Shown in pieces: positions 1 to 64,000 of a stretch of 64,000 nucleotides of DNA. The translations under genes were made by a program, and so were the position numbers. Origin of the DNA: Eledone cirrhosa (lineage: Eukaryota). A model generated the notes under the pieces. It saw nothing but the letters and a program-made list of their open reading frames with translations, searched no databases and was not told the origin of the DNA. Positions within the stretch are counted from its first letter, which is position 1. The number at the start of each line of letters is the position of its first letter. The DNA is taken from assembly GCA_964016885.1 (NCBI GenBank), contig OZ024751.1, forward strand, positions 3,968,001-4,032,000, read 5' to 3'.

Positions 1-361
1 TAATCAGAGCTTCTGTTCTCCTTGGCATGTCAGGGAAACTATGTCTTGCTCAATATGTTCCATTTTTAGCATGGTTTCTACAGCTGGATAGCCTTTGTAA
101 CATAGAGTGTACAGGATGTGTTTTATCATGGTACCAGTACTAGAAACGTTGTCATGTCCTTGACATGACTGAAAACCCTCTCTACCCTATGTTGTTACTA
201 ACATATGGTAGAGAGGGTGTATTTTATTGTGGCACAATCAAGTTGCTGTCTTCCAAGACAAATGAAACTGAGAATGAAAATTAATTTACCATCTTAAACA
301 TAGTTCTAAATGAGAAACCACATATCTCCTCTTCTGTCCAATCTAACACCTTCAATTCTAT

Positions 362-892
362 GATTACTACTAGTAGTATTAATGCAACCACTACTACCAC
401 CACCACTACTACCATTACTACTACTACTACTACTACTACAACCACTACCACCACCACCCCACCACCACCACCACCACTACTACTACCACCACTACTACTA
501 CTACAGAAACCATAGTTTATTAATTAGTTGATTGTGAAAGTAATTAATAATTAAGAATAAATTAGTGTTTGTTCAGTTCTCAACTCATTGGAAAAGATCA
601 ATATATTTTGAACAGAATATAGTGTAGATGGTGGTGGAGGTGTTAGTGATGGTGTAGATGGTATTGGTGGTGGTGATAGTGGTGATGATGATGGTGTAGA
701 TGTTAGTGGTAGTGTTGTTGGTGGTGATGATGGTGGTAGTGTTGTTGTTGGTGGTGGTGGTGTTGGTAGTGATATTGTTGTTGGTGGTGATGATGGTGGT
801 AGTGTTGTTGGTGGTGGTGTTGGTAGTGATGTTGTTGTTGGTGGTGATGCTGGTGGTGATGGTGGTGATGCTGGTGGTGATGGTGGTGTTAG
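362..892. repeat. Trinucleotide low-complexity tracts (ACT/ACC)n and (GGT/GAT/GTT)n
   Basis: Directly visible; explains the Thr/Val-rich ORFs at 585-963. Confidence 0.9.
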
Positions 893-899
893 TAATTAT

Positions 900-1298
900 A
901 GTCAAAGGGCGGAGGAACTCAAGAGAGTCAACAGCTCCAATAAAGTATATATTTTTTTGTTGAGCGAGAGACTCCTAGTCTTCATTAAGACATCTCTCCA
1001 GGAGAAGGTCATTCTCATATAAAACCTGCAACTTCATTTGCATCCAATGATGTAGACTAGTTCTTCTTTTTGGATAAATGCATTCGATGTTCAGAGAGTG
1101 GGATTGGACCCGTGCAAAGCCTTTCCTCACTTAAAAAAAGCTTCAAGTACAGGTATCGCTTAATATGTTACAATTTTTATGATGTATGGTATTGCTGGCC
1201 ATAGGCAAGTCCCTAGCAGGACTAAAAATACCACGGCCATGATGCTCATGCTTAATTATCAAGCGATAGCATTACTCAAAATTGAGTTGTAGCCATCA
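900..1298 (+). mobile_element. Non-autonomous RTE-derived element, copy 1 (degenerate)
   Basis: Aligns by eye with 19370-19828 (agagagtgggattgg...ctttcctcactt; terminal actcaaaattgagt...agccatcat). Confidence 0.6.
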
Positions 1299-1770
1299 TG
1301 TATATATGTATGTATGAATGTGTGTGTGTGTATGTGTCTGTACATGTTGCACTGTGTGTCTATATGTGTACATGTGTGCATGTATGTGTGCATGTGTGCA
1401 GCTATGTATGTGTATGCAGCTGTGTATGTGTAACTGTGTATGTGTGTATAGCTGTCTATGTGTGTGTAGCTGTCTATGTGTGTGTAGCTGTGTATGCATG
1501 TGTAGCTGTGTATGCAGCTGTACGTTACTCTGTATGTGTATGTATGTATATAGCTCTATATATATATGTAGCTCTGTGTGTGTGTAGCTGCATATTTGTG
1601 TGTAACTTTCTATGTGTGTATGTAACTGTGTATGCTTATGCAGCTCGGTATGTGTGTGTAGCTGTGTATGTAGCTGTGTATGTGTATGTAACTGTGATTG
1701 TGTATGTAGCTGTGTATATGTATGTAGCTGTGTATGTGTGTGTAGCTGTGTATGTGTATGTGTATATACA
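1299..1770. repeat. (TGTGTATGTAGC)-type minisatellite
   Basis: Tandem degenerate 10-20 bp units. Confidence 0.9.
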
Positions 1771-1777
1771 CATATAC

Positions 1778-2082
1778 TGCTCCGTTAACCCACTGGGAGT
1801 GAAGGACCCCCTAGCCTTTGTCAGGGCATTCTTCTAGGAGAAGGGAACTCAGGAAACTGGGATAACTCCAATATAAAACCTGCGACTCAGTAGTTACCGA
1901 TGATGTTGATCTTTTCTTCTTTTCGGGTTATAGCTACTGTCTCTCAGAGAGTGGGATTGGCTCAGTGCACAGTCTTTCCTCACTTCAAAAAATATCTTCA
2001 CGCACAAGCATTGCATGATAGAATTAATTAATAATGGTATATCATGCAATGACCATACTCGATAACGAGGGGGCAACCATCA
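1778..2082 (+). mobile_element. Non-autonomous RTE-derived element, copy 2
   Basis: Shares ctagcctttgtcagggca...agagagtgggattggc and the 3' hairpin ctcgataacgag with 19222-19828. Confidence 0.6.
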
Positions 2083-2528
2083 TGTGTGTGTATGTAGCTG
2101 CATATGTGTGTGTATGTAGCTGCATATGTGTGTGTATGTAGCTGTCTCTGTGTGTGTAGTTGTGTATGTGTATGTAGCTGTGTATGTGAGTATGTAGCTG
2201 TGTATATGTGTGTATGTAGCTGTGTATGTAGCCGTATATGTGTGTATGTAGCTGTGTATGTGTGCATGTAGCCGTGTATGTGTGTATGTAGTTGTGTATG
2301 TGTGGATGTAGCCGTGTATGTGTGTGTAGTTGTGTATGAGTGCATGTAGCCGTGTATGTGTGTGTAGTTGTGTATGTGTATGTAGCTGTGTATGTGTGCA
2401 TGTAGCTGTGTATGTGTGCATGTAGCCGTGTATGTGTGCATGTAGCCGTGTATGTGTGTAGTTGTGTATGTGTATGTAGCTGTGTATGTATGTAGCTGTG
2501 TATGTATATAGCTCTATATGTATATAGC
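2083..2528. repeat. (TGTGTATGTAGC)-type minisatellite
   Basis: Same unit as 1299-1770. Confidence 0.9.
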
Positions 2529-2984
2529 TCAATACAATCTGTCTGTGTCAGCATAGCTCTATCTCTATTTGCACTTATTCCATCTTTCTCCCTCTCCCCT
2601 ATCCCTTTCCCTCCCACGTCCCTCCTTTCTTCACCCCCCCCCCCCCTCTCATCCCCTCTAAACAGTAATTGTAAATTTTGCATTATTATATTTCCTGTCT
2701 GGATTCTCATCTCACTGCCACAACAACAACAATATTGCATCATTCTGAGCTGCTGTAGGGTGTAAGATGCTGTGCGATGTGTGATGTGAGATATGAGCTG
2801 TGAGATGTGTGCTGTGAGATATGAGCTGTGAGATGTGTGCTGTGAGATGAAAGACAGAACACCAAGGTTTTCAGACATCAAGATGGACTTCTGGCAGTTT
2901 CAATCCCTTCTGATGATACTGCTGGTTCACTCGGAGTCACAGCATCTGACACAAGCCAAAGCGCTGTCAGTAATACAAATACAT

Positions 2985-3378
2985 ATGTTGTAAAGTGGTT
3001 GGTTTTAGGAAGGATTCCATCCATAGACAGCTTGCCAGATAAAGGGTTGGGAGGACCCTTCAGCTGTGTCAAAGACACAACCTCTCTAGTGTTATAAATG
3101 CACCTAGTAGATGCTGTAAAGTGGTTGATGTTAGGAAGGGCATCCAGCCATATAAAATTGCCAAAAAAGGGGTTGGGAGGACCCCTTAGTTTGTGTTAAA
3201 AGACATGACAACTTCTCCTCTGCACTTGATAGAACGTATGACTTTACATAAGCAGGATGAAGACCCCTCACACTGTTTGGGAAGTCAGTAGCCCCACTTC
3301 TTGACTTGATCTATGTAGACCCATCCAACCCTTGCTGGCAGGGAAAGCAGACTTTAAACAATGATGATGACGATGATG
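2985..3378 (+). mobile_element. RTE-tail repeat (partially duplicated) ending in (ATG)n
   Basis: ttaggaagggcatccagcc motif shared with RTE 3' UTR at 17995-18020; related reverse copy at 12680-12846. Confidence 0.6.
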
Positions 3379-3433
3379 TATATATATATATATATATAAT
3401 ATAAAATCAAAAGATGGTTAAAAGAGTTCCATG

Positions 3434-3494
3434 TATTTTATTATGCGCATTTCAAAAACAAATATCATCATTTGCGTTCTCATCAGATAAAATA
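3434..3494 (-). ncRNA. Type I hammerhead ribozyme motif (palindromic stem III)
   Basis: tattttat-CTGATGA-stem II-GAAA-TGCGCA-TA-ataaaata; 8-bp stem I. Confidence 0.8.
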
Positions 3495-4499
3495 GGGAGA
3501 CATGATATGAAGCTTAAAAAACACTTGCGAACAGTAAAGTGTTAAATCAACATATGAAAAATAAAATAAGATGGATATATGAGATTGGAAAAAAGGAAAA
3601 GAAGGGGGGAAGGAAAAGGTAAGGAAGAGGAAGAAAGAATATAGATATATAAGAAAAAAATATAATAATAAGGAAAGGATGACGGAGGAAGAGTATAAGA
3701 AGGAAGGATGAGAGAGGAGGAGAAATTGAGTGAGAGAGAGAGATAACGTTTAATACTGAGAAAATTTAGAAAAAACGTAAGATAATACATAATTTAAAAA
3801 ATTAAGAAATTAAAAGTTAATGAGGTTTATGAATGGTGATGCTTATGATTAAAGAAAAAGGAATTAAGAATACTATTTATTTAAGGTTTATATATTGAAG
3901 GGTTTAATAAGATGTGCGAAAAGGAATTTATTAAAATGTATTATTAAAATAAAATATATTAAGAAAATAAGGTGAATGAAGATAAGGTTAAATGAATTAT
4001 GAACTTAGAGGAATTAATTAGGGTCCAAGTTTGTTTCTATATATTGTAATAGGAAAAAGTAAATAATAGATTTAATACGAGCATGGAAGGAGAGAAAAAA
4101 GAAAAAATTCAAGGAAGAAAAAATATATAACGTCAAAAAAATATGTTTACAAAATTTCTCTAATGGTAATATTAGTATATATTAAAAATAAAAATTTGTA
4201 TGGCCGAGAATATAAGGAAAATGCTATAGTGAGTTATAAGATGAATTAAGAAGTAATTGAGAAGTAAAAGTTGCAGATTAAAGATTAGAAATTAAAAAAA
4301 GAAAATTAGGGGACCGCTAACGACATAGTATGAGTAATATTGTATAATATACTGAAATAAGGTAGAAAGATGGGTATATTTGTAAAAAATATAAAAGCGT
4401 TTGAGAAAAAAAGATTTTAAACTAATTAGGTAGTAAGATATTAGCTGTGTACTTTATGGAAAGTTCTATGGGATTTATGCAAGCAGAGCGAAAATAAAT

Positions 4500-5628
4500 C
4501 CGTACGTAGAATTAAAATTAGAGATAATGGTAAATTTCTCCGCTAGGCAGAGATTACATGTTCTGGATAGGGAAGAATTAAGGTAAGGAGAGGCGTTGCA
4601 AACCTTTCTCCAAGAAATGTTGTAGTTAATATTTTTGTCCTTTAAGGACCATATGGGTTCTGAGAGTGTTGTGTTAGTTCTTTTAAGTTATATTTAAAAG
4701 AAGAATTGTGATTATAAAATCTTGCTTTAAAAGAAGTGGAAGTGGAACCAAAATAGATAAAAGAATTAGTACCAGTTATAACCTTACATTCATACACTAA
4801 ATTTTTATCAAGACATTGGTTACTAAGAGGACATTTAGTTCTAATAGGGCAATTGCAATTATGATTAGAGAAATTACCAGAGTTATTAGCAAGTGACCCA
4901 GTATTATTTATAGAAGGAATTGAATTGGAGAAGTTACTTACGATAGGTGCTAAAGTTTCCTGATTTAGATTGGTATTATGAACATTCGACAAAGTTACAT
5001 TTGACGTATTTAAATTTACGGAATCTAGCCTAGAGTTAACATTGACGACGGGCTTACTATTGTTATTATTATGACGCTCAGTGTTGGATGGATATGATTT
5101 ATTACTTAATATTTTAGTATTATGTTTTGAGATAATGTTAGAGATGTTGGAAGTGGTGGAATAAGAGAATTTAATTGTAAGCTTATTAAAGATCTTACTA
5201 TAAATATGTGAAGGAGGGAAGCATTTATCTAAGGTCCTAAAAAATAGTTTAGGAATATTACTAATAATAGATAGAGAAAAAGGAGCATCGTACCAAATCA
5301 TATTTGTATATCTAGGTCTTTTCTTTATGCTATTGGAATGCTTATAACTAACTATATTACTATAAGTTCCTCCATGATTGGTTTCTTTACTGTATTTAAT
5401 TTTGCCAGGATAACCGGCGCTGGAAAGTGCATTGTTGTAATAATTGGCTTTAGCGTCAAAGATAAGTTTATCAGAAGATAGATTTGAGATTCTTTTTTCA
5501 ACATTACTGACTATAGCATTTTTAACGTTAATAGGGTGGTTAGATTTAAAATTAACATAATTTAGATTCTCATTGTCTTTATGGTAAGGGTAATATAGGC
5601 CGGTGTCAAGATTAAGGGATATATAAGA
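4500..5628 (-). pseudogene. Penelope RT C-terminus plus GIY-YIG endonuclease, frameshifted near 4670
   Basis: YYPYHK..YVNFKSNHP..VEKRISNLSS motif; GIY-YIG-like VY..YFG; CNLC motif in shifted frame. Confidence 0.85.
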
Positions 5629-5630
5629 AA

Positions 5631-5688
<58 letters not shown>

Positions 5689-6603
5689 CATCATATATAT
5701 CATCATCATTATCAAAGCGGACGTAAAATGATGGTGATGATGATGATGATGATGATGATATCATGTATATATACACATAATGTTGGTGTAATGATAAAAC
5801 TCACCCAATACTCTAAAAAGTCAGTTGCTTCAGTTAAGTATTGACTTGGTCTATGTAGACCTGTCCAACCCATTTAAGCAGGGAAAACTGAGATGAAATG
5901 ATAAAGCTGATGATGATGGTAATGATATATCAAACCTATTTTTTTTTCACTTTTTACTTTGACCACACTAAAAAAATTACTTAGACTGCATTTTTCCTTA
6001 CATAGTTCATACTCACCCATGCCAAGTCATGTATGTACCATACAACCATCTCTGCCACTGCTAATAATTTATTTATTGATTACAGGAAATTATATATTTA
6101 ATTCAATCAACCAGGATTGTATATTGAATCATATATAAAATGTTCATGTATAATAAACATCCTTGTAGCCTCACCAGGAATTTCAAATGATGTGATCCTA
6201 TCACTACTATTCTTAGCAACAAAGGGAGAACACACTGACAGTACAGCTTCTGGTTCTTTAACCTTCATCACAGAGGTTTACTTCTATGGTAACTATGACA
6301 AAATAAGCTAAAAGCTTATAGTTTTTGAACATCGGCTGATGAAACTGATCCTCTAAGGCTCAGTAATGCATTGCTCTCATGACTAAGCCCTAGGCAGCTG
6401 CCTAGTTGGTCTTAATAGAACCATCTGCTCTGGTTCTGTGGCAAAATAGGTTTGAGAACGACTGCTTTATAGATTTTCCAATGTTTCTTCCAAACATATG
6501 ATCAAAATAGATTAATATAATATTTTGTTTGCAGTCTGTTAACAATAAAATCTATTTATGGATTATTAACATTATTATCATTATTAATATTATTATTATT
6601 ATT

Positions 6604-7389
6604 GTTCTTTGAGTCTCAGTCATTGATATTATTTAACTGGAAAGTTTGTTGAAATGAATATCAAGCCACTACCTGCAGCCTCAGACATTCAGGACGTATC
6701 GGAGGGTTCTTTCTGTTCCCAGCAAGCATGCCTTTTGAAGTGTTAAAAAAAACAGGGCTTCTTCTTTAACCATCCTTGGAAACTCTTTGAGATAGTACCT
6801 AGTGCACCTATGACAATCAGGACGACCTTGATCTCATGGCAGTTCCAAATCCTTTTTAACTCCCACTTTAAATCCTGGTATCGGTTAATTATCTCCCTCT
6901 CCTTCTCTTGCACTCTCGTGTCAAATGGGCAGACTACATCTACAATCAGGCACAATCTTTTTTCCTTGTCCAAAACCACCAGGTCAGGCCTGTTGCGTTC
7001 TAATTTCTTGTCCGTCTGTATCCTAAAATCCCATACCACCTTCACCTGATCGTTTTCTATCACCGACTCTGGCTTATGCTAATATGGTAAATTATTTACT
7101 TTGCATAGATGCCAGTGGATCACCCTGCCTATCACATCATGTCTCCAGCCTTTATAGTGTGTCTGGGCTAGGTGTTTACACTCGGATACGATGTGAGCCA
7201 CAGTCACCTCTCTCTCTCTCCACAGATCCTACACAGTGAGCTAGACTCCTCCTTGTCAATATGGTGTTTCACCCACTTCGTTCTGAGGGCCTGCTCTTGC
7301 GCAGCTATTAGCATTCCTTCTGTAGCCTTTTTAAGGTCTCCTCTTTTTAACCAGTTCCATGTCTGTGGATCTCTGAATTCCGTTTTCTT
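6604..7389 (-). mobile_element. R4/Dong-like RLE LINE family A, 5'-truncated
   Basis: Reverse-complement match to 35760-36552; RPDLVVLDK..VDVVCPFD RLE motif; flanked by (ATT)n. Confidence 0.9.
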
Positions 7390-7414
7390 AAAATTATTAT
7401 CATTATTATTATAT

Positions 7415-7631
7415 GGCGGTGGATTGGCAGTATCGGTAGAGGGTCGGACACCATGCTTTGCAGCATAGAATTACGGCTCTTTATGATCTGAGTTCAAATC
7501 CTGCCGAGGTTAACTTTGCCTTTCATCCTTACGGGGTCGATAAAATAAAGTACCAGTCATGCACTGGGGTCTATTTAATCGACTTTCCCCTCCCCCAAAA
7601 TTGCTGGTCTTGTGCCTATATAAGAACAAAT
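7415..7631 (+). mobile_element. tRNA-derived SINE with Tx1-like tail (family S1)
   Basis: A-box-like tggcagtatcgg, B-box gagttcaaatcc, central cctttcatccttacggggtcgataaaataaagtacca (resembles the Meta domain). Confidence 0.85.
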
Positions 7632-7716
7632 CCCGCCATCATAATGTTTTTCTTGATGCAAACCCTTTCTGGTTAATTAAAAAAATCATTATTATCATTT
7701 TTATTTTTGAACAATA

Positions 7717-8122
7717 GTTGAAGATTGGCAGAATCAATAGAGCATTGCACATCATGCTTTGTGGCATATTGTTACAGCCCTTTACGTTCTGAATTCAAAT
7801 CCCACCAAGGTTCGCTTCTCCTTTCATCCTTATGGGGTCGATAATATAAAGAACTAGTCACACACTAGGGTCAATTTAATTGACTTTCCACTCCCCAAAA
7901 TTGCTGGCCTTGTGCCTAAATAAGAAACCATTATTATTACTATTGAACAAGGTATTATTGCGGTATTTAGATACAGCTCATTGCATTTTGAGTTCAAATC
8001 CCACTTTGTTTAGCTTTTCAAATAAATACCAGTAAATAAAATCAAGCGCCAGTAATGTACTGGGGTCAATTTTCCCATTCCCTTCAAATTGCTGGCCTTG
8101 TGCTAAAAGTAGAAACGATTAT
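7717..8122 (+). mobile_element. Two further tandem S1 SINE copies (about 7717-7930 and 7950-8122)
   Basis: Same B-box, core and tail ttgctggccttgtgc..agaaac-(ATT)n. Confidence 0.8.
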
Positions 8123-8123
8123 T

Positions 8124-8270
8124 GCCACCACATGTAGGACTGATCCACCTTTCAGCCAGTGGACAGCTGCTGTCACATGTAGGACAGATCCAACTATCAC
8201 ATATAGGACAGATCCAGCTACCACATGTAGAACTGATCCAGCTACCACATGTAGAACAGATCCAGCTATC
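8124..8270. repeat. 24-bp minisatellite (gctaccacatgtagaacagatcca)
   Basis: About 5 degenerate units. Confidence 0.85.
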
Positions 8271-9156
8271 ACCTTCTTTTGTCTGGTAGCTATGGTAATG
8301 GAAGCTGTATGGTGGACATGTCTAAAAGGATTGAGGACACAAATCTTCCCCTCTGGCCAAGCCCTCACCTTCCTCTTCATATTCCACTTGAAGAGGAAGG
8401 TGAGAGTAGAAAGGGAGGTGTTACTTTCTAGTGGGTTTTATGAAAGATGGGTGAGATTGATGTAACAGAAAGAATTTAATCTGAATATGCTTTCCTAAGT
8501 AGGAGGAAGGAAACTAGGAAGGGGCACTTTCTCTGGCTGTGAGATAACAGAGTGACCCAGGGTTTTGTGTGGGGTTCTCCCTAGAATTACTTTATAACTG
8601 ATGAGGCTGAATGGGCCTACTCTGACTATGTTTTTCTAAGTAGGAGGAAGGAAACTAGGAAAGGGCACTTTTAATGCAGGTGAAGTAACAGAGTAATCTG
8701 GGGCTTTGTGTGGGGTTTCTGCCTGTGGTTACTCGAAAGTGCAGTCCCCCACTCTCCACTATTAGTTACAGGTCCTTGTTCACATTCATTATTGCTAATG
8801 TTTTTCATTATATATATTTAATACAAATTTCATTAGGGTGGTAGATTGGCAGAATTGGAAGAGTCTTGGAGAAAATGCTTTGCGGTATTTATTCTGGTTT
8901 TTTACATCCTGAGTTGAAATCCTGCCAAGGTTTACTTTGCCTTTCATCCTTTCAGGATCGATAAAATAGAGTACCAGTCACGTAATGACCCCCCTCCCCT
9001 CCCCACCACCAGAAACAGTTATAAATTTCATTATTATTATCCCTATTTTCTCTTCAGTGATGTCCACTTTCCTTCCCTCGATGTAAACCCCTGTTGTATT
9101 CTTTTGTCCTTGTACTGTCCCTAATGTCTTGAAGCCTTGTGGCCAATAAAAGAAAT
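8271..9156 (+). mobile_element. Older Tx1-clade LINE 3' end with duplicated 3' UTR, interrupted by an S1 SINE at 8836-9022
   Basis: FFCLVAMVMEAVWWTCLKGL..FHLKRKVRVEREVL matches the ORF2 C-terminus near 27229; ends ccttgtggccaataaaagaa-(ATT)n. Confidence 0.8.
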
Positions 9157-9182
9157 TATTATTATTATTATTGTTATCATTA

Positions 9183-9352
9183 CGGCATATAGTTATGTCC
9201 CTTTACATTCTGAGTTTAATTCCCGTCAAGGTTAGCTTTGCCTTTCATCCTTACAGGATCGATAAAATAAAACACCAGTAATGCACTGGTTCGATTTAAT
9301 TGACTTTCCCCTCCCCTTCAAATTGCTGGCCTTGTGCCTAAAATAGAAACAA
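9183..9352 (+). mobile_element. S1 SINE, 5'-truncated
   Basis: Core and tail as in 7415-7631. Confidence 0.8.
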
Positions 9353-9371
9353 TTATTATTATTATAATTTG

Positions 9372-9740
9372 TAACGCTTTTGCTCTGGCTGATATACCGA
9401 CAGAGCCACAGATCTTTTGGGTCGTTCCTTCTCCTTCAACTTTCTAACACCCTGCTTAGAAGCCTTACTGTTCCTAGCCAGGCTGTTTTCCTCATCAATC
9501 CCTGGTGTCAATTCCTAGCTTCTGAAGCCATGCAACCAGACTTTTACTAATTGCTACCACGCTAACCACAATCGGTACCACTTCTATGTGTCTGATTCTC
9601 CATAGTTTCCTGATTTCAGCTCCTGGTATTACCCACCTTTCTCACTTTCCTTCTCATTCACCCTGCGGTCCCACGGGAAAGCAATATCTACAATAATTGC
9701 CTTGTTATTCTTCTTTTCTACGACAACAATGTCAGGTTCT
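9372..9740 (-). mobile_element. R4/Dong-like RLE LINE 3' fragment (a further family)
   Basis: Minus-strand translation PDIVVVEKKNNKAIIVDIAFPWD and LMRKTAWLGTVRLLSRVL; 3' end abuts the (ATT)n at 9352-9367. Confidence 0.75.
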
Positions 9741-9874
9741 GCAGCAAGGAGTTACACCCCTTTACAGTCTGAGTTCAAATCCCGCTAAGGTTAACTTTGC
9801 TTTTCATCCTTACAGGGTCGATAAAATAAAGTACCAGTAATGCACTGGGATAATTGCTGGCTTTGTGCCAAAAG
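9741..9874 (+). mobile_element. S1 SINE fragment fused to a Tx1 fragment
   Basis: gagttcaaatcccgc...gtcgataaaataaagtacc. Confidence 0.8.
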
Positions 9875-10936
9875 GACGGCAATCAGGCGTGGTCGCCGTT
9901 TGCTAGACACATCTTTCCCCAGCTCATCTCCTTGACGGAGCTGCAGTCCTGGGTCAAGCAAAGACCGAGAGGGAGCGCTTGGAGACTGGAATGTCTTCAG
10001 GCGCTCACAACCCTCGACCAATCGGGCAATGTGATCGGTGGAAACTCCACCTTGGCGTTCTATAGAGGATTAGTGGAGGGCAAGAGTGACGACATACTTG
10101 GGGAAACTCTAGGCGTCGACGAAAATCAACTAGCCAATCTCTTTGGAAGAACTTTCGGGCCAGGGCCTATGGACAACTTCCAGAAATCCCTGGCCTGGCA
10201 GTGCTACCGACGAGCTTTGCCAGTTCGGGATAAACTCTATAGGCATGGAGGTGCCGTCAGTCGGACATGTCCGAGATGCGCGCAGGGCGACGAAATCGTC
10301 CTGCATGCACTTGTCCAGTGTCCAAGCATTGCTTACTTGTCGGTTTATGTCGAACACATACTGTCGCGTTTAGGACGGATCCGGCTATCAGCTGAGTCCA
10401 TCGTGACGATTGCCCCGCCCTCTTCCTTTAGCCGGGAAGGGCAGGCAATTTTTATCTGTCTGGTGGCCATGGTGAAAGAGATAGTATGGTGTACGCGTCT
10501 GAAAGGGCTGAAGACGATCACTTACCTCTTCAGTGATGCCCTGATTAACTTTTTCCAATTTCATTTGAAAAGGAAAATCAGGGTAGAGAGGGAGGTGCTC
10601 TCTTCCCAGCTTTTTGTTGAAAGATGGGTGAGAGAGGCAAGAATGGCCCGAGTGAATGGACCTACTCTGAGTATATGCCTGTAAATTGAAGGTGGAAAAC
10701 TGGGAGAAGACATTTGCCCTGGTGGTCAGGGTCACCGTGGCTTTTTTTAATGGGCTTTCTCCACGATGGCCCTCGGAAGTCTCCCCCCTATTGGGGAATT
10801 TTTCATTGTTCTTTTATTACACCCTCTGTTTTTTGTTTTTTTTACACGCAGAAATGCCCATTTGTACCGTCCTGTATTGTCTTGTACTATCCTTAATGTC
10901 TACTTTGTGTAAACCCTTGTGGTTAATAAAGAAAGC
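9875..10936 (+). mobile_element. Tx1-clade LINE, 5'-truncated (zf-RVT plus 3' UTR)
   Basis: ORF 9854-10684 is nearly identical to the ORF2 C-terminus of 27229-30453; ends aataaagaaagc-attatt. Confidence 0.95.
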
Positions 10937-11410
10937 ATTATTATTTTTATCACTAGTTTTATTATTATTATTTCTTTGTCATCCACTCAAAAATCTATGT
11001 TAAATTCCATTCATTTTTTTGTGTGTGTATCTACAAATAGATCTGCCATGTTAAATAGTTTCTATAAAAGTCTTTTATTTAATATGTTCTTTGTACTATT
11101 CCACAGTTTCAGTTAGATTCTATTCAGAATGGTAATTTTACTGTTTTTCTTTCCCAAGGTCAGAGGTGTAACCCTTTCCTTACCATATTTCTAATAACAG
11201 ACACTGCGATAATTTTCAAAGCATTTTTGAAAATATTCAAAAATTTGGAGGGATTTAGTAATACAATTAACTTTCTTATTATTTAGTTGGTGTTTGGGGC
11301 ATAACTTAATAAAGGTTCTTACATAAAATTATAATGGAGGAGTTTTAGATAAATATAAACAGGCACTCTCAATAATTTTGAAAAACATTTTGAAAAGAGT
11401 CAATAATTTA

Positions 11411-12302
11411 CTTTTGTAAATTTACGTGAACAGGATTGACATACACAGCTGAGTTGGAAGTGGTATCATGACTGACAGGTGTAAAATCAGTTGACTTGGA
11501 TTTGCAGACGACATGGTGTTACTTAACTCAACAGAAGATGATCTTCGACTTGCACTTGATAGGTTTGATGCTGAGTATTGCATGGCAAGAATGAAAATCA
11601 GTGCAGCGAAAACTGAGACATTCGTCCTCTCAAGGAAACCAACACAGTGCACTATACATGTGAATGGAGTTCCACTGAAGAAAGTAGAGAAGTTCAAGTA
11701 TATCGGGCCCATGTTCTCAAGTGATGGAAGGCAGGAGGCTGAATTAAGTACAAAAAATGCAAAAGTTGGTGCAGTAATGCGCCAGCTTCAGCATTCAGTA
11801 ATCAGAAAAAGGGCGGTAGGCGTAAAAGCTAAACTCGCTAACTTCAATTCAATTTTTGTGCCAACCCTTACCTATGGTCATGAATCTTGGGAAATGACTG
11901 AAAGAATATGATCGCGAATACATGCGGCCAAAATGGGATTCCTCCAATAGGTTTTTGGAGTAACGTTACTTAATAAAGTGCGTAGCTTGGAGATCAGAGA
12001 ATCACTCCGGGTAGAGCCGCTACTTCTCCGAATTGAGAGATCACAACTCCGATATTATGGGGATGTGGTTAGAATGTCTCAGTAAAGAATCACTGGACAG
12101 ATTTTACAGGCAAAACCAACAGGCAGGAGACCCAGGGGTAGGCATCGAGCAAGATGGTTGGATAATATCCATGAGCTTGGCTGGTCATACTTGGGATCCA
12201 GCTGGATCAGTTGGAGACGGCTGCTTCTGACAGGACCCGCTGGAAAGAGTGTTTGAGGACTCTGCCCCCATAGCCCTCTCAGGAATAAGTGGGCGAAGAA
12301 GA
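11411..12302 (+). mobile_element. RTE-clade LINE fragment with candidate 11-bp TSD TCAATAATTTA
   Basis: FADDMVLL, KVEKFKYIG, PTLTYGHESW, RPRGR motifs; TSD at 11400-11410 and 12303-12313. Confidence 0.85.
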
Positions 12303-13560
12303 TCAATAATTTAAAAGGATTTAGTAATATAAATTTCTCATTAAGCTAGTGTTTGGAATATAACTTAACAATACAGACAAACTTTATTTCCTTCAGCCCT
12401 TTATGTTCTGGGTTTACCTGTGGTGTCACTCAGAGCCTTGAAGAGAAATTTTGCAAGGCGGTACAAGACCGCTTTGGGGCCTGAAGCAGGCAAAGATGAT
12501 GCATGGTTGCTGTGGGGCCTTCTTAACTCTTCAGCCCTTGGACAAAGTACTGGCTCTCATAGGCCCTGATGACACTGGTGGCTTGCTGTGTCTCCTGCAG
12601 CCCTTACAGTTCTAGGTTTACCTGTGGTCACATCAGTGTCTCGCTGTATTTCCTTCCTAAGTCATTACTGAAGTAGAGCTACTGACCTCCCAGACAAGCT
12701 GAAGGGTCTGCATCCTACTTACAGTCATGTCAAGTACAAAAGAGAAGTTGTCATGTTTTTTGACACAAACTAAAGGATCCTCCTAACCCCTTATTTGGCA
12801 GGCTTTCTACAGCTGGATGCCCTTCCTAACACCAACCACTTTACATATATATATATATATTACAATGTAATAAAATGTAGTTTGCTTAAAGCATTGTATA
12901 TAATATATAATGTGGAAAGTGATATAAGGCTAAACAATGCAAAATGGACGATAAAATGAAGGTAACGAAAAAGTAAATCACCTGGTAATCTTTGTATTTT
13001 TTGTTGTTGTTTCTTTCATCCTAATATTTCGGGACTTAAAATTCCTTTGTTTTTGTATGTATTTGTGTGTACTTGTGTGTACTTGATGAACCAGCAGCAG
13101 ATTACTTGGGCATGTGGCCTCCTTAGACAGTGGAGGACCCTCTTGTGGGTTACATATAAACAACAATGTGTTTTTTTGTGTTCTTGATGAACCAAATGTA
13201 GCTTCTTCTAGTACAGGAGCACCTTAGTAAATAGGGGCCCAAATGGAAGCAATTGGTCCAATCAGCTTAAGCCTGCCCTGAGTAGTATATCACCGAGCAC
13301 ATAGTGGGGTCCCTGTCCTCCACCCACTAACCCCACCATCCTTATCTTGTGTTAATCCAGCACTGGTTAGCATGAGATATACAAACAAAATTACAAATAA
13401 ATGTTGTAGATTTAGGAAGCTGGTGGGTGGGGAGTTTTGGGTAGAAAGACAAATAGTACATATAATGAAAACACATACATACACACACATGATCACCCAC
13501 ACAGAGAGATACATATATACACATGATCAATCACATATACATGTACACACATACATACAC

Positions 13561-13860
<300 letters not shown>

Positions 13861-14171
13861 TGGTATAATGTATCCAATAGATATATTGTATGTCAAAGGT
13901 GAAGTCAACCAGATTCATTTCCTGTCAGACACACACATCTGCATATGCATGAACACCCACACATACACATATACATGAACACCCACACACATATGCACAT
14001 ACATGAACATCCCAACACACATACACACACTTGTACACATACATACACACACATATACATAATTGAGCCAACATAAGTAATCCTATGATTGCCACAAAGT
14101 TTAACCATCACACCACTGCTCTCACCTACATTTAGTAAAACTATCATATATCTGTGTGTATATATATATAT

Positions 14172-14700
14172 ATCATCATCATCATCATTGTTTAACATCT
14201 ATCTTCCTTGCTAGCATGAGTTAGACAGGAATTGTCCCACTTGAAGCAAGATTGATCGGGTGACCGTGTCTCGCTTGTATAGGACTGTATTTGGCAGGTT
14301 TTCTACGGCTGGATGCCCTTCCTAACACCAACCACATTTACAGTATGGACTGGGAACCTTTTTACCTTGTCTCCTACACAATCACTTTACAGCGTGGACT
14401 GGGTGCTTTTTGTCGTGATACCTACACAATGACTTTAGTGTGGACTCGATGTTCTGTGGTACCAACATATCTTTACAGAGAAAGAGTGGTGTGGGTGGAA
14501 GTGGGAGGATGGAGTAGGGGTAGTGGGTTGGGATGTATATTTGGTTAAGAAGTGCCTACTGTTCGTATACAAGCATTATACAATCTGCCTTTCATTTTTA
14601 GAGACAAACCTTTTGTGGCCAACAGTGGTATTAGCTCTCTGAACTTTTTCCATCCCGTTCTAACTCTGGCTACTGTACTTTCATAGCACCGTCCTCCACT
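14172..14700 (-). mobile_element. RTE deletion derivative (post-RT fragment joined to 3' UTR, (ATG)n tail)
   Basis: 14560-14700 resembles the reverse complement of 17365-17500; ggctggatgcccttcctaacacc tail motif. Confidence 0.7.
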
Positions 14701-14982
14701 ATATCTAATATATATATAATATATATATAATATATAAATTATATATATATATATATAATATATAAATTATATATATATATATATATAATAAAAGTATGTG
14801 TTCCTACATGTAATTAATACACACAGGGGCACAATTATAGTCCGACCATATGCTAGTGTGGTTCAATGGCAAGTTAATAAATTAACAAGCCAGAACATAT
14901 AAAATCAAGGGAGTGTAAATACAGAAAAAATCCTAAAAAATAATAAATAAATTCTAAAAAATTCACTGTACTTACTATATGT

Positions 14983-15063
14983 GCCCTTACCGCGGTTTCA
15001 GATCCCAAACGAATAGATAATCCAAGCGGATTTCCATTGAGAAAAAGATCATCATCAGAAGGC
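14983..15063 (-). ncRNA. Type I hammerhead motif with CCGCGG stem III
   Basis: gcctt-CTGATGA-tgatc..gatct-GAAA-CCGCGG-TA-agggc; U-U at the base of stem II; lies inside the 14908-15266 inverted-repeat unit. Confidence 0.7.
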
Positions 15064-15317
15064 TTTTCTCTCTCGGAGAATATAAAATTCCCGAGTTAAA
15101 ATTACAAACTGGCGCCATACAAAACTGCCTCAGAATGAGAATAAATGAATGATGAAGAAGTTTTGTCATAGTACCGTGTGCAAGGACAAAGCAAGGTGGA
15201 CAGGTCAATCCTGTACTGCTAAAATAGTATGTTATTTTTTAGGATTTTTTTGTATTTACACTCCCTGTAATATATATATATATGTATATATATATGTATA
15301 GATATATATATATATAT

Positions 15318-15380
<63 letters not shown>

Positions 15381-15383
<3 letters not shown>

Positions 15384-16200
15384 TCATCATCATCATCATC
15401 AGCAGCAGTTTTATGTCCACTCTTCCATGCTAGCATGGGTCAGACAGTTGTTCTGTTGTGAGCAATGCCAGGTCAAGTGACCATATTTTGCTCATACAGG
15501 AACTGATTTTGGCTTAATTTCTACAGGTGGATCCCCTTCCTAACATCAACCTCATTTACTATGGCGCGTACATGACTACTTTACAGCATGGACTGGGTGC
15601 TTTTTTGTTGTGATACCTCTAACAACCACTTTGCAGTGGGAGGGGGTGGAGGTATATTGTCTATATGCTTCAGCTTCGGCTTGTACCTGTGGGAAGTCGG
15701 GTCTCCTGTATTACTGCTTAACACCAGAGGGTTCGGTCCTGTGTCATCGCCGTCGAGAGGTGGAATTGGGCATGGTCAGCTTTTATCACCTCATTCTTGG
15801 GTCTCCCCACTCCAAGGTTTCCTTTGACTTTTAGTGCTCTGCACCTTTATATGCAACTGTCATCCTTCATACGCATCACATGGCCATACCAACGCATCCT
15901 CCTCTCCTGCACACAGCATTTGATTCCTCTTATGTTCAGTCTCTCTCTCAATTTGTTTATGCCTTGGCGTTCGCATATATTACACATCAATTGGAGCATG
16001 CAAGCTTCATTTCTTTCTAATCTACACAAGTCTTCTACACACAACGCCCTGGTCTCACTACCATGTAACATTGCTGTTTGTATGAACGCATCATACAGTC
16101 TGCCTTTCATTTTGAGGGAAAAACCTTTTGCAGCTAACAGTGGTATTAGCTTCCTGAAATTCTTCCACCCCATTCTTACCCTCGTTACTGTACTTTCAGA
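15381..16200 (-). mobile_element. RTE LINE, 5'-truncated
   Basis: ORF 15847-16221 KGRLYDAFIQTAMLHGSET..RWYGHVMRM; paralog of 17370-18153. Confidence 0.9.
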
Positions 16201-16245
16201 TGATCTTACACGTATACCCATTTACATTATACTGTACTTTCAGAT

Positions 16246-16413
16246 GATATTATGTGAAATAACTATATGAGGTAAAGTGTTTACCATGAAAATACAATAG
16301 AATATATAGAATAATGTAAATGGGTATACGTATACCCATTTACATTATTCTATATATTCTATTGTATTTTCATGGTAAACACTTTACCTCATATAGTTAT
16401 TTCACATAATATC
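16246..16413. repeat. Perfect spacerless 168-bp palindrome
   Basis: 84-bp arms centred on gtatac|gtatac at 16329/16330. Confidence 0.95.
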
Positions 16414-16479
16414 GAATCTATAAAATTTTGATATTATTTATTTTGAGAACAATATCTTAACATACGTATGAGTGGCTGG

Positions 16480-16548
16480 TTACAGCCAGTTTGAACAGAA
16501 AGAGGTTATTTAAACCGGATATGGCCAGTTTAAATGCTAAAGGGTTAA
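16480..16548. mobile_element. Probable piggyBac-type MITE terminus
   Basis: Ends ..tgctaaaggg-ttaa (TTAA-CCCTTT on the minus strand); partner end not seen. Confidence 0.4.
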
Positions 16549-18153
16549 GGACCAGGTAAAACTAGACGAAATGGAGTTTGGGTTTGTGCCAGGAAAAAGC
16601 ACACTGATGCCCTCTTCCTTGTGAGGCAGTTACAGGAATAGTACCTAGCTAAAAGTAAGCCGCTCTACCTGGCATTTGTCTATCTGGAAAAAGCCTTCGA
16701 CAGAGTGCCCCGTATTATAATCTGGTGGGCTCTTAGAAAACTAGGAGTAGATGAATGGCTTGTGAAAGCTGTACAAGCCATATATAGGGGAGCAGTCAGC
16801 AAAGTTAGGATTAGCAATGACTATAGGGAGGAATTTAGCGTACAGGTCGGTGTCCACCAGGGCTCTGTTCTTAGCCTGCTCCTGTTTATTATAGTTTTGC
16901 AGGCTATAACAGAGGAGTTTAAGACCGGATGCCCATGGGAACTCCTGTATGCAGATGACCTCGCACTTATAGCTGAATCTATGGTAGAACTAGAGAAGAA
17001 ATTCCAAACTTGAAAGCAGGGACTAGAGAGAAAAGGTCTCAGGGTCAACCTGACAAAGACTAAAGTCCTTGTAAGTAGACGAGAAAACAGAACCCAGATT
17101 CCCTCAGGGAAATGGCCTTGCTCAGCATGTAGGAAAGGTGTAGGTAGGAATTCCATTCTCTGCCCCAAATGCAAACAATGGGTACATAAGAGATGTAGCG
17201 GGATCTTAGGAAGCTTAATTAAGAATGTAGGCTTCACATGTAGCAGCTGTGCTGGGACAGCAAGCAGCAAACAGCCACAGGATACAAGTACCACCAAACT
17301 CTGGGAGGGTTCTGTAGAAACAGTAGACAGCTTCTGCTACCTAGGTGACCAAATTAGCAGCGAAAGTGGGTGTTCGGAAAGTACAATAACTAGGGTAAGA
17401 ATAGGATGGAAGAAGTTCAGAGAGTTACTGCCACTGCTAGCTGCAAAAGGCTTTTCCCTCAGAATGAAAGGCAGACTGTATGATGCGTGTATACGAACAG
17501 CAATGTTACATGGTAGTGAGACCTGGGCGCTGTCTGTGGAAGACTTGCGTAGATTAGAAAGAAACGAAGTCTGCATGCTCCGATGGATGTGTAATAGTAA
17601 TATACGCGAATGGCAAAGCATAAATGAATTGAGAGAGAGACTGAGTATAAGAGGAATCAAATGCTGTGTGCAGGAGAGGAGGTTGTGTTGGTATGGACAT
17701 GTGATGTGTATGAAGGATGACAGCTGCATAAAAAGGTGCAGAGCACTAGAAGTCGATGGAAACTGCGGAGTGGGGAGACCCAAGAAGACCTGGGATGAGG
17801 CGATAAAAGCCGACCTTACCCAATTACACTTCTCAAAGGCGATGGCACAGGACCGTGACCTCTGGCCTCACGCAGTAATGCAGAAGACCCGACCCCCACG
17901 GGTACAAGTCGAAGCTGGAGCATATGGACAATATGCAAAGTGGTCATGGAGGTGCCATGGCAAAAAAGCACCCAGCACTCATTGTAAATGAGGTTGGTGT
18001 TAGGAAGGGCATCCAGCTGTAGAAAAATCAAGCCAGAATCAGTTCCTCTATGAGCAAGGCAAGGTCAGCCGACTGGACACTGCTCACAACAGGACAACCC
18101 ATCTAACCCATGCTAGTGTGGAAGAACGGACGTAAAACGGTGATGATGATGAT
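16549..18153 (+). mobile_element. RTE LINE, 5'-truncated (RT, Cys-rich PHD-like insert, 3' UTR, (ATG)n tail)
   Basis: LEKAFDRVPR, GVHQGSVLS, LLYADDL; WPCSACRKGVGRNSILCPKCKQWVHKRCSG; nonsense codons. Confidence 0.92.
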
Positions 18154-18168
18154 GATATGTATATATAT

Positions 18169-18214
<46 letters not shown>

Positions 18215-18240
18215 GTATATATATACATATATATATATAC

Positions 18241-18305
<65 letters not shown>

Positions 18306-18311
18306 ATATAT

Positions 18312-18960
18312 AAGATCAAAAGATGGTTAAAAGAGTTCCATGTATTTTATTATGCGCATTTCAAAAACAAATATCATCATGCGATGACATTTGCGTTTTC
18401 GTCAGATAAAATAGGAAGGTTAAAAAACACTTGTAAATGGTGGAGTTTTAAATCAACATATGAAAAGTAGATTTAGATTGATGTGTGATATTGGGAAAAA
18501 AAAAATTGAGGGGGGGGGGGGTGAAAAAGAGGAGGAGATGAGAGTAAAGAATGGAGGGGGAGGAGTATAAGGAAGGATGAGATTAGGAGGAGAGATGGGT
18601 GATAGAGAGAGAGAGATAGCTTTTATAACTGAGAAAAATATATTGTTTTACAGAGAGAGGTTAAAAAACCGTTGGAAGATAATATATAAATTAAAAGAAT
18701 TTGAAAATTAACGAAGAGAAAAATTTTAGAATAATGTTAAATTAAGGTTTGTATATTGAAGGGTTTAATAATATGTGCGATGAAAAGAAATTGTTAATAT
18801 GTATTAAGAATAATGTTTAAGGGTTTAATAATATGTGCGATGGAAAGAAATTGTTGATATGTATTATTAAAAAAATATAAAAATATAACAATAGTAATGT
18901 AATTAAGGATATATTGTGAAAAGAAGTAGAAGAGTGGATGAATAAGTGTAATATGTATAC
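18312..18960 (-). mobile_element. Penelope 3' region/pLTR, second copy of the 3403 family
   Basis: Near-identical to 3403-3560, then a degenerate match to about 3960. Confidence 0.85.
18343..18413 (-). ncRNA. Type I hammerhead motif
   Basis: tattttat-CTGACGA-about 15-bp stem II (aaacgcaaatgtcatc/gatgatatttgttttt)-GAAA-TGCGCA-TA-ataaaata. Confidence 0.85.
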
Positions 18961-19042
18961 TCCAGTCCTACAAACTGTAGAGTGCTACTTATCCGATATC
19001 TGCATTGCTTTATTGTACTACAATAAAACTCACCTCCTACAT

Positions 19043-19179
<137 letters not shown>

Positions 19180-19221
19180 GTATATATATATATGTATATA
19201 TATATGTATATATATATGTAT

Positions 19222-19828
19222 GTAGGTCACCAGTTGGTGCTACTGGTAACATGTATCCCAGTACAACCTGTCTCATGGTCGGGTCGTTGGCGACTAAACT
19301 GGCAACCCCACCAAGGTTTCTTGGTGAGGAGGGTGACTTTGGACATCCTGCAGGACTAAAAACAAAACCTGTCAAAGGGAAAAGGAGCTCTTAAGAGTCA
19401 ATGGCCATCCAAAATCACCGGGAGAGATGACCCCTTAGCCTTTGTCAAGGCAGAATTCTAGGACAAGGAAAACTCTGATATAATACCTGCAACCCTGATG
19501 GTATCCAATGATGTTGACTTGTTCTTCTTTTTGGTAAATATCATCTTGGTTAAGAGAGTGGGACTGGCTTTGTGCAGTGCCTTTGCTCACTATAAAAGCT
19601 TCACGGCACAGGCATTGCTTTATATCTGGAGATCTCTCTGCACTTGTCGTCACATGGTACCATGGGCCCAGCACTGTGTCAATAATTGTCACAAGTGTAG
19701 TGTTTGTACCAGAGTTTTCAATACGCTGGCTGGACTAAAAAGTCACACTTGTTCAGGGCATCGGTAGGAGTTCTCCTACATGGATATAAAGTAGTGGCCG
19801 TACTCGAAAACGAGTTGGCAGCCACCAT
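19222..19828 (+). mobile_element. Bipartite non-autonomous RTE derivative (5' UTR-like part plus C-terminal C2H2 finger and 3' hairpin)
   Basis: CSVCTRVFNTLAGLKSH resembles the RTE/BovB C-terminal zinc finger; actcg-aaaa-cgagt hairpin; inserted in (TA)n. Confidence 0.65.
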
Positions 19829-19833
19829 ATATG

Positions 19834-19873
<40 letters not shown>

Positions 19874-19977
19874 TATATTTATTGTAGGGTTCTTATATAT
19901 TTAATATATATTTATCCTTATCGAGCCCTCTTTGGATTTTACTCTTTGCGTTTATTATTATTATTACTATATATATA

Positions 19978-20168
19978 AGGGCAGTGGATTGGCAGTATCG
20001 GTAGAGGGTCAGACGCCATGCTTTGCAGCACAGTTACATCCCTTTACGGACTGAGTTCAAATCCCGCCGAGGTTAACTTTGCCTTTCATCCTTACGGAGT
20101 CGATAAAATAAAGTACCAGTAATACACTGGGATAATTACTGGCCTTGTGCCAAAAAGTAGAAACAATT
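19978..20168 (+). mobile_element. S1 SINE, full length
   Basis: Same as 7415; flanked by ttattactatatatata on both sides (TSD-like). Confidence 0.85.
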
Positions 20169-20243
20169 ATTACTATATATATATAGGGTTTGATAAGGAT
20201 ATATAGGGTTTGATATATCAAATATATAAGAACCCTAGAGCAA

Positions 20244-20475
20244 ATATTTATTAAAATAACAGATTAAAGTTTAAGCAAAAAATCGCTGCTTTCACCCTTG
20301 ACGGGAACGTTTTCATGAACCAAAGTATCATCTTCCTGTTTTCCTTCGGTTGCAACGTTTTTCGAAATATTTACTTCTGCGTTCACAGATTGATTTTTTT
20401 AGTTTCAGAAGATCCTGTTAAGGGTGAAAGCAGCAATTCTTTGCTTAAACTTTAATCTATTATTTTAATAAATAT
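20244..20475 (+). mobile_element. Fold-back pLTR-like unit (about 63-bp inverted arms) with variant hammerhead at 20401-20451
   Basis: Arms 20244-20306 and 20413-20475; agttt-CAGAAGA-stem II-GAA-agca..tgct-T-aaact; second copy at 53175-53435. Confidence 0.65.
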
Positions 20476-20617
20476 ATATATATATATATGCAAAAGTTCT
20501 ATTTAAAATTGTTGGGATACAAGTAAATATTTTTATAACTGATATAAAGCACTCGACAAATTTTTGGAGTAGATATACGATATTAATAAATGGAAACTAT
20601 ATTTATAAAACCATATT

Positions 20618-20682
20618 TATTTCATTATACATATTTCAGGGATACCACATTAAATTATGGTATGCCTTCATCAGACAAAATA
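20618..20682 (-). ncRNA. Type I hammerhead motif (left arm of a perfect inverted repeat)
   Basis: tattttgt-CTGATGA-aggcatacca..tggtatccct-GAAA-TATGTA-TA-atgaaata. Confidence 0.8.
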
Positions 20683-20753
20683 CAATATATAACAAAAGTA
20701 ATGGCTGTATTTAAAGGGTACGTCAAACCTATTTGTAAAACTGTTATATATTG

Positions 20754-20818
20754 TATTTTGTCTGATGAAGGCATACCATAATTTAATGTGGTATCCCTGA
20801 AATATGTATAATGAAATA
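20754..20818 (+). ncRNA. Type I hammerhead motif (right arm of a perfect inverted repeat)
   Basis: Identical to 20618-20682 in the opposite orientation. Confidence 0.8.
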
Positions 20819-20854
20819 AATATGGTTTTATAAATATAGTTTCCATTTATTAAT

Positions 20855-20895
<41 letters not shown>

Positions 20896-20935
20896 TAGAA
20901 AAGGGAAGTGAGGTTCTATACAAAACAGTGGATAT

Positions 20936-22266
20936 AGAGAAAAGATGAAGTTGGAAATAGCACGGGAGATATATTTAAGGGTCTGTTTTTCTTTTTTGAT
21001 TCGTCAAAGTGATATCATTGAAAAGATAGTGTTATTAAAAAGATAATGTTATCAATAAAAGAGAGGGACAATTCTTTTTTAAAAATTTTTTTATGAAGTA
21101 TATAAAGTATATGAGAAAATTACCGGTTTCGATGTATTAAGATCCATCTTGTCAAATTCAATGAAAAAGGTTAATTAAAAAGAGTTGGTAGGAAGGAGTA
21201 AAGGAAGGTTTAAAAATAAAATCAAAATCGAATATTTGAGTAAAATTTCTTCCATCATGCTTCCTGAAAAGTTGGCTGGGAATGAGAACAAGTTGTTTTG
21301 TTGATGTTAAAAATATGCTGTGACTGTATTGTTTAATCTAGTGGTCAATAGTCCAAAAGAGGACAGGGGGTTGTAAGAGCTGAATACTGTGGTAGGTTGG
21401 TATGTGTATATACCCACACACACACATGTATAGAGAGGGTGTGAGGGTGTATATACAACAGTACACACATGTGAGTGTGTGCGTATATGTATGCATAAAT
21501 ATGTGTGTGTATATGTGTGGGGTTGTTGTGTGTGTGTGTGTTTTACAGTTTGTCTGTTAAAGTTACTTTTGTAAAGGGAACTAAGAAAAAATTCTTTTCT
21601 TTCCAAAATTCAGAAAATTGGCATAAGTTAAGAGCTGAAATCCAAAGGATTCCCAGAATCCAAAAATTAAAATATTAAAGAAGTTAAGAGAGTTAAGAAA
21701 ACTCTTCCAAAAACTTCAAAAATACTTTTCAAAAGAAACTTTTTAAAAAATCTTTCTCTCCAAAAAAATCATTCTTTAAAAGAAATTTTAAAAAGATCTT
21801 AAAAAATCTTTTTAAAATCGAGACACAGTGCGTGTATATATAAATGAATGAGTAAATAAATAAATATATACACTGAGAGAATTAACTATTGACCACTAGA
21901 TTAAACAGTACAGTCACAGTGTATTTTTCACATCAACAAAACAACTTGTTCTCATTCCCAGTCAACTTTTCAGGAAGAAATTTTACTCAAACATTCGATT
22001 TTGATTTTAATTTTAAACCTTCCTTTACTCCTACCAACTCTTTTTAATTAACTTTTTTCACTGAATTTGACAAGATGGATCTTAATACATCGAAACCGGT
22101 AATTTTCTCATATACTTTATAAAAATTTTTAAAAAAGAATTGTCCCGCTCTTTTATTAATAACATTATCTTTTTAATAACACTATCTTTCCAATAATGTC
22201 ACTTTGACGAATCAAAAAAGAAAAACAGACCCTTAAATATATCTCCTGTGCTATTTCCAACTTCAT

Positions 22267-22275
<9 letters not shown>
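20936..22275. repeat. About 400-bp imperfect inverted repeat with about 530-bp spacer; each arm has a degenerate hammerhead
   Basis: Arms 20936-21352 and 21885-22275; TTGACAA-gatg..catc-GAAA-CCGG-TA at 21117-21160 (-) and 22063-22105 (+). Confidence 0.85.
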
Positions 22276-22330
<55 letters not shown>

Positions 22331-22333
<3 letters not shown>

Positions 22334-22520
22334 TTCATTTCACGTTGCTCCAGTATACTCAGCTGAAAATGAGTACCAGCAATAGCTGGGGATTTAAACC
22401 GTGATGGACTGGCGTCCTGTCTATGGGAGTGTTTTGCACTCTCAGTCGCTTCACACAATGAAACCAGGATAAGCACCGGCTAAATGAGCCTTCTGGCTTA
22501 AGACAGACTTAAGACTTTTT
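22331..22520 (+). mobile_element. SINE 3' fragment (CORE/V-like)
   Basis: ctcagctgaaaatgagtacc and gtgatggactggcgtcctgtc; related minus copy at 25235-25517. Confidence 0.55.
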
Positions 22521-22632
22521 AGATATAAATATATTGCTAATTTTATGCCAATGTTTTTTACTTCCATTGTCACTGTTGTCTTCATAAAAACAGTGACTAT
22601 ATTTCCATTATTTATTTTCACAATAATTGATT

Positions 22633-23364
22633 ATGAATAATTTTGAACCTCCAAATTTGTGGAAGAGACACGGAGTTCTTCTTGGAATCCGCACCGGGAG
22701 GACAAATAAGACCAGGAGATCAACTCCCAGAACAACAGGTGGCTCGCTGTCTCATCCAAAGACGTGTCCAGAATCATGCAGACAAAGTTTCCAGCGACAA
22801 CATTGGTCTTAGGTGTCGTCAGCAGCCAAGGTGATGTCATGCCACCTCACTTCTTCCCTGAGGGCCTCAAGCTGAACACCGATGGCTACATTCGCGTTCT
22901 GAGTGAGGTAGTAAAGCCCTGGATCGACCAGGTAGCTGCAGGTAGGCCGTACATGTGGCAGCAAGACTCAGCGCCCTGCTATACCAGCCGAAAGACCCAA
23001 GCCTGGCTGTCAGAGAACTTCGTCGACCACACTTTACCTGACATCTGGCCTCCCAGCTCGCCTGACTGCAACCTCCTCGACTTCTTTGTGTGAGGCGCAG
23101 TGGAACAAGATACCAACAGATCTAGCTGCAATACGAAAGACGATCTGAAGGCTAGGATCACAGCTAAGTCGGGGGACAGTGACGTAGGCCTGTAGCCGGT
23201 TCCGAGGCCGTCATCAAAGCCAATGGTGGGTTTATCGAGTGAGATCGAAAGAACAAGTCATGAAGACAAACTGACCCAAGTTTGATAAATAAATCTTAAA
23301 AAATAAAACTACTCTGTTATTTTTTCCTAGACAGTAATCTTGCGAACAAATATCGTCTGCACCC

Positions 23365-23365
<1 letters not shown>
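22633..23365 (+). mobile_element. Internally deleted maT (DD37D) Tc1/mariner transposon
   Basis: QQDSAP..WPPSSPDCNLLD with 37 residues between the two Asp residues; ends ..ctgcaccct-TA. Confidence 0.85.
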
Positions 23366-23395
<30 letters not shown>

Positions 23396-23439
23396 TAAAT
23401 TTAATTATATAATACATAATAAACAACACAACACAACTA

Positions 23440-23509
23440 CTCCATCACCAAAGATTTCAGGAAACTAGACAATCCCCACAGAAACATCCAGCTCGCTCAT
23501 CAGATGAAA
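23440..23509 (-). ncRNA. Degenerate hammerhead motif (same family as 25800 and 44136)
   Basis: tttcat-CTGATGA-stem II-GAAA-tctttgg-TG-atggag; non-cleavable GUG triplet. Confidence 0.5.
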
Positions 23510-23610
23510 CAGCTACATTTTGGATGCAAGACTTGAAATTAATATCTATTAAAAATGAAAGTGAGGCTGGGCCAAAACAACACCCTATAACAGAAAATAA
23601 GTATATATAT

Positions 23611-23795
23611 ATATGAAAAAATTCAGGACTCCGACAGCTGAGCTCCGGCCATTTCAACAGCTAGATCTAGCTGTTGAAACGGCCAAAGCTTGCGCCATTG
23701 GAGTCCTGAATTTTTCATATTACCTACTCTACTACCCCAAGTATCAAGTACTCTGGTGAGTAACTGTCTAACTGGTTTTTACCGCCTCCAATCTG
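23611..23795. repeat. 110-bp imperfect palindrome plus tail, same family as 46107-46355
   Basis: Perfect 28-bp core 23652-23679; tail tacctactctactacc..gtactctggtg shared with 46279-46317. Confidence 0.8.
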
Positions 23796-23967
23796 ATATA
23801 TATATATATAAATAATTCAAATTTAAAAGCTATATTTAGAGAGAGAGAAAGAGTCTTATATCATTTGAGACACGTACAATATTTTGTACATATATACTTT
23901 ACTAATAATAGTCAGGAAAAATATAAATACTAAGGTGGAAAAAGCTAATATATATGTGTGTGTGTGT

Positions 23968-24935
<968 letters not shown>

Positions 24936-24949
24936 AACAAGACAATACT

Positions 24950-25212
24950 CCATCAGAGACAGTCACATAAATGATGTGATGGTGTTCCAAGCCATCAGAG
25001 ACAGACACATAAGTGACATGATGGTGTTCTAAACCATCAAGTCATCAGAGACAGACACATGACATGATAATGTTCCAAGCCATCAGAGACAGCCACACAA
25101 ATTAAGTGGTGTTCCAACCATCAGACTCGTCAGAGACAGACACATAAGTGGCATGATGGTGTTCCAACCCATCAGACTCATCGGAGATAGACACATAAGT
25201 GGCATGATGGTG
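24950..25212. repeat. About 42-51-bp minisatellite (catcagagacagacacataagtgacatgatggtgttccaagc)
   Basis: About 6 tandem degenerate units. Confidence 0.85.
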
Positions 25213-25234
25213 TATAGTTAGTTAGTTAAAAGTT

Positions 25235-25517
25235 AAAGTGTGTTCCAAGCCATGAAGCTCATCTGGCCAGTGCTTAACCAGTTTCATTTTTCATCGGCGT
25301 AAAGCAAGTGAGGTGAGAGTACAAGAATTAACACCCTGGACAAGATGCTAGTCCATCGAAGAGTTAACTCTCATTTGCTATTGGTACACATTTTCAGCTG
25401 AGTGCACTGAAGTATGGTGAAACATGTATTTTTTTCACCATCTCAATGTGACAAGCTGATCCAGGAATTGAACCCACAACATTATGATCAGGCAAACACC
25501 TTAACGACTAGGCCACT
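25235..25517 (-). mobile_element. tRNA-derived SINE
   Basis: Minus strand gtggcctagtcgttaagg (A box) and gggttcaattcc (B box). Confidence 0.6.
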
Positions 25518-25799
25518 GGTATATATAGATGATGACACAAACAAGATAATACTTTGCTCATTGGTAGTTGAAATAGACTTACACAGTTTCAAACCCAACG
25601 AACAGGTCTGTATGTAATGTCTGTGGGTATATATGTGTGTATGCATGTCTATGCATGCATCATGCATGTATTTATATGTGTGTAGTATGTATGTATATAT
25701 ATATATAAAGTATTTCCGTAGAAAAGGTAAAGGAAAGAAGAGTGCTCTATGAATAGTACAGAGCTATTTAATTATGTAACAGACAACACAATATAATTA

Positions 25800-25870
25800 T
25801 TCCATTACCCAAGGTTTCACGAAGGCAGACAACCTCAACAGAGGCGTCCAAAGTCGTTCATAAGAAGGAA
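25800..25870 (-). ncRNA. Degenerate hammerhead (CTTATGA core) inside a short inverted repeat
   Basis: ttcctt-CTTATGA-acga..tcgt-GAAA-ccttggg-TA-atggaa; arms about 25772-25798 and 25871-25897. Confidence 0.55.
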
Positions 25871-25893
25871 AGTTGTATTGTGTTGTTTATTAC

Positions 25894-25934
<41 letters not shown>

Positions 25935-25938
<4 letters not shown>

Positions 25939-26160
25939 AAAGGAAAACAGAAATAACTCAATCGGTACAGTATATGGAAGGGATATATTAGATTAACACT
26001 TGATATAGCAGGAAGAGGGTTTTAACGTTTCGGACGCTAGTCCTTCATCAGAAGAAAGAATGAGAAATAAGATAGATTGAGGGGACGGGCGGGATGGAAT
26101 TGGAAAAAATGTCTTTAGATAAAAATAACAGGTCCATTCATGTTGACATCTCTTGCAAAT
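25935..26160 (-). mobile_element. pLTR-like unit with minimal hammerhead core at 26023-26051
   Basis: CTGATGA-A-ggac-tagc-gtcc-GAAACGTTA; weak stem I; second copy at 60677-60905. Confidence 0.65.
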
Positions 26161-26363
26161 GTGTGTGTGTATAGTATGCATGTGTGTATATTTGTGTGCC
26201 TGTGTATATATGCACATGCGTGTGTCTGTATGTGTGCGCATGCATCTTGCATGTATGTATGTATATGTGTAAGCGTGTGTGGGAGTGGGTGTCTATCTGT
26301 TCATGTGTGTAATGCATCTTGTCTGTATGTATATGTATATGTATACGTGTGTGTATATATATG

Positions 26364-26396
<33 letters not shown>

Positions 26397-27228
26397 CTAT
26401 CTGCATGTGTGTGCATGCATCATGTATTTATGAAGCAATACACATGCTAAAAGATGAATCATCGTGTTTATCAATCACCGACTCCAGAAATAATCTCCAC
26501 TACATGTACTGTTTGTAGCTTGTTACTGTTGTTGCATTTCTGTGTGGGAGGGAGGTGGATAGAGAGATAGAGGGAGAGGGGAGAGAGAGAAACAGAGTGA
26601 GATATGTAGAATGGTTTTATATATATGTGTGGGTGTGTGTATATGCACATATATATATGTGTGAGTGTGAGTGTACATACACATATATGTTTGTGTGTAC
26701 ATATATATATATATACATGGTTATATATATACATGGACATGTAGAACGATGCAATTACTTTTTATTCATGTGACTACATATACATACATGTCTATTGTAA
26801 CTGTTGCTAGATGAGACTATATCTCTATATAACCATCCACGCAGTCACACTATACTCTCGACACACACATTCATACTCACTCACACACTCACACAATCAC
26901 AATACAATTGTACATTATAAGCACTATGACATGAATAATAATAGTAATAATAATAATAATAATGATTTCTTTATTAACCACAAGGGTTTACATAAAGTAG
27001 ACATTAGGGACAGTGCAGGACAATACAGGACAGTACAAATGGGCATTTCTGCGTGTAAAAAACAAAAACAGAGGATGTAACAAAAAAATAACAATGAAAA
27101 ATTCCCCAATAGGGGGGAGACTTCGGAGGGACATTTGTGGAGAAAGCCCAGTAAAAGGCCACAGTGACCCTGACCACCAAGGCAAGTGCCCTCTCCCAGT
27201 TTTCCACCTTTAATTTACATATACGTAC

Positions 27229-30200
27229 TCAGAGTACATTCACTCGGGCCATTCTTGCTTCTCTCACCCACCTTTCAACAAAATGCTGGGAAGAGAGCAC
27301 TTCCCTCTCTACTCTGATTTTCCTTTTCAAATGAAATTTGAAAAAGTCAATCAGGGCATCACCGAAGAGGTAAGTGCTCGTCTTCAGCCCTTTCAAACGT
27401 GTCCACCATACTATCTCTTTCGCCATGGCCACCAGACAGATAAAAACTGCCTGCCCTTCCCGGCTAAAGGAAGAGGGCGGGGCAATCCTCACGATGGACT
27501 CAGATGATAGCCGGATCCGTCCTACACGCGACAGCAGGTGTTCGACATAAACCCACAAGTCAGCAATTTTCGGACACTGGACGAGTGAGTGCAGGACGGT
27601 TTCGTCGCCCTGCGCGCATCTCGGACATGCCCGGCTGACGGCACCTCCATGCCTGTAGAGTTTATCCCGAACTGGCAAGGCTCCTCGGTAGCACTGCCAG
27701 GCCAGAGATTTCTGGAAATTGTCCATAGGTCCCGGCCCGAAAGTTCTTCCGAAGAGATTGGCTAGTTGATTTTCGTCGACGCCTAGAGTTTCCCCAAGTA
27801 CGTCGTCGCTCTTCCCCTCCACTAATCCTCTATAGAACGCCGAGGTGGAGTTTCCACCGATCACATTACCCGATTGGTCGAGGGCTGTGAGCGTCTGAAG
27901 ACATTCCAGTCTCCAAGCGCTCCCTCTCGGTCTTCGCTTGACCCAGGACTGCAGCTCTGTCAAGGAAACGAGGTGGGGAAATACGTGTCTAGCAAACGGC
28001 GACCACACCTGATCACCGTCGAGGAAGAGGTGGAGATGTCGTAGCCTGAGCGCGTGTCTGCGCATCATCAGCCACGGCATTCCCAGCCCTCCACGTAGCG
28101 GGTGTTGACAGCAGATGGACCGCCTGACCATCGGAGTGCGTCCCTTCCACAAAAAGCAAAAGAGCAAACGCTCCAGCACAGTCAGGCGGGGCTTAGGACA
28201 AGGTACGATGGTCAGGCGGTAGCAGATGACAGACGCGATGTACGCGTTAGCCACCTCCGCTCGACCTTTCAGGGATAGCTTCCTCTCCGCCCATTTCTGG
28301 GTGAGAGAAGCCACCCTGCTTGTCACCTCGTCCCAGTTTTTGTCCGTCTGGAGGTCCGGACCGAACCAGAGCCCTAGCAATTTAACCGGTCCGTCTGTCC
28401 AGCATCCAACGACGCTGTTGGACTGCATGGACCTGCCTCTCCAGATGCCGAGCTGCAGGCCCACTGACTTTTCCTGGTTGATCATTGCTCCTGTCACCGC
28501 TTCGTATTCTCTTAGTGTAGTGCCGATCGCCTCGATGTGTTTGGCGTTCGACACCACTATGGTGACATCGTCCACATATGCTGACACGGATCTTCCGCAT
28601 CCTAGTTCGCGCGGGACGCCCCTCAACGTCTCCAGTTTGTGCAGTAATGGCTCGAGAGTCAATACGTACAAGAGGGACGAGAGGAGATATCCTTGGCGGA
28701 CAGAGCGCATGATGTTGAACGGTTCCGAAAGGTGACCGTTCACTCTCACCACAGAGCAGATGTTGCTGTGCATGGCAGCGATCCAGCCTCTGAAGACGGG
28801 CCCAAAGCCAGCCGCCCTCAGGACTGCCACTAAGTAACGATGGTCGACCCTATCGAAAGCTTTCGACTGATCTAAATTGATCAAGGACCCACCCGTGCCA
28901 GGTTCCCTAGCTACCCTCTCTACGATGTATCGCATGAGGTGGAGGTTGTCGTGGATGGATCTGTCGGGAATGGCGCATGTCTGCGCCTCTCCCACCAGAC
29001 CACCAACGACAAGCGCCAACCTCTTTGCTAGCACCTTGGCCAAAATCTTGAACTCTGTGTTTAGCAGAGTTATGGGCCTGAAATTATCTATGTTATCCCC
29101 CTTGTTCGGATCCTTTCTCAGCAGTGCCACCGCTCCTCGGCTCACAGAACTGGGAATTCTCCCGTTCTGTTGCCAGTTGCAGTAGACGTCCGCCAAGAGG
29201 CCTCCGAACAAGTCTGGCATCTGTACGTAAAGTTCATAAGGCAGACCATCCAAACCAGGCAATTTACCCCTTGTGCAGCAATTCATTGCCTCCCTTACTT
29301 CAGCGGCTGTTATCGGCTTTTCGCAAGACTCCGCCTCAGTGGCTGAGAGCCGCGGCAGTCCGTCGAGGTAGACACTAAAGTCCATCCCTCGATCCGGCCC
29401 ACCGCTGCCCCCGAACAGCTGAGCGAAGTGTTGCTGAAAAGCTTCACACATTTGCCCGGGATCGAGTAGCATGCGCCCGTCGTGGTCCACCAAAGACCGG
29501 ATCGTGGCTTTGTTGCCATGATGCGCCTCCGCCACTCGGGCCCATTGAACGGCTTTCGTCCCCTCGTGTCTGAGAGCACGCACCCTAGTTCTGACAACGC
29601 AGCCTTCGTGCTTTGCATTGAAGAATTGGTCAAGGGCCAATTTCGCCGCAAGCACGTCGGTCGCAATGCCTTTGCTAAGCACCTTGTCTAATTTTTTAAC
29701 TAGTTCTCCCTCTGCTCTATTTTTCTCTATTGCTAAAGCCTTACTAAACCTAATGGATTCTATTCTAATCGCTCTTTTCAGAGCAAACCACCAATTGTTG
29801 TTGACGATGGCCCCCGTCAACGCCCGCTTAACTAGTTCGCTAATCCGGTCTCTGTAGGCCTTGTGCGCTGGTAAGGACGTGTTTAGCTTCCAGTAGCCGG
29901 GTCCTCGTCTATGAAGCCTATCTAAGTCAAGCACACAGATCATGAATTTGTGGTCTGTGTAGCTGACTATCTTGAATTGTGGACAGCCTATGCTAGACAT
30001 ATCTATTTCCCTACAAAATACTCTATCTAGATATGATCTGGATGACCCTATGCGATTTGTCCAAGTCCACATTGGCACATTCGGGAAATCCAATCGGTAC
30101 CTGTCAGCCAGTTCAAAACGCCTGAGCAAGTTAGTGAGGCTCTTGCACTCTCCACCCCTATCCGCTAATCCCACACAGTCCCAGCGTGCATCTAAGATCC

Positions 30201-30601
30201 CATTCCAGTCGCCCACTAACACTAAAGAGCGGGACGTTCCAAGAAAGGTCTCCAGACGCCGGAAGAAATCAGGCCGCCCTGCTCCTGTCGGGGCATAGAC
30301 GGCCACTAGCCTGAAAGCTTGCCCGTCTCCGCTGGTCACGTCCAGCACCACCAACTTACCCTCTGGGTCTAGGAAGATGGCGAGATCCAAACCTCTCCGA
30401 AAAAGCACAGCAACTCCTCCCCCCGATCCAGGACGGCTGGGAGATGCGTACACATCGTAGCCGCCGAAGATCGGTGCGAAGGCCCGTGCTTCGGAGATTC
30501 TGGTCTATGTTTAGTGACCTGAGGTCGTTGAGCAGGTGACCCTGCTTCCATGACGACCCCAAGCCACGCGCATTTATGCTGCCTATTCTGAGTGAGGTCA
30601 T
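27229..30601 (-). CDS. Tx1 ORF2: AP endonuclease, reverse transcriptase, zf-RVT (frameshift near 30500)
   Basis: SINARGL, VGDWN, SYLDR, YTDH; NFRPITLLN, DQSKAFDRV, RQG, YVDD; CPRC..HSLVQC. Confidence 0.95.
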
Positions 30602-30636
30602 GTTTAAAATAGAGTGGAAAGGATGGGAAAGACCAC

Positions 30637-32772
30637 TTACCGTACTTTTCGTAGAGGAAGGATGGTTTTTCCATCCCTTTTCACTTGATCGTCTGGTGAA
30701 GGGACCGTTGAATCGTCCCTTTGGCTGGTCGTCGGCTCTTCTATGAGTATGTCCGAATATACTCTTCGGTTGAGAGTCCCTCCTAGGTCTCTAAAATCAC
30801 CAACTGCGTTGGGGAATTTCGTTTTAATGTTTGTGTATTGTTTCTGTGCTATTTTTAGCAGTCTTATGTTAGTTGGCGTTTTGATTGGTGCTGGTATTAT
30901 GTAGTCGTGCTGTGAAATGTCTGTGTGTTCAATTATGTAAGTCATTAGTTTCTTGTGTGTATTTATTGCCGTGCATTTGTTTTTCTGGGGGTGAGGTGTG
31001 GTTCTGCTAGTTTCTTGTCGTTGTTGCTGGGTGTGTGTGTTTTGTTGTGTTTGCGATGTTGGTGCTTGTGGTGGTGGTGTTGAAGGTGTTGTTGTTGTTG
31101 GCGATGGGGTTGTCGCCGGTGGTGATGGTGGTGCTAGTGTGTGTGGTGATGGTGTTGGTGGTGTTATTGCTGTGAGTCTCTTTGCAGTAGCCTTTACCCT
31201 TTTTACATTTCTTTCCTCCCTTTTCGAAGGCGACGATGCGCTGCTTCTGCGTTTGTGCCTTCTTACGACCTTTTGCCATCCCTCTCACACCTCACACTCC
31301 ATGTCTGATTCTGTGAGGTCGGGGAGGGGTACCAGCTCCACTCTTTCACTTGTTGTTGTTGGTGATGTTTGCACTGGAGTCTCTGTTGCAGCTGCATTTG
31401 GTATTACTGTTGTTGTTGTTAATACTGCTGCTGCTGTTTTTGATTTCCGTGGCGTGGGTATGGGTGCCACGGACCTATCATTCCTGGTTGCCGCTTGTCC
31501 TGTTGCTGGTAGCCGTGGAACCGGTTTCGGAAGGAGGGGGGTTTTCTCCTTTCTCAGGGTCTTCTCGTTGCAGAAGGCCCTGAGGTGAGTCTTTGATCCT
31601 CAGCGAAAGCATTTCGGGCGTTTGCCCTCAACACTTATGGGCAGTTGAGTGCCATTATCGAAGTCTATCACATCCGGGATAGCTTCGATGCACTCCTGGT
31701 TGGTTTGGATTAATATCTCAATGGAGGTGCCGACCCAATCTTCTCTTACTTTTTTCTGTACTTGCAGTACAGTTGTTTTGTCCTCGATTCCGACGAGGAC
31801 AGACGCGGCCAGCCAAGAAGGAGCCATCCCGGGGGGGACGTGGGTCAGTTTGACCCTCACAATTTTTTGCCCGTAGTAGGAGGGCACCAACACCATTTCC
31901 TCGCTCCTTAGGGTCACTAAGGATTGAGCCTTTGCCTCCTGGGGTGTGGCAAAAAGCACGTCTACGGTGGCATATTTCTTGCCTCGGGTGATGTGCGTTT
32001 TCCGCTGCCACACAGACCCTAAGGCTTTTTTTATTTGAGCCTCTGTAGCTCTTTCAACCCTATGTGATTTTGTGCTTACTGTATGGTACGTGACCGTACA
32101 GTGCTGTTGGGTTTCGAAAAATTTTTCGGCTGCCTTGCAGATTGCTCGGTGTCCGGTTTTCGTCACCATTTTCTTCGCTTCCTCTAATTCCTTATTTGTT
32201 ATGAGGATGGTTTCCAGGTTCTTTGCGATACCTGCAAACGAGATTGGTTTTTCTTTGCTGCTGTTGTTGTTGTTGTTGTTGTTGTCGTCAGAGCTGCTGT
32301 TACTTTTGTTGTTGCTGCAGGTACTACGACTACTGCCGCCGCCGCTGTTGCTGTGGTTGTTGTTGTTGTTGCTGCTGCTGCTGTTGTTGTTGCTGTTGCT
32401 GCTAATGCTGTTGTTGTTTATGCTGCTGCTGATGCTGTTGCGGCTGCTACTGTTGTTTTTCTTGTCACTATTGCTGCTGCTGCTGTTATTATGGCTGCTA
32501 CTGCTATTATTCCTGACGTCAGACGAATGAAAAGTGTTTTCGTATTTCCCGCACACCTTTTTCGTCGTTGTCGTCGTCGTCGTGGAGAAATCTTGCACAC
32601 TTTGCACGTGATTTTTCTTTCCTGGCGTCACTTGCGAAAGAGAAGGGAGGGAGAGAGACACATTTAGAGAAGGGAGGGAGAGAGACAATCTTCTCTCTGC
32701 TGTAGTGACAATTGAGGAAGAAGAAGACGGAATGAGTGGGAGTGACTTATGGAAATTCTTTTTCGTAGCCAT
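30637..32772 (-). pseudogene. Tx1 ORF1 (gag-like, CCHC knuckle, N/S- and T-rich tracts) with two in-frame stops
   Basis: ORFs 31600-32805, 31285-31470 and 30637-30945 share one frame; KCFR*GSKTHLRAFC knuckle broken by TGA. Confidence 0.8.
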
Positions 32773-32987
32773 GTTGTTTTTTTGTTTAAAATAAATATTG
32801 GGCACAAAACCCCAATAAACGGTTATTTAACCCCGAAGGGCCAAATAACGGGCAGAAAGACCCCTCTCACGAGGAGGAGAGTGTTTTTGTCTACAAGTTG
32901 GTTAAAGTTTTAAACAATTTACAATTGTTATAGCGGTCTAAATTTACAATACCTTACATAGCCGAGTCTCCGTCAACCATAACATTC

Positions 32988-33026
<39 letters not shown>

Positions 33027-36000
33027 CATTCAGTAACCATACATTCGCCAATCCTCGATAAGAGTGTTTAAATGTCGAACCTAAACAGTTCGAATAACGG
33101 TGAAATGGAGACTAGAATGTCATGTGACAGACTCTCACCCAACAGGTGCTCAGCAGCAGGGACCTGGCTGTCAACCAAATACTGCTGGTGTCGGAGGAAG
33201 AAGAAGAAGGAAAGGGACCAGAACCAACTGGACGAAAGAATTGAATAGAACTGTTATGCAATGTTACCTGAAGAGTAACCCCAAGGAGAAAGGCTATAGG
33301 AAACGGATGCATAACATCTGGAACGAGATTGGTCTATTTAAATTAGATGAACAAAAATTGGCTGGGCAGGCTCGGGTAATAAGAACTAATGGGTGGATAA
33401 GCGAGCTGGAACTGGAGGAACTGAGCAGAGAGATTAGCTTGGAGATGGAGAGTGGAGTATGCCAGGCAAACGAGCCAGTGGGAAATGAAGGTGAAGAGGT
33501 CGAGAGAACGGAGGAACCACCCGAAGCAGACAATGATCTGAATGCTGAGATAAATAATACCTGGAACAGAGATACGGCCACTGAAGAGATGAATGCTGAC
33601 GGGCTAGGACAAGATTTGGTTGATATCCTAAACTTAGTGGTAGATGAATTGAACAATGATAGTGGGAGACCTATGAACCTAAGATTTGTAGACAGGAAAA
33701 AGTTAAAAGAAACAACAGCTAAGGTAAACAAAGTCATCCCATACCTTGAGGCGAGGAGCCTTCACCAGTGCAACAATATCCTCAAAGCAACAGCAAATAC
33801 GGTGAGGAAACTACTTGGTATAAAAGCGAGAGGAAACAACAGACAAGAAAGATCAGAGCCTTGGTGGAAGAAACGACTGAGTGGTCAAATCAGAGAAATG
33901 AGAAATGACATTGGAAAGCTTGAGTCCCTACTGAATGGGACAATAAAAAACATAGACACTAAAAATAGACTGGAAATAAAGTACAAAATTAGGAGGAAAA
34001 AGCTAAATATTATCATAGAGGAACTGAAGCAACACATTGTAGCAAAGAGTGCAAAAATCAGGCGATACGAGAACAGAGTCAGTCAGTATAGACAGAACCG
34101 CATGTTCGACAACAACCAGAAGATGCTGTTTGGACAGCTTGAAGGGAAAGAAAGAGGCAACGACTTGATCCCCGAGGCGGAACAAACTAAAACATTCTGG
34201 AGAGGAATATGGGAGCAGGATGTTAAACATAATGACCAGGCAGTGTGGATTGAGACAGTACAGAAGGAGATTAGTGAACAGGCACACCAACAAACTGATT
34301 TGAGTATCACAGTTGAAACTCTTAAGGGGCAGGCCAAAAAACTAACCAACTGGAAATCACCAGGCCCAGATGGTGTGCAGGGGTATTGGATTAAAAATAT
34401 AACATCCCTCCACCCGAAACTGACAACCATGTTCAATGACTGCTTGATGTCAGGTGAGGTACCAGAGTGGTTGACAAAAGGTACCACAGTTCTGATAATG
34501 AAAGACCAAATCAAGGGTAATGATGTTACCAACTATAGACCTATCACATGTCTGTCCGTAATGTGGAAACTGTTGACAAGCATTATGTCTGAGGAAATCT
34601 ACCATCACCTCCACACAAACAACTTGTTACCGGACGAACAGAAAGGATGCCGAAAGAAGTCACGTGGTACAAAGGACCAGTTACTTATTGATAAGATGGT
34701 AATGAGGAATTGCAAGAGGAGACACACTGGTCTTCCCATGGGATGGATAGACTACAAAAAGGCATTTGACATGGTGCCTCATTCTTGGATCACCAAAAGC
34801 CTGGAGATCTTCAAGGTGGCAGATAACATCAGACAGTTGTTGGGCAAAAGTATGAAGTCCTGGGAAACAGAGTTAACATCAACTGGAGAATCCTTGGGAA
34901 GCGTGAAGATCAAGAGGGGTATCTTCCAGGGAGATAGTCTGTCCCCTCTGTTGTTTGTCCTTGCCCTGATGCCCCTGACCAGTGTACTGTGAAAAGTGAG
35001 AGCAGGATACAGGTTGGGAAAGGGAGGGCTTACCATCAATCACCTCCTCTTCATGGACGATCTTAAGCTCTTCGGGAAGAGTGAGAAGGAGTTGGATGTG
35101 CTTGTTGACACTGTCCGTATTTTCAGCAATGATATATGTATGCAATTTGGTATTAGTAAGTGTGGAGTCATTGTGATGAAGAGGGGTAAGTTGAGCAGAA
35201 GTAACGGAATCCAGGTACCAACAGGTGAGATGATAAAGGAAATTGACTCTGAAGAAGGATACAAGTATTTGGGTGTTCTGGAGGCTGATGACATCAAGAA
35301 CAAAAAAATGAAGGAATTGATAAGAACTGAATACATTCGGAGAGTAAGGAGCATATTAAAGTCACATCTGAACAGTAGGAATGCCATAAGTACAGTAAAT
35401 TCCCGAGCTGTGTCTATTATTAGGTACAGTGCGGGAATTCTGAGATGGAATGTTGCTGAACAAAAAGAAATGGATAGGAAGACTAGGAAGCTATTGACTA
35501 TCTACAACATGTTCCACAAGAGGAGTGATGTCGATAGACTCTACTTAAGGAGATCTGAAGGTGGAAGAGGTCTTATCAGCATAGAGGACTGTGTTCAGAT
35601 GGAGAAAAACAACCTACACAAATACGTGACTGATAGTAAGGAGCCAATGCTCAGAACTGTACTGAAGGAGGGGACAATAGGCCAGGGGATGTCCAAGGAG
35701 GAAATAACATCAAGGAGAAAGAGCAGCCTTCAGGAAAAATCCCTTCATAGTACCTTCTTTGAGAAAACTGAATTTAGAGATCCACAGACATGGAACTGGT
35801 TGAAAAGAGGAGACCTTAAAAAGGCTACAGAAGGAATGTTAATGGCTGCGCAGGAGCAGGCCCTCAAAACGAAGTGGTTGAAACACCATATTTACAAGGA
35901 GGAGGCTAGCCCACTGTGCAGGATCTGTGGAGAGAGAGAGGAGACTGTGGCTCACATTGTATCCGAGTGTAAACACCTAGCCCAGACTCACTATAAGAGC

Positions 36001-36552
36001 TGGAGACATGATGTGATGGGCAGGGTGATCCACTGGCACCTATGCAAAGTAAACAATTTACCACATTCTGAGAAGTGGTATGAGCATAAGCCAGAGTCGG
36101 TGATAGAAAACGTTCAGGTGAAGGTGCTGTGGGATTTTAGGATACAGACGGACAAGAAACTGGAACACAATAGACCTGACCTGGTGGTTGTGGACAAAGA
36201 AAAAAGATCGTGCTTGATTGTGGATGTGGCCTGCCCATTCGACACGAGAGTGCAAGAGAAGGAGAGGGAGAAAATTAACCGATACCAGGACTTAAAGTGG
36301 GAGGTAAAAAGGATTTGGAACTGCCATGAAGTCAAAGTGATCCCGATTGTCATAGGCGCACTAGGGACTATCTCAAAAAGTTTCCAGGGATGGTTAAAGA
36401 AAATTGGCCCCTTCACGCTTTTTGGAACGCTTCAAAAGGCATGCTTGCTGGGAACAGCAAGAACCCTCCGATACGTCCTGAATATCTGAGGCTGCAGGTA
36501 GTGGCTTGATATTCATTACAACAAACTTTCCAGTTAACTAACATCAATGACT
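33027..36552 (+). mobile_element. R4/Dong-like RLE LINE family A, near full length
   Basis: Flanked by (AAT)n; single long ORF. Confidence 0.95.
33072..36489 (+). pseudogene. RT plus CCHC plus restriction-like endonuclease polyprotein (stop at 34990, probable early frameshift)
   Basis: NYRPITCL, QGDSLSPLLF, FMDDLK, CRIC..HIVSEC, RPDLVV..DVACP..EKINRY; ORFs 33100-34992 and 34996-36489 are in frame. Confidence 0.92.
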
Positions 36553-36586
36553 AATAATAATAATAATAATTAATAATAATAATAAT

Positions 36587-36889
36587 GTTTTCTTTATTAA
36601 CCACAAGGGTTTACATAAAGTAGACATTAAGGACAGTACAGGACAATACAGGACGGTACAAATGGGCATTTCTGCGTGTAAAAAAAAACAGAGGATGTAA
36701 TAAAATAACAAAGAAAAATTCCCCAATAGGGGGGAGACTTCCGAGGGACATTTGTGGAGAAAGCCCATTAAAAGACCACAGTGACCCTGACCACCAGGGC
36801 AAGTGCCCTCTCCCAGTTTTCCACCTTTAATTTACAGACACATACTCAGAGAAGGTCCATTCATTCGGGCCATACTTGCTTCTCTCACC
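36587..36889 (-). mobile_element. Tx1 3' fragment in (AAT)n
   Basis: Matches 26964-27270. Confidence 0.95.
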
Positions 36890-36949
<60 letters not shown>

Positions 36950-37631
36950 TTCACCAACACCAGAAACTAGATACACTACCTACCCCATCACCCCTCTGTG
37001 TACACTAAATACAACAGCCAGATAACGGCAATTTCTTCACCACCACCACCACCAATCCCAGCATAATAATAATAATTACTACTTTTATTATTGTCTCAAG
37101 TTTTCACAAAATGTTTAATTCCAATATTAAAGAAATATGTCACCACATATATTAAACATACGCGACAAACGCATAGATACACAGATCAAACAAAACTACA
37201 GTCTATTCAACAAAACTCAGTAACGACAACGCCATCACTATAGTCACCGCCGCCATCATTCCATCCATCATTGCTACCACTATCCCATCACCGCCGCCAC
37301 CACTCCTTCATTGCTACCACCACTATTCCCCCATTACCTTCTGTTAACTTAAGAAAGGGGAAGGTGGCAGTATCACTAGACAAGGGAGAGGCTAGCAAAA
37401 GATATAAATAGATTGACTTAGTGACCCGGCCACCGGACAAACGTCAACGACTATGGCACTGCTGGCTCCCCCCTTCTCCAGCACCACCACCGACATAGCC
37501 AACAACAATAACAGGCAACTTCAGCAAAAAGTATATTATATTATTAATAATTTCATTCTTAAGCCACGCAATGCTCACATTAAGGAACCACTCATGATAA
37601 TAACAATTTAAAATACAACAAAAAAGAAAAT

Positions 37632-40600
37632 CCCGTGACCAAGAAATACCGGGATGGCGGCCGGCGGGGAATAGCCGTGTCTCTAGGGGAGAACGACCCC
37701 TCTAGTCTTGGTTGACACTCGTCCTAGAAGTGGTAACACGAAATGATTACCCCTTGGCGGATAAGGATAAAACGCGACAAAATAAAGTAAATGTCTAATG
37801 ATAAAATCTCATACCGGATCGGCCGTCACCCGGGTCAAAAAGGGCCACGTCCCTCAGAGAGGAACCAGACTGGGGTCGAAAAATCAGCTAATGGTTCAAA
37901 CCTTCCCATCACTTCGGAGCTGGAGACCTCCCATAACCTGAATACCCCTACTGTTGGCCCTCCATGCTCACCACCAAGAAATCCAAAGAAAAAGAGAGAA
38001 AAATGGTCAAGGGAAGATAATAAAGAAGTCCTTGAGGCTTTCTACACTGCCATGTACTACCCATCAAATACATCGAATACAGAACAGACATATACGTATC
38101 AACTGGAAAAAGAAACATCCCGAAAACAGCGGCTATATTGACAGTAACAAACTAGCCAATATACGAAGAAATATTGTAAAAAAAAAGTTACTAACTGATA
38201 TAGAAATTGATCAGATCAAGCTATTAGCACAAAGTCAGCGAAGGGAAAATGAAACTCCAAATGAAAACAATGAGATCGTAAATGATAAAGAAATGAATGA
38301 GAATGAACTTGCCAACTTGAAGGATGAAATTATGATCGAATGGATGAAAATGAAAGAATCTGACATGGGGGAACGAGACACCCTCCCTAAGATCCAGAAC
38401 TCCAAACAGAACTAAAAGATAATACACAAGACTAACATAATTCTCAAAAACATTATCATCACAAACAAACTAAACATTACTGATTTAAATCATCTCTATT
38501 ATGCATCGGCTAAAGTGGAGTGAAGATGAAAAAACAAAGGAATTCCCACAAGAAATCTACTTGGCAAGAGAACATCAATCGCCAAATAAACCTTCTCCGA
38601 TCTGACATAGAAATTTTAACAAACTATAAAGTAGGTGAACCTGTTAAACAAACTAAACTTAGAAAAATGAAAAGAAAGTACAGTATAAAATCAACAAGTG
38701 ACATAGACATGCTGATAGAAATAATCAAGCAAAAAGTGTCGGCCAAAGCTGCTCGTATAAGGCGCTTTGAAAAACGATCTAGATTCTATAAGGACAATAA
38801 TATGTTCAAAAACAACCAAAGAAACTTCTACAGAAAAATTGGTAAGTCAACAATAACTGCTAAATCAATACCACCCAATGAGGAAGTGCAAGAATTCTGG
38901 GAAAAGATCTGGGCCGAAGAAAAAGTTCATAATATATATGCCCCATGGATAGACAGATAAATGAAAGATACAGCTCACCTTGAGGAACAAATATGGGAAA
39001 ATATAACAGTTGAACAGTTGCGTTTGGCTCTAAGAAAAACCAGCAAATGGAAATCCCGAGGAAAAGACAAAATACAAAATTTTTGGATAAATGCCTTCAC
39101 AGAGTCTCATGAGCTGTTAGCCCAACTTTACAATGAAATAGTTAAGGAGCCAGAAAAGATACCATCATGGCTAGTTAACGGCATTACATTCCTGCTTCCG
39201 AAGAATGATGAGACAAACAATCCCAAAAATTACAGACCGATAACTTGCTTGACCACAATGTATAACATTTTAACATCAGTTCTAACTGAATATACATATG
39301 ACCACCTGATAACAAATGACCTATTTCCCATTGAGCAGAAAGGGTGTAAACGAGGCTCATATGGCTGTAAGGATCAGCTTTTGGTTAACAAAATAATACT
39401 GGAAGATTGTCATAATAGACACAAAAATCTATCAATTGCTTGGATAGATTATAAAAAAGCATTCGATAGTTTGCCACACAGTTGGATTGAAAAATGTTTA
39501 GAGATTTTCAAAATATCTCCCGTTGTCAGAAGGTTTTTGTCATTCAGTATGAAGACATGGAAAACGACACTCCTTTTGAATAGTGAAACAAAATCACTGG
39601 AAGCTGGAGAAGTTAATATTAATTGTGGAATTTTTCAGGGTGACTCTTTATCACCACTTTTATTCTGCATCGCACTTATACCATTAAGTAAAATGCTCAA
39701 TGAAACAAAACATGGATATAAAGTCTATGACAAAACCATTAATCACTTGTTCTACATGGATGACCTGAAACTATTTGCAAAAAATGATGAACAATTGCAA
39801 GGGCTATTATCCACTGTGGAGCAGTTCAGTGATGACATTAAAATGGAGTTTGGACTAGATAAATGCGCCAAAGCAACGTTCACCAGAGGAAAGCTGCTGA
39901 AAAGTTCAGACATTAATCTTGATCGGGGGAATGTGATAAGAGAACTTGATCAAGAGGAAACTTACAAATATCTAGGTGTTTGTGAAGGAGACGGAATCAA
40001 GCACTCGACAATGAGGGAAAGGATAAGGAAGGAATGTTACCGCAGAGTAAGAGCAATCTTAAGAACGGAATTGAATGCAAGGAATAGGATCGATGCCATA
40101 AACACGCTTGCCATACCAGTAGTAACCTACAGTTACAATGTCATCAACTGGTCAAGCACAGAGATCCGTAGGCTCGATACAAAAATTCGAAAATTCTTAA
40201 CCATGCACATAATGCATCACCCTAAGGTAGATACAGATAGAATATATCTCCCTAGGAAAGAAGGAGGACGTGGGTTAATCCAGTTAGACATTGCGTTGAA
40301 AACTGCAACAATTGGATTATCTACATATCTAAGGGAATCACATGATTGGATGATCAAACTCGTTTTGAAACACGAAAGAATCAAAAGATCATACTCCATT
40401 ACAAAAGATGCACAAAGATACAGTAATGGACTACAAATTTCAGAAGTCCCATTTACTGCTGAAATGGAAAACACAGAAAAAGCAAAGCAGGTAAAAGTAA
40501 CTGCAAAGAAAGAACTGCTACAGAAACTGGCTAAGAAATGGCAAGAAAAGCCTCTGTATGGAAAATACCCAGAACGAGCTAACAATCCTGATGTTGACAA

Positions 40601-41446
40601 AACTTTAACCCATCAGTGGTTGGCATCCTCTGGACTGAAATCGGAGACTGAAGGACTGATTATATCAGCACAAGATCAGTGTCTGCCAACAAAAAATTAC
40701 CAAGCCAACATAATAAAAAATGGATGCAACCCATTATGCCGTGTATGTAAAAAACAACCAGAGACCATTGACCATATAATTTCAATGTGCAGTCCTATAG
40801 CTCCAACCGAATACCTAAACAGGCATGACAGAGCTGCACAATACATACATTGGATAATGTGTAAGCATTTTGACCTGCCCCATCAAAAGAATTGGTGGGA
40901 GCATCAACCACCTCCCATACTTGAAAAAGATCACATCTCAATCTTGTGGAACTTTAGCATCCAAACAGACCGAAAAATAGATGCAAATAGACCTGATATA
41001 ATATTGAAGGACTTTAAAAAGAGGGTATGCCTGCTAATTGATATGTCCGTTCCAATAGACAAGAATGTATCTATAAAAACATTTGAAAAATTGAGCAAGT
41101 ATAAGGACCTGGAGATAGAAATTGGAAAAATGTGGAAATTGAGAACTAAAACAATACCAGTGGTTGTAAGCGCTCTAGGAATGATACCTAAGGGGTCTAA
41201 TGATTACTTATCGCAAATCCCAGGAAACCCGCGTATAGGAGAAATACAAAAGATAGTACTAATGGGAACTGCCCATATACTAAGGAAGATTCTGTCAATA
41301 TAAGTACATCACAAGTCTAAACACCTAAAGATGCATGTGTGAGTATGTATGTTCTTTCTTGAACATGGCGGACCTTGTTGTCTCTTGAGGTCACTGGTTG
41401 TGACTTGGTGATAACTCGTATGAACATAAAGCAAGATAAATGCAGC

Positions 41447-41447
<1 letters not shown>
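37632..41447 (+). mobile_element. R4/Dong-like RLE LINE family B (5' limit uncertain, may extend to 36950)
   Basis: ORF pieces 37791-41303: NYRPITCL, QGDSLSPLLF, YMDDLK, CRVC..HIISMC, RPDII..DMSVP..EKLSKY; (AAT)n tail. Confidence 0.93.
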
Positions 41448-41497
<50 letters not shown>

Positions 41498-41499
<2 letters not shown>

Positions 41500-42244
41500 T
41501 TTCTTTATTAACAAGGGTTTACATAAAGTAGACATTAAGGACAGTGCAGGACAATACAGGACGGTACTAATAGGCATTTCTGCGTGTAAAAAACAAAAAC
41601 AGAGGATGTAACAAAAAAATAACAATGAAAATTTCCCCAATAGGGGGGAGACTTCGGAGGGACATTTGTGGAGAAAGCCCAGTAAAAACCACAGTGACCC
41701 TGACCACCAAGGCAAGTGCCCTCTCCCAGTTTTCCACCTTTAATTTACATATACGTACTCAGAGTAGGCCCATTCACTCGGGCCATTCTTGCTTCTCTCA
41801 CCCACCTTTCAACAAAATGCTGGGAAGAGAGCACTTCCCTCTCTACTCTGATTTTCCTTTTCAAATGAAATTTGAAAAAGTTAATCAGGGCATCACCGAA
41901 GAGGTAAGTGCTCGTCTTCAGCCCTTTCAAACGTGTCCACCATACTATCTCTTTCGCCATGGCCACCAGACAGATAAAAACTGCCTGCCTTTCCCGGCTA
42001 AAGGAAGAGGGCGAGGCAATCCTCACGATGGACTCAGATGATAGCCGGATCCGTCATACACGCGACAGCAGGTGTTCGACATAAACCCACAAGTCAGCAA
42101 TTTTCGGACACTGGACGAGTGCGTGCAGGACGATTTCGTCGCCCTGTGCGCATCTCGGACATGTCCGACTGACGGCACCTCCATGCCTGTAGAGTTTATC
42201 CCGAACTGGCAAAGCTCCTCGGTAGCACTGCCAGGCCAGGGATT

Positions 42245-42245
<1 letters not shown>
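41498..42245 (-). mobile_element. Tx1 3' fragment in (AAT)n
   Basis: Matches 26964-27712. Confidence 0.95.
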
Positions 42246-42286
<41 letters not shown>

Positions 42287-42482
42287 TGTTCGCTTTACAT
42301 GGCTGAATACAATAAATGTAATCTGAGTTTTTCGAATATTAATAATAATATTCGATTCGTTTGCAATTATGCAAACAAGCCTCAATTTTATAGCCATGTC
42401 AGTAGAATGAGCCCCTCGTTCTTGGTCTTGTGTTAGCATGTAAACAATATATATGAGAGTGTGTGTGTATGTGTGTGCATGC

Positions 42483-42513
<31 letters not shown>

Positions 42514-42719
42514 GATATAGATATAGATATGTAAAATCCGGACCGCGGTGGCACGCGGTGTGGTCTTGTGTCGATATATACATGTGTGTGTCTGTGGTGG
42601 TAAGTGGTCAGAAACTACCAGGAGAGCTGGACATCACAATATCATTTTTTAGACGAGCGAAGAAACGCTGATCTACAAAAATTCGTCCAAACACACCCAT
42701 TCAGAAGATACACTAAAAG

Positions 42720-43275
42720 TTACACACTCACACACACACAGTTGTACATAACACTGTGGTACATACATACACACACTAATATGTACAGAAAAATATACAT
42801 ACACGCACACACTCACTTATACGTACACCAACAGTTACACACACAAACATGTATAAACACACTAATACGTACATCAAACAATACACACGGTCGTGTAAAT
42901 AACGCACACACTGATACATACACTATATACGCAGAAACGCAGGCATATAAACACTCACACATTGACACATACACCACATACACACATATTGATACGAACA
43001 CTACACATACATACACACACATTGATACGTACACTGCATATGTACAAACGCAGGCATACATACACATTCACATTCACACATACAAACACAAGCATACATA
43101 CACACTCATTGATACATACACTATATATATATACACAGGCAAATGCAGGCATACTTACACATACACACATACAAACGTAGGCATACATATACCACATACA
43201 CAGGTGAACGCAGGCATACATACACACATTGATAAATACACCATACACAAACGCTAATACACACACATACACGTA
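42720..43275. repeat. Degenerate (CA/TA)n low-complexity tract
   Basis: Directly visible. Confidence 0.85.
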
Positions 43276-43581
43276 CAGTGAGTGAGGCGAACGAAAGAGC
43301 CTGTATGTGGTCTAAAGGCTTGCTCGAAATAGCAGCAAGGTTTCCTCAAATCGTACCCTACTGTTTGATAAAACAAAGGCACAAGAAATCATGTAGTCAT
43401 AGATACACTATATCAGAGTGAGTGGGAGAGAAAAAGATATGGATTGGTCATGAATGGAACATGTTTGATTATGGTTGTGCCTCGTCAGCGCTAACCAAAC
43501 AACACAAGCACATACATGCATACATACATGAGTATACAGATACATATATACATACATAGATAGCACACTTGTTTATACATG

Positions 43582-43627
<46 letters not shown>

Positions 43628-44011
43628 TACAAAACACGCAAAACATGTTTATACATGTATACAGACGTATCGTTTTAAATAAAGGACACAGTGTATCTGG
43701 CCCTTCTTTATAAGAAAAAAGGAGTGGTCACCACTGGAACGTCTTTGATTATAGGTCAACTCGGCCAGGGCATGCCTGGGACTGAACGAAAACAACACCA
43801 GGCATAACACAGATAGATTTATAAATATATTTACATAGATTCATCTGGGTTGTGTGTATGCATATATAATTGTATATATACATGTATGTATAAATTCAGA
43901 CATATATATATTTATATATATATATATATATAAATGAAGTAATTCCATCGGAAAAGTCCAGGAAAAAAGAGTGCTCTATGTAGGCAACAGAGCTTAATTA
44001 TTATTAACTTT

Positions 44012-44110
44012 GGTTAACTTTGCCTTTCATCCTTACGGGGTCGATAAAATAAAGTACCAGTAATGTACTGGGATAAGTGCTGGCCTTGTGCCAAAAAGTA
44101 GAAACAATTA
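44012..44110 (+). mobile_element. S1 SINE 3' half inserted into a pLTR-like unit at aattatt
   Basis: Flanks rejoin to match the uninterrupted 25740-25800. Confidence 0.75.
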
Positions 44111-44135
44111 TGTAATAAACAACATAAGGCAATTA

Positions 44136-44195
44136 TTCCATTTACCAGTGGTTTCTTAAAAGCAAAAGGTTTTGCTTTCAATCCTCAGAATGAAA
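44136..44195 (-). ncRNA. Type I hammerhead A
   Basis: tttcatt-CTGAGGA-ttgaaagcaaa/tttgcttttaa (11-bp stem II)-GAAA-CCACTGG-TA-aatggaa. Confidence 0.8.
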
Positions 44196-44307
44196 AATCC
44201 TGGTTTGTTTATTGAATATGGATTCTAAAAACAAAAATGCAATCTATATCTATATATATATAATATTATTCAAAATATTAATAAATGGAGACATTTACAT
44301 AATCAAA

Positions 44308-44379
44308 ATATGTTTTATTATATATATTTCGGAGGTACTGTGCTGTTTTTTCAGTACGTCCTCATCAGATAAAATATAT
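44308..44379 (-). ncRNA. Type I hammerhead B
   Basis: atatattttat-CTGATGA-ggacgtactg..cagtacctcc-GAAA-TATATA-TA-ataaaacatat. Confidence 0.85.
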
Positions 44380-44615
44380 GAATTTATGTATGACATACCT
44401 CAACTGAGTTGATGGTTCAATTTCAGTCTTGGCAGTGATTTATTACAAAACTCAATATTTATATACCACAAGTCAACGCAGACTTTTGGTATATAAATAT
44501 TGAGTTTTGTTGTAATAAATCACATTGTTCTCGGTATGGTGAACTAACTGTTGTGTAACCACTTCTATATATATATTAGAATATAAATATTAATAAAATA
44601 GATGTTCTTTTGATC

Positions 44616-44680
44616 AATTACATTTTATTATACATATTTCGGATATACAACAGTACGTCCTCATCAGACAAAATATAATT
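44616..44680 (-). ncRNA. Type I hammerhead C
   Basis: aattatattttgt-CTGATGA-ggacgtac-tgtt-gtatatcc-GAAA-TATGTA-TA-ataaaatgtaatt; 13-bp stem I. Confidence 0.85.
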
Positions 44681-44776
44681 ATACATGACATACCCTGAGA
44701 TGTTAAATGGTATATATATATATATATATATATGTACGATATTAACAAATGGAAACTATATTTATAAAACCATATT

Positions 44777-44841
44777 TATTTCATTATACATATTTCAAGG
44801 ACACCAAGTTAAATTATGGTGTGCTTTCATCAGACAAAATA
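44777..44841 (-). ncRNA. Type I hammerhead D
   Basis: tattttgt-CTGATGA-aagcacacca..tggtgtcctt-GAAA-TATGTA-TA-atgaaata. Confidence 0.85.
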
Positions 44842-44947
44842 TAATCATTTGTTAATATCGTATGTTTATTCCAAATACTTGTTGAGTGCTTTATATCAGT
44901 TATAAAAATATTTGCTTGTTGTATCCTAACAATTTAAATAGAACTTT

Positions 44948-44996
<49 letters not shown>

Positions 44997-45075
44997 TATC
45001 CCGATGTCTTCCAAAAGTAACGGTTGCATTTTGAAAGGGTATGTCAATATTTATTTATAAAACTGGTATATATTG

Positions 45076-45140
45076 TATTTTGTCTGATGAAAGCATACCA
45101 TAATTTAACATGGTATCCTTGAAATATGTATAATAAAATA
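45076..45140 (+). ncRNA. Type I hammerhead E (inverted relative to A-D)
   Basis: tattttgt-CTGATGA-aagcataccat..atggtatcctt-GAAA-TATGTA-TA-ataaaata. Confidence 0.85.
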
Positions 45141-45263
45141 GATATGGTTTTATAAATATAGTTTCCATTTGTTAATATCGTATATTTACTCCAAATACTT
45201 GTCGAGTGCTTTATATCAGTTATAAAAATATTTGCTTGTTGTATCCCAACAATTTTAATAGAA

Positions 45264-45326
<63 letters not shown>

Positions 45327-45430
45327 ATGCTTTGGGAGGGTCATGGTTGCCAATAATTCAGAAACGAAATATATATATATAGTGAAAGAGTGAAGAATAG
45401 AATAACATGGGCGGCTGTACAAAAAGTGTT

Positions 45431-45507
<77 letters not shown>

Positions 45508-45513
45508 ATGTAT

Positions 45514-45810
45514 GAGAGCGCATGGCTTTGTGTTTAGAGTATTCGACTTACGATCGTAAGGTTGTGAGTTTGATTCCCGGCGGCACAATGTGTACTTGGG
45601 CAAGACACTTTATTTCACATTGTTACAGTCCAGTTAGCAGGCAAAAATGAGTGGTACCTGACCTGTCACATTCTGTGTCATATTGAATCTCCCTGAGAAC
45701 TACGTTAAGAGTGGGGTACACGTGTCTGAGGAATGCCTTTACTTGCACGTTAATTTCACGAGCAAGCTGTTCCGTCATGGTAACCGACTCATCATGGTAA
45801 CCGACGGATT
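45514..45810 (+). mobile_element. tRNA-derived CORE-like SINE
   Basis: A/B-box-like head, tgtgtacttgggcaagacactt core. Confidence 0.65.
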
Positions 45811-46147
45811 GGCAGTATGTAAATGTATGTATATATATATATTTCCTCTGATAATTTGTAATATTTTTACATAGATCTATATGATATACATACCAACACA
45901 CATATACATCCCAGAAACGATCGTAAAATGATGAATTTTTTAATATAAGGAACTTGTTCTTTGTTTTTATTTCATTGTTTTTATTAATTTATATATTTAT
46001 ATATATCATTTCTGATATATATATATATATCATTTCAGATTTTTGCGTTTCGTTTCGCTTTTTTCCTGCCCGCCGAAAATGCGATTCTCGCTGAATCTTT
46101 ATTTATAAACGGCTTGAGCTCTGCCGTCGGGGTCTTGAACATTTTCC

Positions 46148-46184
<37 letters not shown>

Positions 46185-46750
46185 AAATGTTCAAGACCCC
46201 GACGGCAGAGCTCAAGCAGTTTCGACGGCTATTTCTATTTCTTGGGCTCTGCCGTCGGGGTCTTGAACGTTTTCCTATTACCCACTCTACTACCTTAAGT
46301 ATTGAGTACTCTGGTGCGTTATGGTCCACCTGGTTCCTTACCATACTTCCTTCGTTATATATATACAAATGACATACATATATGCATTGCATGCACGCAC
46401 GCACGCACACACACACACACACACACACATACACACATACACACATACATACATACATACATACATACATACATACATACATACATACGTACATACATAC
46501 ATACATACATACATACATACATACATACATACATACATACATCCCTAATTCATAGTCTACAAATGGCTGCGATAGCTGGCACCTTCAAAATTTGCAAAAC
46601 ATTCTTGCGATTCAAGGGATGACAATTTCTTTTCTTTTACAACCTTGCCACCGGGAAGGTGGCCTGTCAAAAAAATATACTCGAAATTAAGAGAAAGAGA
46701 TAACATACATACGTTACATATGTATTTATATATTAGTCCGTTGCTCTTAC

Positions 46751-46906
46751 CTTGACTAGTTTAAACTCCGAAAGCTCGTTATGTTTGGTCCATGTAAATG
46801 TATTGTTTTTATGATATTCCAGTTTCCATCCATCAGTTTCTTCACAGAGTTTCTTCAGTTTCTTAAAGTCTTCATCATCAGCCACCCTCACTTCACCAAC
46901 ATGCAT
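46751..46906 (-). CDS. STARD10: First coding exon of a START-domain PCTP-like protein
   Basis: MHVGEVRVADDEDFKKLKKLCEETDGWKLEYHKNNTFTWTKHNELSEFKLVK resembles the STARD10 N-terminus; ends at AAG|GTAAGA phase-0 donor. Confidence 0.8.
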
Positions 46907-47984
46907 CGTTGAGTAGATTAGAGTGCACCTCCGCTTACTCTCTTTCTCTTTCTCTCTCACACTCTGTCACTGTCTATCTATGACTATCTCTCTCACTGTG
47001 TAACTCTCTCCCACTCTCTCGTTTTACCACCAACACCACCACTTATGCGTTTCTCCTTTACTCCTTCTTTCTCTCTCTCTTTCAATGTTTCACTATCTCT
47101 ATCTGTCTCCTTCGTCTCACTGTCTGTCTCTCTGTCTTTCTGTCCGTCTCTAACTTTTTGTCTATCCCTTTATCTTTCTGTTCGTCTCTCTGCCACTCTG
47201 CCTCTCTCTCTCTATCTCTATTTCAGGCCTAGTTCCTAGCGAATAACTACGATGGGAATGTTTTTGTTCACTGGTCACCCTTGAGATGTGGACTATTATT
47301 TGTTAGGAACGTGTGTATGTGACACTAGTAGATGGTGGTGGGTACATCCGATATGAATCAGTAGAGCGCTGAGGTGCAATGGAGAGAGATGGACACTACT
47401 CAGAAAGATAAGGTACACACAAACTAAGAGTGAAAGAGAGACAGACAGACACAACAAATGAGTTTAGAAAACAATAATTCCAGTGAGAGAAACAAAAGGG
47501 CGAGATGGGAAGCAAAATAGAAAAAAGGAGAAATATATAAAGAATGGGAGAGAGAATACAGTAGATCGATGTTAATTAAACATCGTGGTTTAACGGCCGA
47601 TAGAAGATAGAATACAAGAATGGAGAAGAGGAAAAAAAAGATAAGGGAAAGAGAAATTGGAGTTTTGTGTTCATCAAAAGCTAGAATGGAAAAATGAGTT
47701 GAATCCGACGAGAGGTGATATTTGTTCCTTCTGTTCTTGTAGCACGGAATCAGAATGAAGTGCAAAAAAGGAGAGGAACTGAGTAGCGAGAATCCGGTGA
47801 GAGTGAGAGATAGTTTTGGGTTTGTCAGAGCCGAAGTTGAGGAGAAGAGTCAGGAAAATATAAGGATCTGGGTAGCAGGCAAGTCTATGATGTGTACACC
47901 AGTTTGTGGTGGTGGTGTGTTATTTGTGTATGTGTGTATATTATAGTAACGTAAAGTTTCGTGGGGTGGGGGGGGAGGCTTCTG

Positions 47985-48060
47985 GTTTAAGACAGCGATA
48001 CTTCCGGGCGACTACTGCTGCAGTGAAAAAATGTGCGGGTGGATAAAACCCCCGACTACA
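47985..48060 (-). promoter_or_regulatory. Candidate promoter segment of the START gene
   Basis: Locally CpG-rich, ETS-like CCGGAAGT on the minus strand about 1.1 kb upstream of the ATG; weak. Confidence 0.25.
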
Positions 48061-49490
48061 CACTCACACTCTTTCCAATACACACATATACATACACACA
48101 TACATACATACATACATACATACATACATACATACATACATACATACATACATTCGTAAATCCATACTTCTCTCAAACATAGACATGCTTAGTCACAAAC
48201 AGATAGATGATGCACACACACACATATTCTCTCAAACACTGACACACATACACAACCAGACACGGCCACATATACACATTCTCTCAAACATTGACACACA
48301 TACGCAATCAGATAAAGTCACACACGCACACACATACACATCTTCTCTCAAACACTGACACACATACACACGCATACACTGTCATACACACTCAGATGGT
48401 GGTGTACGCATACTCATACACTATCATACACATACAGATAACATTATACACACAGATAGGGCTCTATACACACATTCTCTCAAACGGTGACACACACAGT
48501 CATACACAGTCACACACACGCAGTTGGTGATGTACACACACAGATAGTGCTGTACATACACAAGATAGTGCTATACACACACACACTCAAACAGTGACAC
48601 ACATCCACGCACATACAGTCACACACACACAGATAGTGCTGTACACACATACACACTCAAACAGTGACACACATACACAATCATATACACACACTGATAG
48701 TGCTGTACACACACACTGCAACAGTTGGATAATTCACAAGCTGTGATGACGTTGCTCGCTTCTTTTCAATAACGCAGTTCCGCCACCGCAGAATAAACAA
48801 GACTAACGCGGTGTAGTGATGATGATGGTGGTGGTGGTGGTGTAGTGTAGCTGTAGTGGGGGTGGGGGGTGTAATAGTATGGTGATGGTGGTGGTGTAGT
48901 ATAGTGATGGTGGTAGTGGTGGTGTTGTGATGATGGTGGTGGTAGTGTAGTGATGGTGATAGTGTAGTAGGGGGGGGTAGTGGTGTTCAGATGGTGGTGG
49001 TTGTAGTGGTGATGGTGTAGTGGTGGTGGTGATGGTGGTGGTGTGGTGTAGCGGTGTAGTGATGATATGATGATCGCGGTTGTGACGGTGTAGTGGTAGT
49101 GGTGTAGTGTTGGTGGTGATGGTGGTGTAGTAGTGGTATAGTGGTGGTGGTGGTGGTGGTATAGTTGTGTTGTGGTGCTGTAGTGATGCTGGTGGTGGTG
49201 GTATAGTGATTATGGTGGTGGAGGTGTTGTAGTGGTGGTGATGTAGTCGTGTAGTGTTGTTGTGGTGGTAATGGCGGTGGTGTAGTGATGATGGTGGTGA
49301 TGTAGTATCGATAGTGGTTGTATAGCAGTGATGTAGTGGCAGAGTAGTAGTAGTAGTGGCAGTGGTGGTGATAGTAGTGATTGTGTTGTAATGGTGGTGA
49401 AGTGGTAGTGTACTGGTGTAGTGGCAGTGTAGTGCTGGTACATTGGTTGTGCAGTGGTGGTGTAGTGCTGGTGTACTTGCAGTGTAGTTT
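48060..49490. repeat. CA-rich then (GTG/GTA)n low-complexity tracts
   Basis: Directly visible; a short CpG-rich unique island at 48720-48810. Confidence 0.85.
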
Positions 49491-49896
49491 CCAGTGTAAT
49501 GCCCTACTAATCACAATGTCACTTAGAGTACAGCTTTAGTGGTAGTCGTCGTGTTGGTGCCAGAAAACCTACAATCTTCCCATGTCACTAAGGTTTATTT
49601 ATTTGTCTTCATACTTATTAGATTCTACTTTGAACTCATTTACTATATTTTCTTCCTCTGCCAGAGAACAATGCCAAAAGACTGACTTTTTTTTAGCTGT
49701 TGAAGAATTGTAATTGACCTATCACTACACTCACACTCACCAGCTGTCACACTCTCATTCAACAGCTGTCACTTAATCACACTCAATTACTAGCTACTAT
49801 CAGTAATTCACTTACACTCAATTACCAGCTGTCACTCAAACTGTTCCCTTATTTTTCACACCACAGCTTCTTCTTTACACACACACACTCTCTCTC

Positions 49897-49956
<60 letters not shown>

Positions 49957-50186
49957 CCTATGAAGAAGGGAGCACTTGCACAACACGCTCCTGAAGTTGA
50001 GGGTTGTTCTATCGACGGGGTATTAAACAACCCGTTTGTGGCGTCTCCCCCTTATTGGGGATTCTCGATTGTTATAATTGTTTGTTAGTTTTTTTGGTTT
50101 TTTTACACGACTGTATGTAAAATCCCCGGCATGTGTCTTTGTATTGTCCCCTTTTCTTGTGCGCCCTTGTGGCAAATAAAGAAATC
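49957..50186 (+). mobile_element. 3' end of a second Tx1 family with (TCTA)n tail
   Basis: gtctcccccttattggggatt and cccttgtggcaaataaagaaatc shared with the Tx1 3' UTR at 10780-10936. Confidence 0.7.
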
Positions 50187-50202
50187 TATCTATCTATCTA
50201 TC

Positions 50203-50247
<45 letters not shown>

Positions 50248-50280
50248 CTATATCTATCTATGTATCGATCTATAGATATC

Positions 50281-53172
50281 TGGGGATGCCCTGGAAACAC
50301 GGCAAACTCTTAAACGACCTCAGGTCGCACAGTATGGATGTAATTGCCATCTGCGAGTCCAGGATCCTCAGCGAGCGACAGCTGGCTCCCATCTTCGATG
50401 ACTATGAGATCTACGCATCTCTATGTCAGCCGGGTGGTGGGGGCGGGGTTGCCGTTTTGCTGCGGAAACACCTGGGCCTCGTAACACAGACGGTACATCT
50501 GGACCCGGAGGGTCGACTGGTGGTCTTAGAGGTTGACGGTAGTAAAGGTGGAGCCTTCAGGCTAGTGGCCGCATATGCCCCATCCGGGATTCCGCGGCCA
50601 GACTTCTTCAAACGTCTAGAGACTTTTATGGGAACGTCCCGCTCCTTGCTTTTAGTGGGGGACTGGAATGGAATCCTAGATACACGTTGGGACTATGTGG
50701 GAGCATGTCCCGATAAAGGGGGGTGTAACAACCTCAAACAGTTAATCGGCCGATAGATATCGACTAGATTTTCCGACTGTGCCACTGTGGACGTGGACTA
50801 ATCGTAGCGGAACATCTAGATCGTACCTAGATAGGGTTCTAGTTAGAAATAAGGATAGAGACATGTTAAGCTGTCCACAGATGTTCATGGTTGCCTATTC
50901 AGATCACAAACTAGTGTCCTGCATGGTCAACCTTGATAGAACCCATAGACAGGGACCCGGTTACTGGAAGCTGAGCTTGTCGTTACAGACATGCAAAGCC
51001 TACAGTAGAGGGATTAGCACTTTAGTTAAACAGCACTTGACAGGCGCCATTGTCAACAACAGATGGTGGTACACTCTCAAGAGGGCAGTTAGATTAGACT
51101 CGTTAGTTTTTAGTAAAGAATTAGCTTTGGGTAGAAATAGGACCGAGAAGGAACTGGTAGATAAAGTAGAAGAGGCAATTAGAAGTGGCAACGTAGCCAG
51201 CGTGCTAGCAGCGAGAACGGCCTTGGACCAGTTCTTCGACGCAAAGCACGAGGGCTGCGTTGTCAGAAGCAAAATACGTGCTCTGGGTAACGAGGGAGCC
51301 AAAGCTGTTAGGTGGGCCCGAGTGACGGAGGCGAAAAGTGGCAACAAGTCCACGATTTGGTCTTTGAAGGACCAAGAGGGACGCGTGATACGTGAGCCGA
51401 AGCAGATGTGCGCGGCCTTTCAGCGGTACTTTGCTCAACTGTTCGGGAAGGGCGGCGCGCCGGGAGGGGCTATGGATTTCGGTCCATACCTCGACGGCCT
51501 CTCGCGACTCTCGGACAGCGAGGCGAAGTTCTGCGAAAGGCCGATTTAGGGGACGCGCTGAGCCAATGCGGCAAACACAAATCTCCAGGTCTCGACGGTC
51601 TACCCTACGAATTTTACGTAGCAATGCCGGACTTGTTCTCCGGTCTCCTGGAAGCGGTCTACTGCAACTGGCAGCAGAACGGGAGAATTCCCAGTTCTGT
51701 GACCAAGGGCGTAGTAACGTTAGTCAGGAAGGACGTGAACAAGGGGGATGACATAGGCAACTTCCGGCCCATAACTCTGCTCAACACAGAGTTACAGATT
51801 TTGGCCAAGGTGTTACAGATTTTGGCAAAGAGGCTGGCGCTTGTCGTCGAAAACCTGGTGGGAGAAGCGGAGACATGCGCAATCCCGACCAGGTCCATAC
51901 ACGACAACCTCCACCTCATGCGATACATCATAGAGAGGGTTGGGTGTAAACCCCGCTTCGGTGGGGCCCTGATCAACTTGGATCAGTCTAAGGCTTTCGA
52001 TAGGGTTGACCATCGTTACCTGGATGCGGTGCTCGAGGCGGCAGTCTTCGGACCCGTGTTCAGGGGCTTGATTGCTGCAATGCACAGCAGCAACATCTGC
52101 TCAAGGGTCAAGGTGAACGGCTACCTCTCGGAGCCGTTCCATATCACACGATCCATCCGACAGGGATGCCATCTCTCCTTCCTTCTGTACGTACTGACTC
52201 TCGAGCCACTACTGCGGAAATTGGAGCTATTGCAGGGCATCCCTCTGGAACCGGGACTACGAAAAGCGGCGTCGGCCTACGCCGACGACGTGAAAGTAAT
52301 GGTGTCGAGCACCTCGCAAATCGGGGAGATCGGCACCTTGCTGGAGGAATACGAAAGGTTCACAGGAGCGAAGCTGAACCGGGACAAATCAGTCGGTTTG
52401 CAACTCGGAACGTGGAGAAGCAAACCGATGCCTTCCGATGGCGTCGTCGGACGCTGGACGGAAGGACCGGTAAAGCTGCTCGGGGTCTGGTTTGGTCCGG
52501 ACCTCCAGGTGTTTGCGTTCACCCAGAAGTGGGCCGAGTGCAAGCTATCCTTGAAAGGTCGAGCGGAGGTGGCGAACACTTTTATAGCGTCCGTCATCTA
52601 CTACCGCTTGACCGTCGTGCCTTGTCCAGCCAAAACGCTCACCAAAATGGAGCGCGCGCTCTTCCAATTTCTTTGGAAGAAACGGGCTCCTTTGGTGAGA
52701 AGATCCATCTGCTGCCAACACCCTTCAAACGGAGGGGTGGGGATGCCGTGGCTGAGGATGCGCAAACACGCGCTCTGCCTGCAGCACCTCCACGTATTCC
52801 TCACCAGACAACCTGTGTGGGCCCCGTTCGTGAGGCGAGCCTTCCCATGACTCGTCTCTCTGACCGAGCTGCAGTCCTGGGTCAAGCAAAGACGGAGTAA
52901 AATGGGCGACTGGCACATCGAATGTGCTCAGGCGCTCACAGTCCTCTGGCAAACGGACCCGGCGATCAGTGGAGACTCCACTTCGACATTCTATAGAGGG
53001 TTGGTCCGCAACAAGTGCGACGACACGCTCGGAGAAACTCTAGGCCTAGAGGACGACGAACTGGCCAGTCTTTTCGGTAGGCCCTTCTGCCCGAGACCAA
53101 TGGACAACTTCCAAAAGTCCCTGGCCTGGCAGTGCTACCGAGGAGCTCTACCAGTTCGAGACAAGCTTTATA
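50281..53172 (+). mobile_element. Tx1-clade ORF2 (divergent family), frameshifted and truncated at both ends
   Basis: VGDWN, SYLDR, YSDH, NFRPITLLN, DQSKAFDRV, YADD across ORFs 50133-53381. Confidence 0.93.
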
Positions 53173-53174
53173 CC

Positions 53175-53427
53175 ATAAACGTGGTTTTTGTCTTTGCGTG
53201 TAATTGTTTTTCTCCGCTCCAAATAATGACGTATTATATTCGTTTTTTCCCGTTCTTTGCCAGGGAACGTTTCCACGAACCAAAGTATCGTCTTCCTGTC
53301 TTCCTCCGGTTGCAACGTTTTTTGAAATATTTACTTCTGCGTTCACAGATTGACTTTGTTAGTTTCAGAAGATCCCGTTAAGGGTGAAAGCAGCGATTCT
53401 TTGCTTAAACTCTAATCTGTTATTTTA

Positions 53428-53435
<8 letters not shown>
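53175..53435 (+). mobile_element. pLTR-like unit with variant hammerhead at 53361-53411
   Basis: Matches 20303-20475; ends in (TA)n. Confidence 0.6.
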
Positions 53436-53509
<74 letters not shown>

Positions 53510-53513
<4 letters not shown>

Positions 53514-53952
53514 ATACTTTGGGAGGGTCATGTTGCCAATAAGAAACACACGCACCAGTTGCTTTCACTTCAATTTATTATAATAAATTTATAAATTTAG
53601 GAATTTATAAATTTCTGGTTGGTTGGCTGGTTCCACAACCAGATAGTTGTTTATATATTGTCCAAGTTCTTTCGTCACACATTCTGTGACCTCTTCAGTG
53701 ACTGAGGATTCTTTTCTTTGTTTTTGTGCATCTCCTTTGTTCTGTCCTACGCCATTTTGTTTCTGTGTGTGTGTTGTGTGCTCAGTCTGCGCATGCGCCA
53801 CATCCGGGTGTCTGTGTCTGTGACGATAGCTAATAAGCTTGAAACTAGTACAGCGTTCCTTTGTCAGTGTTGAACAAATGAGCAACGGTGGTTGCTAGAC
53901 ACTACGGCTTAATTCGGGATGTTTGTTTACAAACACACCGAGCATTATAATA
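53510..53952 (-). mobile_element. Probable solo LTR
   Basis: TGTTATA...TATAATA imperfect inverted ends, AATAAA about 65 bp from the minus-strand 3' end; same terminus recurs at 45323-45370. Confidence 0.45.
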
Positions 53953-54109
53953 AATGTTCGGTGAATCCATACGTACATATATATGTATGTATATATATAT
54001 ATACATACTACTGTACGTCTGTATACATATATGTTTGTACGTATACATACTTATATTTAAGTAACAGCCGTACTAAGAGTGAGAAATGAAATTTTGTTTC
54101 ATTTTTTCC

Positions 54110-54165
<56 letters not shown>

Positions 54166-54167
<2 letters not shown>

Positions 54168-54308
54168 TGAGAGCAGACTTCAGATCGCTGAAATTCACTG
54201 AGGAGACGACGAAGGACCGTGACAAGTGGAGAGATGCTGTGCTGAATAGGACCCATCCAACCGTTGCGAGCAGGGAGAAGCGGACGTAAAATGATGATGA
54301 TGATGATT
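54166..54308 (+). mobile_element. RTE 3' terminal fragment
   Basis: VRADF..KDRDKWRDAV, gcggacgtaaa-(ATG)n. Confidence 0.7.
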
Positions 54309-54412
54309 TGTATATTCCTCCCGTTTGACCTGTGTGAAATCCTTTTCTTGCTCACATCTCACCCAGGTCGGATGGTCTGTATCTCTCGTCCCTGATTTCT
54401 CCAAGTTTAAGT

Positions 54413-55601
54413 TTATAGATATCATGTACTTGTCTCTTCCTATCTTTCCGTTGCAATATCATCTTTGTTTGTTTACATGTTTCGCTCGCTTCACCCTATT
54501 TTACTTGTCCCAATAACTGTATTTAGTTATTGCTCGCACCAACCAGAGGTATATGATTTTTAAAGCGATGAAATACCAATGAAGGTTGGAAGATCACTGA
54601 TGAAGGACTAATTTTATTCATATATATATGTGTGTGTGTATGTATATATATATACATACAAACATATACATATATCCACATTCATCAAATTACCTCCACA
54701 ACCAGTTACACCACCATCCCCACCACCACTATCACCACCCCCATCATCATCTTTATTAGCACCTATTGATTTTTTTTCCAGTCTAATACAGCCACCTTCT
54801 TCAATTATCTGTGTTCTGGTAGGCACTACACATGCATACATATACACACATACATAGATATGCACACATACATACTTATATACACATACACATACATACA
54901 TACACACACAGACACAAACACATGCATACATACACATACATACAGTCAACGCGATCAGTCGCATATTTTGGCGTGGGAGACTATTTATTAAATTTAAGAT
55001 GTAATGCCACAACTACAGTCATGTTGAATAACTGGTTATTCTTCTAACTATATCTTCTGAATACATCTTTTATTCGAATTCGTAGAGATATCCGACTAAA
55101 TACATAATTCATTTTACAAGGATTTGAACACAACATCAACAACATGTTAAGCTTATAGATATCATGTACTTGTCTCTTCCTATCTTTCCGTTGCAATACC
55201 ATCTGTTTGTTTACATGTCTCGCTCGCTTCACCCTATTTTACTTGTCCCAAATAACTGTATTTAGTTATTGCTCGCACCAACCAGAGGTATATGATTTTC
55301 AAAGCGATGAAATACCAATGAAGGTTGGAAGATCACTGATGAAGGACTAATTTTATTCATATATACAGTCAACGCGATCAGTTGCATATTTTGGCGTGGG
55401 AGACTATTTATTAAATTTAAGATGAATACTATCTCCGACAGTAATGCCATAACTACAGTCATGTTGAATAACTGGTTATTCTTCTAACTATATCTTCTGA
55501 AGACACCTTTTATTCGAATTCGTAGAGATATCCGACTAAATACATAATTCATTTTACAAGGATTTGCTACAAACAGCATGGCTGAACACAACATCAACAA
55601 C
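54413..55601 (+). repeat. Tandem duplication of the about 430-bp leader of the downstream LINE
   Basis: Units 54413-55143 (with insert about 54623-54940) and 55153-55601. Confidence 0.85.
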
Positions 55602-58600
55602 AAAATTAAGGAAGTACCGAAGACAAATAACAAGGAAGGTAAACAAACTTTATTCAGTTGTAGCTACAGAAGAAACCGAAATTATAAATCGCATTTCTCT
55701 TGGAGTTGTGAACTTAATAATGATTTATTTAATTGTTATAAAATGGCAAAAAACAATCCCTCCATTGGCTATATGAACAGAATGAAGCTTCACTGGGACG
55801 AAATGCACCCAGAGCTAAATTATTTCACAGCGAAACAATTACGCCAACAAGCGACGTTTGTTGAACGTAAAAATAAGATAAATATTATTAATTGTAAGTC
55901 TCCCACAACAAACATGTTATCAACAACACGTGCTACAGGTCGCCATACTACTAAACTTCCTAGCAGCCAGGTCGAACAGCGCCTTGAAACAACTATGCCT
56001 GTAAGAAACTTGACACCACGTGTACCATCTAAGTCTACCTCGAATGCTGGGGAAAACACTATCGATAATAATAATAATCGAAGAAATTTGTCACCACGTG
56101 TACCATCCGAGTCTACCTAGACTGTTGTGGAAAATACTATCGATAATGATACTTTTAGGCACAATGCCAGCAAATTACCCAGTGCATTACTGGTACTTTA
56201 TTTTATCGATAATAATCAAAGGTATAAACAATTGAAATTTTCATTCAACGAAATCTTTCAGAGAGAAATTAATTCATATATAAACATTTCTCTTGCTGAA
56301 CGTATTAAAACGACAATGTTTAATAAAAAAAAAAAAATAATGAAATATTACGTGTTATTGACGAAATAGGGGATGAATATTTACGACGGATAAAAACCCC
56401 AACATTTAGGCAAATCAACGCCTGTTTATATGCCCAAGTAACGACAGTGAAGCATTATCTTGGTGATAGCAGAGATATTAACAAGAACAGAAGACCACCA
56501 AAAATACCATCATATATAACTAAAATAGAAAAAAAGATTGCTGATCTACGAAAAAACATGAAACAAACACAAAAAAACCTCACTTCTCACCAACAAAGAG
56601 TGAAAAATAAAATAGAGATGATGTTTGGTAACAGTAGAACCAGAACTCTCCAATATAAGCTGATCACCCTCAAACAAGAATTGAGAGCTGTTAGCGAAAA
56701 ACGCCGATACCTGAAGAAGGTAGATGAGAGAAAAGTGCTTAATAAAAGATTCAGACGAAACCAAACATCAGTCTATAGAGATATGAAGGGCAAAATAATA
56801 AGTGTCACTGAGGCCCCATCCCAGAAAGACAGATTCCTTTTGGAGCAAAATATGGGGTGAAAAGAAGAATTTCAACCAAGATGCAGTGTGTCTAAGAGAA
56901 ATCCTACACTACAACAAAAACATACGAAATAAGTGAGGGTACCCTTGAGACTGTAATAGGAAAACTCCAAGATAAGAAAACACCAGGAAGAGACATGATT
57001 GTCGGCTACTGGTACAAAAAACTGATATTCTATCGGAGGTATCTTAGTGACCTCTACCAACAAGTTCTTAAGGGAGATACACTTATACCAGAATGGTTAA
57101 CATTAGCACAAACATTACAGGTCCGCAAGAACAAAGACACCCACTTGGCAAAAAACTACCAACCCATTGCATGCCAGAACCTGATGTATAAGATGTATAC
57201 AGCCTGCCTGAACCTATTCCTCCAAGATCACTGTGAAAATAATAACATCATCACAGATGAACAAGCAGCTGGAAAGAAAGGGGTTTGGGGATGTGCTGAA
57301 CAACTAACCAACAAAACTGCGATGTCGGAGGTGCGACAACTTAGGAGGAATATGGCTACAATCTGGCTGGACTACAGGAAAGCTTTCGATTCTGTTCACC
57401 ACTCTTGGATGATAGAGGTCCCCCAACTTGCTAAAGTTCCAGACATTATTGTCAGAGCCATAGAGAGGCTGTCTTCTTCTTGGGCTACTATCCTAAGGTT
57501 AAAGACAGAGAGGGAGGACTCCATTTTCACTGCAATATTTTATTCAAAAATAAAATATTGCAGGGGTATATTTCAGGGGGACAGTCTCTCTGCGATATTA
57601 TTCATCTTGTCATTAAACCCCTTGTCCTTTCTGCTCAAGAAATGTGAGGGATACATCATTGGCTCACAGGAGGACAGAAATACGAACCTAACCCATAATT
57701 TCTTTGTGGACGATCTGAAACTCTATGCCAAGAACATGGATGGGATGAAGAAAAATCTTGACCTGGTTACAACGTTCTCAAAGGATATAGGAATGGAGTT
57801 TGGCCAAGATAAATGCTCATACATGACTGTAAAGCGGGGAAAAACAACAACCCAATCTAGCAACATTGTCATCAATGGCCTAACTGTTTCACCGATATCT
57901 GATGAGGACTGCTACAGATGCCTGGCGATAGATGAGAACATATCATCATCATCATCATTTCATCATCATTTCATTTTTACGTCCGCTTTTTCCCTGCTTG
58001 CAAGGGTGGGACGGGAACTGATGCTGGCTTGATTTCTACAGCTGGATACCCTTCCTAACACCAACCTCATTTACAGTGAGTGCTAGGTGCTTTTTTGCCG
58101 TGGCACCTCCACGACCACTTTACAGTGGAATGATAGGGACCCCAGTCCCTATCATCTCATTTCTACAGCTGAGTAAACTGGAGCAATGTGAAATAAAGTC
58201 TCTTGCTCAAGGAAACAACACATCACCCAGTCTGAGAATTGAACTCACAACCTTTCAATTGCAAGGCCAATGCTCTAACCACTAAGCCATGTGCCTCCAT
58301 AATGCATCCTATAATGGTATCTGTAATAAAGAATGCGTAACCAGGGAATACTACACCCGATTAAGAAAGATCTGGTCATCGGAACTCTCTGCGCAAAACA
58401 AAACAGTGGCTCACAATGTGTTTGCTGTGCCTGTCCTAACACCAACGTTTGGAATACTCAATTGGACGATAGACGAAATCCGAGCAGTTAATATTGGAAC
58501 TCGAAAAATACTAAACAACACCGGAAACTTCCACATCAACAGTGACATAGACCACCTTTACTTGAAACGTAAGCAGGGAGGCAGAGGCCTAACATCAGTC

Positions 58601-59858
58601 CAGACAACATTTGAATGTCGCATCATATCTCTCCGACAACATCTACGAACCTCGAAGGAGCCCGTTGCTCGAGCAAGTCTATCTGCATGAAACAGATAAG
58701 ATCATGAGAGTTGGGAAGGAACTCCTCGAGAGATATTCCCTGTGTGATAATCAAAAACTCACAACCAGGGATGTCACTCAGCAGTATTGCAGTGAATCCA
58801 TGGATGAAAAACTGCATGCTTATCAGCAAAAAATCGTGCATGGATATGTTGCCAGGAAGCTCCAGAGTGAGAGTAATATAGATAAGGAAAATAGTCTATC
58901 CTGTACCAACAACCGCTATATTGGCTCCCACTTTGAAGGATACGCTTTTGCAATCCAAGAACAGGAGATTAACACGAAATACCTGATTCACAAAAGAGAT
59001 AGGGATGCAGGCAAAACACCTAGATGTGATAACAAGTGCAGACTCTGCAGAACTAACATCGAGGATATCACCCATGTCATCAGCAGCTGTCCAAAGATGT
59101 CATCGCTGTACTTTCTACATATGAGGCATGATGTAGTGGCCAAAACACTGTACAATGTAGTTCGTAAAAAAGATAGCCCCGATAATAAACACATTAAAAG
59201 CTACAGCAATGTGGAAGACATCCATGTACATAATATGAAAGAGTACTGGTGGAATGTTCCAGTAAAAACCCCAATAAAATGCAGGCATAACAGACCAGAT
59301 ATTATGATATGGGACAGGGAGAAGAAAGCATGCACAGTAGTGGAAATTAGCTGCCCAGCAGATGCCAATATAATATCAAAGATTAGTGAAAAGGAGAATA
59401 TTTATGCAGAACTGATGAGAAATCTGCAGATACGCCACCCTGATTACACCTTCAGATTTATGCCTGTGATTATTGGGGCACTTGGGTAAGTTAGTAACTG
59501 CTTCAATATAAATCTTGAGAAGCTAGGCTTCACATGAACAAAAAGAACACAACTAGTTAGGAAATTACAAGTACCATACATTAATGGAACAGTAAAAATA
59601 TGTAAAACATTCCAAAAATGTTGCATCTAATAACTGCATATACACATGTACAGATGCAAAGTATATACACATGCACACATACAACTCAAAACATACACAT
59701 CCACACATACAATAACATCCATATCTACGCATGCATGCATACATAGATATCTACCTAGTTGATGTGTAAATTCCAATGTGAGAGTTTTGTGTCTATGTTA
59801 GAAACCCAACTCTCTCTCTATTGGTAAAACTTTGTGAAATTATAAAACCAGAAGAACA
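55153..59858 (+). mobile_element. RLE-type LINE family C (R4-related), decayed, interrupted by a SINE
   Basis: NYQPIACQN, QGDSLSAILF, FVDDLK, CRLC..HVISSC, RPDIMI..EISCP..EKENIY; no (AAT)n tail. Confidence 0.9.
57942..58298 (-). mobile_element. CORE-like SINE with RTE-derived tail (family S2)
   Basis: tRNA-like head; tail matches RTE 3' UTR 17937-18045; splits the LINE ORF at ENIS|YNG. Confidence 0.85.
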
Positions 59859-59860
59859 CG

Positions 59861-60660
59861 CTAACGGCGACATTGGAGAGAATAAAGGTTGAGCTTTTCT
59901 AGTCGACTCCAATAGTCAAGGCCTGTCATGCCATCTATCTTTTTTGTAAGAGGTGCTTCAACTTTCATGATACTTTGTTTCATGTGGAGAGACCACAGTG
60001 GACAACAGTATTCAAGGTGGGGTCGGGCAAAAGTGGAAAAGAGAAGGATAACAGTAAACAGTGTGGATATCTCTCGACTGGAAGGTTCTGAGAATCCAGC
60101 AACACATTCTGCGGGCCATGTCAACTTTGCTATTTATATGAATGGTCCAGCTTATGTTGTTGTCCACAATTACTTCCAAGTCTCTGATGTTGTTGGATGC
60201 CACGAGAGTTTCACCTGAAGGAAGAGAGTATGGGAGTTTCAGGGCATCCTCTTTTCCAAAGTGGATTAACTCAAATTTATCCTCATTCAGCAGCATATTG
60301 TTCTTTTCCGCCCATTGGATAACAGCCAGTAGATCTGACTGAAGGCAAGTCCGGTCACCCACCTCATTGATGACCTTCTGGAGCTTGGAACCATCTATAA
60401 AGATTTTTATGTTGCTGTGCTTGATAATGTCAGTAATGTCATTAATGTAGATGATGAAAAGAAGTGGGCCCAACACTGTGCCTTGCGGAATGCCACTGCT
60501 GACTTTGGCTGGGCTTGATTTTACTCCTTCGTCTACAACATGTTGGGCTCTGTCTGTCAGGAAACACTTGATCCACTGTAGTAACTTTCCAGAGACACCA
60601 ATATTGGATAGTTTTTTCAATAGAATTGTATGATCAAACCTGTCAAAGGCCTTGCTGAAA
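59861..60660 (-). mobile_element. CR1-group LINE RT fragment
   Basis: FSKAFDR, SGIPQGTVLGPLLFIIYIND, RPHLEYCCPLWS. Confidence 0.9.
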
Positions 60661-60676
60661 TATATATATATATGTA

Positions 60677-61010
60677 TGTAAAAGGTAAACATAAATAACA
60701 ACACAATCACTACAATATATGGAAGGGATATATTACGTTAACGCTTGATATAGTAGGAAGAGAGTGTTAACGTTTCGGATGCTAGTCCTTCATCAGAAGA
60801 AAGAATGAGAAATAAGATAGATTGAGGGGACGGGCGGGGTGGAATTGAAAAAAAAAATTCTTTAGATAAAAATAACAGGTCCATTCGTGTTGACATCTCT
60901 TGCAAAATTGTTGGTGCTGGCGTTTTGTGTATGATTTATTTTTTATAAAAGTGGATGATGGAGCGCATCTACCTGAAATGGAAGAAAAACCGTTTTGTAA
61001 AAAGAGCTAT
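60677..61010 (-). mobile_element. pLTR-like unit with minimal hammerhead core at 60768-60796
   Basis: Paralog of 25935-26160. Confidence 0.65.
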
Positions 61011-61262
61011 ACTTGTGCATGTGTGTGTATTATTATAAGTCCATACGAAGCTAAGAGGAAATATATGTGTATGTGTATATATATATATACACAAACCCAT
61101 GCAAGCGTGGAAGATGGACGTTAAACGATCATGATGATACACATTATCTTAGAAATATATTATATATATATATATATATAGATATATAGATGTAGAGGTG
61201 CACGTTAATTACATCCGTAGGCGGTATGCCCGGTGAGCACTCGATGCTTTTGCAGAGCAGAG

Positions 61263-61495
61263 TATTAGAATAAAGGAATAAAGAATCAGTGTTGCATCAT
61301 AACATATTTAATAACATATTACATATGTACAGAGACAAGCTTGCATATTGAAGCATATCTGAGAATCTTACGGCTCCAGAGTCAGGTTCGATCAATAATA
61401 GATTGTCCCTCGAGCTGATTGACAGTGAAACTTATGTAATATGTTATTAAATATGTTATGATGCAATACTGATTCTTTGTTCCCTTATTCTAATA
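61263..61495 (+). repeat. Fold-back unit with 63-bp inverted arms and degenerate hammerhead
   Basis: Arms 61263-61325 and 61433-61495; catat-CTGAGAA..GAAA-cttatg-TA-atatg. Confidence 0.7.
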
Positions 61496-61544
61496 TATAT
61501 ATATACCGATTCATATGGATCTACATATATGTATGTATATATAT

Positions 61545-61780
61545 ATCATCATCATTTTACGCCTGCTTTTCCCTGCTTGCAAGGGTGGGACGGGAACTGA
61601 TTCTGGCCTGATTCTACAGCTGGATGCCCTTCCTAACACCAACCTCATTTACAGTGAGTGCTGTTGGGTGCTTTTTTACCGTGGCACCTCCACGACCACT
61701 TTACAGTGGAATGATAGGGACTGAGTAAACTGGAGCAATGGGAAATAAAGTGTCTTGCTCAAGGAAACAACACATCACCC
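61545..61780 (-). mobile_element. S2 SINE, 5'-truncated
   Basis: Matches 57970-58228. Confidence 0.8.
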
Positions 61781-61796
61781 GATATATATATATATA

Positions 61797-64000
61797 AAAC
61801 ACAAGTAAGCATTAAGAGGAGGATTCTATCCAGGTTTACGACTGTTTCATTGGTAAGTGCAACCTTATATTGTTATACTGCAAGTAGCAGCCACTCAATG
61901 ATAATTGTTGTTGTCCAAATGTCCAAATTTTCAAAATAGTGAGTAAGTTACTCTTGAAATAGTTCTTAATATATAGAGAAAAACATTTATTTGGAATTGT
62001 ATTTACTAGTATAGAGAGAGAGGAAGAGGAATTAGAAAGTGAAGGGACAAACGGAATAGTATAGAGAGAGAGGAAGGGGAAGAAGAGTTAGGAAGTAGAG
62101 TGACAAACTGAGATGGAGTGAGGGGTAGAGGTGGAAGGATTCTTTGATTAGTTTTGATATGTAGACTTCATGTGGGTGATTGTAGTGAGTTAAAGAGAAT
62201 TAAATTGATCATAGTGGGAGGGATGGAGAGAGAGGGGGGGAGAGATAAAGATATATATATATATATAAAATAAAGATAAAAATAATAATGATAAAAATAA
62301 AAGTAAAGAAGGGGGGGGGGGAGAAAGAAGAAAAGAAAAGATAGCCCAAAAGGGGAAGGAAGAAAGGAAGAAAACGAAAAGAAATAGAAGAGGAATGAAG
62401 GAGAAGGGAGGGATATAGGTATTGGTTTTTGTGGGTAATTAAAGGGGTTAGATACAATGAGAGGGTATAAAGTCTAAGTATATGCAGTTTGTCAGTTGGT
62501 AGTAAGAGCTTAAGGGTTCGATTTGCACTTGTAGTGCGAAAACTTTTCTATGGTTACAATAAATTGATCTTTCGATTTTATTGTTGAGTAACTTATTCTT
62601 CGAACTCAAAATGTGGAACAGCTCAAGGTCACATAATCGACAGCTTCTCATACCACTCTGATATGGGGGCGCGTTTGATAATTTTTTCCACTTCAGGGTG
62701 TATTGATGGTTACTTTCCCTCAGTTGCCAGGTCTTGTTTGCAAGGGTAGTTACATAACGATGCTGGGAATGTTTCATTGCGTAACGGTGTGTATACCAAC
62801 AGGCTTTAAATGTATTTCCAGTTGCTCCGATGTAATACCATTTCTGGTTGTCTGATTCCACTGTGCATTGGTAAACCAGGTTAGACTGCATACATTCATT
62901 ATGTAATGGACAGGTTTCAGGTCGGTGGCAGTTACAATTCTTGTCATGGGCAACTTTGGCATTATTGGTGGGCTGCGATGCCTGTACAGGTGTGTTACAT
63001 TTTGTTTGCCTATTAGTGGGTGGTTGTGTATTAGATATTCTGTTGTGTTCAATGGTGATTGTATTGTTATTGTTATAAATTTGTGTTCTGGTGTTGTTAT
63101 GTATCTTTTTAGCGTTAAGCATCTTAATGTGTGCCTCTATATTTGGTGCCGTGGAGTAAGATAGTCTAATAGATTTAGTGTTAAGGATTTTGCTGTATCT
63201 ATGTGAATCTGGAAAGTGTTTATTTATTATTCTAAAGAAGGTAGAGGGTAGGTTAGTACTAAGAGAGGTGTTAAATATGGGGTTATACCAAATATATTTT
63301 CTACTGCGTGACTTGTTTGATTTCGATGTATTTCTATTTACCGTATAATTTATAGTTCTATGCGTAAATGTGTGTGTGCGTGTTTCTGGAGTTTGTGTTA
63401 TGCGTGTTAGTGTGCGCTTTGCGGAGGCTTTCATCTATATATTCTACTCTATCTAAGTGGCCTGCCTTGTCTAGTGCAGTATTGTAGTATTCTGCATGTT
63501 CCTCGAAGATTTGTCGGTTAGACGAGAGGCGAGAGATCCTAAGGGATATGCTGCGTGGAATGGATTTAATTATGGATAGAGGGTGGTTTGAGTTACAGTT
63601 GATGTATGCTAAGTTTTCATTAATCTTGTGAAAAGGTCTTATTTAGGTTAAGCATCGCGTCTAGAAAGTTAACTGTTTTAGTGCTATACTCATACGTTAT
63701 GCTAAGGCCTAGTTTCCCTAGAGTCTTTCTAATATTCTTACGGAGTCTTTCTATGCTCTGGTTATTTAGGTTCTTAACTAGAAGAAGGGCGTTGTCTCTG
63801 TAGATTCCTCCGTGAAGGTCGCTAAACTCACTCTGTAAACTATGGACTATGTAAATACCTACTAAATCTGTGACTTGAGCTGAGTCGTTAGCCCCCATCG
63901 TGATGTCAAAGTTATTTAATCTATCCTTACATTCCCAATAGGTGTTTTCAAATTTAATTATTGTTTTCCTAGCAGCTAATATAATTTTTATCTCGTCGTC
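61797..64000 (-). mobile_element. Penelope-like element (RT C-half plus GIY-YIG plus 3' region), runs off the window
   Basis: MGANDSAQVTDLVG, IYRDN (YRDD), NFLD; CNC..CPL..NLVYQCTV..YYIGATGNTFK..CRLC. Confidence 0.9.

What the first reader, a model, noticed from the sequence alone, without database searches (positions are those of the whole stretch)
44136..45140. Five intact hammerhead ribozymes within 1 kb, four in tandem and in sense with the host pre-mRNA: candidate retrozyme/circRNA cassette
Seen: four minus-strand type I hammerheads (44136, 44308, 44616, 44777) and one plus-strand copy (45076). Each has a full CUGANGA/GAAA core, paired stems I and II and an NUA site. B, C and D have mutually compatible palindromic stem III sequences (UAUAUA, UAUGUA, UAUGUA). 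Predicted cuts at 44785/4, 44629/8, 44319/8 and 44143/2 would release RNAs of 156, 310 and 176 nt. Established: Penelope pLTR and non-LTR retrozyme hammerheads with palindromic stem III cleave efficiently as dimers, and the 5'-OH/2',3'-cyclic-phosphate products can circularise. Inference: this heterologous array (at least three different units, not a simple tandem repeat) lies about 1.9-2.6 kb past the STARD10-like exon-1 donor. Host transcription could drive hetero-dimeric self-cleavage, making small circRNAs or modulating splicing of a very large intron.
Basis: partly seen in the sequence, partly recalled or inferred. Interest (0 to 1): 0.9.

Follow-up and report, generated by a model that had tools for sequence, protein, structure and literature searches.

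The report
Pile-up of Penelope retrotransposon ribozyme ends
Five hammerhead ribozyme motifs lie within one kilobase of an octopus-type gene's intron because several jumping-gene families that carry this motif at their ends likely landed one after another in the same TA repeat, so this is most likely ordinary transposon debris and not a purpose-built cassette for making circular RNA.

Summary
The five hammerheads are real and lie where stated; 0 of 2000 shuffles gave any. The host gene holds too: intron 1 (85.4 kb) of a STARD10-like gene on the minus strand. They are not one cassette. Each is the 3' end (pLTR) of a dispersed, high-copy Penelope-like retrotransposon, from four families. Family A has an intact ORF with the Hydra-clade motifs and resembles the published Hydra-1_Obim. 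(TA)n tracts, Hydra's known target, separate most pieces, and no second copy of the array was found. The genome holds roughly 110,000 such motifs, other pile-ups of 5-7, and 100 listed matches at the C-B spacing. Folding predicts that A cannot dimerise with B-D and that D is trapped by the antisense copy of E, so only the C-B cut (310 nt) stays plausible. Cleavage and expression were not tested. The scan noted PLE hammerhead ends before on other DNA (e1-7858714). Verdict: a new instance of a known kind; low to moderate interest.

The parts
43900..43929 (.). (TA)n tract at the 3' end of element A
   Evidence: 23 of 24 family-A copies have a TA tract within 120 nt of the unit end
43930..44249 (-). 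3' end (pLTR with tail) of Hydra-clade PLE family A; hammerhead core 44188, cut 44143/44142, stem III ACCACUGGU; interrupted by the insert at 44012-44111
   Evidence: 44107-44249 is 100% identical to all three pLTR copies in L119, two of which flank a 710-aa RT/GIY-YIG ORF; 39 other copies 100% identical among 40 candidates scored of 1203
44012..44111 (.). About 100-nt piece of a very high-copy dispersed repeat (SINE-like; label inferred) inserted in the tail of A
   Evidence: 110 hits, 63 of them 80 nt or longer, in 600 kb of evenly sampled genome; other A copies lack it
44261..44473 (-). 3' end of PLE family B; hammerhead core 44368, cut 44319/44318, stem III AUAUAUAU; TA-rich tract 44242-44262 separates it from A
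   Evidence: 92-97% identical to dispersed copies, 2279 candidates; RT and GIY-YIG ORF remnants end about 1.1 kb upstream in L004, L024, L027, L121
44482..44523 (+). Short inverted 5' arm of B, forming the hairpin 44435-44523
44524..44566 (+). Last 43 nt of a fifth PLE family (X); begins inside its hammerhead stem III, so it has no core; ends in TA 44567-44576
   Evidence: 92-98% identical to the 3' end of the element in L124, whose ORF matches the family-A protein at 54% and whose pLTR carries a complete hammerhead
44573..44711 (-). 3' end of PLE family C; hammerhead core 44667, cut 44629/44628, stem III AUAUGUAU; TA tract 44712-44733 upstream
   Evidence: 97-99% identical copies, 384 candidates; RT/GIY-YIG remnants upstream in L110 and GIY-YIG in L106
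44729..44950 (.). One insertion of family D/E: inverted 5' arm carrying hammerhead D (44729-44845, minus; core 44833, cut 44785/44784) plus the truncated main copy (44837-44950, plus), ending in TA 44951-44995
   Evidence: same arm-plus-main layout as L111 and L113; 16 of 24 family copies have an inverted partner within 1.5 kb upstream
44995..45265 (+). 3' end of PLE family D/E; hammerhead E core 45084, cut 45132/45133; antisense to the host gene; ends in TA 45266-45322
   Evidence: 98-100% identical copies, 1853 candidates; RT/GIY-YIG ORF remnants upstream in L111, L113
46751..46906 (-). Coding exon 1 of the STARD10-like host gene; the donor at 46750 opens an 85,405-nt intron that holds the cluster

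Best explanation
The cluster is a stack of truncated 3' ends of Penelope-like retrotransposons, each carrying its family's hammerhead motif, that likely inserted one after another at one (TA)n microsatellite in intron 1 of a STARD10-like gene, where they likely have no selected host role. Shown: every non-TA base from 43930 to 45265, apart from an 8-nt loop, maps to the end of one of five PLE families or to one small repeat fragment. Each of the five families has copies elsewhere with RT and/or GIY-YIG coding sequence upstream of the same end. Family A has an intact 710-aa ORF with the Hydra-clade motifs. From the literature: Hydra elements target (TA)n, EN+ PLEs are mostly 5'-truncated with an adjacent inverted copy, and their pLTRs carry hammerheads with a palindromic stem III. 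Inferred: reverse transcription starts at the 3' end, so even very short copies keep the hammerhead; each insertion leaves TA on its flanks, which stays a target for the next; five or six events at different times built the stack. The motifs would serve the elements' own RNA processing, as dimers. In the host pre-mRNA most are predicted to be idle: A has no compatible cis partner, D would be trapped by antisense E, and only C-B could form a mixed dimer.
For: Dispersed high-copy families: 2279, 384, 1853 and 1203 first-look candidates, with best non-self copies 92-100% identical to single units only. PLE coding sequence upstream of each unit. Intact ORF between two A-type pLTRs in L119 with RWK, DKT, YRDD, CSCRKPDEC, CSLC and CPH, the Hydra diagnostics of PMC8557442. 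By eye it is colinear with the published Hydra-1_Obim protein (23 of the first 40 residues), whose hammerhead stem III is ACCAAUGGU. 90 of 101 family copies have a TA tract within 120 nt of the unit end; 20 of 22 hammerheads in sampled DNA have one within 300 nt, against 28% of random points. Five of six junction probes matched only this locus among all loci held. Identity to the best copies differs by unit: A 100%, E 98.9%, C 98.5%, D 94.5%, B 93.5% median. 22 motifs in 600 kb, about 110,000 genome-wide. Other-family neighbours within 1.5 kb at 19 of 94 loci against 8.6% expected. L228 has 7 motifs in 2.1 kb and L230 has 5 in 1.2 kb. 36 and 100 exact pattern matches at the D-C and C-B spacings, 0 in the controls.
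Against: Four same-strand motifs within 0.7 kb is the extreme among loci seen: none of the 94 family loci or 60 sampled stretches matched it, and L228 and L230 have mixed strands. All five motifs are intact, and 7 of 9 motifs in intron 1 are in sense to the gene; youth of the copies can explain intactness but does not exclude selection. The identity figures come from best-scoring hits and are biased upward, so the age order is soft. No empty-site allele or orthologous intron could be examined. Pfam did not recognise the RT, and GIY-YIG matched only below cut-off (E 0.007) in one protein, so PLE membership rests on motifs, layout and the published alignment.
Confidence: 0.88

Rival explanations
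1. Accidental activity, compatible with the best explanation: host transcription lets C and B fold into a mixed double hammerhead that cuts at 44629 and 44319, releasing a 310-nt RNA that RtcB-type ligase could circularise, at low level and with no selected role.
For: C-B can form 8 of 8 stem III pairs and 6 and 8 bp exchanged stems I. B's inverted arm makes a hairpin in the spacer. The gene is transcribed from this strand. PMC7229834 shows dimer cleavage and RtcB circularisation for animal retrozymes.
Against: The C-B dimer lies 11.7-16.6 kcal/mol above the minimum-energy fold (the model gives no credit for the catalytic core). Stem I pairs of the single motifs have probability of 0.01 or less in context. 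PLE-type motifs cleave weakly even as dimers, and 8 of 9 Xenopus dimers did not cleave.
Confidence: 0.2
2. Host exaptation: the stack was kept because cleavage early in an 85-kb intron tunes splicing or output of the STARD10-like gene.
For: Four intact sense motifs 1.9-2.6 kb after the donor; 7 of 9 intron-1 motifs are sense. Conserved intronic ribozymes in amniotes are a proposed precedent (PMC6765202).
Against: The units are young, near-identical repeat copies, A at 100%. Comparable neighbours occur at many loci. D is predicted to be sequestered and A unpartnered.
Confidence: 0.04
3. A composite non-autonomous retrozyme that moves as a multi-ribozyme unit through a circular RNA.
For: Same-strand type I hammerheads 156-310 nt apart at low GC (0.23-0.28), the size range of non-LTR retrozyme monomers. 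A true 81-nt homo-tandem array of a related motif exists elsewhere in the genome.
Against: No tandem periodicity at the locus. Genome searches with B plus hairpin plus C, with C plus X, and with A returned single units only. Junction probes hit only this locus, except X|C, which also hit L201. TA tracts separate most units.
Confidence: 0.03

Closest known systems
Hydra-clade Penelope-like elements, e.g. Hydra-1_Obim of Octopus bimaculoides (PMC8557442)
   Same: Single ORF with RT then C-terminal GIY-YIG; RWK, DKT, CxCX5C, CxxC and CxH motifs; hammerhead in the pLTR with palindromic stem III (ACCAAUGGU there, ACCACUGGU in A); (TA)n targets; truncated copies with an adjacent inverted copy and a tail.
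   Different: Here at least five families are involved, some with 3' regions of 1.1-1.7 kb, tails longer than 30-40 nt and motif numbers near 10^5. [quoted passage not shown]
Minimal type I hammerheads of PLE pLTRs (PMC4209133)
   Same: Short palindromic stem III needing a dimer, long stem II, mostly dispersed single motifs from truncated PLEs, pairs on opposite strands 100-700 nt apart.
   Different: Here motifs of different families sit side by side on one strand and share a palindrome, so mixed dimers can be drawn; A and D/E lack the usual G10.1-C11.1 pair.
Non-LTR retrozymes (PMC7229834; bioRxiv 10.64898/2026.07.22.740005)
   Same: Type I hammerheads in a row, spacing 150-310 nt, low GC, PLE origin.
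   Different: Retrozymes are head-to-tail copies of one unit and are expressed as circRNA. This locus is a mosaic of different pLTR ends found at one place only, with expression untested.

Membership tests
Type I hammerhead ribozyme | CUGANGA and GAAA core, stems I-III, NUH site, open end at stem I | tested here: met
   for all five; stem III is only 3 bp as a monomer
Type I hammerhead ribozyme | Match to an Rfam hammerhead model | tested here: not met
   no hammerhead family at gathering score or at E<=10
Type I hammerhead ribozyme | Self-cleavage | not testable with these tools
   folding only
Hydra-clade Penelope-like element | Single ORF, RT followed by C-terminal GIY-YIG, flanked by pLTRs | tested here: met
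   family A: 710-aa ORF between direct pLTR copies in L119; B, C, D/E and X: broken RT and/or EN upstream of the unit. Pfam RVT_1 did not match
Hydra-clade Penelope-like element | RWK, DKT, CxCX5C linker, CxxC and CxH motifs | tested here: met
   all five in the family-A ORF; for B, C and D/E only the C-terminal ones or DKT were seen because the copies are truncated
Hydra-clade Penelope-like element | Canonical hammerhead in the pLTR | tested here: met
Hydra-clade Penelope-like element | Insertion into (TA)n | tested here: met
   90 of 101 copies; 91% against 28% in sampled DNA
Hydra-clade Penelope-like element | 5' truncation with an adjacent inverted copy and a tail at one end | tested here: met
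   inverted partner within 1.5 kb in 16/24 E, 6/24 C, 4/29 B, 1/24 A copies; further A pairs at 2-5 kb; tails
Hydra-clade Penelope-like element | Placement in the Hydra clade of an RT tree | not tested
   no named reference sequences were available as tool sequences; comparison with Hydra-1_Obim was by eye
Non-LTR retrozyme | Head-to-tail tandem copies of one unit, each with a hammerhead | tested here: not met
   no tandem array at the locus; units belong to different families
Non-LTR retrozyme | Expressed as linear and circular monomer RNA | not testable with these tools
   no RNA run was available to lay
Host-exapted intronic ribozyme | Conserved at the orthologous site across species, distinct from active repeats | tested here: inconclusive
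   units are 93-100% identical to dispersed repeats; the orthologous site could not be resolved

The most novel reading that the evidence does not exclude
This octopus-type genome carries about 10^5 Hydra-PLE hammerheads, most sharing one stem III palindrome (AUAURUAU, 16 of 22 sampled) across families. TA-targeted pile-ups therefore create hundreds to thousands of mixed-family double hammerheads that cut host pre-mRNAs and release chimeric small circRNAs, a route by which new retrozymes are born. The C-B pair here would be one example.
Probability: 0.15. Interest if true: 0.65.

Novelty: new member of a known kind. Interest (0 to 1): 0.3.

Why it matters
The locus itself is transposon debris of a described clade. 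What it exposes is scale: 22 motifs in 600 kb, about 110,000 genome-wide (Poisson range 69,000-166,000, too narrow because hits come in pairs). PMC4209133 gives about 2,000-9,000 for Schistosoma, coelacanth and Xenopus, with a different descriptor. There is also a young family with an intact ORF and 100% identical ends. This makes the genome a good place to ask what PLE hammerheads do in vivo, whether sense-strand intronic copies are purged, and whether different families cleave as mixed dimers. My literature searches returned no paper on hammerhead numbers in octopus; subscription journals and most supplements were not searched.

Tried and rejected
Rfam at gathering and E<=10: no hammerhead hit; the miRNA hits are the B hairpin and TA tracts, all far below cut-off. 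Expression: no RNA holder listed, which says nothing either way. Empty-site or conservation test: contigs of 4 runs and then 3 RAD-seq runs plus 1 contig run were laid on the locus; the output was dominated by other repeat copies, no listed piece spanned the locus, and no conclusion was drawn. Pfam and PDB searches with the intact PLE ORF gave nothing significant. The protein search returned 1497 relatives at E<=1e-50 among 8000 candidates scored, almost all unnamed. Pfam did not recognise exon 1; PDB gave STARD10 at E 0.00017. The Lunse et al. dimer paper was not read; I saw it only as cited in PMC6765202. Two searches on intronic ribozyme cleavage and splicing gave listings only and were not used. 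Earlier-findings look-ups by place and by sequence were empty. Rejected: chance motifs; a composite mobile unit; copies starting at the ribozyme cut (A-E start 12-105 nt upstream of their cores and X starts 7 nt upstream of its cut). Dropped rows: 7 of 101 family loci had no focal motif passing the scanner and were left out of the 19-of-94 count; some of the 94 overlap or share an insertion.

Full report
Observation. A descriptor scan of the window found nine credible type I hammerhead motifs, five of them at the stated place with the stated strands, cut sites and stem III sequences; shuffles gave none, in 2000 of the region and 100 of the window (a tenth, weakly paired hit at 31603 was set aside and is not found by the tighter scanner). 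Rfam has no match to them. The host is a STARD10-like gene on the minus strand: exon 1 is 90% identical to an Octopus vulgaris protein, the other exons lie 85-107 kb downstream on the same contig, and intron 1 is 85,405 nt. The window is G000:C11:3968001-4032000 of a 3.0-Gb genome.

Each unit is a separate dispersed repeat. Searching the genome with B plus its neighbours, with C plus X, with E and with A gave 2279, 384, 1853 and 1203 first-look candidates, of which 40 were scored each time. Non-self hits covered one unit only: B at 92-97%, C at 97-99%, E at 98-100%, and A at 100% in 39 copies. Of six junction probes, five matched only this locus among all loci held; X|C also matched L201. Mapping the region on long copies divides 43930-45265 into A with an inserted repeat fragment, B with a short inverted arm, 43 nt of a fifth family X, C, an inverted-arm-plus-main insertion carrying D, and E. 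TA tracts separate most of these pieces; B's arm and X are joined directly.

The families are Hydra-clade Penelope-like elements. In 20 longer loci chosen for long shared upstream sequence, PLE coding sequence lies upstream of each unit type. L119 has an intact 710-aa ORF between two direct copies of A's pLTR, with RWK, DKT, YRDD, CxCX5C, CxxC and CxH. These are the diagnostics given for the Hydra clade, whose families nearly all insert into (TA)n (PMC8557442, section 11 read whole plus passages). Its supplement, seen as search hits, lists Hydra-1_Obim with a (TA)n target, a hammerhead with stem III ACCAAUGGU and a protein that is colinear by eye with family A. 90 of 101 fetched copies end near a TA tract, and 27 of 101 have an inverted partner within 1.5 kb upstream. 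Against this, Pfam and PDB do not recognise the RT, and no tree was built.

How unusual is the cluster? Sixty evenly placed 10-kb stretches on 21 contigs held 22 motifs, with 0 in the reversed control: about 110,000 per genome. Of 94 family loci with an intact focal motif, 19 had another family's motif within 1.5 kb and 14 had it on the same strand, against 8.6% expected (binomial P 4e-4; loci not fully independent). A review states that PLEs tend to insert into or next to existing PLE copies (PMC6765202, passages). Exact patterns for two same-strand motifs gave 36 matches at the D-C spacing and 100 listed (possibly capped) at the C-B spacing, with 0 in the controls. Thirty of the 36 were fetched, 24 distinct places; among the 23 other than this one, my reading is 8 clear mixed-family pairs and 5 same-family pairs, with 7 motifs in 2.1 kb at L228 and 5 in 1.2 kb at L230. 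Four on one strand within 0.7 kb remains the extreme of what I saw, so the locus is a tail event of a common process.

Could it cut the pre-mRNA? As monomers the motifs have a 3-bp stem III and very low predicted occupancy. In a double hammerhead both the palindromes and the stem I strands are exchanged. This works on paper for D-C, C-B and D-B (5-12 kcal/mol above the minimum) but not for pairs with A (25-31 kcal/mol). With upstream sequence included, the antisense copy of E pairs with 107 of 117 bases around D (duplex -148 kcal/mol); D-containing dimers rise to 98-100 kcal/mol and C-B to 16.6. These are equilibrium models with no core energy, so they rank options and do not measure rates. 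Published activity is mixed: low for PLE motifs even as dimers or trimers (PMC4209133, parts 1-2 of 4 read), 1 of 9 Xenopus dimers (bioRxiv 10.64898/2026.07.22.740005, parts 1-3 of 5 read, supplements closed), and much improved for axolotl dimers (PMC7229834, passages). The giant squid genome paper lists 235 hammerhead-1 loci (PMC6962438, passages). Seven of nine motifs in intron 1 are in sense, yet the exons found are 74-87% identical to the O. vulgaris protein. RNA could not be examined.

Verdict. The best explanation is serial, TA-targeted insertion of truncated Hydra-PLE ends (0.88). Accidental C-B cleavage is possible (0.2); exaptation (0.04) and a composite retrozyme (0.03) are unlikely. 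It is a new member of a known kind, interest 0.3. The genome-wide load of cross-compatible hammerheads is the part worth pursuing.

Noticed in passing
G000:C3:149688525-149689140 (L210-L216): About nine head-to-tail copies of an 81-nt unit, each with a hammerhead core, stem II and the AUAUGUAU palindrome but stem I cut to about 3 bp: a retrozyme-like minisatellite apparently born from a B-type pLTR.
   Followed up: partly
L119 (G000:C1:319423000-319432999), ORF 5445-7574: Full-length Hydra-clade PLE with an intact 710-aa ORF, direct pLTRs 100% identical to unit A and an inverted truncated partner: a very young family.
   Followed up: yes
L228 (G000:C20:10192214-10195363) and L230 (G000:C21:19457563-19460710): Other pile-ups, with 7 and 5 intact hammerheads of several families.
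   Followed up: partly
window 20468-20884: Inverted pair of D/E-family pLTR ends with hammerheads at 20674 (-) and 20762 (+).
   Followed up: partly
window 3442-5760 (-), 18351-18405 (-), 62544-63994 (-): Further PLE remnants: RT/GIY-YIG coding pieces at 4505-5616 and 62544-63994, and hammerheads with an AUGCGCAU palindrome at 3486 and 18405.
   Followed up: partly
window 44482-44566: B's inverted arm joins the last 43 nt of family X directly, with no TA between; either a template switch between two PLE RNAs or an insertion with deletion. Unexplained.
   Followed up: partly
window 44729-44845 and 45072-45188: 117-nt, 93% inverted repeat predicted to form a long double-stranded stem in the pre-mRNA, a possible A-to-I editing substrate (high editing in cephalopods is recalled, not tested).
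   Followed up: no
window 45323-45381: Two fused pieces of another TA-flanked dispersed repeat with long internal palindromes and no evident hammerhead.
   Followed up: partly
window 27229-30504 (-), 33085-36489 (+), 38961-41303 (+), 56896-58032 (+): Long non-LTR retrotransposon ORFs with RVT_1 matches, the first also with an endonuclease domain; the first three lie inside intron 1.
   Followed up: no
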